NCBI GenBank assembly: GCA_051294375.1
Contig: CM119270.1
Location: 11,528,141 to 11,592,140 of the forward strand
Direction: 5' to 3'
Source of the DNA: Paraspadella gotoi
Taxonomy: Eukaryota; Animalia; Chaetognatha
DNA length: 64,000 bases
In this document: positions 1 through 64,000 of the stretch, piece by piece
Position numbering within the stretch: the first letter of the stretch is position 1
Layout: each line of letters starts with the position of its first letter
Made by a program: the position numbers and the translations under genes
Notes under the pieces: model-generated
Told to the model about the DNA's origin: nothing
Databases searched by the model: none
The model's input: only the letters and a program-made list of their open reading frames with translations

Positions 1-625
1 GGGAGAGTTTGGAGGAAAAGATTTTCAGCGGGTTCAGGTTCACAACGCAAACAGACTTTATTCTTTCAGTTGTGACCCGTTGGATCTTCGAGTAAAGTCA
101 TGAACTGATGACCATAAGGTTTATACACACACGCCATCTATTACGTGAAGTGTGATGACGACCGAGAGCGCCTTGCTATCGCACTAGACGGGTTCCAAGC
201 CCAGGGCCCGTTTTATGGCGGCGAGATTGAGTGTTGGAAAAAAAGGCCAATAGCTGCGATGGAGCCTACTAGATCGTTGAAGCAGACAGGAAGAGGCATC
301 CAGCGAAGCACTAAACGCCAAATACTCTAACCTCATAAATAAAGTTTGTTGGGATGCGAGGAATTTGATCAGAAAGTTCTTCGGAAGATAATCCTTCTTG
401 AAGTCAGGTTTTAAACATTCGATATTTCATTCGCTGTTGACGTAGAGAATTTCGGATGAATTTGAAGGAAGGACGCGTTTTTTAATTGTTTTTTCTGTAA
501 TGGGATTTTTCATGAAAAGTCATTGCAATTTAAAAACAACTTGCGTAGGGGTTGCGGACACATAGTGACCGCCTCCTGGCATGTTTCATCCATGTTTCAT
601 TCAGCCAGAGTTATGCCGGGATCGG

Positions 626-695
626 GATACCCAGGGATTGAAACGGGGACGCACGGTTGAAATGGGATGATTTAACCTGCTCAGCCATATAGACG
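626..695 (-). mobile_element. Degenerate tRNA-like head (possible SINE remnant)
   Basis: Minus strand has A-box-like TGGCTGAGCAGG and B-box-like GTTTCAATCCC at tRNA-like spacing. Stems are poorly conserved. Confidence 0.35.
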
Positions 696-968
696 AAGGT
701 GAGGAGGGACAGTAGTGAGGCAACATTAAGTCGTGCTGCCACACACCCAAATTAAAAAAGAATTATAGAAACCGACGTATTAGAAAAAAAATAATCAGAT
801 GTTGCAAAACCTCCAGTATTGATGAATCAGCGGGCAACAACAAGAGAAAAAAAAAGAGAGGAAATCATATTTGACGTTAAGAGATTTAAAAGTAAACTCT
901 ACCTTCAACCCTCACCCAGCCTCACCCCCTTCTCGCCCTTGGTCATTCTCACCTTCACCCCACTCCTT

Positions 969-970
<2 letters not shown>

Positions 971-1009
<39 letters not shown>

Positions 1010-1155
1010 AGACGCCCCGGATTCGGTTTTCGGGAAAAATCTGGGAATAAATACGAGATGTCGGAGATTCGGGTCGCGTTGTGGGCAAACGTGGTTCGCG
1101 TCAGTGGGGTTGTGGGTAAAAACGGTCGACGTCGTGGCGATGTTAATTTCGATAG

Positions 1156-1208
<53 letters not shown>
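971..1208 (+). repeat. (GCC)n at 971-1008 and (GATA)n at ~1157-1208
   Basis: Read directly from sequence. Confidence 0.9.
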
Positions 1209-1964
1209 TAAAAAAGAAACAAAGAGAAACATTTATTTAGTTTAGTTTATAAATAAATAAAAATAAAAATAAATAAATAAATAAATAAATAAAAGAAAAA
1301 CAAATTAAGATAGTGAAACAAGTAATTTTGCAGAAATATTTCTTTCCCGTCAACAGCAGAGACCTGAATCGATCGAAGTCATTTCGGTGAAGTCTTCACG
1401 CGGTCATTCAGGACGAAACGGCGCTTAATATTGAAAGCGATCACCGTCTCACGGCGACGAAAAGACGAATTCCGAAGCGGGAAAAAGGGAAAGTTAAAAA
1501 AAAAGAAAAGAGCGAGATCCTCCTTTCTTTATTATTTCCTTTTTATTTTTTTTTTTTTATCATTCTGAGTATCAAGGATATAAAAAAGGGGGGAAAAAGA
1601 CTTTGCGAAACGGGTAAAGGCCATGCCCGTCATTTGAATGTGCGCGGTCTGTGAAAAGGAAAAGGGGGGAAAAAACGATATAAGTCAAGTTCTGGTGGCA
1701 GCCGATTTCCCCCGCAAAGTTCTCGGATGGACAGCCTCCTCAAAGAAAAATACAGTCTCGAAATGAAGGAGAAAATGAGACGAATGGAGGGAAAAAAAGA
1801 AGGAAAAAAGGAAGGAAAGAAAAGTGAAAAGAGGAGAGGAAAGGAGTGGCATTAAAAGAAAGGATAAAAACAAAAGAACGAAAAAATAAAAGTAAAATGA
1901 AAAAAAGGAAAGAAAAAGAAAGAGAAAAAAGAAATTAATAAAGAAAGATATAAAAAGAGAAAAC

Positions 1965-1996
<32 letters not shown>

Positions 1997-1997
1997 A

Positions 1998-2022
1998 NNN
2001 NNNNNNNNNNNNNNNNNNNNNN
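1998..2022. other. Assembly gap (25 N)
   Basis: Run of 25 N within an (AAAG)n tract. Confidence 0.99.
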
Positions 2023-2115
2023 AGAAAGAAAAAAGAAAGAAAAGAAAGAAAAAAGAAAAAAAGAAAGAATAAAAAGAGAAACCAGAAAGGAAAGAAAGAA
2101 AAGAAAGAAAGAAAG

Positions 2116-2154
<39 letters not shown>

Positions 2155-2398
2155 AGAAGAAAGAAAAAGAAAAGAAAAGAAAGAAAGAAAAAAAAGAGAA
2201 AAAAAAGGAAAAAAAAGAGAAAGAAAAAACCGCAAAAAAAGAAACAAAAAAAGGTTGGAATAACGAATGGGAGGAGAGCTGCGTGAGACAGATATGGAAA
2301 CGGATTCGGAATCAAGGATTCTCGTTAAGATAGCTTTCTTCGGGATTGGATGGAATGAGGGTCTGATGACAAGACAAGGCTCCCATTCCGCTTCTCTC

Positions 2399-2472
<74 letters not shown>

Positions 2473-2578
2473 CTCTCTATCTTTTTCCACGTGCTTTTAG
2501 GTTTGAAGGCAATTTTTTCGTAGAAGCTCTATTTCTCCCTCTTTTTCCACTTTCTGTTTGGGTCTTTCCAGTCTCTCT

Positions 2579-2669
<91 letters not shown>

Positions 2670-4278
2670 TTTTATTATTTTATTTTCTCTTCTCGAAGAT
2701 TCTCACTTTCATCCCTCTGCTACTTAGCTTGCCTTCTTATTTTTCTTTCCCCTTCTCACCTCACAATTCTTTTCTTCTTTTTCCCTTTCCTCTCTCTTCG
2801 CATTCTTCTCGTATTCCTCCCTTCTCCAGCCTCCCACGGGTTTCCCGGAATTCCCCACCCCCGCCCCCATTTTTCCGGCTCCTTTTCATAAAGCCGAGAA
2901 AACTCTCCCGGGAAAATCGGCGGAAATCGTGAATTATCGCCTAGACCAATCAGAGCGGCGCAAGTGGTCAATGGAAGAAAGGTGGAGAAAAAAGGTAAGT
3001 TGCGAAAGAAATGAGTTATGGTAAGGTTGGAAGGTCGATGGAGAGTGTGGAGGTCTAAAAGAGGTAGATGAAGGTCGGACAGGTTAAGGTTCTTGTCAGA
3101 TCATTTTTTTGTTATGAGTTGCGGATTGTACTAAGTGTTTTAATCACTGAAATATTTGTAGAAACATACAGAAATAAACAATCAGTGGTTATTCCATAAT
3201 TTAAAATTAGAACTTCCAACTTGGGCAGTCACATAATATACAAAATTTAAACATTGTATTGATTCTTTCGAATCGTTGCGTTTTATTTGAGACGGAGTGA
3301 TAAGTTTTTATGGTTAAACACAACTTAAAACAACGACATAAAGGTTTTTACTAGAAAACGACATGCTTTGACGACAAATAGTGCGATTTTAAGTCAAATA
3401 TTTTTCACTTTTCTTCTCTTCGTTAAAACATGAAAGTAGAAAAAGAAAGTGAGAGAATGAAAGTGGAAAGGAGAAAGGACGAAGCTGAAAGAGAAGAATT
3501 ATTTGGAGGTGAGAGGGAAGAGTTGAAAGGTCACCGAAAGGAAGTGTTGCGACTCTAAGTTTGGAAAGCGAAAGAAGTTGTTTGATTTTTTCACAGGGGA
3601 ATCACTCTCACTAATTCTGCTCCCGCGTTCCTGCGATGACGTTAAAAGGCGCGAAATTTGTGTGTGTGAGACTGTGAGTGGGTGTGTCGTGTGTTTGTGA
3701 ATGATTGTAGGCCGAGTTGATTGGAAATGAATGGAGGGAAAATATGAAGTATCCAGTCAAACTCGTTTGAATAAAAGACTCAGACTTTTGTTTTCACGTT
3801 ATAAAAGAAAATTTATTTAATCCGAACTGATTTGAAAGAAATATTATACATACAATAAAAACTGAATTCAGCACATGAAAAATTGAATTAGCTTTTTAAA
3901 ACATTATATTATAAATGTGGCAAGGTCATAGATTTATAAAATAACCCCATCGGCTTTGAACCATTTCCCTTCGATTCAACCGATTTCTTCCTCCGCGCCA
4001 TCTCTCGGATTGGACTCCAACGATTGTTTGATCCGAGCGACCGAACCGATTGGAGCAAAGGAGCGAGGTGAGAGGGATTATGATCGAGAGCCGAGACCAG
4101 GGAAAAACAGGAGATGAAAATTTTAAGGGTTCGGCGGAAGAGGAAAAAAAAACCCGAGATTGAAGCGAAGGTGAGTGAGAGAGAGAGAGAGAGAGAGAGA
4201 AGAGAGAGAAGAGAGAGAGGAGAGAGAGAGAGAGAGGAGAGGAGAGAGAGAGAGTGAGTGAGGGAGAGAGAGAGAGTG

Positions 4279-4343
<65 letters not shown>

Positions 4344-4615
4344 AAAAAAAATGGCGGGAAAATGGGAAAGGAGAGAAGAGAGAATGAAAATGATGAGGAG
4401 GATGAGGAGGAGGATTAGGAGGAGGACGAGGAGGAGGATTAGAGTGACCCCATCGACCGAAAGACCATCCCTCATTTTCGCTGCTTCGTCCTTCTTTCAA
4501 CACTCCTCGCCAACGCCAGCGGCGACCACTCCCGTTTCTCCCACTTTTCAAGTCAACGAAGAGAGAATGTCTTTATCGTCGATGGCATCATAATCTTTTC
4601 GTTTCACAGTCGAAA

Positions 4616-4659
<44 letters not shown>

Positions 4660-5300
4660 CGTTCGTCGCGGTTTTGCAGAAATAACATTCTTATTTCATA
4701 TACGTTATCCTATCCTATATGTTTCCTCCCCTGTTTCCTATATGTTTTTTTATTTGTTTTTTATCATTTGGAAATATATTCAGGTTTCGATATTAAAAAT
4801 TATAACTGTTGGATGATGTTGCATTGTTTAAAAAATCATTAAACTATCTGTAATTTCTCTCACTTGGAAAAATGAATCAATTTAAAAGAGATTGAAATAT
4901 AAATTATTAAAAAAATCCCCTCCGGTTTCATGAGATTTCCGTTTCCAGAAGTGAAATAACCTATCTTCGTCCTGGATTTTACACTTTTTTTTCTCCTTTT
5001 TTTTTTAGGCTCAAGTTTTCGCATAATCACCACTCCCCGTATTTCTCCGCCCATTTTTTTTTCTTCAAGTTCCAACCATCCTCAAACTTTCCTCCTCCCA
5101 CTTTCCCACCATTTTCGTCTGCTCCCGGGATTCCACTTTTCCACTTCCCATCGCATTTCCATTCACAATTCCATCTCACCCCATCTTACAAACTTCAAAT
5201 TTCTCACAGACACCCGCGGTCCCTTTTCACAGTTTCTTCCTTGGAAATTTCCCGCTTTCTTTTCACACTATTTTCGTCTATTTTGTATTTGTTGTTTTTT

Positions 5301-5390
5301 GCGCTGATGTAAGACTTACATTGAAGTCGAAAAATGTCCCGAAAGATATGTTTTCTTTAATAAACTCGTTGTACGTCAACAAATAATTCA
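5301..5390 (+). ncRNA. Hammerhead-like motif, duplicate of 10296-10380
   Basis: CTGATGTAAGACTTACATTGAAGTCGAAAAATGTC, the same locus in copy 1 of the tandem duplication. Confidence 0.45.
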
Positions 5391-6078
5391 TTTATATATC
5401 TCGTCTAATTTACTCCACAATTTTTCCCCTCCTCCACCAGGATTTTCCAACTTTTTCATTTTCCCCTCGCCATCCCCATTTCACCACCACGCCACCTCCA
5501 TCTTCCCCACTTTTCCCAGCCGCGGCACCAGGTCTCCAAAAGCCTTCGCCTCTCTCCTTTGTTCTAAATCACCATCTCAATTTGGCTCTCGCGCGATTGA
5601 ACGGGAGCGCCCCGGACTGACGCAAGATGGAAGGAGGAGGAGGAAGGGAGTAAAGAAGAGAAAAGAAAGAGAGGGGCAAGAAATAGAGAGGATAGAAGGT
5701 CGGAGGTGAGATGTGAGATAGTAAATAGGCAAGAGGAAGAATTAGGATTTAAAAGAAACCAGGTGAAATTATTTTATGTCAAAATAGATCAGGTAGGAAC
5801 AAAGGATTAGGTGAGACTGCAAAATGTAAGAATTGTTATGTAATGTAAATGTAATTTAATGTAATGTAAGGTTGAGGGATTAAAAAATTAAAAAATATTT
5901 CGAAAACTAAAAGAAAGAAAGAGAGACAATGGGAGAATCAGAGACGGAGAGGAAAGAAGAGCGAAAAAAAAGAAAAAGAAAGATTGCAACAAGGAACCAA
6001 GGAAAGACAGGAAATTCGTCTGGCAACTGTTTTTCGATTTTTTCGTCATCCTATTCTGACTGATTGCTTCGCAGAAAA

Positions 6079-6119
<41 letters not shown>

Positions 6120-6122
6120 GAA

Positions 6123-6170
<48 letters not shown>

Positions 6171-7364
6171 GAGAGAGAGAGAAAGATAGATAGAGAGAAT
6201 TCATAGTTACATACATCTTAATGATTCTCCCGCAACCGTATTGCTGCCTTAATTTGTCTCGATGTCTGTGAACTTTCATCCCTCTCTCCGAAAAATCACT
6301 CAAATCTACCTTCTTTATTCTCACGCGGACGTTCTCACTAACTTCACTGTTATTTCATAAAGATATTCATCTCATTTGCCAATTCCATTTCTTGTCATAT
6401 TACCCGCGGGAGTCCGGTGTCGCATTATTCTGACTCAATGAATTGAAAGGAATAATATTGATCGCTACAACGTTTTTTTTACAATTACGCTGTTCAACAA
6501 AATTACTATAATCTGATTTCAAGAAATTCAAATAGTAAACAATAAAAAATTACCCATTTTTGCTATGAACTCACAATCTCCAATAAATGTAAATCAGTTC
6601 TAAATTTAAGCTCTGTTTTTTATTCCAGGACTTCTTGTCTACACAAGGAACTTATGGGCCGAGACGTAAACGACCCTTCCACTCCAGTAACTCCCATCCT
6701 GGCTCAAACGCGCCCATCCTCCCCCCTCTCATTCCGGTCCATCCATATTTGCCTTCCCCAAATCCATCTTCATCACTCTCTGTCACGCTTTATCAATCAC
6801 ACTCATCATCAACATCATCAACATCCCAATCATCATCATCATCTCATCATTATTATTATTATTATTTTATCATCACCACTCATCACCATAATCCATCTTC
6901 TTTTCAACTCTCTGCACCGCTTTTATCCATATCATCACTATCATTTCACTTTCCCTTCGATCTCATGCTCACTTCTCCTGTTCATCTAACAGAAGTTCCG
7001 GTTCTTTACGACCCACCCCCACTCGCCAACCTATTTCTAATCCCATCCAGAACCCCCAAACAAATTCGATACCCCCCCCCCCCCATCGATCCCCCCTGGT
7101 CTCGCTTCCTTCAATCAGAGACCCAGAATGAAATCCCGCCTCTGTCGCTGGTTGTATGCGTCATTGGTTGTAATGGATAGAGTCAAGGTAAGAACCCGGG
7201 AACAAAGTTAACGCTCTCCTGCCTTTTCAAAAAGCGCAGCTTTCTATTATCTGCTCTGAATCAAGGATTCTCGTTAAGATAGCTTTCTTCGGGATTGGAT
7301 GGAATGAGGGTCTGATGACAAGACAAGGCTCCCATTCCGTCTTCCTTCTCCCTCTTCCTCTCTC

Positions 7365-7453
<89 letters not shown>

Positions 7454-7552
7454 CTCTCTATCTTTTTTCCACGTGCTTTTAGGTTTTGAAGGCAATTTTT
7501 TCGTAGAAGCTCTATTTCTCCCTCTTTTTCCACTTTCTGTTTGGGTCTTTCC

Positions 7553-7670
<118 letters not shown>

Positions 7671-9183
7671 TTTTTATATTTTATCTTTCTCTTTCTCGAA
7701 GATTCTCACTTTCATCCCTCTGCTATCTTAGCTTTGCCTTATTTTTTCTCTTCCCCCTTCTCACCTCACAATTCTTTTCTTCTTTTTCCCTTTCCTCTCT
7801 TCGCATTCTTCTCGTATTCCTCCCTTCTCCAGCCTTCCCACGGGTTTCCCGGAACGAATTCCCCACCCCCGCCCCCATTTTTCCGGCTCCTTTTCATAAA
7901 AGCCGAGAAACTCTCCCGGGAAAATCGGCGGAAATCGTGAATTATCGCCTAGACCAATCAGAGCGGCGCAAGTGGTCAATGGAAGAAAGGTGGAGAAGAA
8001 AAAGGTAAGTGCGAAAGAAATGAGTTATGGTAAGGTTGGAAGGTCGATGGAGAGTGTGAGGTCTAAAAGAGGTAGATGAAGGTCGGACAGGTTAAGGTTC
8101 TTGTCAGATCATTTTTTTGTTATGAGTTGCGGATTGTACTAAGTGTTTTAATCACTGAAATATTTGTAGAAACATACAGAAATAAACAATCAAGTGGTTA
8201 TTCATAATTTAAAATTAGAACTTCCAACTTGGGCAGTCACATAATAATAAAAATTTAAACATTGTATTGATTCTTTCGAATCGTTGCGTTTTATTTAGAG
8301 ACGGAGTGATAAGTTTTTTATGGTTAAACACAACTTAAAAACAACGACATAAAGGTTTTTACTAGAAAACGGACATGCTTTGACGACAAATAGTCGATTT
8401 TTAAGTCAAATATTTATTCACTTTTCTTCTCTTCGTTAAAACATGAAAGTAGGAAAAAGAAAGTGAGATGAATGAAAGTGGAAAGGAGAAAAGGACGAAG
8501 CTGAAAGAGAGAATTATTTGGAGGTGAGAGGGAAGAGTTGAAAGGTCACCGAAAGGAAGTGTTGCTGACTCTAAGTTGGAAAGCGAAGAAGTTGTTTGAT
8601 TTTTCACAGGGGAATCACTCTCACTAATTCTGCTCCCGCGTTCCTGCGATGACGTTAAAAGAGCGCGAAATTTGTGTGTGTGAGACTGTGAGTGAGTGTG
8701 TGTGTGTTTGTGTGAATGATTGTAGGCCGAGTTGATTGGAAATGAATGGAGGGAAAATATGAAGTATCCAAGTCAAACTTCGTTTGAATAAAAGACTCAG
8801 ACTTTTGTTTTCACGTTATAAAAGAAAATTTATTTAATCCGAACTGATTTTGAAAGAAATATTATACATACAATAAAACTGAATTCAGCACATGAAAAAT
8901 TGAATTAGCTTTTAAAACATTTATATTAAATGTGGCAAGGTCATAGATTTATAAAATAACCCCATCGCTTTGAACCATTTCCCTTCGATTCACCGATTTC
9001 TCCTCCGCGCCATCTCTCGGATTGGACCCAACGATGTTTGATCCGAGCGACCGAACCGATTGGAGGCAAAGGAGCGAGGTGAGAGGGATTATGATCGAGA
9101 GCCGAGACCAGGGAAAAACCAGGAGATGAAAATTTAAGGGTTTCGGCCGGAAGAGGAAAAAAAACCCGAGATTGAGCGAAGGT

Positions 9184-9275
<92 letters not shown>

Positions 9276-9283
9276 GAGTGAGG

Positions 9284-9315
<32 letters not shown>

Positions 9316-9323
9316 AAGAGAGA

Positions 9324-9359
<36 letters not shown>

Positions 9360-9616
9360 AGGAAAAAAAATGGCGGGAAAATGGGAAAGGAGAGAAGAAG
9401 AGAATGAAAATGATGGAGGAGCGATGAGGAGGAGGATGAGGAGGAGGATTAGAGTGACCCCATCGACCGAAAGACCATCCCTCATTTTCGCTGCTTCGTC
9501 CTTCTTTCAACACTCCTCGCCAACGCCAGCGCGACACTCCCGTTTCTCCACTTTTCAAGTCAACGAAGAGAATGTCTTTATCGTCGATGGCATAATCTTT
9601 CGTTTCACAGTCGAAA

Positions 9617-9667
<51 letters not shown>

Positions 9668-10295
9668 GGTTTTGCAGAAATAACATTCTATTTCATATAC
9701 GTTATCCTATCCTATATGTTTCCTCCCCTGTTTCCTATATGTTTTTATTTTGTTTTTTATCATTTGGAAATATATTCAGGTTTCGATATTAAAATTATAA
9801 CTGTTGGATGATGTTGCATTGTTTAAAAAATCATTAAACTATCTGTAATTTCTCTCACTTGAAAAATGAATCAATTTAAAAGAGATTGAAATATAAATTA
9901 TTAAAAAAATCCCCTCCGGTTTCATGAGATTTCCGTTTCCAGAAGTGAAATAACCTAATCTTCGTCCTGGATTTTACACTTTTTTTCTCCTTTTTTTTTA
10001 GGCTCAAGTTTTTCGATAATCACCACTCCCCGTATTTCTCCGCCCATTTTTTTTTCTTCCAAGTTCCAACCATCCTTCAAACTTTCCTCCTCCCACTTTC
10101 CCACATTTTCGTCTGCTCCCGGGATTCCACTTTTCCACTTCCCATCGCATTTCCATTCACAATTCCATCTCACCCCATCTTACAAACTTCAAATTTCTCA
10201 CAGACACCCGCTGGTCCCTTTTCACAGTTTTCTTCCTGGAAATTTCCCGCTTTCTTTCACACTATTTTCGTCTATTTTGTATTTGTTTGTTTTTT

Positions 10296-10380
10296 GCGCT
10301 GATGAAGACTTACATTGAAGTCGAAAAATGTCCGAAAGATATGTTTCTTAATAAAACTCGTTGTACGTCAACAAATAATT
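10296..10380 (+). ncRNA. Hammerhead-ribozyme-like motif with Penelope-like pLTR tail
   Basis: CTGATGA-A-GACTT-ACATTG-AAGTC-GAAA-AATG-TC has an intact core. The downstream AATAAAACTCGTTGTACGTCAACAAATAA resembles the tail of the 46918-47080 element. Confidence 0.55.
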
Positions 10381-11075
10381 CATTTATATATCTCGTCTAA
10401 TTTACTCCACAATTTTTCCCCCTCCTCCACCAGCATTTTCCAACTTTTTCATTTTCCCCCTCGCCACCCCCATTACCACCACCACGCCCACCTCCATCTT
10501 CCCCACTTTTCCCCAGCCGCGGCACCAGGTCTCCAAAGCCTTCGCTCTCTCCTTTGTTCTAAATCACCATCTCAATTTGGGCTCTCGCGCGATTGAACGG
10601 GAGCGCCCGGACTGACGCAAGATGGAAGGAGGAGGGAGGAAGGGAGTAAAGAAGAGGAAAAGAAAAGAAGGGGCAAGAAATAGAGAGGATAGAAGGTCGG
10701 AGTGAGATGTGAGATAGTAAATAAGGCAAGAGGGAAGAATTAGGATTTAAAAGAAACCAGGTGAAATTATTTTATGTCAAAATAGATCAGGTAGGGAACA
10801 AAGGATTAGGTGAGACTGCAAAATGTAATGAATTGTAATGTAATGTAATGTAATTTAATGTAATGTAAGGTTGAGGGATTAAAAAATTAAAAAATATTTC
10901 GAAAACTAAAAGAAAGAAAGAGAGACAATGGGAGAATCAGAGACGGAGAGAAAAGAAGAGCGAAAAAAAAAGAAAAAGAAAGATTGCAACAAGGAACCAA
11001 GGAAAAGACAGGAAATTCGTCTGGCAACTGTTTTTCGATTTTTTCGTCATCCTATTCTGACTGATTGTCTCGCAG

Positions 11076-11119
<44 letters not shown>

Positions 11120-11802
11120 AGAGAGAAGAGAGGAGAGGAGAGAGAGAGAGAGCCGAGAGAGAGAGAGAGAGAGAGAGAAAGATAGATAGAGAGAATTCAT
11201 AGTTACATACATCTTAATGATTCTCCCGCCAACCGTTTATGATCGTCTCCTTAATTTCGTCTCGATGTCTGTGAGGCTTTCACCCTCCGGCCAAAAATCA
11301 CTCAACTCACCATCTTTATTCTCACGCGGACGTTCTCACTAACTTCACGTATTTCATAAAGATATTCATCTCATTTGCCAATTCCATTTCTTGTCATATT
11401 ACCCGCGGGAGTCCGGTCGCATTATTTCTGACTCAATGAATTGAAAGGAATAATATTGATCGCTACAACGTTTTTTTTACAATTACGCTGTTCAACAAAA
11501 TTACTATAATCTGATTTCAAGAAATTCAAATAGTAAACAAAAAAATTACCCATTTTTGCTATGAACTCACAATCTCCAATAAATGTAAATCAGTTCTAAA
11601 TTTAAAGCTCTGTTTTTTATTCCCAGGACTTCTTGTACACAAGGAACTTATGGGCCGAGACGTAAACGACCCTTCCACTCCAGTTTAACTCCCATCCTGG
11701 CTCAAACGCGCCCATCCTCCCCCCTCTCATCCGGTTCCATCCTATATTTGCCTTTCCCAAATCCATCTTCATCACTCTCTGTCACGCTTTTATCAATCAC
11801 AC

Positions 11803-11854
<52 letters not shown>

Positions 11855-12877
11855 TATTATTATTATTATTATTATCATCACACTCATCACCAAATCCATC
11901 TTCTTCACTCTCTGTCACGCTTTTATCAATCACACTCATCATTTCACTTTCCCTTCGATCTCAGCTTTCACTTCTCACTGTTCATTTTCAATCAGAGTTC
12001 CGGCTTCTTTACCGACCTCACCCCCACCTCGCCCACCATTTCTAATCCTCTCCAGGACCCCCAACAAATTCGATACCCCCCCCCACGATCCCCCCTGTCT
12101 CCTTTCCTCTCAATCAGGACCCAGAATGAAATCCCGCCCTCTGTCGCTGGTTTATGGACGTCATTTGGTTGTTAATGAGTAGGAGTCAAGGTAAGGAACC
12201 GGGAAAATGGTAACGCCTCTCCTGCCTTTTCAAAAGGCGCTTTCTATTCTTCTATCACCCCTCCTCTTTTTTACCTTTAGCCTCTTCTTCTTCCTCTTCC
12301 TCCTCCTTATCCTCTTCCTCCTCCTCCTCCTCCGTAAAAAAATCCTCATTAGAATTTCTTCTTTTTTTTCGTGCTTCAGCTTTGCTCTTTAATTTCAAAC
12401 TTCCCTTTTTATTTTTTTTCCTACATATTCCGGTATTAAATTTAAGACTAAAATAATAAGGAAAAAATTGCAATTTTTTTCCTGTAGGTGCAAGACAGGA
12501 AATGGTCGTGTATACTTATTTATTAAACAGAAATTCACAGCTGCGCTCAGTCTACTTATTACTTCCGGGCGAAACCAATGAGGGTTCCACTGACCTGTTA
12601 ATCATCCCGCGCATTGAAACGAGAACAACAACAACAAAAAACAAACGCGACAACAACGACACCAGTTAATCTGCAACGAAGCATTGCCAAGGGAAAGTAA
12701 TTGCTTTTTTTTTAACCATCGAAGCGAAACGTTATTTAAATATCTACTGAACAAATTACAAAAAGGAATGAGCCGAATTATCAAAATGAAATCGGTCTCT
12801 GAAAATGATAATAATAGCCCCCAATAAAAATTTAAAACCCGAATAGAATTTACATTTGTTTGAGACGTTCTCTTTTA

Positions 12878-12915
<38 letters not shown>

Positions 12916-14373
12916 CTCTCGCTCTCCCTCGCTGTCCCTCTCTCTTTCTTTCAAAATGAGTCTTAATCGATAGAAAGAAAGAAAAATCAGGTTCCCGTTA
13001 AAGAGAAACACAAAAAAAAAGAGAAAAAAACAGAACTCTTCGTGCATGCAATGTAAAGAACCCCAAAAAAATATATCGAAAATTTATGGAGAATGAATGA
13101 GGTAGAAAAAGTATTTTATATTTTTTTTTTCATTAATTTTCATTCCTGATGTTTTCTTAAAGCGGGGCAACACAATCTCTTGCTGAATGTAAAGGTCATA
13201 AGGAAGAAGAAAACACCTTCCCAGACAGAGTTATAAAAAAAAAGAGGAAAAATAAGGTTTCAAGGTTCCCCGTCGCTTGAAAGCAATTATACGTTAATTT
13301 CCTTGAGCTATGGTAAATTATGGATTTTCCGCGCATCCTACGTCTGTCTTTTTTTCTCATTAAAATTGCAGTTTCTTCTCATTGCGCTTCTCTCCCTTTC
13401 TCTGTCTGTCTGTGTGTCTCTCTCTCACTTTCTCTGTCTGTCTCTCTCTCTCTCTTTCTCTCTCTCTATTTTTTTTTAATCATAGTCCTGACTCCTGAGC
13501 CAGTATACTTAATTCTTATTGTTTATTTCTTTTTGGGTCACAAGTTAAAATAATAATTGACATCAATAAAACGGTAAATGACAACGGAAATGTAAATATC
13601 ATCGAATCGAATTGCAAATCCAGATATGTATGTATTTGTTTTAATATTTGGTAAGAAACAAGGAACTGAATAAAAACGATATTGGTTTATTGAAATTATT
13701 AGAATTAGAATTATTAAAACTTTGTTCGACATCTGAATTAAAAGTCCCCAACACTTGTAGTTTTCCTTCCTTTTAATTCAAAACGAACTCGAAGTATCAT
13801 TGTGAATTCGGTTTCACGATTTCTTCTTCAATCGTGAATGCGTATTCTAAACGCGCTTTTCTAACGATTGTCTTCGTTCCATCATCGTTGTGATTTTGTG
13901 AGGATGGAATGATCATTAGTCGCTCAGAGTTTGTAAAGAATCTCGACGTTTCGGTTCCGCAAAGAAACGATTAACGTCGTCGTTTCCGGTTTCATTCAAA
14001 GGATTCCATCGTAAATCTGAAAGAAAAATCCGCGAACGCTGGAAGCGAACGCGTATCCTTTAGACCCAAACTCGGTGTGATTTACCGAGTGCTCTGTCTT
14101 TCGTCGTCGTCGTCGTCGTCGCCATCGACGTCGGCGGGAGAAAAATGAGTCGATTTCGAATGAAAACAAAAAGATTCGATCTGCAATTTCCGAAAGGGAA
14201 AAGGAAAATGACACGGAAAGAAAAAAGGAATGGAATTAGTGAAGATGGAAAGAAAATAAAACGAGATGACACGCGTCGGCTCCGAGGACAATCTCACTTT
14301 CAATTTCTGCTCTCCTCCTTTACTATTTTTTTTTCTGTCTGTCCGTCTGTCTTTCTTTTCTTTTATTGTCTCT

Positions 14374-14438
<65 letters not shown>

Positions 14439-14624
14439 TCTCTTTCTTTCCTTCTGTCTTTCATTTCACTTCTTCTTTCTACGTTTTCTTTCCTCTATTC
14501 GTTTCCTGGTTCCTCATCGGACCGCGGACGCGCTAACCATTCCTTTGACAAATCATCTTTTCATTTAAAGCTGTTCCCTTTCTTTTATTAAAGGAGAAAG
14601 TGAAAGAGAGTGGGGAGAATAAGG

Positions 14625-14660
<36 letters not shown>

Positions 14661-14679
14661 AGCAGAAGGAGAGAGAGGG

Positions 14680-14759
<80 letters not shown>

Positions 14760-15491
14760 TTCCAAAGATTTCAAAGGAATGATAATTAGATAATCGCCGC
14801 GGGATCTTTGACAAGCCAATGGAAAAAACCGCCGCGGTCGTCGCCGCCTCCTCTGCCGCCGTCGCCACCATCTGCTCCATTTCTTCCACCATCATCCGTG
14901 CCACCATCTCCGTCATCATCTCTGCCATGTTATCTGCTCGACAATTTCCCTCGCCATTAAAATCAGACTCATATTGACATCAATTTAGTTTTTTGTTTTT
15001 TGTTTCCAAAGCCACCCAATTCCATGGTCCCGTCATCACCCTCACCACCATCAAATCCGTAGCCGCCGCCGCCGCTGCAGCCGCCGCAGACCCCGTCGTC
15101 TTCGTCGTCGTCGTCCGCGCGAGACGACGGAGAACAGCGACGCCGTCGGCGAGAAAGAAAACTTCTCTCTTTTCTCATCTTCTTTTCTTTATTCTCTTTT
15201 ATTTTTATTTTTTTCTATTTTTTCCCCTTTCATTTTCGGAGGGTTTTCTTTGTCGAACCCAATTTTTTCATCATCTTGCTAAAGTCAGTTGCCCTTTATT
15301 TCCCTCATTTTTCTCTCGCCTTCCTTTATAATTGTTTTGAGTCGCCCAGTTTTTTTCTTTTCCCTCATATTTTTTTCCGTTTTATTTGTTTCAGCCTTTT
15401 TTTTTTGTTAATTTCTTTTTTTTTTCTTCATTTCTTGATAAACAAAAATTAATTTTCTTTTTTTTTTTTACACTTATCATTTTTACGTTTC

Positions 15492-15602
15492 ATGAAATTG
15501 GTACGACCAAAATAACAATTATCCATTCATTTAATAAATAAGCTATCTTGCCCATGACTTTGGCCTCCATCACTCCATCACTTTTACAAGGTAATGACAT
15601 AG
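15492..15602 (-). repeat. Dispersed repeat A (shared end ...ATTGGTTGTACCAATTTCAT)
   Basis: Matches 40489-40613 (same strand) and 47773-47890 (opposite strand), including TTATCCATTCATTTAATAAATAAGCTATCTT. Confidence 0.75.
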
Positions 15603-16689
15603 CAGGTCTCTTCCAGCGTTCAATCAAGACTCTCTCACAGTCTCGTTTATTCACTCCCAGAGTATCTGGCTTCCCTATCAATGATGTGGTATAATGTTTC
15701 AAAGAATGTTTCAATTGAATGAAAAGACCACTCCCTTATTTAATTCTCGTCGCCTTTTACTTCTCTTCTTTTTAGTGAACTTCTTACATAGGATTTTTGG
15801 GAAGTCATTTGAAATCTCGGTACTGAATGTCAGAAAAACCTGGTAGAATCACGAACCAGGCCGGAAATTTCGTCATGCCTGTTAGCCAGGTCAGGCTATC
15901 AAGCGTAAGGTAGGCGATCAGTCTGATCGGGCTATCGATCTGGTCGGCCTCTGAGCCTTTGGATCTGGTTGGCCTCTCAGCCTGTCGGTCTGTCGGCCTG
16001 TCGGTCTGTCCGGCAACGTCGGCCGGCCGAAGCGACGGAATCGAAAACGAATCAGGATCCAATAAAAACAACGAAGAAGAAGGAAAAAAACGAGAAGACG
16101 AAAAGCAAGAAGGGAATTAAAGGAAGATCAAAGGGAAAAAAAAAGGGAAAAAAAGGAAGAAAGAGAGAAGAGAAGGGAAGTCGACCTTAGAATCGCGAGG
16201 TCGATAGGATGCCACTGTTTCTGCTTCCTTTCATCTTTTTTTTCCTTTTCTTTTTTCTTTTTTTCCCCTTTGTTTCTATTTCATTCTTCTTTTTTTCTAT
16301 ACCTTATCTCTTGATGTTTTTTTTTTCCTTTTATCTTTTTTATCTCCCGAAATCCTTCAGTTTTGATTTCTTTTCTTCTTTGTTTTAAACTCTTTTCTTT
16401 GTGAAAAATGCAACATGACTTGGTTTTCAGTGTAAATTTTTTTTAGAATATCTGTACCCATTTATACTTTTTCAACTTTACTTTCAGTTTCAACTTTTGA
16501 CATCCACTAAAGTGAGTTTTTTATTTCACACTTTTCACGATCGAATTTCCTTCCTCACTTTTTGCCAGGAGCCGTCTCTCCTCTCTCTCGAGACGCGCCA
16601 ACGCTCTCACCGACGCAACTTTTGATTTTGTATTCACCAAAGGATTACATCCAAAAATCATAAAAAGCTGTCCTAGGAGGTTTAACGGC

Positions 16690-16771
<82 letters not shown>

Positions 16772-16845
16772 GAAAAAACTTGTAGTCTCATCTTTTCTTG
16801 AGGGAAATCATAAACGAAAAACGTCACTCGCCGGTTTCGGTCTCT

Positions 16846-16938
<93 letters not shown>

Positions 16939-17931
16939 TCACCCACTCACTCACTCTCCCGGCTTATCCTCTATGGAGTTTAATCTGCTGAATCTTGTTT
17001 ATTTTTATATTTTTTCATAACCGAATGGAGACGCGTCCAACGAAGCTTAACTGCTCTTGGCTTCTACTTTTTTCTTTCCTCCTTAATTTTAATGCTTTCT
17101 TATTTTCTTTTCTCTTCGGTTTTTATGCTTCCTCGGTTTCTATCCTTAATTTTAATGCTATCTCCTCAACTATCTTCCCGATTTTACGTTTCCTTATTTT
17201 CCTTCTCCCTAAATTCAATCTTTTCTAATAATTACATAATCTTTCTGTTTTTATTTCGTTTTTAATTCCATTGCTTTTTTCTTTACTTTTCTCTTTAATT
17301 TTAACGCTTATAAATAAGTTCTTCTTTCGTCGGCTGAAACTGCTGAAAATCACGGCCGGGGCTTTTTTTTATACATGAAGCCCAACAAGAGGAATCAAGC
17401 GAAATAAAAAAATAATATTTTAGATTTATTATATTTCTAAAAGTTGCTTCAATTTTTTTTATAAGTATCTCCCAAGGCATGAGTGAATTTTCCTCGCCGA
17501 TGCTCTTTTGGTCGAAACAGTTTCCTCATTAACCATTTTCTTCTCCGCTAGACGCCTCGTTTCTTTCTTCATAAATTCCTGTCCCCCTTTCGTCCGCTCT
17601 CTCTCTTCTCGGCTGCGCTCAACTATGAGTTTCATTTTTATTTCTTCGTTTCCATTTTTATGTTTCTTAATCTTGTCATTTTTTTTCATAGAAAACATTA
17701 AATGCTGTCCATTTATTTCCTTTTTCTTCGGTCACGTCGTCTAGATCCATTCCTTTTTTTTTATTCTCTTGCTTCTTTCCTTCCTTACTTTCCTTTTCTT
17801 ATCGTCTTTTCTCCTTTCTATTTTTTTTTCACCTTCTTTCCAGAACGTAAAGTATTTTCCATCCGAGTTTGCGAGGGAAGATGTCGTCGTAATGGAGGGA
17901 AAGCCAGCCATCGATGACTAATTGAAAAGAG

Positions 17932-18065
<134 letters not shown>

Positions 18066-20840
18066 GGGGGGAACTCAAATTTCGTGAATCTCAAGACCCG
18101 AGGCAATAAAAACGCAAGGAGTTTTTCCTCTAAAAATCGACGAAAGCGAAAATTTTTTATAATGATTGGAAATTACGTTTTTTTTTTTAAATTTAAACTT
18201 TAAACTTTGCTTTGGAAAACGGAGGAATGATAAGAGAAACATAAAATATAATATGATACGTACGTAGTACTTAATAAATCTCAAATTTACTTTTCGATAA
18301 TAAGTAATTCTTTTCAAGAATACTTGCCCGACATAATTTTTTTCTTTGTTCTCTCGCACCAACCACTAACATGAAATGAGACTACGCACCGCGCAGAAGC
18401 GAAATTCCGATGCACTGTCGGTAGAACTCCTGTTTTAAATCACCGCTTGATTATTGACATATTTTACCAAAGCGTCGGAAAGAATTAGAGAGAATTGTAT
18501 AGAGAATCGGACGTCGTTGTCGCCGTCGACGTCTTTGTACATTATCTATTTGATATGCAAGCAACGCTAAAAGCATTTTATCTTATGCTTTAAAGAAAGT
18601 GCTTACATCTATTTGTTTTTTTTTTATTCTGTCATAATTTTAAAAAATCCTATTAATAGTTACTCTGGAACAATCATTAGTAGTATATAATAGTCCGAGC
18701 TTTCTAGTCAGTCAAAAGTTAATTATAGGACGATCTACTCTGTTTATGTAAAAGTTCGTGGGTAAGATAATTAATAGTTATAAATGATCCTTATTTAGAT
18801 ATTATTTAAAAATGTAAAAGTTTCACATTCACTAGAATTCTTAATGCCCTTTGCGATGTCGTTCTACGAACATTTCTTAAATTCTCGTAATCTTTCTTTA
18901 TCACTTTTCCCTTTTTTTTTTCGCCTCCTTTTACTTTCCTTTCGCCCTACGTCGCGCCGTCACGCCTCTAGCGGTGTCGCCGGGCATCACTCACACCGAG
19001 ACTTTCCCTTTTGTTTTCCATTGTTTTCCCGCTGTTAATATCAATGATTAATGCGGAGGCGTTATCATTTCTGCGGCGATATTCAGTGGAATGTTATTCA
19101 GGCGCAAAATGTTTTCAGTCGTCGCTCGTGTCTGAGTTATTTATCATCTGTGCGTGCGCATCGTTGTCGTCGTTGTCGTCGCTGTCGTCTTCGCCGTCGG
19201 TGAGGGGTCGTGCTTTTCCTTGTCTTCCCAGTCGAAGTAGTCGTTACGCGAATGACATACATCGACGATAATGGAGAATTAATAGTCATCGTTTTTAATT
19301 ATTCGTTATTAAAAAGGACTTTTAAATAATTAAATGTTCATAATTATTGTAAAAAACCCGAGACCTTCCCTTCTATCGCACACATGTAGGTATTATTGAG
19401 AAAAAAGCAAATTACATAAATTTATAAATATATATATATGTATGCTATTGTATCATTCTTGATATGAAATAAAATTTTCATATAAAAGATTTGTTTAAAA
19501 AATCTTCAATGGCTTTAGCCAAATAATTAATCCTATCCCAATATTCCATTTTTATACTTTTTATAATTTTTGTACTGGCAGTTTATCTTTAAAATTTATT
19601 TAACATTTTCGTTAATATTTTTTTTATTGAAAAGTTTTTAAAACTGGAAAGAGTTTCGAATTTTTCCACAAGTTCTTTAGCCTCGCGCAAGATGCTTCTA
19701 TGAAGCCAATTAGGAAGCCGCCGGTCGTTCCAAGACCAGTTCTTTAAAACTGAAAACGAAAGGCCTAAGCTTTTGGTTACTACATCCCGCAAAAGATATT
19801 TTGAACTTTTGGAAATTATCGAAAAATATTTTTATGATAGTATGATTACATACATGCTATGTATTTAATTCAATCTGTTTAAATCGACTGATTACCTCTC
19901 GGCGACTTTTCCCATTTCTTAGTTACGCCGTCCCGACAATCGTTTCTCGGTTAATCGATGCCACTCCCTGCCATTTCCTGCCACTTACTTCCGCTGCCAG
20001 CTCCTCTCAGACACTCCCTGCCTCACGATGCCACTCTCTGAGATTGATGAAATCACTATCCTCTTTTTGCGAGAAACGCGACCAACGTCGAAGAGCGTCG
20101 ATGCAGCAACAGACCGTAAAGATGGCGCTGAAAGCGGCGACGACGATGACTGCGACGACGAAATAAATAGATAATAAAAAGAGAAACGACAAGGACGACG
20201 AATTGATTAAAAGTAGACATGTTATAAATATGCTGATAATAATAATCTCAGAAAAATAAATATATTGACGATCCCAATAACAGAATGATTAAATATTAAT
20301 TACAAACGTGACGACGAGTGTTTAATAGAAAAGACGATGATGACGACGACGACGAAAATAGCACGTCATTAGAAGCAAAAGAGATGAGAGAATCATCGAC
20401 GAGACTGACGCAAGATGGCAAAATGGCAAAATGGCGAAATGGAAAAATAGCTTCTTCGTCTAATATCAATTCCGATTACATCTTTCGTCGATCTTTGGTC
20501 CAAATCGCACAAGCAATTATGCAGACGAAAGCTTATTTTCTGATGGAATGGAATAATAAAAATTATCAAATTTAAGTGCAAGATCGCTTGTTTATTTAGG
20601 ACGTACTAATTAAACTATTTAAAAAAGAAAAAAATAATAACGAAGAAGAAATAAATGACACTAAAAAGAACATTGTAGTTTAAAGTTTAAAACAAATAAA
20701 AAGAAAAAGGGGGACTAAAGCTTAACTGGCGACGCAATGGGGATAAACAAACCTAAACAACAGGGAGAAACAGTGAGAACAACAATGACGACATTCGACG
20801 AAACCGACCGAAAAAAGCGCGCAAAAACCGGGACGAACGC

Positions 20841-20917
<77 letters not shown>

Positions 20918-21108
20918 GATGACCCGGATGACATTTCGCGGGTCCGACTCAGACTCTCTGGGACACAAAATCGTCTACGCGGAACTTCGCATCTGTTATC
21001 GATTCGTTCTAGTTTCTCGCTTGAGACTCACCCCGCCTCACTCTCGGACGCGAATTACCCCATCCCATTTCGATCTCATCAACAAGCGAATCCATTTGGC
21101 ATCCAATG

Positions 21109-21167
21109 GCATTGCTTCGCATTTTGCTTCGCATTTTGCTTCGCATTTTGCTTCGCATTTTGCTTCG
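21109..21167 (+). repeat. 12-bp tandem repeat (GCATTTTGCTTC) x4-5
   Basis: Read directly from sequence. Confidence 0.85.
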
Positions 21168-21900
21168 AATTTCGCCTTTTCGTTTTGCTCTTCAAATTTT
21201 TTTTTTAATGACGACGTCTAAATATAGATTTTAACAAAATCCAACGCTTCATTTAAATTGATTTACCACCACATTTTAGACTCATTCAACAATAAAAGGG
21301 AGCCTTTTTCCTTCAAAAATTACCACTTACACATACCCCATCTTCCCTTTGATGTGGGTTATTGTCTCAGACAAAACCATTTTAATTCCTTTTTTTTTCA
21401 CCAAGACATTTCTCTTTATTCAAGACTTCATAGGCATTTCACTCTTTGCAGTATGTGGTTGTAAATAGTAGTACAAAATGCACTACTTCGGAATGCACTA
21501 ATTTCTCAATCTCTTGCTTAGTTCTCTTGTCGCCCTGGCGGAAAGGCCATTACCTGATTTCATTTTCACCAATTGTTCCGGTTCTGCGCTACTATGTTTT
21601 CAAAAGCATTTTAAGTTTTAATTTCACACTTTCACACGCCTTACCCGCCATCCTTTCGCACGCAGACGTGCACGTCAACTCACCAGAGACTTTCCCACGG
21701 AAGGAGTCCCTTCCTCAAGTTCGCCGAGGGATTCGTCTCCCCGTCCTTCGTCTCGGCTTCGCTTGTCTCTTTTGACCTCCGACTTTTGACCCGACCCCGA
21801 CTGACCCCCGACCTCTATGCTCCCACGACGCGTGACCTTGAGTCGGTCGACCTCGATCGAGTGACCGCACGTTCGAAATTATCATCGAGAAGCTTTTCAA

Positions 21901-21931
<31 letters not shown>

Positions 21932-21950
21932 CTCTCTCTCTCTCTCTTCT

Positions 21951-22071
<121 letters not shown>

Positions 22072-22253
22072 TGTCTCTTTTTACTCGCTCAGGAAACGTG
22101 AGACGGAGTGAATTCGAGCTTACAGAATATTCGCTAATACTGTGCCAATATTGGCCTTACTTTCCAATTTTGCGGGTCACGATAAGAGTTGAGATCCTAC
22201 TTGCGCCCGGATCATAATCTTGTCTGTCTTCTCTCTCTCTCTCTCTCTCCTCC

Positions 22254-22292
<39 letters not shown>

Positions 22293-23270
22293 CAAGGGTC
22301 ATCAAAATCCTAATAAGGGGCGTGATTCGTTCGATGCCTCCACTCACTCACAAAATACAGCATAGAATCTGTGTCTCAAATCAGACTCACTTGCCTCAAA
22401 CTTTGTCGATCACTAAATTCATTAATTGCCTAACATTCCATATCTTTCTTTTTGGTATTCGTCATCGTCGTCATTGTCGTTGTCGTCGTCGTCGCCAGAA
22501 TATAATCTTCTGGTCCGACCCCTGACCTTCATTTTGGGATGTTGACGTTTTGGTGATTCTTTTCTAGGCGTCGCCGACCTCTGCCGCCGTCGCCGGAAGC
22601 GAGTGGCGCCAACATCGAATCTATTTTCGTCGTCGTCTTCGTCGTCGTCGTCGTTTTCTTCTTTTCTATTTTTTTCTCATTTTCCGTGATATCGTTTAGT
22701 CAGGCGTCAGTTTGATCAGGTCATTGTTATCTTCATAGTTCTTCTTGTCTGTTTTCATGACTGATGTTGTTATTACCAAAATTATACAAACTTAGACCAC
22801 GTCTTGCTAAAAATAAAAGAATGAAAAATCCCCTTGCACACTAAAAATAACCATAACCATAACCACCCCAGCCCTCATCCTTATCCTAATTTTTCAATTC
22901 CATTTACTCATTAATAACCATTATCCTTTCTTTTGCCTTACCACGTTTACTGAAATCTTAACAAAGTAATTCAAGCATCTCTGAACTTAACAAAAAACAG
23001 AAAATCATCGAACGACTTTATCCCAATAAATTGAAAGCTTCATCATTACATTGTAAAAGGAATAGTGGAGGCCAGAGCTCATCATGTGCCTTCAAAAGTC
23101 AGAAGGCAAGATTGGTTATCGGATGAATTGGATAATTTTAACCATCAATACACGTCCATTATTACAGCGTATTGTTTTTAATACTATGATTTAGTTTTTC
23201 TATCGTGCCTTCGAGGATTAGGCGATTTTCTCTCGATCTTACCGAAGCCGAGAAGAAGATTGAGCCGGCG

Positions 23271-23341
23271 GACGCCCGACGCCCGACGCCCGACGCCCGA
23301 AGACCGACGCCCGACGCCCGAAGACCGAAGACCGACGACCG
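23271..23341 (+). repeat. 7-bp tandem repeat (GACGCCC/GAAGACC)
   Basis: Read directly from sequence. Confidence 0.8.
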
Positions 23342-23763
23342 AGAGCCGTTGCCCGACGGCCGACTGGGCTGCGTCTCGGCGTCACAGGGTCGGCTATTCT
23401 ACCTCATCAAATATTCCGCGGGAGTTTCGACCGGAAAAAAATTATCTCATCCAATGAGATCGTCGTCATAATTGACAAGTTTTTTTTTTTTTTTCTGTTA
23501 ATCTCATTTCGCTTTAAATATCTTTTATCTTTCACTTCCTGTTGATAATTAATGGTCTCAGATAATTTTTTTCCCCTTTTTTCTGTTGCTTTGTTCTTTC
23601 TTCCGCTTCCCCCATCGAGTATATTAAACTGTTTTAAATCGTTTTCTTACTAATTATTAACAAACAACAACGTCTCTTTTATATCCTGGGGAGTTTGTTT
23701 TATGTCTTTTCCGCATGTTTGCCCTCTTCGGTCGATGGTTCCTCCCGAGTTTATTTTTCACGC

Positions 23764-23801
<38 letters not shown>

Positions 23802-25565
23802 TTCGTCGTCGTCGTCGTCGTCGTCTTCGTCATCGGTGCCTTTGTCGTTTCCGTCTTCATCATCGGCATCTCCTTTGCTGTAATCTTTTTTGGCTCCATT
23901 TATGGACGTTGGCAAAATCTTAGTTAAGTTGTCTTGAATTTTTTTGATCTTTCTCTTTTTTTAATAATATTTATTGATGATTCATTGCGATTGTTGTCAT
24001 CTTTTGCTTTGGACGTCAACGTATTTGCCATATTCGTCACTGCCATCTAAAACATCTCCATCGTCATTTTCGTCGTCGTCGTCGCCTTTGTCATCCTTTT
24101 CGTTATCTTCGACTTCATCTTCGTCTTCATCTTGTCATCATCTTCTCTCGTCTTCATCGTTGTCATCTTCATCCTGTTTATCGTTGTCATCTTCGTCTTC
24201 ATCGTTGTCATCGTCTTTATATTCGTCGTCGTCTTCATTCGAGCCATCGGCGTTAAAATTGCCATCGTTTTCAGACTTTTTCTTCTTTTTTCTTCTTTTC
24301 CAAATTTTCTGCGCATTTTTTATGAGGATGTCTATCGTCGTATTTCTGTTCGACTGACTTATCCTCTCGCATTTTTTTTTCTTTCTCCGTCATCCGACTT
24401 ATTTTTTCTCGGTCTGTATCTCTTCGGTCGGCTTCGTCGTTTTTGATGTTGTTGTTGTTGTTGTTATTTTAAAAATGTTATCGTCTTGGTGTTTGTTTTT
24501 GCCAAGTCTTTGAAGCTTAAGCCTCTTAAAAACGTAGGCTTCTGGATATAAATGTGAAAAATCATCATCTGCTCTCTTAAATCTATTAAAAAAACAAACT
24601 TGGGAATGGACCACAAAATTCCCTCCACAAAACCGCAACGACCACAGCGCCACCTTCCCCACAAAATACTCCATAGACGAAACTTCCATTCCAGGCAGAT
24701 GGCGCGCAATTAACCGCGAAACCATTTTGGCCTCGAAACATTCGAGTCTCATCGACCCAGAACCCAGAAAGAAGCGGAGCGCGACGAGGGCGACCTCACC
24801 CCCGTCGGCCGCGAGGGACCGTCGTCGTCGGCTTTATCGTCGTCGTCGTCGTCGTCGTCGTCCACGCTTTCCCCGTCATTACTCCAAGAGAGTCTCGGTA
24901 TCAATTTTTCATGGCGACCATCTTTTTTCGCGAAGAAAGGGGGAGGGGGGGAAGCTGTATCAAGGATGCTTCTCAATTCCCTCTCGCCCCCCTCCTTTCC
25001 TCCTTTCCCCCTTTTCTCCTTTCCTCCTTTCCTCCTTTCCTCCTTTCAAGGTCTCTTGTCCGGTCATTTACCCTTTTTCGTGATCATCGCGCTTGTTTTT
25101 GATCTTGAGGGGTGGCCCCGTGGCCGTTCCCAAACTGCAACTTTTGCAGAGGCGAGTAGCCCTCTTCCTTTACGCGATTGTCCCTCTTCTTTTGTGACTT
25201 TTCTCTGGGGGAAAGAGTTCTTTCTCTCCTAGTTTCTCAATTCACACTTTCTCATATGTTGCCCATGCCGCTTGTAACCTCTCCCCTATATTTCACTACT
25301 ATCCCTACTTGTATGATTGCCTTTACCTATTGCCTATTTTTTTAATATTTTACTATTTTCTCATCACTTTTACTTTTTCTCTAAAGCCCTTCACTTTTTT
25401 TCCTTTTCCTCCTCATCCTTCTTTATCTTCCTTTCTTCTCGAGTGCCTTCTTTGTCTTCCTGCTTTACGCCTCCTCTTCATTCTTCTCATTCTCTTCTCT
25501 CAGATTTATTTAAGTCGTGTCAAGTCCCAATTGGTAAATTAATAATTAAAATCCGGATATGGATC

Positions 25566-25627
25566 TAAGTTGGCTGAAGACTACTATCCGTAACTTGTTT
25601 GGAACCAGGCTTGTGAGTTTTCAGGCC
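25566..25627 (+). repeat. Dispersed repeat B
   Basis: TAAGTTGGCTGAAGACTACTATCCGTAACTT...TTGGAACCAGGCTTG...TTTTCAGGCC is the reverse complement of 39731-39829 with an internal deletion. Confidence 0.7.
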
Positions 25628-26581
25628 AGCAAGGCTGTTTACGGCCGACCTCGCGCTTTCTGCAGGGTAGGTAGTTAACTCGCGAGAAAACGAAAGGCGC
25701 AAAAGGAAACCAAGTGCACTTTAATAGTGAGAAGTAATATAACGTTTGGTATATTAATTATCAACAATTTAAATTTACCGATTGTAAAAGCTTACTTTTA
25801 TTATTTATCATTCTCGAATTCGTATGTGAGCTCCTCTTTTATTCACATCCTCGCTGCGACGCTGCACTTTTCTGTTCTTTTGTGTTTACACTTCAATTTC
25901 TCTGTTCGCATGTGTCCCCCGCTCACTCCTCTGTTTTCTCGCGGTTGTACACTTTGATTGGATTTTGATGGCGGGAAAGTCAACCTTTAGCTCCGCCGAT
26001 CCAAGTTTGATGAGGTAAACAGAGATAAGGCAGGAGAAGACGGGGCGCAGCAAGGTAAGGCATGGCGATGAGAAGCCGAGTAAAGTCAAGCATGGGCAAA
26101 AAGTTTGGGAGAGCATGTCGAAATATGAACAAACTAAGAGGAATTACTCTTGCTAAAATACGTAATTTTACCGTGTTTTTGGTAGTCATATTGAGGCAGA
26201 TTTAAAAAATAATAATAATATTAAAATAATTATGAAAATAATAATACGTAATATAATAATAACATATAAATAAGATTGAATATATAACATTGGTCATGAA
26301 ATTAAAGTTATATAATAAACAAAGTATGGTACTAAGTAAGAAACCTTTTTGAAAGACTTCGGTATGCACAGAGTAACTGTTTTCGCGCACAATTTATACT
26401 AAATCACCAATTCCGATATTTTTTAGACTGACGTCAGCAGATTAAAATGCTTCTCTGTTTCGCGTCGAATGAATGGCCAGTGGGTAAGTTTCACTCACTT
26501 TTCTCGCGCTATCGAACAATTTATGTTTCACTAATACTCGTACGAACGCATTAGGCTAACGACTGCGTTATGATTTGGAAC

Positions 26582-26664
<83 letters not shown>

Positions 26665-27593
26665 CAAATTACAAAGTAAAGAAAAAAAAAGCTAGAGAAA
26701 GAAAGAAATGGCGGGAAAGAAAAAAAAAGGAAAAAAAGAAAGAAGGTCGATTTGAAAAACCTCCTTAATTGAAGGGATGCGCAGTCAAGGATGAAGAAAA
26801 ACCTCAACCTCATTTAATCTTTTGTCCGAGTTTGTTTAACGCCGGTTTTTCAGTCGTTATGAGGCCGCGGGCGTCAGGACGCCGCGCGCCGGGCGTACAT
26901 CCGGGCGCCGGGGAGGGCGACGTAGAGTTTACATACGGGCGGCATGAAAACGGCGCCGTCTTATATCCAGGGCGCCGTGAGGATGAGTTACAGCCGGGAT
27001 AAAAAATAATATGTTGGGTAGAGAGACGTCTGGGTGTCGGGAGCTAGACGCCTAGAAATCAAAAAAGGTGTTAATTTGTGATGCTGATACCAAAACTGTT
27101 TCTAGCTCAAAATGGGTATCGTCGTTTGGTTGAAGAATAAACTGATAATCATTATGAGTTTATGACAAAGACTAAAGGCATTAGACTTCAACTTGTAAAT
27201 TATCATGTAAATGATTATGAACATCAGCATTTACATCATCATGTAGATCAAGCATCAACCAAGCCTATCTTGGATGTTATAGCGATTAAAGGAAAGTCAA
27301 AGAGCATTTTTTACCTTTCGATGCCAAAAAAATCAAAGCAATCTGCAAAAAAGACAAAAAAGGGAAAAAGGGAGGAAGGGAAAAAGTGAAAAAGGGAAAA
27401 GGATAAAACATTGACAACGACGACGAAAAGGATGACAAAGCGACAAATTCAACGGGCGACGCAACAAACACGAATTTAGTTGTCCTCTACGAACAGCCAA
27501 GCCTGGTGCCCGGGCCAAGTTACAAGCCATCAAATCGGCGCCGAGTCTTTCTAGTTACATACAGGGCACCACAAAGGCGGCTCGAGTTACTTA

Positions 27594-27670
27594 CGGATCT
27601 TCGATGTCGGGTCACAATCGGATCTTCGATGTCGGGTCACAATCGGATCTTCGATGTCGGGTCACAATCG
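27594..27670 (+). repeat. 25-bp tandem repeat x3
   Basis: CGGATCTTCGATGTCGGGTCACAAT, three perfect copies. Confidence 0.9.
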
Positions 27671-27721
27671 ACGGAGACGTCATCATCATTATCGAGCGTC
27701 CGGGTCGGGCGAATGAAGGAG

Positions 27722-27760
<39 letters not shown>

Positions 27761-28280
27761 AGAAAGAAAGAAAGAAAAGAAAGAAAGAAAAGAAAGAAAG
27801 AAAGAAAAAGAAAAAACAAAAAAGAAAAAAGAAAAAAAGAGAAAGAAAGAAAGGAAGAAGAGAAAGAAAGAAAAGAAAGAAAGAAAGAAAGAAAGAAAGA
27901 AACAAACAAAGGAAGAAACAAGAAATAAAAAAGATAGAAGAGAAGGCAAGCCAGAAAACCAGCTGGTCCATTTCTCCTCGAATCGTTGTCGTATCGTTGT
28001 CTTCATCATTGCGATTGTCTTCATTTTAATTTTTCACCGATTTCACCGATTTAAACAATAAACTTGATTCTTAAAATTATCTGTATTTTTCGTTTACGTT
28101 GACGTCTTCCTTATTGTCTTCATCGTTGTCGTCGTCGTGGTCGTCGTCGTCGTCGTCCTCATCGTTGGCAGCTCCTTCTGCATTTACTCGGTTAAAGAAA
28201 GAAACCCAAAACATTAAACCAAGGTTCCTCTTCTCTTCATGTAAACTTGAGAAAATGCACGAGGGAGAAAAAAAAATTGT

Positions 28281-28341
28281 AGTCACGTGTACCGAAAAGT
28301 CGCGAGATCGCCTGGACACGTGATACTAAAGTCACGTGACC
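28281..28341. promoter_or_regulatory. E-box cluster (3 x CACGTG, including GTCACGTGAC)
   Basis: CACGTG at 28284, 28317 and 28333 within 60 bp, with TCGCGAGA at 28300. Function is inferred only. Confidence 0.35.
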
Positions 28342-28890
28342 CTAAATCCCCGCTTTTCGCTTCAAATCGTTTAAAAAGAAAAAGAAAAATAAAAAGAGAG
28401 AAAAAAAAATCGGCCGTCACGAAGCCATTTCTCCCCTTCGATGCCAACGTTCCCAAGGTTGACTAAGCCCCACCTTTCCGTCCGCCAACCCCACCTCCCC
28501 AAGTATCCTACCCATTAACGGATTTACCCTACCCCCCCCCCAACATTCCCCCCTTCGGTCGGCGACCTCCGATTCCCGTCCGAAGAAACCATTACTTCCC
28601 GTTCCCGTAACCATTACTCCCCGTCCGTCAGCGGCTCTCCTTCCCTCCCCCTTCCTCTCCCCCCCTTTTTGCACCGACTGTCGGCGGAGGGTTTATGAGT
28701 TTTTCTTAGAAGCCCAGACATCCCGGGCAGGGGCGGGCGGCGGGCGGGCGTCAAGAAGGGAGAGTTAGGATTAGAATAGGGGTACCGGTTTAAAATGAGG
28801 TATAGGAAATAAAACGAAACAAAAGGTTATTGGGGAGAAAAAGAGAGGGAGTAGTGGAAGGTTAGTTAGTACTGGGTTGCGTTGCCAGTC

Positions 28891-28940
<50 letters not shown>

Positions 28941-28958
28941 AGAGAGAGGAGAGAGAGA

Positions 28959-28991
<33 letters not shown>

Positions 28992-29279
28992 TTTGGGTCA
29001 TATCGAGTGACTTCCGGATTTCTGAACACCGAGGTAATTTGAGGAGATTTGCCTGAGAGGGTGGTACGAATAAAAAGAGAGAGGGAGGAGGAAAGAAGGA
29101 GAGAAACGGAAAAGCTGAGTCGGGAATACTTTACGGTTCGGACATATTTTTCGTGAATAAAATCCTGGAAGAAGATAAAAATTTAGAAGGAATTACTTAG
29201 CTTTTCTCGGAAGCAAGAAAGTCGTAGGAATGAAAGAGGTTCGACAGAATTAAGAGTCGGGCTGGAAGAATTGAGGACG

Positions 29280-29378
29280 TGATAGCGATGTTGTATTTTT
29301 CACCATTCCATTCCATTTCCCCCTTTACTTGATAGCGACATGGTATTTTTCACCATTCAACCCAATTTCCCCCTTTAC
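29280..29378 (+). repeat. ~50-bp direct duplication
   Basis: TGATAGCGA...GTATTTTTCACCATTC...ATTTCCCCCTTTAC occurs twice in tandem. Confidence 0.75.
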
Positions 29379-29714
29379 CCCACTTCCCTACACCTCTTCT
29401 ATCGCCCAAGGATGCTCGGAGGCGAGATAAAAGACGATGGGGCAGAGGGGAGATTGCGAAAGACCGGAACAACTACAACATCAACGACAACGATAACAAC
29501 AACGACAACAACAACGTCAACAACAACAATAAGAACAACGACAACAATAACAACAACGACAACAACAACGACGACAACAACAACGACGACGACCACAACG
29601 ACGACAAAAAAGCCAAAAACGTGGCTAAATTTAGTTCGGATGGAAAGATGTCAATGGAGAATGTTGTTGGACATCAGTGGCTTTGGTCGCGCAAGACGCG
29701 AGCGAGGATTCTGA

Positions 29715-29818
29715 GATATTGATCGCAGGTGATGCAGTGATGCAGTGATGCAGTGATGCAGTGATATTGGTCGCAGGTGATGCAGTGATGCAGTGGTGCA
29801 GTGATATTGGTCGCAGAT
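29715..29818 (+). repeat. Compound tandem repeat: (GTGATGCA)n blocks separated by GATATTG(G/A)TCGCAG
   Basis: Three GATATTG.TCGCAG units separated by runs of the 8-mer. Confidence 0.8.
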
Positions 29819-31685
29819 GTTTTCTAGATGCACTCAATAGGTGAAACAACGATAACGATGCTTCCAATTCGAGGAGGTACCAAATTTTAGATATTTTCCG
29901 TATATCTTTATACTGATTTTAATAAGTTTTAAATTCAGTTAATATAAAATAAATATCCACTCACTAATTTTTTTTTTTAAATATCAACTCTAACGAATTT
30001 TGCGCTGCGCTTCGTTTGCTAATTCCCCTCATTCAAACGCGCACCTGGGATAAAATTAACTAAAAAAAAAAAAAAACACAGACACTTGAAAGACTAAAAA
30101 AAACATAGGCACGAGGGAAAGTCGAGGAGAAAAAAAATTTAAAGGGAAAATAAAAAGGAAAACAAAAATAAAAACAGCGAGCGACATCGTTTGAGAGGCG
30201 ACGGTGATAACATCACGGGTTAATTAAAACTGGAGACACGAGCGGACGAAGAGAAAGACGACGACGACGACGACGATGATGATGACAGTAATGATGAGGT
30301 AATTAACGTTAAGACAATTGAAGAGGACAGAAAGAACAACGGAAAACTTAACGAATAAAAAAATATTCTTGGGATCCTGATGACAAAGACGAGGAATGAG
30401 GAATGACAATGACGTCGACGACCAATGATTCTGATGTTGAGCAACGGTCGCACCTGGCAAAAGAAAGAACTAGCACAAACCTTCATCTCACCGCTACGAA
30501 AGCGTCTTTCAACAGCCTAATTGATTCTAATCTACGACTAACATCGGACAATTTCTTATAATTGCTAATGAATACGACAAGCCTTCGAGTTGTTCCATCA
30601 ATTTTATCCCTCCCGATCAAGACCCTTCCTTTCTTTTTACGATCGGGCAACAACAACAACAACGACAACGACGGAAACAACAACGACAACCGCCAGAACG
30701 ACGACGCGGCTCCAGACGACGTTGTTCTTGTTTGCAGTAAAAACATCCATCGAATCTCATTTCGTCTTCGCGCGTTTATCTTTTTTCGCACTAAATCCTC
30801 TAATCACCTCACACGCTCACGGGCAAGCGGGCTCACGTGCTCTGTGGCTCACGGGCTCACAGAATCGCGAGCTCACCAGGTCCCCATTATGGCATTACCG
30901 TCTCCATTGCAATGCAACGTCGATCAAGTCGTCGGCGCCATCGTTGATTGGGTCATCAACCTGATACAATGCGACGCGTTGCTCTCACAACACCCTTGTG
31001 ATTGCATTGTCACAATATTCCATTGATTGCGTTTCATTATCATATTGATACTTATTATTCTCCTGTTCACGTCACATTTAACGCTGTATTTTTAAACTCT
31101 CACATTCCCTTCAATGCATTAACAAATACACATTAACTCTTCAATCAAAACGAATGAGATTCTTAATATAAGGCTGGCTCCGCCGTTGCGACACTTTTAT
31201 CGAATTACAATGTGTTGATTATGAAGCCGAAAATGATTTTCCCGCGAATGATTATAGTTGAAAAATAATTTACTATACGATTAAGTGTTTACATTGTTAC
31301 AATTGGTATGGGTGGAAATACGAATTGGAATCAAAATCTAGATTTATATTTGTGTTTTAAATTTCGTTCACGATTTGATTAGAAAAGAAAATAAAATATG
31401 TTTGTTTACAATGTACAGCAATGTTCTCAAGTAAATAAAACAATTTTTATTTGTAATTATATTTTGATTTGGAATAAGATCTAGACGAGATATTACGCGG
31501 GCCAATTCTTAGCAGTTTAAACATGTTTAAACTTTCGCGCAGTTTCGGGGAAGAGAACTATAAGTTCACCGCAACTACGCCCTGCGGCGGTCTTCGCCGG
31601 GGATTTCATTCCCGGCAAATCCCCGCCCCAATTCTGACGGGGACGAAAAAATGGCCCATCCTCTCTTTCTCTCTCTCTCTGTCTC

Positions 31686-31742
<57 letters not shown>

Positions 31743-32687
31743 ACTCTCTCTTTCTGTTTCTCTTTGTCTCTCAAAAGTTCCTTATATTTTAATATATTTT
31801 TAATTACTACAGAAATATTAATAACAGAAAAAGTAAGAAAAAAAGAATGACAAAAATAAAGATATAAAAAAAAAAATGAAAAAAATAAAATAAGAAAGAA
31901 AAAAAGAAAGAAAGAAAGAATTACTAATTATTATTAATTGAAATTGTTATTATTGATTAGTTGGTTAATATGTTTGTTTTAATTCCCTCTCTCTATCTTC
32001 TCTGATTGATTGATTGATTGATTGATTTTGACCCACTTAATAAAATATTTTTTTTAAACTTTTCGTGAGGAATTCGAATCTGCTTTTAAAAATAAGAAAA
32101 AAATATTTTAAAATTTCGACATTTTCTATGGTGAGTACTATGTATAATTATGGGCGTATGCAAAAATTCAAAAATATTTTTTTTTTATTTAAAAATATTT
32201 ACAGGTGTTCGTGATCGTTCGTGATCTGCTATTCGAATTTTGATTCCACTTGATTTGTATATTTTTGCTATGCTTAAGAATAGTAGACAGAGAGAGAGAA
32301 AGAAAGTGAGAGAGAGATAAAAAAATAGAAAAAAATTAAATAGAGTGAGAAAGAGGATAGAAATAGAGATAAAAAGAGAGAGAAAGAGAGACTGAACAGA
32401 GAGAGAAAGATATATATGAAAATAAAAAAAAGAGAGAGAGGTAAAAAGAGAGAGAGTGAGAGAGAAAGTAAGAGAGAGATAAAATAGAAAAAAGAAATAG
32501 AGTGAGAAAGAGAGAGAGTTAAAAAATAGAAAAAGAAAAAGAGAAAGGTAGACAGAGAGAGAGAGAGATAAATAAAATAGAGGATTTAGGAATGAATCTA
32601 AATGCAAATAAATTATTTATTTTTAAATTAGGATCGTAATGACATCGCAGGAGAATCAATTAAAATATTTTGTATAACAATGGACTC

Positions 32688-33107
32688 TGTTAGAAGAAGT
32701 TTCCGTCTCTCTACGCCGCTCCAAGTAATATCAGTTGCGTCCAGGAAAGGCTCGGCTAAATTACCGCAACCGACAAGGCATCCCACTGACTCTATATCAT
32801 GAGTATAATCTCGAAGACAATGTAGAGAAATCATAAGTTAAATCCGAAGTATAATTCTAAGAAATGGACATCAATAATCCGACATATAATCCAGTAATAA
32901 TTCGTTTAAAGCCAGCTGAAATGCCGTAGGAAAATGGTTAAAAATACGAGGGAAAATCGTTCCAAGCGAGCGGAATCTATCAAAACTGGAATTCGTGATC
33001 CAAAGTCTGACTGCAGGTTGACCGGGGGAGAAGAGGAGAGAGCTTGAGAGAGATATCTCAGTCTCTCCGGTCCACAAACTATTCTGTGGGCCACTGGTTC
33101 TCTTTCA
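32688..33107 (-). repeat. 3' LTR
   Basis: TGTTAGAAG...CTCTTTCA. Aligns along its length with 37049-37480. Confidence 0.88.
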
Positions 33108-33124
33108 CCCCACCTCACTTTTTC
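33108..33124 (-). other. Polypurine tract of the LTR element
   Basis: Plus-strand CCCCACCTCACTTTTTC lies directly inside the left LTR and reads GAAAAAGTGAGGTGGGG on the minus strand. Confidence 0.75.
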
Positions 33125-35099
33125 AAGTGGACCACAAAGGGCCACACAGGACCAGTGGTCAATCAAACTGGGTTCTCAATCAATCAATGTTTCCCTCGGT
33201 AATGGCTACAAGATTCAAAATCTAATGACTAGATAAAGGTTTGACCAAAAAAACTAAAAAAACCACCATGATCTGTGTGAAAAACTAAAAAAAGGGGCCA
33301 TTTTCCCGTTTCGGTTTGACGCCTATGATTCCACATTTCAGGCTTCCATTCGTGGCGCTCCTTTTTGTTCAGTTTGAAGCTTCCTCCAGAGGGCCCCGGC
33401 GATGTTGCTGTCTTTGAATCCGCATCATGGCACCGGGCTGCCTGTCGTTTCTTCGCGTCGCGTCATAGTTCAATTTGCTTTCTTTAAAAGATAAGGTTAA
33501 TGGCGAAACAAAGCAGCAGTCTTTGTTTTCTAAAATGTTTTGTTTCAATCATTCAAATCAATTCATTTCAAATCAATCTTGTGTTCATGTCAAACCAATT
33601 AAATTACAAAATATTTCATTTCTAAACCAAAATCACACTCCCCCCGTTAATTCTTTTCCGGACGTCCGCCTGACGTCGGCCGTGGTCTGCGTGCTTCTTT
33701 TGCTTCAAATTTTGCTCGTTCCAGCTCGTGATATAGGGGAGTCATACATAGAAACGATCTGATAAACTCAAAAGACAGTGCAGGGGAAAGGAAAAGATGT
33801 AAAAATTAATAAAGATTTACAATATCTTTTATACATGAAACTATGTTAATGTTATATTTCGTTTTTCAAAAAATTTATTCTAAATATCCCCTTTTATGGA
33901 GAGTTATCTCGTTCTAAAAAAATGAAACATTCATTTATGGCCTAAATAACGTCTCACCTCTGTGTTTAAGTCAATATGGAAATTTTGATCCTTTCAGTCA
34001 CAAAATATTCGGACAATGCTTAGTGGCAGCTCATACTTTTCAATTAGGGATGATAACCCAGTCTGTTGTCAAAGGTCTAGTAATTCATTCAAGGGATACA
34101 ATCATTGGATGATGATTTCCAATCAGGGATAAATTTTGATAATCCAATCAAAATCAAAAGGTTCTTCCAATTCTTTGAGGTTCCTGATTCCTGTAGTTTC
34201 ATAATTCATAAGAAACCATCAAAATGTTTTATCACAGAAGGGTTCAAATAACTTCCCCACGCCATGGCATTGAAAGATAATTGTCGTAAACATGTAAAAT
34301 TTCAACCATCCATGAACGGTAAACAGCCACCAAAAGTATTTTTTTTAAATAAAATTATTCTTATTTTACTTGTTTATATTTAATGATACTAATGAATCTT
34401 AGAAGCACCTATCTACGGCCCCCGAATAGATAAGCATTTCATAAATAAAATAGATATTTTTAATGAAATAGAAAATTACAACTAAAATTATAATTAATTT
34501 CATTCATTAATTAATCATCACATTTCATTAATCATCACATTTTAGCGGCCATGTCCAAAATTGAACCTTCCTCATTTCATACGGCTGCAACCAAAAATGA
34601 TTGCATCGCCGTCCGTAGCCAAAGGTTCCATTGCTGGCTGCTAAGCATTCATTTGACAATGGTCGCCTGCAGAATTCGGCTGACTGTTGCCGCGTGGTCG
34701 CCTCCTGAAATAGGCTGCGGTGCCGGCAGTCGCCTCCTGAATTTCCTGCGTCGCCGTAGTTGGAATTTTTGGCTGCGTGGCGTCGATCCCCATGCCTCCT
34801 TCTAAAGAGATTAGGACATATAAGATCAACGCTCGCCTCTGCTTTAAACGGAGTGATGAGCCAATATTTTGAGTCTTCTTAAAATAAATTCTTTTGGTTT
34901 CAATAGTCTAGTTTTTCCTTTAACTTTTATGAAATCTATGAACGATTATTTGCGAAAAATCGGCTGCGTTGCGCTCGGCCGCCTTCCAAAGAATGGCTGC
35001 GGTTACCGGGCGGCCGCCTCCTGAGCTCCTGCCGATCATAGTCGTCTGTTGAATAAGGCTTAAATGGTATGGTTTCTATGTTCCTAGTTGGACAATGCA

Positions 35100-36297
35100 T
35101 TCCCTAGTATGGATGGCAATGTGCCTAACAATTTTCTTCTTGCTTAGTGGAATTGGACTTGACATGTTGAAGCCCTCCCATCAAAATTCTTATTCTTTCT
35201 AATTCGTGTTTTTGTGCTTAATTGGACATCACCCAATTAAGAAAGCTCATCAAAGGTCAAAACCACACATCACATAAAACTATGATCTCGTCCCTATTGC
35301 GAACTCGTATCATAGTTACTATTTTCCTCTATCCTCCTTCCTATCACACTCCATAGCCCCCAAACTGATTGGCAGTTCTTTTCTGTTTTTTCTTGTTCTT
35401 GTTGTTTGTCTTTAAATACATCATGAAGGAATTGGATGATGTCTTGTCCGGCATCTTTGCATATTTCTTGTGAATGACAATCTTGCAAAGATGCCTTTTC
35501 TGACACATTTAAAACACAATTCCTTTCCTTGTATGGCAAAACATTTGCCTCTTGATTTGGAATCAATTTTCTTTGAAAGCTGATGCAACTCTCTATATAA
35601 TGTTTTTCTTTTGCCAATGATAGAGACACATGCTGTTTTTTACCATACCTGTTTTTTCAGTTTGCAATTTGATTGTTCTTTTTCCTTTTTCGGTGGAGAC
35701 GAAGTGCCATGAAATTCGGGTTTCAACATTCACAACTGTACCGCCCAACCATTGAGGGTTCTTGGGCGAAGAAAAGCAATAGTATTTGGTGGGTTCAGAT
35801 GTATTATCGTTCGCCCCCACCACTTAAGAATGGGTGCAGAGAGAAGATGCTCGAATTTTTCTTTTCTTTCATTTTCGATGTTCTTTCTTTTGTAGAATCG
35901 AGTTCTTCTCTGAGTTGCTTAATTTCAAGTTTCAATAATTTTCTTTTATTTTCAATATAAGCCTCAGAGACAGCTCTTTTGATCACGTCACAATATTTAT
36001 CTGGTTCTCTTCAAATTGGGCAAAACTTCAGTCTTTCAGTTCATCAAAACTATATTTCCAAGCATAATTCATCTGCTCTAATCTTTCAAAGAATAGAGCT
36101 TGACTGAATAGTCACAGAGGAGTTTTGGAACTAGAGGAAATAGAAGCCCAATTCATTTTTTCATCTTTCACTAACACACTTTCCCGTTCCTTGACTTTTT
36201 CTTCTGGAGCTTGGGTCCCTCCAGAATAGACTAGGGCCTCACCAATGGTCTCTGCAGAAAGAATGGTTGTCATCTGGGAAGAGAGTGTTTGCGCCAT
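35100..36297 (-). pseudogene. Frameshifted gag-position ORF of the LTR element (coiled-coil rich)
   Basis: Chain of co-oriented, non-repetitive ORF fragments at 36297-36112, 35986-35804, 35823-35593 and 35629-35294, about 750 nt downstream of the PBS. Contains charged helical segments (KRKLLKLEIKQLREELDSTKE). No diagnostic motif recognised; the 3' boundary is approximate. Confidence 0.5.
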
Positions 36298-37036
36298 TTT
36301 TGCATCTTCTTGCTTTGAGCACGAAGGTTACTTGAAAAGTTTCGTGAAGCTAAGGTTGGTTTTTCTTTGAGGCCCAGTTTCACGGTATCAGCGAAATCAA
36401 CTTTCCAATGTCTGCAAACCGCCTTTCGTAATACCGTTAGGGCGTGCAATCCTTTGCTTGTTCAATTACGTGTTAAATCATTGAGGGACATCCGAAAAGA
36501 GAAAAACGAAAAAGGAATTAGGAAAAGTTTTAAAAAATATCAAACAAAATCAAAGATCAGAAATCAAATTCGAATTATTCAATCAAACTATTTAATTCCA
36601 AATTCCAAATCATTGATAAAATTAAAGTGTTATAAATAAAATAAGCGTAAACTCTCTAATTTTAAACGTTTCAATAATCATTGTTATCGGTATTTATTTT
36701 ATTCTGTTCAATTCTTTAAAATTTAATTTTGTTTTCGTAATTTTCGTAATTTCTGCAAGAGTGATCATAGAAATCAATCAATCCAAGAAAACCCAATCAT
36801 GTTAAAAATTCGAATTCAATTTCTAATAATTAATCAATCATTTAATCAGCATGAATCAATCATTCAATCTCAAAATAAATCAATTCATTCTATCATATCC
36901 GACAATCACTTGACTCTTCCGTGCTTAACGTCCCGTTGCTTTGTAGAAAGGCGTGACCCATCTGCAATTCAGACGTTAATTTCTAAATCAAACTGAATCA
37001 CCTGAGAAGCGATTGCTTGTTTCCGAATGGGAAAAT

Positions 37037-37048
37037 CCATTTTCCTAC
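37037..37048 (-). other. Primer-binding site complementary to the element's own LTR (candidate self-priming PBS)
   Basis: Minus-strand GTAGGAAAATGG directly follows the 5' LTR. Its complement lies within the LTR on the same strand: plus GTAGGAAAATGG at 32926-32937, with an indel variant at 37293-37306. Confidence 0.65.
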
Positions 37049-37480
37049 TGTAGAGAATTTTTCCGTCTCTCTACGCCGCTCCAAGTAATATCAGTTGTCC
37101 AGGAAAGGCTCGGCTAAATACCGCAACCGACAAGGCATCCACTGATCTCTATATCATGAGTATAATCTCGGAAGAACAATTGTAAGAAGAAATCATATGA
37201 GTAAATCGAATGTATAATTCTAAGAAATGCCATTTCAATAATTCCGACATTATAATCCAGTAATAATTCGTTTTAAAGCCAGGTAAAATGCCGTAGGAAA
37301 AATCGGTTAAAATACCGAGGAAATATCGTCCAAGCGAGCGGAATTCTATTCAAAACTGAATTTCGTGATTCCAAAGTCTGGACTGATGTGTTGACCGGGT
37401 GAGAAGAGGAGAGAGCTTGAGCAGAGTATCTCAGTCTCTCTCGGTCCACAAACTATCTGTGGCCACTGGTTCTCTTTTCA
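37049..37480 (-). repeat. 5' LTR
   Basis: TGTAGAG...CTCTTTTCA. Same sequence as 32688-33107 with many 1-nt indels. Confidence 0.88.
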
Positions 37481-38037
37481 GGACTCCCCATGAATAAACA
37501 GATCTTTAGTGATTTGTGGCGGCGATGGGCTTCAAACGTTAATTCCCCATCAAAAATAGTGCGGGGATTCCCCGCATGGATAAGGCAGAGGGCTTCAAAC
37601 AGTGATCCTCGTAAAAAATAGTGGCCGGGATTCCCCAAACAGGCAAAAAAAAAAGTTTTCGTGAACAGAAAGAGGCGCAGTTCAACTGTCCCCTTATAGG
37701 CAGTTCAACTGCGCCTTATTGGACGGCGTCATACTGATCTAGACTTATAGTTACAACGGGCTGAATCTTTCAGTACGTATGATAAAATTGTACCGAGACT
37801 CGTTCGCCAACAAATCAAAAAAAAAAAATAAAAAAAAAAAAAACTCGGATATCCGAGACTCGGAGGCGCAAAAAGACAATCGCTTTTCGGTCGGAGAAGA
37901 GGCAAATCAGGCGCCCGGCAGATAAACATAATGACAATAGTATATTTTTCTTTGGCAGTTCGAACGAGGAGAGAGAGAGAGAGGGAGAGGGAGGAGGGAG
38001 GGAGACGGAAGGCGGAGGAAATTAAATCGAGTAGTGT

Positions 38038-38105
<68 letters not shown>

Positions 38106-38602
38106 TAGAGAAAAGAGAGAGCTGAGGGAGCAGAGTCTCCTTTTTCCTTCATTCTTCCCTTCTTCTCTCCGAGGCTCAATTCCAATTCCGTCTTTAACGG
38201 GAACGCTGGGACTGAATGAACTCAATGAACGGACGGTTGGCTTTTGTGAAAGCGAGGACTTTCGGGACTTTCTAGAGAATCGTTTTAAGGGGAGAGAGAA
38301 CAACGATTTTAAAAGTTGTGGGGGGAAAGAAAACAAGTATTTTACGAGTGGAGTGAGGGGGGAGCTGAGAAGAGGAGAAATAGTTTGAAATGGGGGGGTT
38401 TGGAACAGAGGAAGTGGAGGGAAAATTTCATATCTCAATATGGAGGGGCCTCGAGCATACAAAGTAGAAGATAAAACATCGTACAGTGTAATATGAGTCT
38501 AGGACTTCTAAGGAGAAAATAAACTTACAAAAGAGTAAAGAATAAAGGAAGAATTTTAAGAAAAAATTGTCTTAATCAAAGAGCTTAGATGGGTTCCCAC
38601 CC

Positions 38603-38667
<65 letters not shown>

Positions 38668-39589
38668 AGCAACCTCTTAAAATTTATTTCCGAAAATAAA
38701 TTCAACTTATTTAGTTGATAATGATTAATTATTTTACCGAAATAGAAAATGTTTACGGAAGAAAATGCCTATAAGCAATAAAATTACTAAAAGATCGTCA
38801 CTCTTTATAAACGCGGACAAGTGTAAAACGACAACTTTTATTTGTCGGATTGATTTAGCGTAACGAAATCGTCATTAATCACTAGTTATCTCCGCAACAT
38901 AATTGGGATTAAACGATTAAGGCAGTGCGAGGCTTCGACATTTGTTGAATAAATTAATTTTTCTCTTTCCTCGAGAAATCTCGAGTGAAAGAAGTGAAGA
39001 ATTTTTCATCTCCAAATCATCAGATCAGGAAAAAAATATTGAGGAAAAACGATTGTTCATCGGAATCCATTTCCAAAATTATTTTTGGTCCTTCTCTTTT
39101 TTCCTTCCTTTCCTGCTTCTTCTCTTTTTACTCGTTTTATCTTTTCTTTAATCTTCTTTCTTTTCCTCCCTCTGTCTTTTCTCGAATTAACTCTTTACTA
39201 GTTTGTTATAGTATCACAACTTTATACTAGATGCTATCCTACGTTACCTCTTAACTTTTTATGTCTTCTCTTCGATCTTCTTCTTCTTTTTCTTCTTCTC
39301 CTTTTTCTTCTTCTCCTGAAATCTTCATCTTCAAACCTTGATCTGAAATCGGATGGTTCTCCTTCATCGGCTCCTTTTCCACCTGCTGCGCTTCTCACTC
39401 CAGTTTTTCTCCTCATCCTCCCGTTATTTACCAAGAACGCCCCATTTTGTCTTAAATTCGGAATTGGGTTATTATTTTACCTAAAGATTAGGTATGGGGT
39501 TAGGGTTAGAGATTTGGTTAAGAATTAAGATAGGGAACAAGGTTAGAGACTTGGTTTGTGATTCGGGTTAAGGAATTTGGTTAAGGACT

Positions 39590-39832
39590 TGTAGTTGGGC
39601 ATTGCATAAGTTCACCCCGCTTATAACCCTGACACCTTTGGTCGTGACCCGGTGGCTCATTGAAAAAAGCCATCAGCTCATGACCACTAGGTACCGGGTT
39701 CTATTGAAGACGCCCATAAGACCCTTTGAGGGCCTGAAAAAACCATCAAGCCTGGTTCCAAGTCCAGCACACGTTCCATTGCTGCAGAAGGGGCAAAGAA
39801 GTTACGGATAGTAGTCTTTAGCCCACTTAACA
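39590..39832 (-). repeat. Dispersed repeat B (longer copy) within a GGTTA-rich tract
   Basis: 39731-39829 matches 25566-25627. Weak terminal inverted similarity TGTAGTTGGGC / GCCCACTTAACA. The left boundary is tentative. Confidence 0.5.
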
Positions 39833-40425
39833 ATTAACACCTTATCCGCAGTATTTGGGGTTAGATATTAAGGTTAGAAATTCGGGTTAAGGGTTAAGGT
39901 TCAGGATAAGGTTTAGGTTTGGGAGGTTAGGGATTAAGGTTAAGGATTGCTTAATCAGTTTATGAACATATTAAATATTAAGTTAAAATTATATTCTGGG
40001 ATAAAAGAACAGAAATGGAAAAGAGAGAGCCCCCCATCTTTGTCTAGTTTCTTTGTCCTAATTTCTCTAGTCCTAGCTGTAGTGATCTGGAGGTTTTGAT
40101 AGATTAAAATACAATCATGCCTTTCATGCCTTTCATGCAGAATGTCTTCGATCATACCTTCCCAACGATTTCATTCATTAATTCCCTGTTAGGTTATCAC
40201 TCATCCTCGTTGTAACAATCTCTATCTTCCCCATCTTTTCTTCCGTTCACTTACCCTCCATCGATTCATTCATTTCCCCGGGCAGAAGACTGGATGTCGT
40301 CTGCTTAATTGATTTCTTTCTCAGCGAAGAATTTCAATGATTTTATTTCCTTTCTGCAGAGACCGAAGACACACACGCACACACACAAAAGTCAAAATCT
40401 ATTATTCATCTCTCACTTTGTGATT

Positions 40426-40484
<59 letters not shown>

Positions 40485-40488
40485 ACTC

Positions 40489-40613
40489 TATGAAATTGGT
40501 ACAACCAATATGACAATTATCCATTCATTTAATAAATAAGCTATCTTGCCCCTGACTTTGGACAGGCTTTGGTGGTTTAAGGCCTCCATCACTCTTACAA
40601 GCTAATGACATAG
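40489..40613 (-). repeat. Dispersed repeat A
   Basis: Near-identical to the reverse complement of 47778-47890 and similar to 15492-15602. Confidence 0.8.
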
Positions 40614-42366
40614 TATTCAATCATAGCTTTCAAAACATAGCTTTCAATCTTCAATCTTCAATCTTACTCACAAACAATATCTCATTTTTAGCTCTTATCC
40701 CTTGTTTTTCATACAAACATAAAAAATGTAATCAATGCCCATGTTCAGAGACAGGCTGTCAAGAAAGGAATATATCCTAAAAGAAAAAAGTAGAGATTTA
40801 CATCATCCTCAAAACGGAGAACCTACCCAGTACCCATTCGATTTATTCGAGGCTCTCTTGTTTCCTTCTTTGTAATAAAAAGTCAAGCCAAAAAAAAAGA
40901 ACAAGAAATAAGCATCTAGTCGCGAGAGGCGCTGCGTTGTTTTTTCTAAAAAACGGGCTCGCCTAGACAGAACCAAAAGCGAATTCGGGCGATGAAAGGG
41001 AGAAACAGGAAGAGATTTTTCTTCTCTCGGCGGGTGGCTGGTCTCGCTAATGATTTCGTTGAAACTCTTGTCACTTTTATTTTCGGAAAAGTGCTTTCGT
41101 TCGTGCCCGCCGCTCTTTCCTCTCTCTCTCTCTCTCTCTCTCTCCCCCCTGCTCTCTGCAGTCTCTGTCTCTCATCTCTCTCTCTATCCTGCTCTCCGTT
41201 CTCTCCTTCTCCTCTCTCCCTCTGAGCTTGAGAATAAAAAACGCGGAGATTACCCTGGAGACGCACGGAAGAAATCGTTTGCATAGATTTGCTCACCATT
41301 TTTCTTTCTTACTCTTTTATTTTTCCAACTTTTTTATTCTTTTTTATTTTTTACTCTCCATATTTTTCTCATCCTTCCTCTTGTTCTGTCCCTCCTTCCA
41401 CACTGGCGTCGCATATGTTTGCTCGTTTCTCGGGGGCCAGTTCCTCTCTCTCTCTCTCTCTCTCTCTCGCTTTCTTTCTATCCCTTCTCCCCTTCTCTCT
41501 CTGTGTGTTTTTTTAACATTCATTTTTACTCGTTGATGCAATACGTATATATTCAATTTTAATTTTTGACGTATATATTTTAAATTTTAATAAACGTGTA
41601 AATAAATTTCTTAAAATTTTGAAAAATATGGAAATTTGAAAATACTTTGCTTTCTCTAAGGAAATTAAGTTTTAACTTAGAAAAAAACAAACTTTCGAAT
41701 CATTTAATCTTAGCGAAATCAAAGCTATCAGGAAAAAAAAATGAAATATTAAGTATTAGTCCTACTTGTTTTTATTTTGTTTTTTGTTTTCTTTTTTTTT
41801 TTGCTTGATTTTGAAAAATAATTAGTATCTTATTTTCTTTCTTATCCTTCTTAAAGTTAAAACTCAAAATTTTGTTCTACTTTTTAGTTGCGCCGCGAGT
41901 ACTCGCGGAGCAACTCTATGAGTCACTTTTCAGTCGGTCTGTCCGTCGGTCGGTCGGTATGTCTGTCCATCAGTCTGTCCCACTAACGTTAAAAAATTCA
42001 TATAATTTGTCTATAGTTGGTTGGTCTTTGGTTAAGATAGAAAAAACCTCAAATATAAAGGACTGCAAGCGCCGCTTCCAGGAAATCCTAAGACTATAAA
42101 GAATAAAAGACGGAATTTTGATGCAGTACACAGGCTAAGAAAGTTATTGTAGTCATGAAATCATGTTATATCACGTCATGTCATGAGAAATACACGGGAT
42201 AAGGCAGTCACTGCGGCGCAACACATTTGAATTATCGTTCTTGTTTATGAAGAACTAAAAATAAAATAAAAATTTAAAAAACGGATAGAGAAAAAAAATG
42301 AAAAGAAATAAAACGCGAGGACGACGACGATATCTTGGTTGGGCGTGGCATTCTCGATGTATATAA

Positions 42367-42797
42367 ATGACATTTTTTATCATGATAACTAAACTGCTTT
42401 CTCAACTTCAAAGAACTGCAGCAGCAAAGATGGCAAATTATTCCTTAAATTTGACAAATTTAACTTATTTGGGCGAAGTTTTTATCTTGGTTCTAAGCAA
42501 TCTTCTGCACTTAGTCGACCTGGGAACCGATATTGAAACAGCTAAACAGTACCTATTTGATTCTGATTTTAAACTTAAAATTCTCGGTTGGGTCATAGTT
42601 GGTGTGATATCGATGAATTGTTTCATCACCGCCTGTTTTGGCCTCTTTGCGCTGAAAAGGAATCGTTGGATTTATCCGAGAATTTTCAAAAGAAGATGGA
42701 GCCAAATTATGACCATTACTTTTCATTGTTTTGGTTTGGGTATTTGTCCACTGACCGTTGACTTTTTTCTTGATGGTCGAGCTGAAGTTAGTAACAG
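42367..42797 (+). CDS. XK-related (Xkr/CED-8 family) membrane protein, exon 1
   Basis: Non-repetitive ORF. LLHLVDLGTDIETAKQY resembles the XK-family TM1 motif (LxxxDxxTDxxxAxxY) and is followed by a second hydrophobic helix. Donor CAG|GTGATT at 42798 (phase 2). ATG 42430 (AAAG-ATG-G) is an alternative start with stronger context. Confidence 0.8.
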
Positions 42798-43053
42798 GTG
42801 ATTTAAAAAATAAACGATAGTTGTTTGAGTTGTAACGATATGTAAGTTACGTATTTTAAATTCATTTACTTTCTTACAAGAAACAAAGCATAATTTTGAT
42901 TCTTGAGGACAGAACGCGATGGTATCATTTTTACGATTTTAAAAGTCTTTTTATTTTAGACCATTGATAATTGTTAAGTCTTTATATTTTAGTCCATTGT
43001 TAATTTTAGATTATTTTATTGAGCTTATTGTATTGACAGTTATTTTTTTCTAG

Positions 43054-43348
43054 GGAACTGGACACGAAAATGAAAATAAAACTTATCACAATTCACAATA
43101 TTATTCACTGCATCTCAGAGGCTTTTCCACAACTGATTGTTCAGAGTTTTGCATTGCTCACTTTGTGGACTGGCGGGACGTCTCATCTTTGTTTGACCAA
43201 CAGTAATACTGTTACGCCTAGAGTTCTTTCATCCTCCCGAATTTTGTTTAAAGTTTTTGATAATGGATCAGTTATAAAACAAGATCCAACAGTCCGTTGT
43301 ATTTGCCAGCATGATACTATAGTGATGTCGTGTCGATGGAAAATTCAG
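43054..43348 (+). CDS. XK-related protein, exon 2
   Basis: Acceptor TTTTTTTCTAG|G. Phase matches exon 1 (AG+G = Arg, then ELDTKMK in frame with ORF 43070). Encodes ISEAFPQLIVQ, matching the XK-family ExxPQLxxQ signature. Donor CAG|GTGACT at 43349 (phase 0). Confidence 0.85.
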
Positions 43349-43459
43349 GTGACTAAAGAATAAAAATACTATGAAAATTTAAAAACAAATATATGATATT
43401 ACAATGAAATTTATCAGATATGATACTATTTCTACTTTAAATATATATTCATACAATTC

Positions 43460-43474
43460 ATAATAATAATAATG

Positions 43475-43543
<69 letters not shown>
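43460..43543 (+). repeat. (AAT)n microsatellite in intron 2 of the XK-related gene
   Basis: Read directly from sequence. Confidence 0.9.
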
Positions 43544-43640
43544 TTTAAAATGATTACACAAAACGAAGAACACAAAATTATTGATTATTTAGATTATCAC
43601 TAACGGCGCAAAAAATTAGACATATTAATTTATGATTAAG

Positions 43641-45386
43641 GAAACCTTGTCGGTGATTTCACTCGCTTCATCTACGGCAAGCATCGCAAATACTGCATCA
43701 AACTTGAGGTGGAGTTTGTCAGCATCATTACACCGATACCCAGCGAGCCTGGTTAAAGTCTTCGACCTAATGCAGTGCGTGATGGGCTTGTGCGCATGTT
43801 TTTACATCGTTATAGTTTACTGCGCAAAAAAATCAGAAATGATGTTGATTTTGTTGCCCATCGCCTTTTTCCGAGTTTTTTCTCTCCATGAAATTAGAGA
43901 GGTGATGAGAATTGGAAAAAGAATATTGAAAATTGAACCGAAGGAATTTCGTGGCTCTAGGAAGAAGAGATTCCACGTCGAGGGACTTTCGCAATCTTCA
44001 TTCGTTAGCCTTTTCATGTTATCTTTTTTTTTCTTCGTCGAATTTCAAGAGGCCATTACTTCTCATTCCTTCTTCATGCCAGCGGAAAAAATTAATTGGG
44101 GTTTGAGTTACTTGAGACCAAATTCTGCTCGACTGTTGTTTTACTCACACGTATTGATTCCTCCACGTTTACGCGTAGGTTGCGTGAAAATAAATGGGGA
44201 AAATCGAAAATCTAAGTGGGATAGGATATCTCTCCGTTTTTTCAGAAATGTCAGTGTGGTACAATGTCGAAATCCTGTGTATTACTCTAAAGGCGAATAC
44301 GTTAAAAAGAATCCGTCCATGAGATTAAACCTTGGAAACTACTCATTTTTGGTACCTGAATCTGCAACTTTGCTTCTCCTCATTTTATTCGATCTATTGG
44401 TCAGCCTTTTAAACATTTCCTTCGTAGCTGTCTCTACTAAATCTTTTTTCCGTTTTTTACCGAGACTTTTATCGATATTAAGCGTTATTATTTATATTTT
44501 GTCTTATTTAGAACTGACGCGTATTTATAAATCTATAATACATCGTCCAGACAGACACTCTTTTACTTATAGCATGCAACAGGCATCAATGGAATTGCAA
44601 CTAATGCTTTACAGATATTCCAATTTGCTCGTAACTATTTCTAACTTCGGATTGTCTATCATTTTAATTTTTATTGTGAAGCAAAGTAAATTCGTAATCG
44701 GATACTATAGTTTCATTTCAGTTTTTTCTCTCTGTTTGTGTTTTTTAGTTGTAATATATCGATTAAAAAGTTTAAACGAGAAAGACATTTTAAATTTATC
44801 AAACCAACTTTGTCTTTCAAATCTCAGTGATCATCGTTCGAAATTAACTTTTAAAAAAATTCACATTCAACTATTTACTTTTAAATTCGTTTCAGACAAT
44901 TTCCCCGTATTAACCATTGCGGTACTTTTACCACTCCTGAAGATATTGTACCGTTTCAAGTCTGAAACCAGGGCCGCTTCACGCAAATTCTCCTTCGTTT
45001 TACTTGTGGCAATTCTCTATATTGGTATTGACATATTTTTTCAAATTTCATTGCGCAAAAATCCGCCGAAAGTGTCGAAAGTCTCTAGAGGTGCATTCGA
45101 TGCCAAATCTTTTCCATGGCGCAGTGAGCTTTTAATGTACAAACCAAACTATCAGTTACATTCTTCTGAATTTTATTACATAGAACCGTTTAGTAGAATG
45201 ATTGACTTTTGTTTAAGAACTCAATTAGGCATTCGCCCGTACGCTTTTAAAATATTGTCTTTAACTAATTTTTCGAAAGACAACAAAGAAAATTTGAAGT
45301 TAATAATTGGTCATGACGACAACAAATCAAATATGTTAAATTTAGTATTTTTTGTCATCCCATTTTTACTGATTTATTCTATTTAA
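43641..45386 (+). CDS. XK-related protein, exon 3 (long terminal exon, multi-TM)
   Basis: Part of the 584-codon ORF 43632-45386 with many hydrophobic helices. Starts ETLSVISLASSTASIA, like the S-rich helix that follows the PQL motif in XK proteins. Phase-0 acceptor TAAG|GAA at 43640 gives a product of about 800-823 aa. The exact acceptor is uncertain. Confidence 0.8.
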   Translation, partial: ETLSVISLASSTASIANTASNLRWSLSASLHRYPASLVKVFDLMQCVMGLCACFYIVIVYCAKKSEMMLILLPIAFFRVFSLHEIREVMRIGKRILKIEPKEFRGSRKKRFHVEGLSQSSFVSLFMLSFFFFVEFQEAITSHSFFMPAEKINWGLSYLRPNSARLLFYSHVLIPPRLRVGCVKINGENRKSKWDRISLRFFRNVSVVQCRNPVYYSKGEYVKKNPSMRLNLGNYSFLVPESATLLLLILFDLLVSLLNISFVAVSTKSFFRFLPRLLSILSVIIYILSYLELTRIYKSIIHRPDRHSFTYSMQQASMELQLMLYRYSNLLVTISNFGLSIILIFIVKQSKFVIGYYSFISVFSLCLCFLVVIYRLKSLNEKDILNLSNQLCLSNLSDHRSKLTFKKIHIQLFTFKFVSDNFPVLTIAVLLPLLKILYRFKSETRAASRKFSFVLLVAILYIGIDIFFQISLRKNPPKVSKVSRGAFDAKSFPWRSELLMYKPNYQLHSSEFYYIEPFSRMIDFCLRTQLGIRPYAFKILSLTNFSKDNKENLKLIIGHDDNKSNMLNLVFFVIPFLLIYSI

Positions 45387-45666
45387 CGTAGTAAATGGTT
45401 GAAAAGAGAATCTTTATTTTGATGGTAGAAATTTTTAAAGACGAAAAATATCTGTTTATAGGTTTGCTTGTCTTTTTCGGCGAAAAAATCGTTATTAATT
45501 TTAATGTTTGATTTTAAATAGTAAAATAGTAAAATCGTTATAGATGATTTCAATGGTTGATGTCAAAGACGTTTTATTTTAACTTTGTAAAAAAATACTT
45601 TCTACTACTTTTGTTACAAGCAACTGAATTTTACTATTTTCTGAGATTTTTCTACTTTATGTCAAT

Positions 45667-45900
45667 TATGGTGGACTAAAATCCACCAACCGTTCATCAG
45701 CGGCCATTGGTGCCGGAGGCAAGTCATTCGCCTCCCAACCCATAAGTCCGGGGTTCCAGCCCGGTGGTCGCCTAGCAGTTAAGAGGACGGGGCGCTTAAC
45801 CCGCCTGTAACACGGTGTTACAGCCTGACCCGAAGCTCAGGGACTGCTAATATTGAATGGTTCTGTCGCTATCACATAACAATTATTACTGTCTCTTCAC
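45667..45900 (+). mobile_element. tRNA-derived SINE-like element, intact copy
   Basis: 73-nt tRNA-like head at 45700-45772: acceptor stem GCGGCCA/TGGTCGC, A-box-like TGGTGCCGGAGG, B-box-like GGTTCCAGCCC, loop CTCCCAA (CCC = Gly), anticodon stem unpaired. A second copy with unrelated flanks starts at 46069. Confidence 0.65.
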
Positions 45901-46917
45901 AATTTAATTTACTGTTTGAGCTGCCTCGACTTTATGGGTGACTTTCAATATGGCAACGATTGTGGTTTCAAATTAAGTTTGTTTATTACAAATTAAAAAC
46001 AGTCCAATAATTAAGTCCACAAAATCATAAAAAAGTCCTTTAAATATTAACAATGGTTATAAACTAAGTATGGTGGACTCAAATCCACCAACCGTTCATT
46101 AGCGGCCATTGGTGCTGGAGGCAAGTCATTCGCCTGTCCCAACTAGTGTTCCGATAACCGTTAACAGTTAACGGTTATTAACGGTTAAAAATAATTTTAA
46201 CTTAACCGTTAATATATTTATTTTAACGGTTAAATTCGGTTAATTTTCAAGTATAATTTTTGTTATGAAAACTTTGATTTTTTAAGAAAAAAATTTTTTT
46301 TCCTTATTCTCCTCTCCCTTTCTCACTATATTTTTCCCCCTCTCTCTGTTCTACATTTTCCCCTATTTTTTCTTTGTTATTTTCAACCCTTTTAATCTTT
46401 TTCTATTTTTAATCTATTATCATTTTTTTCTGCCCTTCCGGTATTTTTTTTACTTACTTTCTCCCAATTGTTTTCGTTTTTCCTTTCAGCTAATTAAGCA
46501 TTTACATCAAAGAATATTTTGAAATATAATATGCATCTGCATATATTTTTTTGCAAATCAAATTTTTACATGCAACAATAATATTCTATTTTGCTAATAA
46601 AAAAATAAATAATCTTTCTTCTTTTACTTTTTTTAGCTTTTTCTTTCAATTTTTAAAATGAACAAAGAAGTAAATATAATAAAGCCGAATGAATGAAAAA
46701 ATTTAAAAAAAAACTAAAATAAAAAAATTTTAGAAAACATTAAAAAATGAACAATAGAAGGAATGAATCTTTGAAAAGACAAGCTAACTAAAACTATCCT
46801 TCAATGATGATATACTTTACTTTAATAAAATTTAAAAAAAATATTTATTAATTAATAACTCTTTTGATCAATCGATCATTTAACAATTCAATTAATAAAT
46901 TGATATTCATAATTAGA

Positions 46918-47080
46918 GAAAACAAAGTTTATTTGTTTACAAACAACCGGTTTTTATTCCAAAAAACGGACATGTTTCGACTCTAGTTTTTCCGAGTCTA
47001 CATCAGCGCGTGAGAGTCGAAACATGTCCTTTTTTTAAAAATAAAAACCTGTTGTTTGTAAACAAATAAACTTTGCTTTC
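46918..47080. mobile_element. Inverted-repeat fragment resembling a Penelope-like pseudo-LTR pair
   Basis: ~67-bp imperfect arms (46918-46984 and 47013-47080), each containing GAGTCGAAACATGTCC...AATAAAA. A hammerhead-like core lies on the minus strand. Confidence 0.55.
46966..47010 (-). ncRNA. Minimal type-I hammerhead-ribozyme-like motif (core variant)
   Basis: Minus strand reads CTGATGT-A-GACTC-GGAAAAACTA-GAGTC-GAAA-CATG-TC: 5-bp stem II and palindromic CATG loop III. The core deviates from CUGANGA at A9. Confidence 0.5.
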
Positions 47081-47772
47081 ACTTAACTATAAACGTAACG
47101 AAAAGAAAGTCTTAATACAATATTATAATTATATTTATATTTATGGTCATGGTTTATGAAAGACTAACAACAGAAAACATGCTTTCAAGAAACTAACAAC
47201 TATAAAAATAATGAGGAAGAGAAATAGAAAAAGGAAAAGCAAAAACGAAAGAAAGAAAGAAAAAGAGAGAAAGAGAAAAGAAAAATATACAGAATTAAAA
47301 TTACATTGTGCTTTTTCTTTCATTGTCTTTTTTCATATTTTTATTATTGCTATGAGGCAAAAAAAAATTTATTATAATGCTGTTTTTTCAAATCAATTTT
47401 CTCATTTATCAACTATAATGTGTACCTCATCTATCTGAAATAAAAGATAAAGACTATTCAGTAGCCGGAGTTAAGGAGAAAATACCATTAAATACTTTAG
47501 TTAGTTTCAAATATTAATATTTTAAATTAAAAGTTAAATTATTAAAATTAACCGATATTTAACGGTTAACGCTTAAAAACGTTAGTTTTAACGGTTAAGC
47601 GAAGTTCCTCAAAAATTAACGGTTAAACGGAACCCTACTCCCAACCCAAAGGTCCGGGGTTCTAGCCCGGTGGTCGCCTGGCATTTAAGAAGGACGGGGC
47701 GCCTAACCTGCCTGTAACACGGTGTTACAGCCTGAGACTGCTTATATTGAATGGTTCTGTCACTAACACATA

Positions 47773-47890
47773 TCTTATCTTGTAAGAGTGATGGAGGCCT
47801 TAAACCACCAAAGCCTGTCCAAAGTCAGGGGGAAGATAGCTTATTTATTAAATGAATGGATAATTTTATATTGGTTGTACTAATTTCATA
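47773..47890 (+). repeat. Dispersed repeat A inside SINE copy 2 (bounded by CATA direct repeats)
   Basis: Absent from SINE copy 1 between CACATA and ACAAT. CATA occurs at 47769-47772 and 47887-47890. Mirror copy at ~53780-53896. Confidence 0.7.
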
Positions 47891-48778
47891 ACAATACTTA
47901 CTGTCTTTTCAAAACAGTAATAAAACCGTACGGCGTCGGAGGCAACTGCCCCTGACTCGTAAGATTCTATACATTTCAAAAATAATCGGGATATTCCCGG
48001 TTTCACGTTTCTTCTTCGTCTTTATAATCGTCGTCGCGTTCTCTCTCTCTATCTCTCTCGAAACTGAGCAAAGTAAGACGGCGATATTGAATCCACGACC
48101 GTCGGACTTCGAGCCACTTTTCTCCCTCTACGGTCACGCCCAAACGAAGCCATGACCGTAAATACATTTACTTTTATTATTTAAAACTTTTTTTAAATTT
48201 CTTTCGGTACTTGTAAATTCTCATTTTTCTTAAATAATAAACTTGTAGATATAATCGTCCAGTAAAATTCCTTCTAATTGATTTATCTTTATTTATCATC
48301 GTCCTGATTATTTATCAGACTGACCGAAAAGCAAAGCCTCCTACAGAAAATCGAGCAAAGGCATTAGTCGCAGGCCTCGATTTATTACACTTCGGCTACT
48401 GAGACGTAGTAGATTAATTTTAATCGGTTCTGGGTTCTTCCCACTCACCAGTCCCGATACATCATCGATTCAAGTCAATAGTATTCTAACTCTGATTAGC
48501 CAATCCTATATGAACAGATTTATCTATTTCTTGTCATGAAGCGCATTATTTTTCTCTGGATGCGACTTGCCATTCAGTATTCCAATACACTTTGGTCCAT
48601 TCTGCACTATTTTGCTCTTTATAGATAACCCAACTAGTATAAAAGAAAGAGACACCTGGTGATGAATGATTCACTTGTCAAAGTCTAAAACAGAAGAACA
48701 TCGATAAAGCCAGAACGACAACGACTTGAACGACGCGAAACAATTTTCCTTAGCTGAGAGGTAATTATAGCTATTCTG

Positions 48779-48861
<83 letters not shown>

Positions 48862-48969
48862 CAGTGGACACTGTCACAAATCATTTTCGAAACCATGGTC
48901 CTGTTAAAACAAGAATTCACGTCCACCCTCCATAAAACCCTGAAGCTCTCACGCGCTCCATTTTACAGT

Positions 48970-49089
<120 letters not shown>

Positions 49090-50006
49090 TCCTCATCCAA
49101 CAGCGTCTTTTATATACCTATAAAGATGTCATTGCCAAGCTTACGAGAGACGAATTGCTAAGCGATGCCCGGGTTTTCAGAAATTGGCGCTACGCCAATT
49201 GAACGCTGAGTATGGCGCTCCGCCACGCTGGATATGGCGTAACGCCACGCGGGAAGAGAATAAAAACAAATCCGTTGACGAAGCGAAAACCCCGACGGAT
49301 GTAGTTTGACGGGGGGGGCGGTAAAAGCGGGGGGGGTGGAATGGGGGTGGAACGGTCGATTGCTCCGGAGACATGAGCCAACTTGATTGCGGGGACGAGC
49401 TTGGAAAAAAAAAGGTGAAATTCATTGGAAAAGAGTTGCGTGAAAAACGTCGGGATGATCGCTTTGCACACAACAAGTGTAATTGCTAATAAAGAAACAA
49501 AAAACAAAAAAAACCGAAACTGTTGCCAGGATCAAATTTCTACTCTCCCCTAATCTTTTTCATCAACTGACTTTCTTCTTTATATTCGAAGTTGTTATAG
49601 CGGTTTATAGCTTTAAGCCACTCATTGTGAAGCTCTCTGGCTTGTTGTCTTACGACGGCTCTCAATTATTCTCACGCCGATCGAGCGCCACGCATACGTG
49701 TTTTCCGCAAAATTGTTTTTATCCATTATTTTTGGGCTTTTTCTAGTTTCAGTCTTGAAATCATTTTCTTTTTACGAAACGTTAGTCTTTATCATGGTTG
49801 TCCTTCTCGCTCGTTTCGTCCTGTTTTCGGGCTTTGTCCTCGCCGTTGACGTGGACAAACGCCAGAAAAGACATTGAAAGGCGGAGAGGTAATGACGGTT
49901 GAGTAATGACAATAGATAAATGACAATGACCGAATTGTGCGAAGGAAAAGACGTTGTTCCCTCTCTCCTTTATTTCGAGCGCAAGAGAGAGAGAGAGAGA
50001 GAGGAG

Positions 50007-50078
<72 letters not shown>

Positions 50079-50315
50079 GACTTCGTGAAAAATAAACAGG
50101 TAAACGATCTGCAAGCAGCGACCCTTTTAGAACAGGAGGAACAAACGAGAACGACGGGGGAGGAAAGCTCAATTTTTCCTAAACGTGGAACTCTTAACTT
50201 AGGTCGTAATTAGTAATATTTACTACTAAATTGCTACATCTATCATATTTAAAGAACATACAATCCAAGACGGGACAAAAAAGATAATCTACGTAAAAAG
50301 ACGTAACTTTTGTAT

Positions 50316-50515
50316 AGCAACTAAACAATCAGACATCAAGGAGATACCTAAAGCAACTAAACAATCAGACATCAAGGAGATACATAAAGCAACTAAACAA
50401 TCAGACATTAAGGAGATACCTAAAGCAACTAAACAATCAGACATCAAGGAGATACATAAAGCAACTAAACAATCAGACATCAAGGAGATACCTAAAGCAA
50501 CTAAACAATCAGACA
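50316..50515 (+). repeat. 36-bp minisatellite, ~5.5 units (mirror at ~51158-51358)
   Basis: Unit AGCAACTAAACAATCAGACATCAAGGAGATAC(C/A)TAA, with alternating C/A variants. Confidence 0.9.
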
Positions 50516-50793
50516 ACAACAAACGTTAAATCTTAAACCGCAAAAAGCGCTGGCGTCTAATCTTTACATTTTGCCAGAGGCCCCCATTGTACCGAGGCAG
50601 ACAAAACAGTTTCACAGATTGCAAATTCGAGGAGAAACCCAGAGGGGGAGCCCGGGGGCCTGCAGACAAAATTTTCTCAGAGTGAAATAGATTGGGTTGG
50701 TGGACTGAAAGTGGGACGATGGAAGGCAGAGGGAGAATGAAGGAGGATGTTATAAAGGGAGAGAGAGGATGGATGATAAGAATTGAAACTCTC

Positions 50794-50883
<90 letters not shown>

Positions 50884-51597
50884 TCTTTCAATTCTTATCA
50901 TCCATCCTCTCTCTCCCTTTATAACATCCTCCTTCATTCTCCCTCTGCCTTCCATCGTCCCACTTTCAGTCCACCAACCCAATCTATTTCACTCTGAGAA
51001 AATTTTGTCTGCAGGCCCCGGGCTCCCCCTCTGGGTTTCTCCTCGAATTTGCAATCTGTGAAACTGTTTTGTCTGCCTCGGTACAATGGGGGCCTCTGGC
51101 AAAATGTAAAGATTAGACGCCAGCGCTTTTTGCGGTTTAAGATTTAACGTTTGTTTGTTGTCTGATTGTTTAGTTGCTTTAGGTATCTCCTTGATGTCTG
51201 ATTGTTTAGTTGCTTTATGTATCTCCTTGATGTCTGATTGTTTAGTTGCTTTAGGTATCTCCTTAATGTCTGATTGTTTAGTTGCTTTATGTATCTCCTT
51301 GATGTCTGATTGTTTAGTTGCTTTAGGTATCTCCTTGATGTCTGATTGTTTAGTTGCTATACAAAAGTTACGTCTTTTTACGTAGATTATCTTTTTTGTC
51401 CCGTCTGGATTGTATGTTCTTTAAATATGATAGATGTAGCAATTTAGTAGTAAATATTACTAATTACGACCTAAGTTAAGAGTTCCACGTTTAGGAAAAT
51501 TGAGCTTTCCTCCCCCGTCGTTCTCGTTTGTTCCTCCTGTTCTAAAAGGGTCGCTGCTTGCAGATCGTTTACCTGTTTATTTTTCACGAAGTCGCTC

Positions 51598-51662
<65 letters not shown>

Positions 51663-52575
51663 CTCCTCTCTCTCTCTCTCTCTCTTGCGCTCGAAATAAA
51701 GAGAGAGGGAACAACGTCTTTTCCTTCGCACAATTCGGTCATTGTCATTTATCTATTGTCATTACTCAACCGTCATTACCTCTCCGCCTTTCAATGTCTT
51801 TTCTGGCGTTTGTCCACGTCAACGGCGAGGACAAAGCCCGAAAACAGGACGAAACGAGCGAGAAGGCAACCATGATAAAGACTAACGTTTCGTAAAAAGA
51901 AAATGATTTCAAGACTGAAACTAGAAAAAGCCCAAAAATAATGGATAAAAACAATTTTGCGGAAAACACGTATGCGTGGCGCCGATCGGCGTGAGAATAA
52001 TTGAGAGCCGTCGTAAGACAACAAGCCAGAGAGCTTCACAATGAGTGGCTTAAAGCTATAAACCGCTATAACAACTTCGAATATAAAGAAGAAAGTCAGT
52101 TGATGAAAAAGATTAGGGGAGAGTAGAAATTTGATCCTGGCAACAGTTTCGGTTTTTTTTTTTTTTTGTTTCTTTATTAGCAATTACACTTGTTGTGTGC
52201 AAAGCGATCATCCCGACGTTTTTCACGCAACTCTTTTCAATGAATTTCACCTTTTTTTTTCCAAGCTCGTCCCCGCAATCAAGTTGGCTCATGTCTCCGG
52301 AGGCAATCGACCGTTCCACCCCCATTCCACCCCCCCCGCTTTTACCGCCCCCCCCGTCAAACTACATTCCGTCGGGGTTTTCGCTTCGTCAACGGATTTG
52401 TTTTATTCTCTTCCCGCGTGGCGTTACGCCATATCCAGCGTGGCGGAGCGCCATACTCAGCGTTCAATTGGCGTAGCGCCAATTTCTGAAAACCCGGGCA
52501 TCGCTTAGCAATTCGTCTCTCGTAAGCTTGGCAATGACATCTTTATAGGTATATAAAAGACGCTGTTGGATGGGG

Positions 52576-52696
<121 letters not shown>

Positions 52697-52805
52697 ACTG
52701 TAAAATGGAGCGCGTGAGAGCTTCAGGGTTTTATGGAGGGTGGACGTGAATTCTTGTTTTAACAGGACCATGGTTTCGAAAATGGATTTGTGACAGTGTC
52801 CACTG

Positions 52806-52885
<80 letters not shown>

Positions 52886-54029
52886 CAGAATAGCTATAAT
52901 TACCTCTCAGCTAAGGAAAATTGTTTGCGCGTCGTTCAAGTCGTTGTCGGTTCTGGCTTTATCGATGTTCTTCTGTTTTAAGACTTTGACAAGTGAATCA
53001 TTCATCACCAGGTGTCTCTTTCTTTTATACTAGTTGGGTTATCTATAAAGAGCAAAATAGTGGCAGAATGGACCAAAGTGTATTGGAATACTGAATGGCA
53101 AGTCGCATCCAGAGAAAAATAATGCGCTTCATGACAAGAAATAGATAAATCTGTTCATATAGGATTGGCTAATCAGAGTTAGAATACTATTGACTTGAAT
53201 CGATGATGTATCGGGACTGGTGAGTGGGAAGAACCCAGAACCGATTAAAATTAATCTACTACGTCTCAGTAGCCGAAGTGTAATAAATCGAGGCCTGCGA
53301 CTAATGCCTTGCTCGATTTTCTGTAGGAGGCTTTGCTTTTCGGTCAGTCCTGATAAATAATCAGGACGATGATAAATAAAGATAAATCAATTAGAAGGAA
53401 TTTTACTGGACGATTATATCATACAAGTTTATTATTTAAGAAAAATGAGAATTTACAAGTACCGAAAGAAATTTAAAAAAAGTTTTAAATAATAAAAGTA
53501 AATGTATTTACGGTCATGGCTTCGTTTGGGCGTGAACCGTAGAGGGAGAAAAGTGGCTCGAAGTCCGACGGTCGTGGATTCAATATCGCCGTCTTACTTG
53601 CTCAGTTTCGAGAGAGATAGAGAGAGAGAACGCGACGACGATTATAAAGACGAAGAAGAAACGTGAAACCGGGAATATCCCGATTATTTTTGAAATGTAT
53701 AGAATCTTACGAGTCAGGGGCAGTTGCCTCCGACGCCGTACGGTTTTATTACTGTTTTGAAAAGACAGTAAAGTATTGTTATGAAATTAGTACAACCAAT
53801 ATAAATTATCCATTCATTTAATAAATAAGCTATCTTCCCCCTGACTTTGGACAGGCTTTGGTGGTTTAAGGCTCCATCACTCTTACAAGATAAGATATGT
53901 GTTAGTGACAGAACCATTCAATATAAGCAGTCTCAGGCTGTAACACCGTGTTACAGGCAGGTTAGGCGCCCCGTCCTTCTTAAATGCCAGGCGACCACCG
54001 GGCTAGAACCCGGACCTTTGGGTTGGGAG

Positions 54030-55518
54030 TAGGGTTCCGTTAACCGTTAATTTTTGAGGAACTTCGCTTAACCGTTAAAACTAACGTTTTTTAACGGTTA
54101 ACCGTTAAATCGGTTAATTTTTATAATTTAACTTTTAATTTAAAATATTAATATTTGAAACTAACTAAAGTATTTAATGGTATTTTCTCCTTAACTCCGG
54201 CTACTGAATAGTCTTTATCTTTTATTTCAGATAGATGAGGTACACATTATAGTTGTATAAATGAGAAAATTGATTTGAAAAAACAGCATTATAATAAATT
54301 TTTTTTTGCCTCATAGCATAATAAAAATATGAAAAAAGACAATGAAAGAAAAGCACATGTATTTTAATTCTGTATATTTTCTTTTTCTCTTTCTCTCTTT
54401 TTCTTTCTTTCTTTCGTTTTTGCTTTTCCTTTTTCTATTTCTCTTCCTCATTATTTTTTATAGTTGTTAGTTTCTTGAAAGCATGTTTTCTGTTGTTGTC
54501 TTTCATAAACCATGACCATAAATATAAATATAATTATAAATATTGTATTAAGACTTTCTTTTCGTTACGTTTATAGTTAAGTGAAAGCAAAATTTATTTG
54601 TTTAAACAACAGTTTTTATTTTTTAAAAAAAGGACATGTTTCGACTCTCACGCGCTGATGTAGACTCGGAAAAACTAGAGTCGAACATGTCCGTTTTTTG
54701 GATAAAAAACCGGTTGTTTGTAAAACAATAAACTTTGTTTTCTCTTAATTATGAATATCAATTTATTAATTGAATTGTTAATGATCGATTGATCAAAAGA
54801 GTTATTAAATTAATAAATATTTTTTTTAAATTTTATTAAAGTAAAGTATATCATCATTGAAGGATAGTTTTAGTTAGCCTTAATGTCTTTTCAAAGATTC
54901 ATTCCTTCTATTGTTCATTTTTTAATGTTTTCTAATAATTTTTTTATTTTAGTTTTTTTTTAAAATTTTTTCATTCATTGGCTTTATTATATTTACTTCT
55001 TTGTTCATTTTAAAAATTGAAAGAAAAAGCTAAAAAAAGTAAAAGAAGAAAGATTTATTTATTTTTTTATTAGCAAAATAGAATATTATTGTTTGCATGT
55101 AAAAATGTGATTTGCAAAAAAAATATATGCAGATGCATATTATATTCAAATATTCTTTGATGTAAATGCTTAATTAGCTGAAAGGAAAAACGAAAAGAAT
55201 TGGGAGAAAAAGTAAGTAAAAATACCGAAGGGCAGAAAAATGATAATAGATTAAAAATAGAAAAAGATTAAAAAGGGTTGAAAATAACAAAGAAAAAATA
55301 GGGGAAATGTAAGAACAGAGAGAGGGGGGAAATATAGTGAGAAAGGCGAGAGGAGATAAGGAAAAAAAATTTTTTTCTTAAAAATCAAAGTTTTCATAAC
55401 AAAAATTATACTGAAAATTCAACCGAATTTAACCTTAAAATAATATATTAACGGTTAGATAAAATTTATATTTTTAACCGTTAATAACCCGTTAACTGTT
55501 ACGGTATCCGAACAACTA
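54030..55518. mobile_element. Mirror copy of the hAT-type element in the right arm of the palindrome
   Basis: Reverse complement of 46144-47637, flanked by GTTGGGAG on both sides. Confidence 0.75.
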
Positions 55519-55571
55519 GTTGGGAGGCGAATGACTTGCCTCCAGCACCAATGGCCGCTAATGAACGGTTG

Positions 55572-55596
55572 NNNNNNNNNNNNNNNNNNNNNNNNN
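55572..55596. other. Assembly gap (25 N)
   Basis: Run of 25 N terminating the palindrome arm. Confidence 0.99.
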
Positions 55597-56920
55597 AAGA
55601 GAGAGCTCCAAGGGGGGAGAATCGCAAACAAAAGTGAGAAGCTGAACTTAACTGAACGGGTAAATGGGGCGTTTGGCTCAACTGCTCGTCTAAAAATGGA
55701 ACTAGAAATTGAAGATAAAAAGATGAAGAAAAATATGACGAGACTTTTAAACGACAAAATTAAAATATACAATTTAAATTTACTAAATTTAATTTTTTAT
55801 CTTCTCCATTTCTATATTTGATTGATATTTTTTTAAACATCTTTTTCCGCTTACTTTAATTTTCTATTCTTTATTTGTGGTTTTATTCGTTTCCTCACCT
55901 CGGATTAGGGGTTTGCTTTTTAACGGATCCTGTTTGTTCAAGACTTAAAAAAGGTACGGATTAATTAAGGGAGAGAAGGACGGCGCAAAAGTAGAAAAAG
56001 TTTCGCCGATAACTTTATGGCCATTTCTGCTCTGGGCACTGCCAAGACCAGAAATGGCCTGGGCAGAAATTCCCAGTGGGCAGCCCTCGAAGGGCAAAAA
56101 ACGACTCAAGCCAAGGGATGACGTGAGTGATAACAATCTCAAATCGCTTAAAAAATTAAAAGTGAAATGGAGTAAAAAGAAAAACATAAGAGGAGAAAAT
56201 ACGAAAAAAGAAAGAAAAAGAAAAAAATAAGGAAAGATGGAGGCGGAGTGAATGACCGCTAGGATTCCGAGTTGGAAATAATGAAGACAGAAGAAGAATG
56301 TGACGAAAAGGATCTTGATATTAAAGAAGGAAGTGGAGAAACAATGGAGAAACAAAGGATTCGATCCGGGTAAACGGGAGATAGCAAGAATGTCCAAAGC
56401 GAGACAAGTCAAACTCGATAAATTAAGAGACTAACAGGACGATTTTTTTTTTGAAGTAGTATTTGGTGATTAATCTTTCTTTGGTTGTGTTTGTGTTATT
56501 TGAGATTAAAGACGAAGTCTTTTTACATCAACGTCTTTAATCTCAAATAAAGTAGTATCTAAAAAAAAAAGCTGTTTTATTAAGGCGTTAACTTTGAAAA
56601 CAACTTTTCATCGTTCAGGCCGACACTGATCACTCTCTCTCAGGCTGCGCCGCGTCATTTGTGATGATCCCCTGCGTTCTTCCCCCCCCTGCAGATTTCC
56701 CCGTCTTCCGATTTCATCCGCCTTCGCCCAGTTCACTCCTCGAGTCTTAAATGCTCTCCACACCGCAAATCTCCAAATCCACTCCTATCACTCTTTCTCG
56801 CTACTCAGTTCGCACACCAGTCCTTCCCCCTTCACTCTCCCGCCCGGCAAACTGATTTTATTTTCTCTCTCTCTGTCTCTCTCTCTCTGTCTCTCTCTCT
56901 CTCTCTCCTCTCCTTCTCTT

Positions 56921-56968
<48 letters not shown>

Positions 56969-56987
56969 CTCTCTTCTCTCTTCTCTC

Positions 56988-57018
<31 letters not shown>

Positions 57019-57137
57019 TGAGCGACGTGGCGCTAGAGAGAAAGAGAGAGAGAGAGCTCGCCGCGTTCTTGAATTATTCCAGTCTTCGCCGCGAGATTTC
57101 CATAAATCTGGCGTCGAGATGAGAGACGATAACAAAG

Positions 57138-57181
<44 letters not shown>

Positions 57182-58187
57182 TCGCGGAGTCGCCCTCGAA
57201 TGATCGATGCGACGAAGGATTTCTATCCCGAGGCCAGCGACGCCTCCTCTCGCTCTCGCCAACTCCGAGCCGAGAGTCGGGGGAGGGGGAAAGAAATTTT
57301 CAATCTAAAACAAGAAGATATTATCGGCCTATTACTCTAGTATTAGTAAAACAAGTTAAATTAGTTTAGAAAAAGTTTGTTATCTTCAAAGACAGATTTC
57401 GGTAGCATATTTTTTTTTATTTAAATTTTAATTAGAATATCAATTGTCAACATTAAGAAAAGCGAATCAAACGAGCAAAAAAAAAATATATAAAAATAAA
57501 ATAACTGTTATTTTTTAGAATCTCAATATAATTATTTTTATACGTTATGAGGTTTACACGAGAAATTTGAATTCAGATGTTAAATTCAATTAATTATAGT
57601 ATTAAGTCGAGAAGAAAACTAATGTAACCGCTTTTATAATGTTTTGTCAATTGTCACAATAAATAATTTCAGATAAAGTTATGTATTAAATTTTAGGCGA
57701 TTATACCAAATAAATTACGTACGAAGCCTTTGTTATTAAATTTAACCAGGAAAAATTTTCTCGTCTTTCTAGTTTCACTTGATTAAAAAAAAAGAGAAAA
57801 AAAGAGAAAAATACAGTCTTTTGCTTTCCACGCTTGAAAAATTCATGCATTTTGATATAAAATTTTGAAAAGAAAAAAAATTCAAAGCCGACGGTTGAAG
57901 AGAGAAAAAGCTCAGAAAAAAAAAAAGAATTTCATAGACTTCGAAAAGAAGTAAAGTATTTTAGAGTTTATTTATATTCACGAAGAGAGAAAAAATATTT
58001 AAAAAAACTTATATTTTTCCGATTTTATTTCCGAGGAAATTGATGAGGGGAAAAAGAGATTTAATAAAGTTCTCAATCGAATGAATGAATTTCAAGGGAA
58101 AAATTTTAGATCGTGGAATAGAATGGAAAAAAAGATAAAAAGGGAGAACTGATCTCTCCAAAAATAGAAAGTAGGAAATTAAAATCA

Positions 58188-58316
<129 letters not shown>

Positions 58317-58488
58317 GGGGGAAAGAGAGAACAAAACCGTTCTGTTTTAGAATAGGACACAAGTAGAAATGATGAAATAACATTGAGAAACACAAGAAGA
58401 AGACGAAGAAGATGACGAAACGAAAATGGGAGTCATAAACGATAAACAAGCGTGAAACTGAAAGGGTGACGTGTGGACGACGATGATA

Positions 58489-58525
<37 letters not shown>

Positions 58526-59697
58526 TGATGATATCGACGATGAAGGAAACGAAGACAACGTCGGCCATCTTATTGTACTTTAATTTTAACTTTTTTTATT
58601 CAAGGGATAAGGAATTGTAGCCTGGAAGCCCGAATACGTACGATAATAACGATAAAAAAATCGAAAAAAATACAAAAATTCGGGGAAACTTATGGTAAGT
58701 AATGTATCCTTTAGAAAAGTTCACAATGAAAATCATTACGACAAAAAATAATAATTATTATAAGACTGTAATATCGACGCATAACCGACAAACGAGAAAA
58801 ATTTCAAAAAAAAAGAAAAATATGGGCGTAAACCCGCGTCAAAAATTCCAGTTTTCCCTCCCCTTAAGCCAGAATTTCGCGCCCCTTTTTTTCCAAAGTC
58901 TACGAGGTTCTGTGACGAAGTATCAATCTCAAAACCTTCGTCGTCAAATCGTCTTTTCATCGAATGTTTATTCCGCCTTCGAAAGTCGGAACTCGTTTTC
59001 AAAACGAATTTTCGGTTTCATCGAGGCGAGTTGTTGCGAAGCACCTAAGGGGCTCTTTGCTAACCTCGCTTGACTGAAATAGGCGTTATTATTAACCTTA
59101 AAGTTATATGTTAATATAACGAAATGACACATATTCAAGGAAAATCTTTGCTGAGAATATTGGAAGATCCTAAAGCTAAAGCTACCTTTGTGGCCAGCCT
59201 AACCAGAATTTGGGTTTTAATTTCATTGTATACATGCAGAATACGAACCGATTCATGAATATATTTTATTGTATTTGATCTTCAGACTTACGATTGATTT
59301 TAGTACCACCTTTTCATTTCGTTTTTTTCTAGTCATCAGGAAATTGGAAACATTTCCCGCTTCCACCTCCTTCTCGAGAAACAAAGGACAATTTAAAAAA
59401 AATATCCGAATCGCGAAGCAAGAAACGCGAAGAATGAGGAACGTGAACGAGACGAAGTGTTCACGTGCCACAGAGAAAAAGTTTTTCTCATTTCCGGAAG
59501 CGAGAATTACCTCCGCGCGAGATTCTCGTCCCCCGGGGGGCAGATTTACCTTCGCCGTAATTATAGTTGGAAGAAAAACCCCAACGCCCCTAGGGGCCCG
59601 TGATACGCAGGGCCCGGGAGAAGCGTGATACGTGAGCCTCACGAGCACGGTGATGCGCGAGGCTCGAGAATAAAGAGATACGTGGGTCCCTCGATGG

Positions 59698-59754
<57 letters not shown>

Positions 59755-60435
59755 TCCTATCTTCATCTTCTATTTTAAGATAGAAATTCTTCGCTTGCAA
59801 AGAATCAAGAGTGATAAGACAATGATAACACAAAGATATCACCAAATTACCTTTCCTCCTCTTTTCTTTTCCCACTTCGTCTCGTTCTCAGACTACTGGG
59901 GAGAAGCTGCCTTCTAATCTGTAGGGGGTTAATCACCGCGCAATCATCCGGACAAATCACCAAAGAATCCAATCGCCCAAAATGTTGAAAGGTAAAACGA
60001 CGGAGGAGGCTCTAACCCCCAGAGGTCAGTTCCTGGTGGACAGATTGAAAGAGAAACGTTATTCCTGATTTTTAGCATGGTTAATTTATCGACCCCCATG
60101 TAAACCAACTATATTTAGGTAAGAAATAAAATTGAAATGTAATTCACTTTGAATTATTATGAAAGGAAAAAAATATATATAAATCTGTATCAATAAGAAA
60201 AACGGATTGTGATGAAAAAAAAAAATATGGAAGAAAAAGAAGGGGAATTTTCGTGTTCCGCTTTCCAAGTCACTATTTCTCTCTGACCCGCGCAATCGCA
60301 AGGTTTTTCTGTTTCGCCTGAGGCTTAGAAAAACATTCCCGTCTCTTTCCCTAAATTGTCAAATAATTCCTCCCGGCCACTGGTGCCTTCTTCATAAGTG
60401 CGAGGGGGCAATGTTTCCGTTCGGCCTTTTCTGTG

Positions 60436-60506
<71 letters not shown>

Positions 60507-61017
60507 CTTACCATTTTAAAAACTGCGCGACGCAACTTTTCATTTCGAAAAAGGTAATTATTTCTCTCTACCTATTTTCTTGCACCGCTGCCAGTCGCTA
60601 CGAAAAAAAAATTTCTTTCTCATTTGCTTTATTGAAGGTTCAAACTTCAGAGACTTGCGTTTCGCACAGTTTTCTAGCTTTGCCTGATTGTGCTTCACTC
60701 ACTACTCAAAAGCCTTTTCTTTCTTTGTTTGCTAAAAAAAAAATAGGAAAGAAAAAGCACCCAAAAAATTATAGAACTTAAAAACTTTTACTTTCTAACT
60801 AAATAAAATTTGAACTTTTTTTTTCGTTTTTTTTCAATGAAAAAAAAGTTTTAATGACATTAATTTTTGTAAAACAAAAAAAATATCTCAGACGTCATCA
60901 AAATGCTTTTTTTTTCTTTTACAGAACAAAGGAGAAAAAATAAAGGTTACATCCAATTAAGAATTGCAACAAGATTTCTTTTTTTTCTAACTTTCTCTAT
61001 TCTATCTTCTTCCATGA

Positions 61018-61102
<85 letters not shown>

Positions 61103-61364
61103 TCCATTTCCTTTATTGACGTTGCTCACACCTGCAAACCTTGGACGACGACGACGACGACGACGACGACGAAACTTCACGAACATTTATAAAATCCTTG
61201 TCTCGTTTAGTCAATTTTTCAAAAAACGTAATGACTTAAAAGTAATAATAATTAAAAAGAATTAGGATTTATTTGTTATTTGTTATTTGTTAACTTACAA
61301 AAACTGTTTACATTTAATCAGTTACTTGTTCGTAATCTTATTCCACAAAGACATAAAATTGAGA

Positions 61365-61493
61365 ATATTGAGGCGACTTACCACCGGTCTCTCTCTCTAA
61401 ACCCTTCCTCTCTCCTCTTTCTCCGAGCCGGTCAATCCACACGGTCACTTTGCCCTAGCTTTGGCAATGACCGGTGGTAAGTCGCCTCAATAT
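61365..61493. mobile_element. 129-bp MITE-like element with perfect 25-bp inverted ends
   Basis: ATATTGAGGCGACTTACCACCGGTC (61365-61389) and GACCGGTGGTAAGTCGCCTCAATAT (61469-61493). The outer TA could be a TSD. Confidence 0.65.
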
Positions 61494-62129
61494 CAATCGT
61501 GAAACAATTAAACGAATGAGAGATAGAGACGGAGACAAAAGAGAAAGAGACTCAGAAAAAGAAAGTTAATGACTTATCTTTATTTTGCTAATATGAAAAT
61601 TCTTCTTGCTAAACAGCAGACGATAATATGATAAAATTATATCTTGAAGAGAAAGAGTGCGAAGCCGGACAGAGGTTGCAAGTTTAAATTTAAACGCACA
61701 TTGTACGTTGCTTAAAAAGTTTAATATTTTAGGGGGTTTTCTTTATTCGCTGAAAAATAAGGCAAAAGTTAAGGGTTTTAATTACAAAACTTTAACGAGA
61801 AAAATGAGATAATTAAAATTAATTCGACAGAGGGAACTCTAAAGAATACCATGTCATGACAATAAATCTCGCACATGAAGAAACGATAAAGTTGATTTTG
61901 ACAAAATTTATATTTACTCTCTCTCGTCTGCTCCATTCTCATCGTTAATACCTGCTCCGTCCTTGTCTCTGTCTCTGTCTCGCTCCACTCGCTCCTCTCG
62001 TTTCGATCCTTAACAGAGCGAGCATGAGCCAAAGGGAGATTTATCCATAAGAGGAAAGCAATAAAACTGAAGTGGGAGACGCTTACCATCTCTCTCTCTC
62101 TCTCTCTCCTCTCTCTCCTCTCTCTCTCT

Positions 62130-62184
<55 letters not shown>

Positions 62185-63046
62185 TCTCTCTCTCTCTCTC
62201 TCTCTCTCGCCTTCACATGCTCTTTGGTTCTCTGTCTGGCAAGGTTTTTTTTTCGCCAATATAACAATCGCTTCATATTTTCCCTTTTATCCGCGTTTAC
62301 TGCGTCGTTTCTGCTGCCAAAATTCTGATGACCTTTCTGGGCGAAACAATCAAAAATTGAAACCAGGGATAAGGGGGTTCTGCTCTTTGCTCTCACCCTG
62401 GAATGTAACATACACGCGATAACATGAGAAATCGAGAGTAATAAGATGTGTATTAACACTTCCGGGAGGAAAAGCTAATAACAATATTATCGTATTGATT
62501 AAAGTCAGCCGACTGGGTCAGTCTTATATTTACTCAACTAAAGAAAACCTTACAAACGGCACCATGACGAGGGCGACTGTTTCGTGTCAAATTCTTTTTG
62601 CGTTTTCCCTCGTTTGATTCATCCGCCGTCCGGTTGCCGATTCTCTCGGTCGATCATTTCCGGCGCGCCGGCCTTTCTCCCTTCCTCACGACGAATGAGC
62701 GACTACGCAATGAATCAGCGGCGGCGATGAGAGAAAAAAAAAAGTCTCATAAAACAAAGAAGGTCCCTTTGGCCGAAGGCGCGCGGAACCGGAAGCGAAA
62801 TGAAGAAAACGACGTCGTTGTTCAGTTTATATCGTGAGGAATCATTTTTTATTTTTATTCTCGTAGAGCGTAAGACGGAGACTCGGTGGGAACGGTAAAA
62901 AAAACGTGAGGGCTGAATGTAAGGAGGAAGACGAGTTGTATCTTATATTTATTCATGGAGTTGTATTTTAATTTTTTTTTCACAACCAATTTTATTGAGC
63001 AAAAAATAACGATCACTTTCACTGATCGCAGTCGCCGAAATGTGAA

Positions 63047-63113
<67 letters not shown>

Positions 63114-63558
63114 TGTATCAATGTTTATGACATGTCAAAAAGCTTTTCGTCAAGATTGGCACCACGTCACGATTAGTTTTATTATTTTTGATTTTTGTTT
63201 TGTTTTATCACTTCGATCTTGAGACTTTGAATACATTTTTTTTATGATATTAACATTTATATAGATAACTGTCTTATGCGGTTTTTTTCATCCTCCTCCT
63301 TATTTCACACTTTGGGGTTTTAAAATTTTTTGTCTTCATCAATCTACATCGTCGTTTCGTCTCTGTCTTTGTCTTTGTCTTTGTCTTTGTCTTTGTCGTC
63401 GTCGTCGTCGTCGTCGTCTTCGTCGTCTTCGTCGTCATCGTTTGTTGTCTCTGTTGTCTTTGTTGTCGTCGTCCACGAATTTCTTCGTTGATTGATATTC
63501 GTTCTGAACGTCATCTTCGTCTTTGTTTGTCGCTTCTGTTTGTGTCGTTAACGTCACT

Positions 63559-63601
<43 letters not shown>

Positions 63602-64000
63602 TGTTGACGTCATCGATTGTCAGGCGAAAAAAAAAAAACATTCGGAATCCGATTTAGACACAACCGTGTTAAAAAAAAACTACGTACTTTAATTCACTAT
63701 TATAACATGTAATTTTATGGGGAACCGTGAGAATGAAAACGAAATTATTTTTTTAATTTGAATTTCGACGGGACCATTCACCGCAGAGCCAAGGTGAGAG
63801 TGAACGACGAACGACGTGAATCTCAGAAACACAGTAAGGCGTAGTAAAATTTCTAAATTTAACTTTGATTAAAATTTTAAAAGTAAGGAATGAACAATAT
63901 TATACTAATGAACATTTATATAATAAAAAGATTTATAATAAATTTTACAATTTACGCAGTAGGCCATATTTATACTAGTACTAAACCAATAAATGTTAAA

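Follow-up and report, generated by a model that had tools for sequence, protein, structure and literature searches.

LTR elements normally start DNA copying from a host tRNA at a site beside the 5' LTR, and self-priming with the element's own RNA has been shown for the yeast element Tf1. In Tf1, Tf2, Tj1, Tosmo, the Tf1/sushi group and the plant element Tcn1, all Ty3/gypsy chromoviruses, the primer-binding site (PBS) abuts the 5' LTR, is complementary to a short stretch of that LTR and does not start with TGG (parts of PMC4600332, PMC10085805 and PMC6317226). Self-priming has likewise been predicted from LTR-PBS complementarity for the TAR lineage of plant Ty1/copia elements (Houba, Osr-1); this lies outside Tf1/sushi, and the trait therefore arose more than once (parts of PMC6317226). 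Described BEL/Pao elements have an 18-nt tRNA PBS, for Arg or Gly according to the ICTV profile and for Tyr in Achilles (PMC8742986 and parts of PMC554778 and PMC4580426). The same profile gives tRNA priming for the Belpaoviridae, which counts against a self-priming reading of the present element, and calls their replication 'poorly understood' (PMC8742986). The locus described here has a PBS arranged as in Tf1, in an element whose gag points to BEL/Pao.

The window, by which we mean the whole 64-kb stretch of DNA analysed, contains on its minus strand an LTR element spanning 32688-37480. It has two direct LTRs with TG..CA ends, a polypurine tract (PPT) and a target site duplication (TSD) whose length lies within the 4-6 bp range of LTR elements (PMC12440569). 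GAGTCC flanks the element on both sides; of the lengths from 3 to 8 that were tried, only 6 gave a duplication. This LTR retrotransposon is repeated, and it lacks reverse transcriptase. No TATAA or TATAWA occurs in the 3' LTR, and no AATAAA or ATTAAA in either LTR. Its features, in the order of the element's own strand, are as follows.

37481..37486, no strand: 6-bp TSD, 5' side
37049..37480, minus: 5' LTR, TG...CA, the noisier of the two copies
37293..37306, minus: predicted self-primer, 5'-LTR copy, and predicted 5' end of the RNA (presumed start site)
37050..37074, minus: terminal 8-bp hairpin of U5, immediately ahead of the PBS, predicted by folding only
37037..37048, minus: candidate 12-nt PBS, abutting the LTR and complementary to the LTR motif
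36492..37036, minus: AT-rich leader, presumed non-coding from its composition
35681..36491, minus: presumed upstream part of gag, from its position; many frame shifts in the assembly
35375..35680, minus: BEL/Pao-type triple Cys-His box of gag, in frame-split pieces, with the HH doublet and a closing LH
33125..35374, minus: 3' internal region, with no reverse transcriptase (RT), RNase H or integrase signal
33108..33124, minus: PPT, 15 of 17 purines, adjoining the 3' LTR
32688..33107, minus: 3' LTR, TG...CA, 420 positions
32926..32937, minus: predicted self-primer, 3'-LTR copy, a 12-nt perfect complement of the PBS
32914..32925, minus: stem directly behind the primer, pairing with 32777-32787, predicted by folding only
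32682..32687, no strand: 6-bp TSD, 3' side

The sequence GTAGGAAAATGG (37048-37037, minus strand) directly adjoins the 5' LTR, and its exact complement occupies positions 171-182 of the 420 in the 3' LTR (32937-32926). In the 5' LTR the same motif (37306-37293) contains two extra letters and retains a perfect match of 9 nt. The junction itself lacks TGG; a TGG begins 9 nt after the LTR. A published rule for predicting self-primers asks for a complement of at least 10 nt that starts 0-5 nt after the LTR, and here there are 12 nt at offset 0 (parts of PMC6317226). When the LTR was shuffled with its dinucleotides preserved, a perfect complement of at least 12 nt starting 0-5 nt after the LTR appeared in 39 of 100,000 shuffles. 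Among the 3,930 internal 12-mers, a single one is complementary to either LTR, namely the one that abuts the LTR, and the duplex it forms with the LTR motif has an energy of -16.4 kcal/mol.

An independent check on these letters is provided by contigs from four sequencing runs (X1, X2, X4 and X5; the run search listed eight small-share runs, from one organism, and no RNA run on record). Indels, small but numbering in the hundreds, separate the contigs from the window over the length of the element, which marks the window as a noisy assembly; the alignment of the two LTRs has 11 mismatches plus 40 gap columns in its interior, almost all of a single base. The PBS is covered by contigs in all four runs with no difference listed, and both the PBS and the LTR motif are invariant among the contigs compared. 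For the 5'-LTR motif the check comes from X1 and X5, the depth in X2 and X4 being 0 there, and in both the two extra letters are absent at full depth, so that these letters are likely assembly noise. An exact pattern of 20 nt across the junction matched 0 metagenome contigs. The preliminary description of this DNA had noted 12 nt after the 5' LTR that do not begin with TGG, an exact complement about 170 nt into the LTR, two extra bases in the right-hand copy, a 6-bp TSD and no evident TATA box; each of these is borne out in the window.

Folding of the predicted RNA places the PBS/primer pairing in the minimum-energy structure, and the junction pair has a probability of 0.96-0.99 for all seven start sites tried. 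Taken as a whole, the 317-nt 5' RNA folds no better than shuffled sequence (z -1.19). The Tf1 'pretzel' is defined by two duplexes flanking the primer pairing (parts of PMC10085805), and neither is present in the minimum-energy fold; one alternative duplex between U5 and leader, of about -14 kcal/mol, has large loops. A search of the 64-kb window against Rfam gave 0 matches at the gathering threshold, and within the element there were five weak matches far below it, with no ribozyme family near the predicted RNA start.

The placement of the element comes from gag. In BEL/Pao, Gag has a triple Cys-His box whose third box contains an HH doublet (parts of PMC554778 and PMC4580426), and a box of this form, doublet included, was found here in pieces that lie in different frames. 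We built a knuckle profile from 38 Pao-type sequences and searched the six frames of the 64 kb; its best match is 35623-35375 (iE 3.5e-6). With frameshifts allowed for, the element scored 89.8, while the highest value among 300 shuffles was 49.4; the top-scoring unrelated stretch of the window, at 69.3, speaks against the placement. The box thus points to BEL/Pao, and we do not file the element in the Tf1/sushi group; it likely belongs to the former and not the latter, a placement that depends on a single domain of a copy with frameshifts. No pol signal (RT, RNase H or integrase) was detected in the element, although the same test gave scores of 70-166 for a held-out control carrying 7% indels. 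For the LLDxG-type protease that follows the knuckles in BEL/Pao (profile block 601-750) the score is 40.7, compared with 31.4 for shuffled sequence and 47.8 for the control, and the DTSS motif at 35311 is a possible remnant of a protease. Pfam searches of the six window frames, a weak test on frameshifted DNA, were blank, including for pol and chromodomain, and those of four ORFs, weakened by frameshift noise, gave two sub-threshold matches only. Searches of the window frames for protein homologs, among representatives and in the Atlas, are weakened by the same noise and were also blank. The presumed upstream part of gag, 35681..36491, had no family match in its translation or in protein searches.

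For comparison we assembled BEL/Pao control loci, 115 in total, of which 67 are at least 3 kb long. An LTR-like pair was found in 29, and ten of these were dropped (no shared CA end, less than 90% identity, or cut), leaving 19. All were chosen by one knuckle motif and 17 of the 19 come from one assembly, which makes them a biased sample of BEL/Pao. In every one of the 19 the PBS begins with TGG, 0-7 nt from the LTR; it is Tyr-like in 18, and none has a self-complement longer than 7 nt. Nor did any of the 28 control loci that lack an LTR pair, and have enough upstream DNA, show a self-complementary site that could be assigned to the end of an LTR. A tRNA search with ARAGORN was negative for the window and for the 115 loci. 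The TSD is 5 bp in 14 of 15 controls, unlike the 6 bp seen here, which is nevertheless inside the 4-6 bp range of LTR elements (PMC12440569). The element also departs from the ICTV-type 18-nt PBS for a host tRNA 3' end, with no TGG at the junction and no match among 189 tRNA ends of a partial animal table that is not the host's. We therefore class it as a derivative, likely of BEL/Pao, that does not conform to how the family is described, and not as one of its typical members.

Because 12 bases of the element's own LTR are exactly complementary to the PBS, the element likely primes with its own RNA. These 12 nt are contiguous, and a spliced primer need not be invoked. We regard as probable a Tf1-like self-priming by a non-autonomous element, in which the PBS pairs with RNA derived from its own LTR. 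Pol II would begin transcription on or close to the motif, some 170 nt inside the 5' LTR, and the first 10-12 nt of the RNA are predicted by folding to pair with the PBS, with the last primer base opposite the base next to the terminal CA of the LTR. A start at the A of the motif would match an initiator consensus and yield a primer of 10 nt. By analogy with Tf1, a nuclease, probably the RNase H of a partner, would cut after the paired stretch, and the freed 3'-OH would prime minus-strand DNA. Plus-strand synthesis would begin at the PPT, copy the primer and remake the PBS; therefore the two sites would stay complementary. The integrase of the partner would then insert the DNA, and the present copy has a duplication of 6 bp. 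The enzymes are likely borrowed from a presumed intact partner.

The same pairing could instead be a structural switch, acting in packaging, dimerisation or translation control while something else primes. It forms at every start site tried, hence folding alone is no demonstration of priming, and further stems are predicted around it. However, the helix ends exactly at the terminal CA of the LTR, the sole position that a minus-strand primer needs; a second primer site beside the LTR was not found, and the controls with tRNA sites have no such pairing. We consider a switch of this kind unlikely.

Priming by a host tRNA, with its 3' end at the TGG at +9 or through a half-tRNA fragment that pairs with the first 12 nt, seems decidedly improbable. 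The letters needed end none of the 189 tRNA 3' ends in the animal table, a partial set that is not the host's, and yet the same table does recover the control PBS, as tRNA-Tyr. By general tRNA rules the required tRNA would start with four U, a run resembling a Pol III stop, and the 12-mer misfits an anticodon stem-loop; the 12-nt match to the LTR would be left unexplained. What speaks for a tRNA is that a TGG does lie at +9, where control spacers reach 7 nt, and that copia lineages with half-tRNA priming are known (parts of PMC6317226 and PMC10886601). As for a product of chance or of noisy assembly, the motif includes four consecutive T and errors are frequent in the window, but only 39 of 100,000 shuffles reach the match, and the independent contigs agree at the PBS and improve rather than worsen the match in the 5' LTR. 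That explanation is already largely refuted, and we give it almost no weight.

Compared with Tf1, the element has no pol, its priming is predicted, and the three-duplex pretzel is not recovered in its best fold; compared with the Tf1/sushi group, its gag has the BEL/Pao-type box, and its TSD is 6 bp where Tosmo and Tcry1 have 5 bp (parts of PMC4600332, PMC10085805 and PMC6317226). With Pao, Sinbad and Achilles it has in common the triple Cys-His box and third-box HH doublet, TG..CA LTRs of about 420 bp, a PPT and a total length of 4.8 kb (PMC8742986 and parts of PMC554778 and PMC4580426), although it lacks their RT, RNase H and integrase as well as their tRNA PBS. The TAR lineage belongs to another superfamily and its hosts to another kingdom (parts of PMC6317226). 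No description of self-priming in BEL/Pao was found in the literature searched, and term searches inside PMC3118150, PMC2774666 and PMC8556966 returned no mention of primers or PBS in the parts covered.

The preliminary description had proposed a self-priming family and suggested that its 6-bp TSD and probable invertebrate host could mark an undescribed or independently evolved lineage. Geometry, statistics, folding and the identity seen in independent contigs speak for the self-priming signature, and the family placement, likely BEL/Pao, is new here. With that placement, the origin of self-priming is likely separate from that in Tf1/sushi; the 6-bp TSD of one insertion cannot define a lineage. 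We lean towards the view that BEL/Pao includes a branch of self-priming elements, with a TSD of 6 bp in this case, in which tRNA priming was lost independently of Tf1/sushi and of plant TAR copia elements. Self-priming would then have an origin in each of the three classic LTR superfamilies, and be successful in animals. The reading makes a sharp prediction, namely that strong-stop DNA carries the 12-nt RNA named above at its 5' end. Self-priming elements would also lack the target site of the 3'-tRNA fragments that are reported to target the tRNA PBS (parts of PMC12853362). If true, a self-priming branch would explain BEL/Pao elements in which no PBS has been called, would alter the description of the Belpaoviridae as tRNA-primed, and would bring the independent origins of the mechanism to three.

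The element was initially described as an LTR retroelement with a 6-bp target site duplication, and this is confirmed by its direct repeats, their TG and CA ends, and the hexamer GAGTCC on the outer side of both LTRs; among lengths of 3 to 8, six was the only one that duplicated. The element and its ends are as follows.

37480-32688, minus strand: LTR element, with two direct repeats as its ends
37049-37480, minus strand: direct repeat, 5' LTR, starting TG and ending CA
32688-33107, minus strand: direct repeat, 3' LTR, starting TG and ending CA

A 17-nt polypurine tract, containing 15 purines, adjoins the 3' LTR. Every one of the element's 30 bins is covered by contigs from four public runs. 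Relative to the window, these contigs show hundreds of small indels, which mark the window as a noisy assembly. Because of this noise, the divergence of the LTRs (395 identical positions against 11 mismatches and 40 internal gap columns, almost all of one base) overstates the age of the insertion.

The primer-binding site (PBS), GTAGGAAAATGG at 37048-37037, sits immediately next to the 5' LTR, without a spacer, and its exact complement lies at 32937-32926, at LTR position 171. This complementary stretch (the motif), which is uninterrupted, is the predicted self-primer, and its perfect match to the 12 nt after the LTR, originally placed about 170 nt in, holds. When the LTR was dinucleotide-shuffled 100,000 times, only 39 shuffles gave a complement of at least 12 bases starting 0-5 nt past the LTR, and among 3,930 internal 12-mers the PBS 12-mer is the only one whose complement occurs in an LTR. 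Contigs of 4 of 4 sequencing runs (X1, X3, X4 and X6, from three studies) span the PBS, with no substitution or indel listed. In X3 and X4, the long contigs across 37030-37095 carry one differing letter and one gap apiece; the gap is at 37059, and we infer that the differing letter lies beside it. The two extra bases described in the motif of the 5' LTR are present in the window but missing at full depth from the contigs of X1 and X5, the runs covering that place.

Alternatively, a host tRNA could prime the element at a TGG beyond the LTR. A TGG does begin 9 nt past the 5' LTR, but a tRNA matching it there would begin with four U, which is unlikely under general tRNA rules. Moreover, the needed letters end none of the 189 animal tRNA 3' ends in the supplement of PMC13524379, an incomplete table that is not from the host. 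For comparison, we fetched BEL/Pao loci by a motif for the knuckles, the triple Cys-His box of Gag: of 67 loci of at least 3 kb, 29 had an LTR-like pair, of which 10 were dropped and 19 kept. Picked by one motif and, in 17 of 19 cases, from one assembly, these controls show the ordinary state rather than its frequency: all 19 have TGG 0-7 nt past the LTR, mostly as the complement of a tRNA-Tyr end, none has a self-complement longer than 7 nt, and their duplications are 5 bp in 14 of 15 testable cases and 6 bp in none. Two related BEL/Pao loci, L023 (2634-3119) and L005 (3943-4388), have in common an LTR-like block that begins with TGTT and is 73% identical between them. It contains a conserved internal complement of 8-9 nt and lacks a TGG site close to its end, although where the LTR stops is not fixable, because the available sequence has no 3' LTR.

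For self-priming from the LTR motif, pairing of motif and PBS is predicted by RNA folding. In the minimum-energy fold of the native 5' RNA from 37306, the RNA start pairs with the PBS, while the whole 317-nt 5' RNA folds no better than shuffles (z -1.19). The junction pair has a probability of 0.96-0.99 for all 7 start sites tried and, being alike in each, does not locate the start. In a two-strand fold of the 3'-LTR piece with the leader, each of the 12 pairs reaches 0.99-1.0 and a further stem starts directly behind the primer. Folding also predicts an 8-bp hairpin where U5 ends and, as an alternative, a duplex between U5 and the leader of about -14 kcal/mol.

The first seven letters of the motif fit the initiator consensus, by which transcription would begin at the motif's A and the primer would be 10 nt long. 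The reported lack of a TATA box was borne out in the 3' LTR, which has no TATA-like word; AATAAA and ATTAAA are absent from both LTRs, and an Rfam search found no ribozyme in the element. In Tf1, the cut is made by RNase H and the primer is copied into a new PBS. By analogy with Tf1 (PMC4600332 and PMC10085805), transcription of the element would start at the LTR motif, the RNA would be cut after the motif-PBS helix, and the 3' end so released would be extended by a partner's reverse transcriptase. In Tf1, a further pair of duplexes beside the PBS is required (PMC10085805), whereas these are absent from the best fold of the element's 5' RNA.

Direct searches for the element's family gave no match, and no similar DNA turned up. 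By eye, fragments of three Cys-His boxes can be made out over 35630-35425, spread over different frames and including an HH doublet and a closing LH; three boxes with an HH doublet are a hallmark of Pao-like Gag (PMC554778 and PMC4580426). The test set for this placement consisted of loci fetched by the knuckle motif, 113 from metagenomes and 2 viral, in which 6 of 6 long ORFs checked matched PF05380, the Pao peptidase family. From 38 non-redundant knuckle regions we built a profile; across all six frames of the 64 kb, its top match lies at 35623-35375 (iE 3.5e-6, 19.5 bits), and its second at the same place in another frame. The frameshift-aware score at this place was 89.8, compared with 69.3 for the next best place in the window and a maximum of 49.4 over 300 shuffles. 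Judged by its Gag knuckles, against this Pao-derived profile, the element is likely BEL/Pao. Polyprotein profile blocks 901-1846 scored 34-48 in the element, 35-43 in its shuffle and 70-166 in the control, a held-out element into which 7% indels had been introduced; in this control, blocks 601-900 were insensitive. Because blocks 901-1846 give no pol signal and only 2.3 kb of DNA lies behind the knuckles, the element is non-autonomous. The 2.2-kb 3' internal region (33125-35290), found in contigs from all four runs, has protein-looking stretches at about 34150-33880, a GC-rich imperfect tandem repeat of 32-35 bp at 34660-34741, and no family match; an accessory ORF may lie here.

Several contigs stop at the LTR end, each with a different flank, and X1 depth in U5 is some three to four times that at the PBS; together these point to a multi-copy family, the depth being no copy number. 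The element seems to sit within another abundant repeat, its 5' flank (37481-37720) having short internal repeats and lying in the deepest bin. Elsewhere in the window, a 5-kb tandem duplicate (2306-7248 and 7255-12248, 93%) and a 4.7-kb inverted duplicate ending at an N gap (46089-50788 and 50886-55571, 98%) are probably assembly artefacts. Degenerate telomere-like GGTTAGGG/GGTTAAGG repeats occupy 39491-39946. A stop-free frame of 585 codons (43629-45386, plus strand), membrane-rich in look and set in AT-rich DNA, had no Pfam match above cut-off, and Atlas gave one lead, at 0.75.

Among known elements, the Tf1/sushi group is described as self-priming, and the same has been predicted for plant Tcn1 and TAR copia elements (PMC6317226). 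We found no report of it for BEL/Pao in the literature searched, as far as its sources were accessible; subscription journals, Repbase Reports and GyDB may note one. Further related literature includes PMC3601003, PMC12440569, PMC6934838, PMC10886601 and PMC8233318. According to the ICTV profile, Belpaoviridae have an 18-nt site for tRNA-Arg or -Gly, and their replication is "poorly understood" (PMC8742986). The self-priming family of the preliminary description stands as a sequence signature, consisting of the 12-nt complement at the LTR junction, common to independent contigs, and its predicted pairing. This signature of self-priming is real and well supported, and it belongs to a non-autonomous family that is likely BEL/Pao; self-priming itself we consider quite probable.
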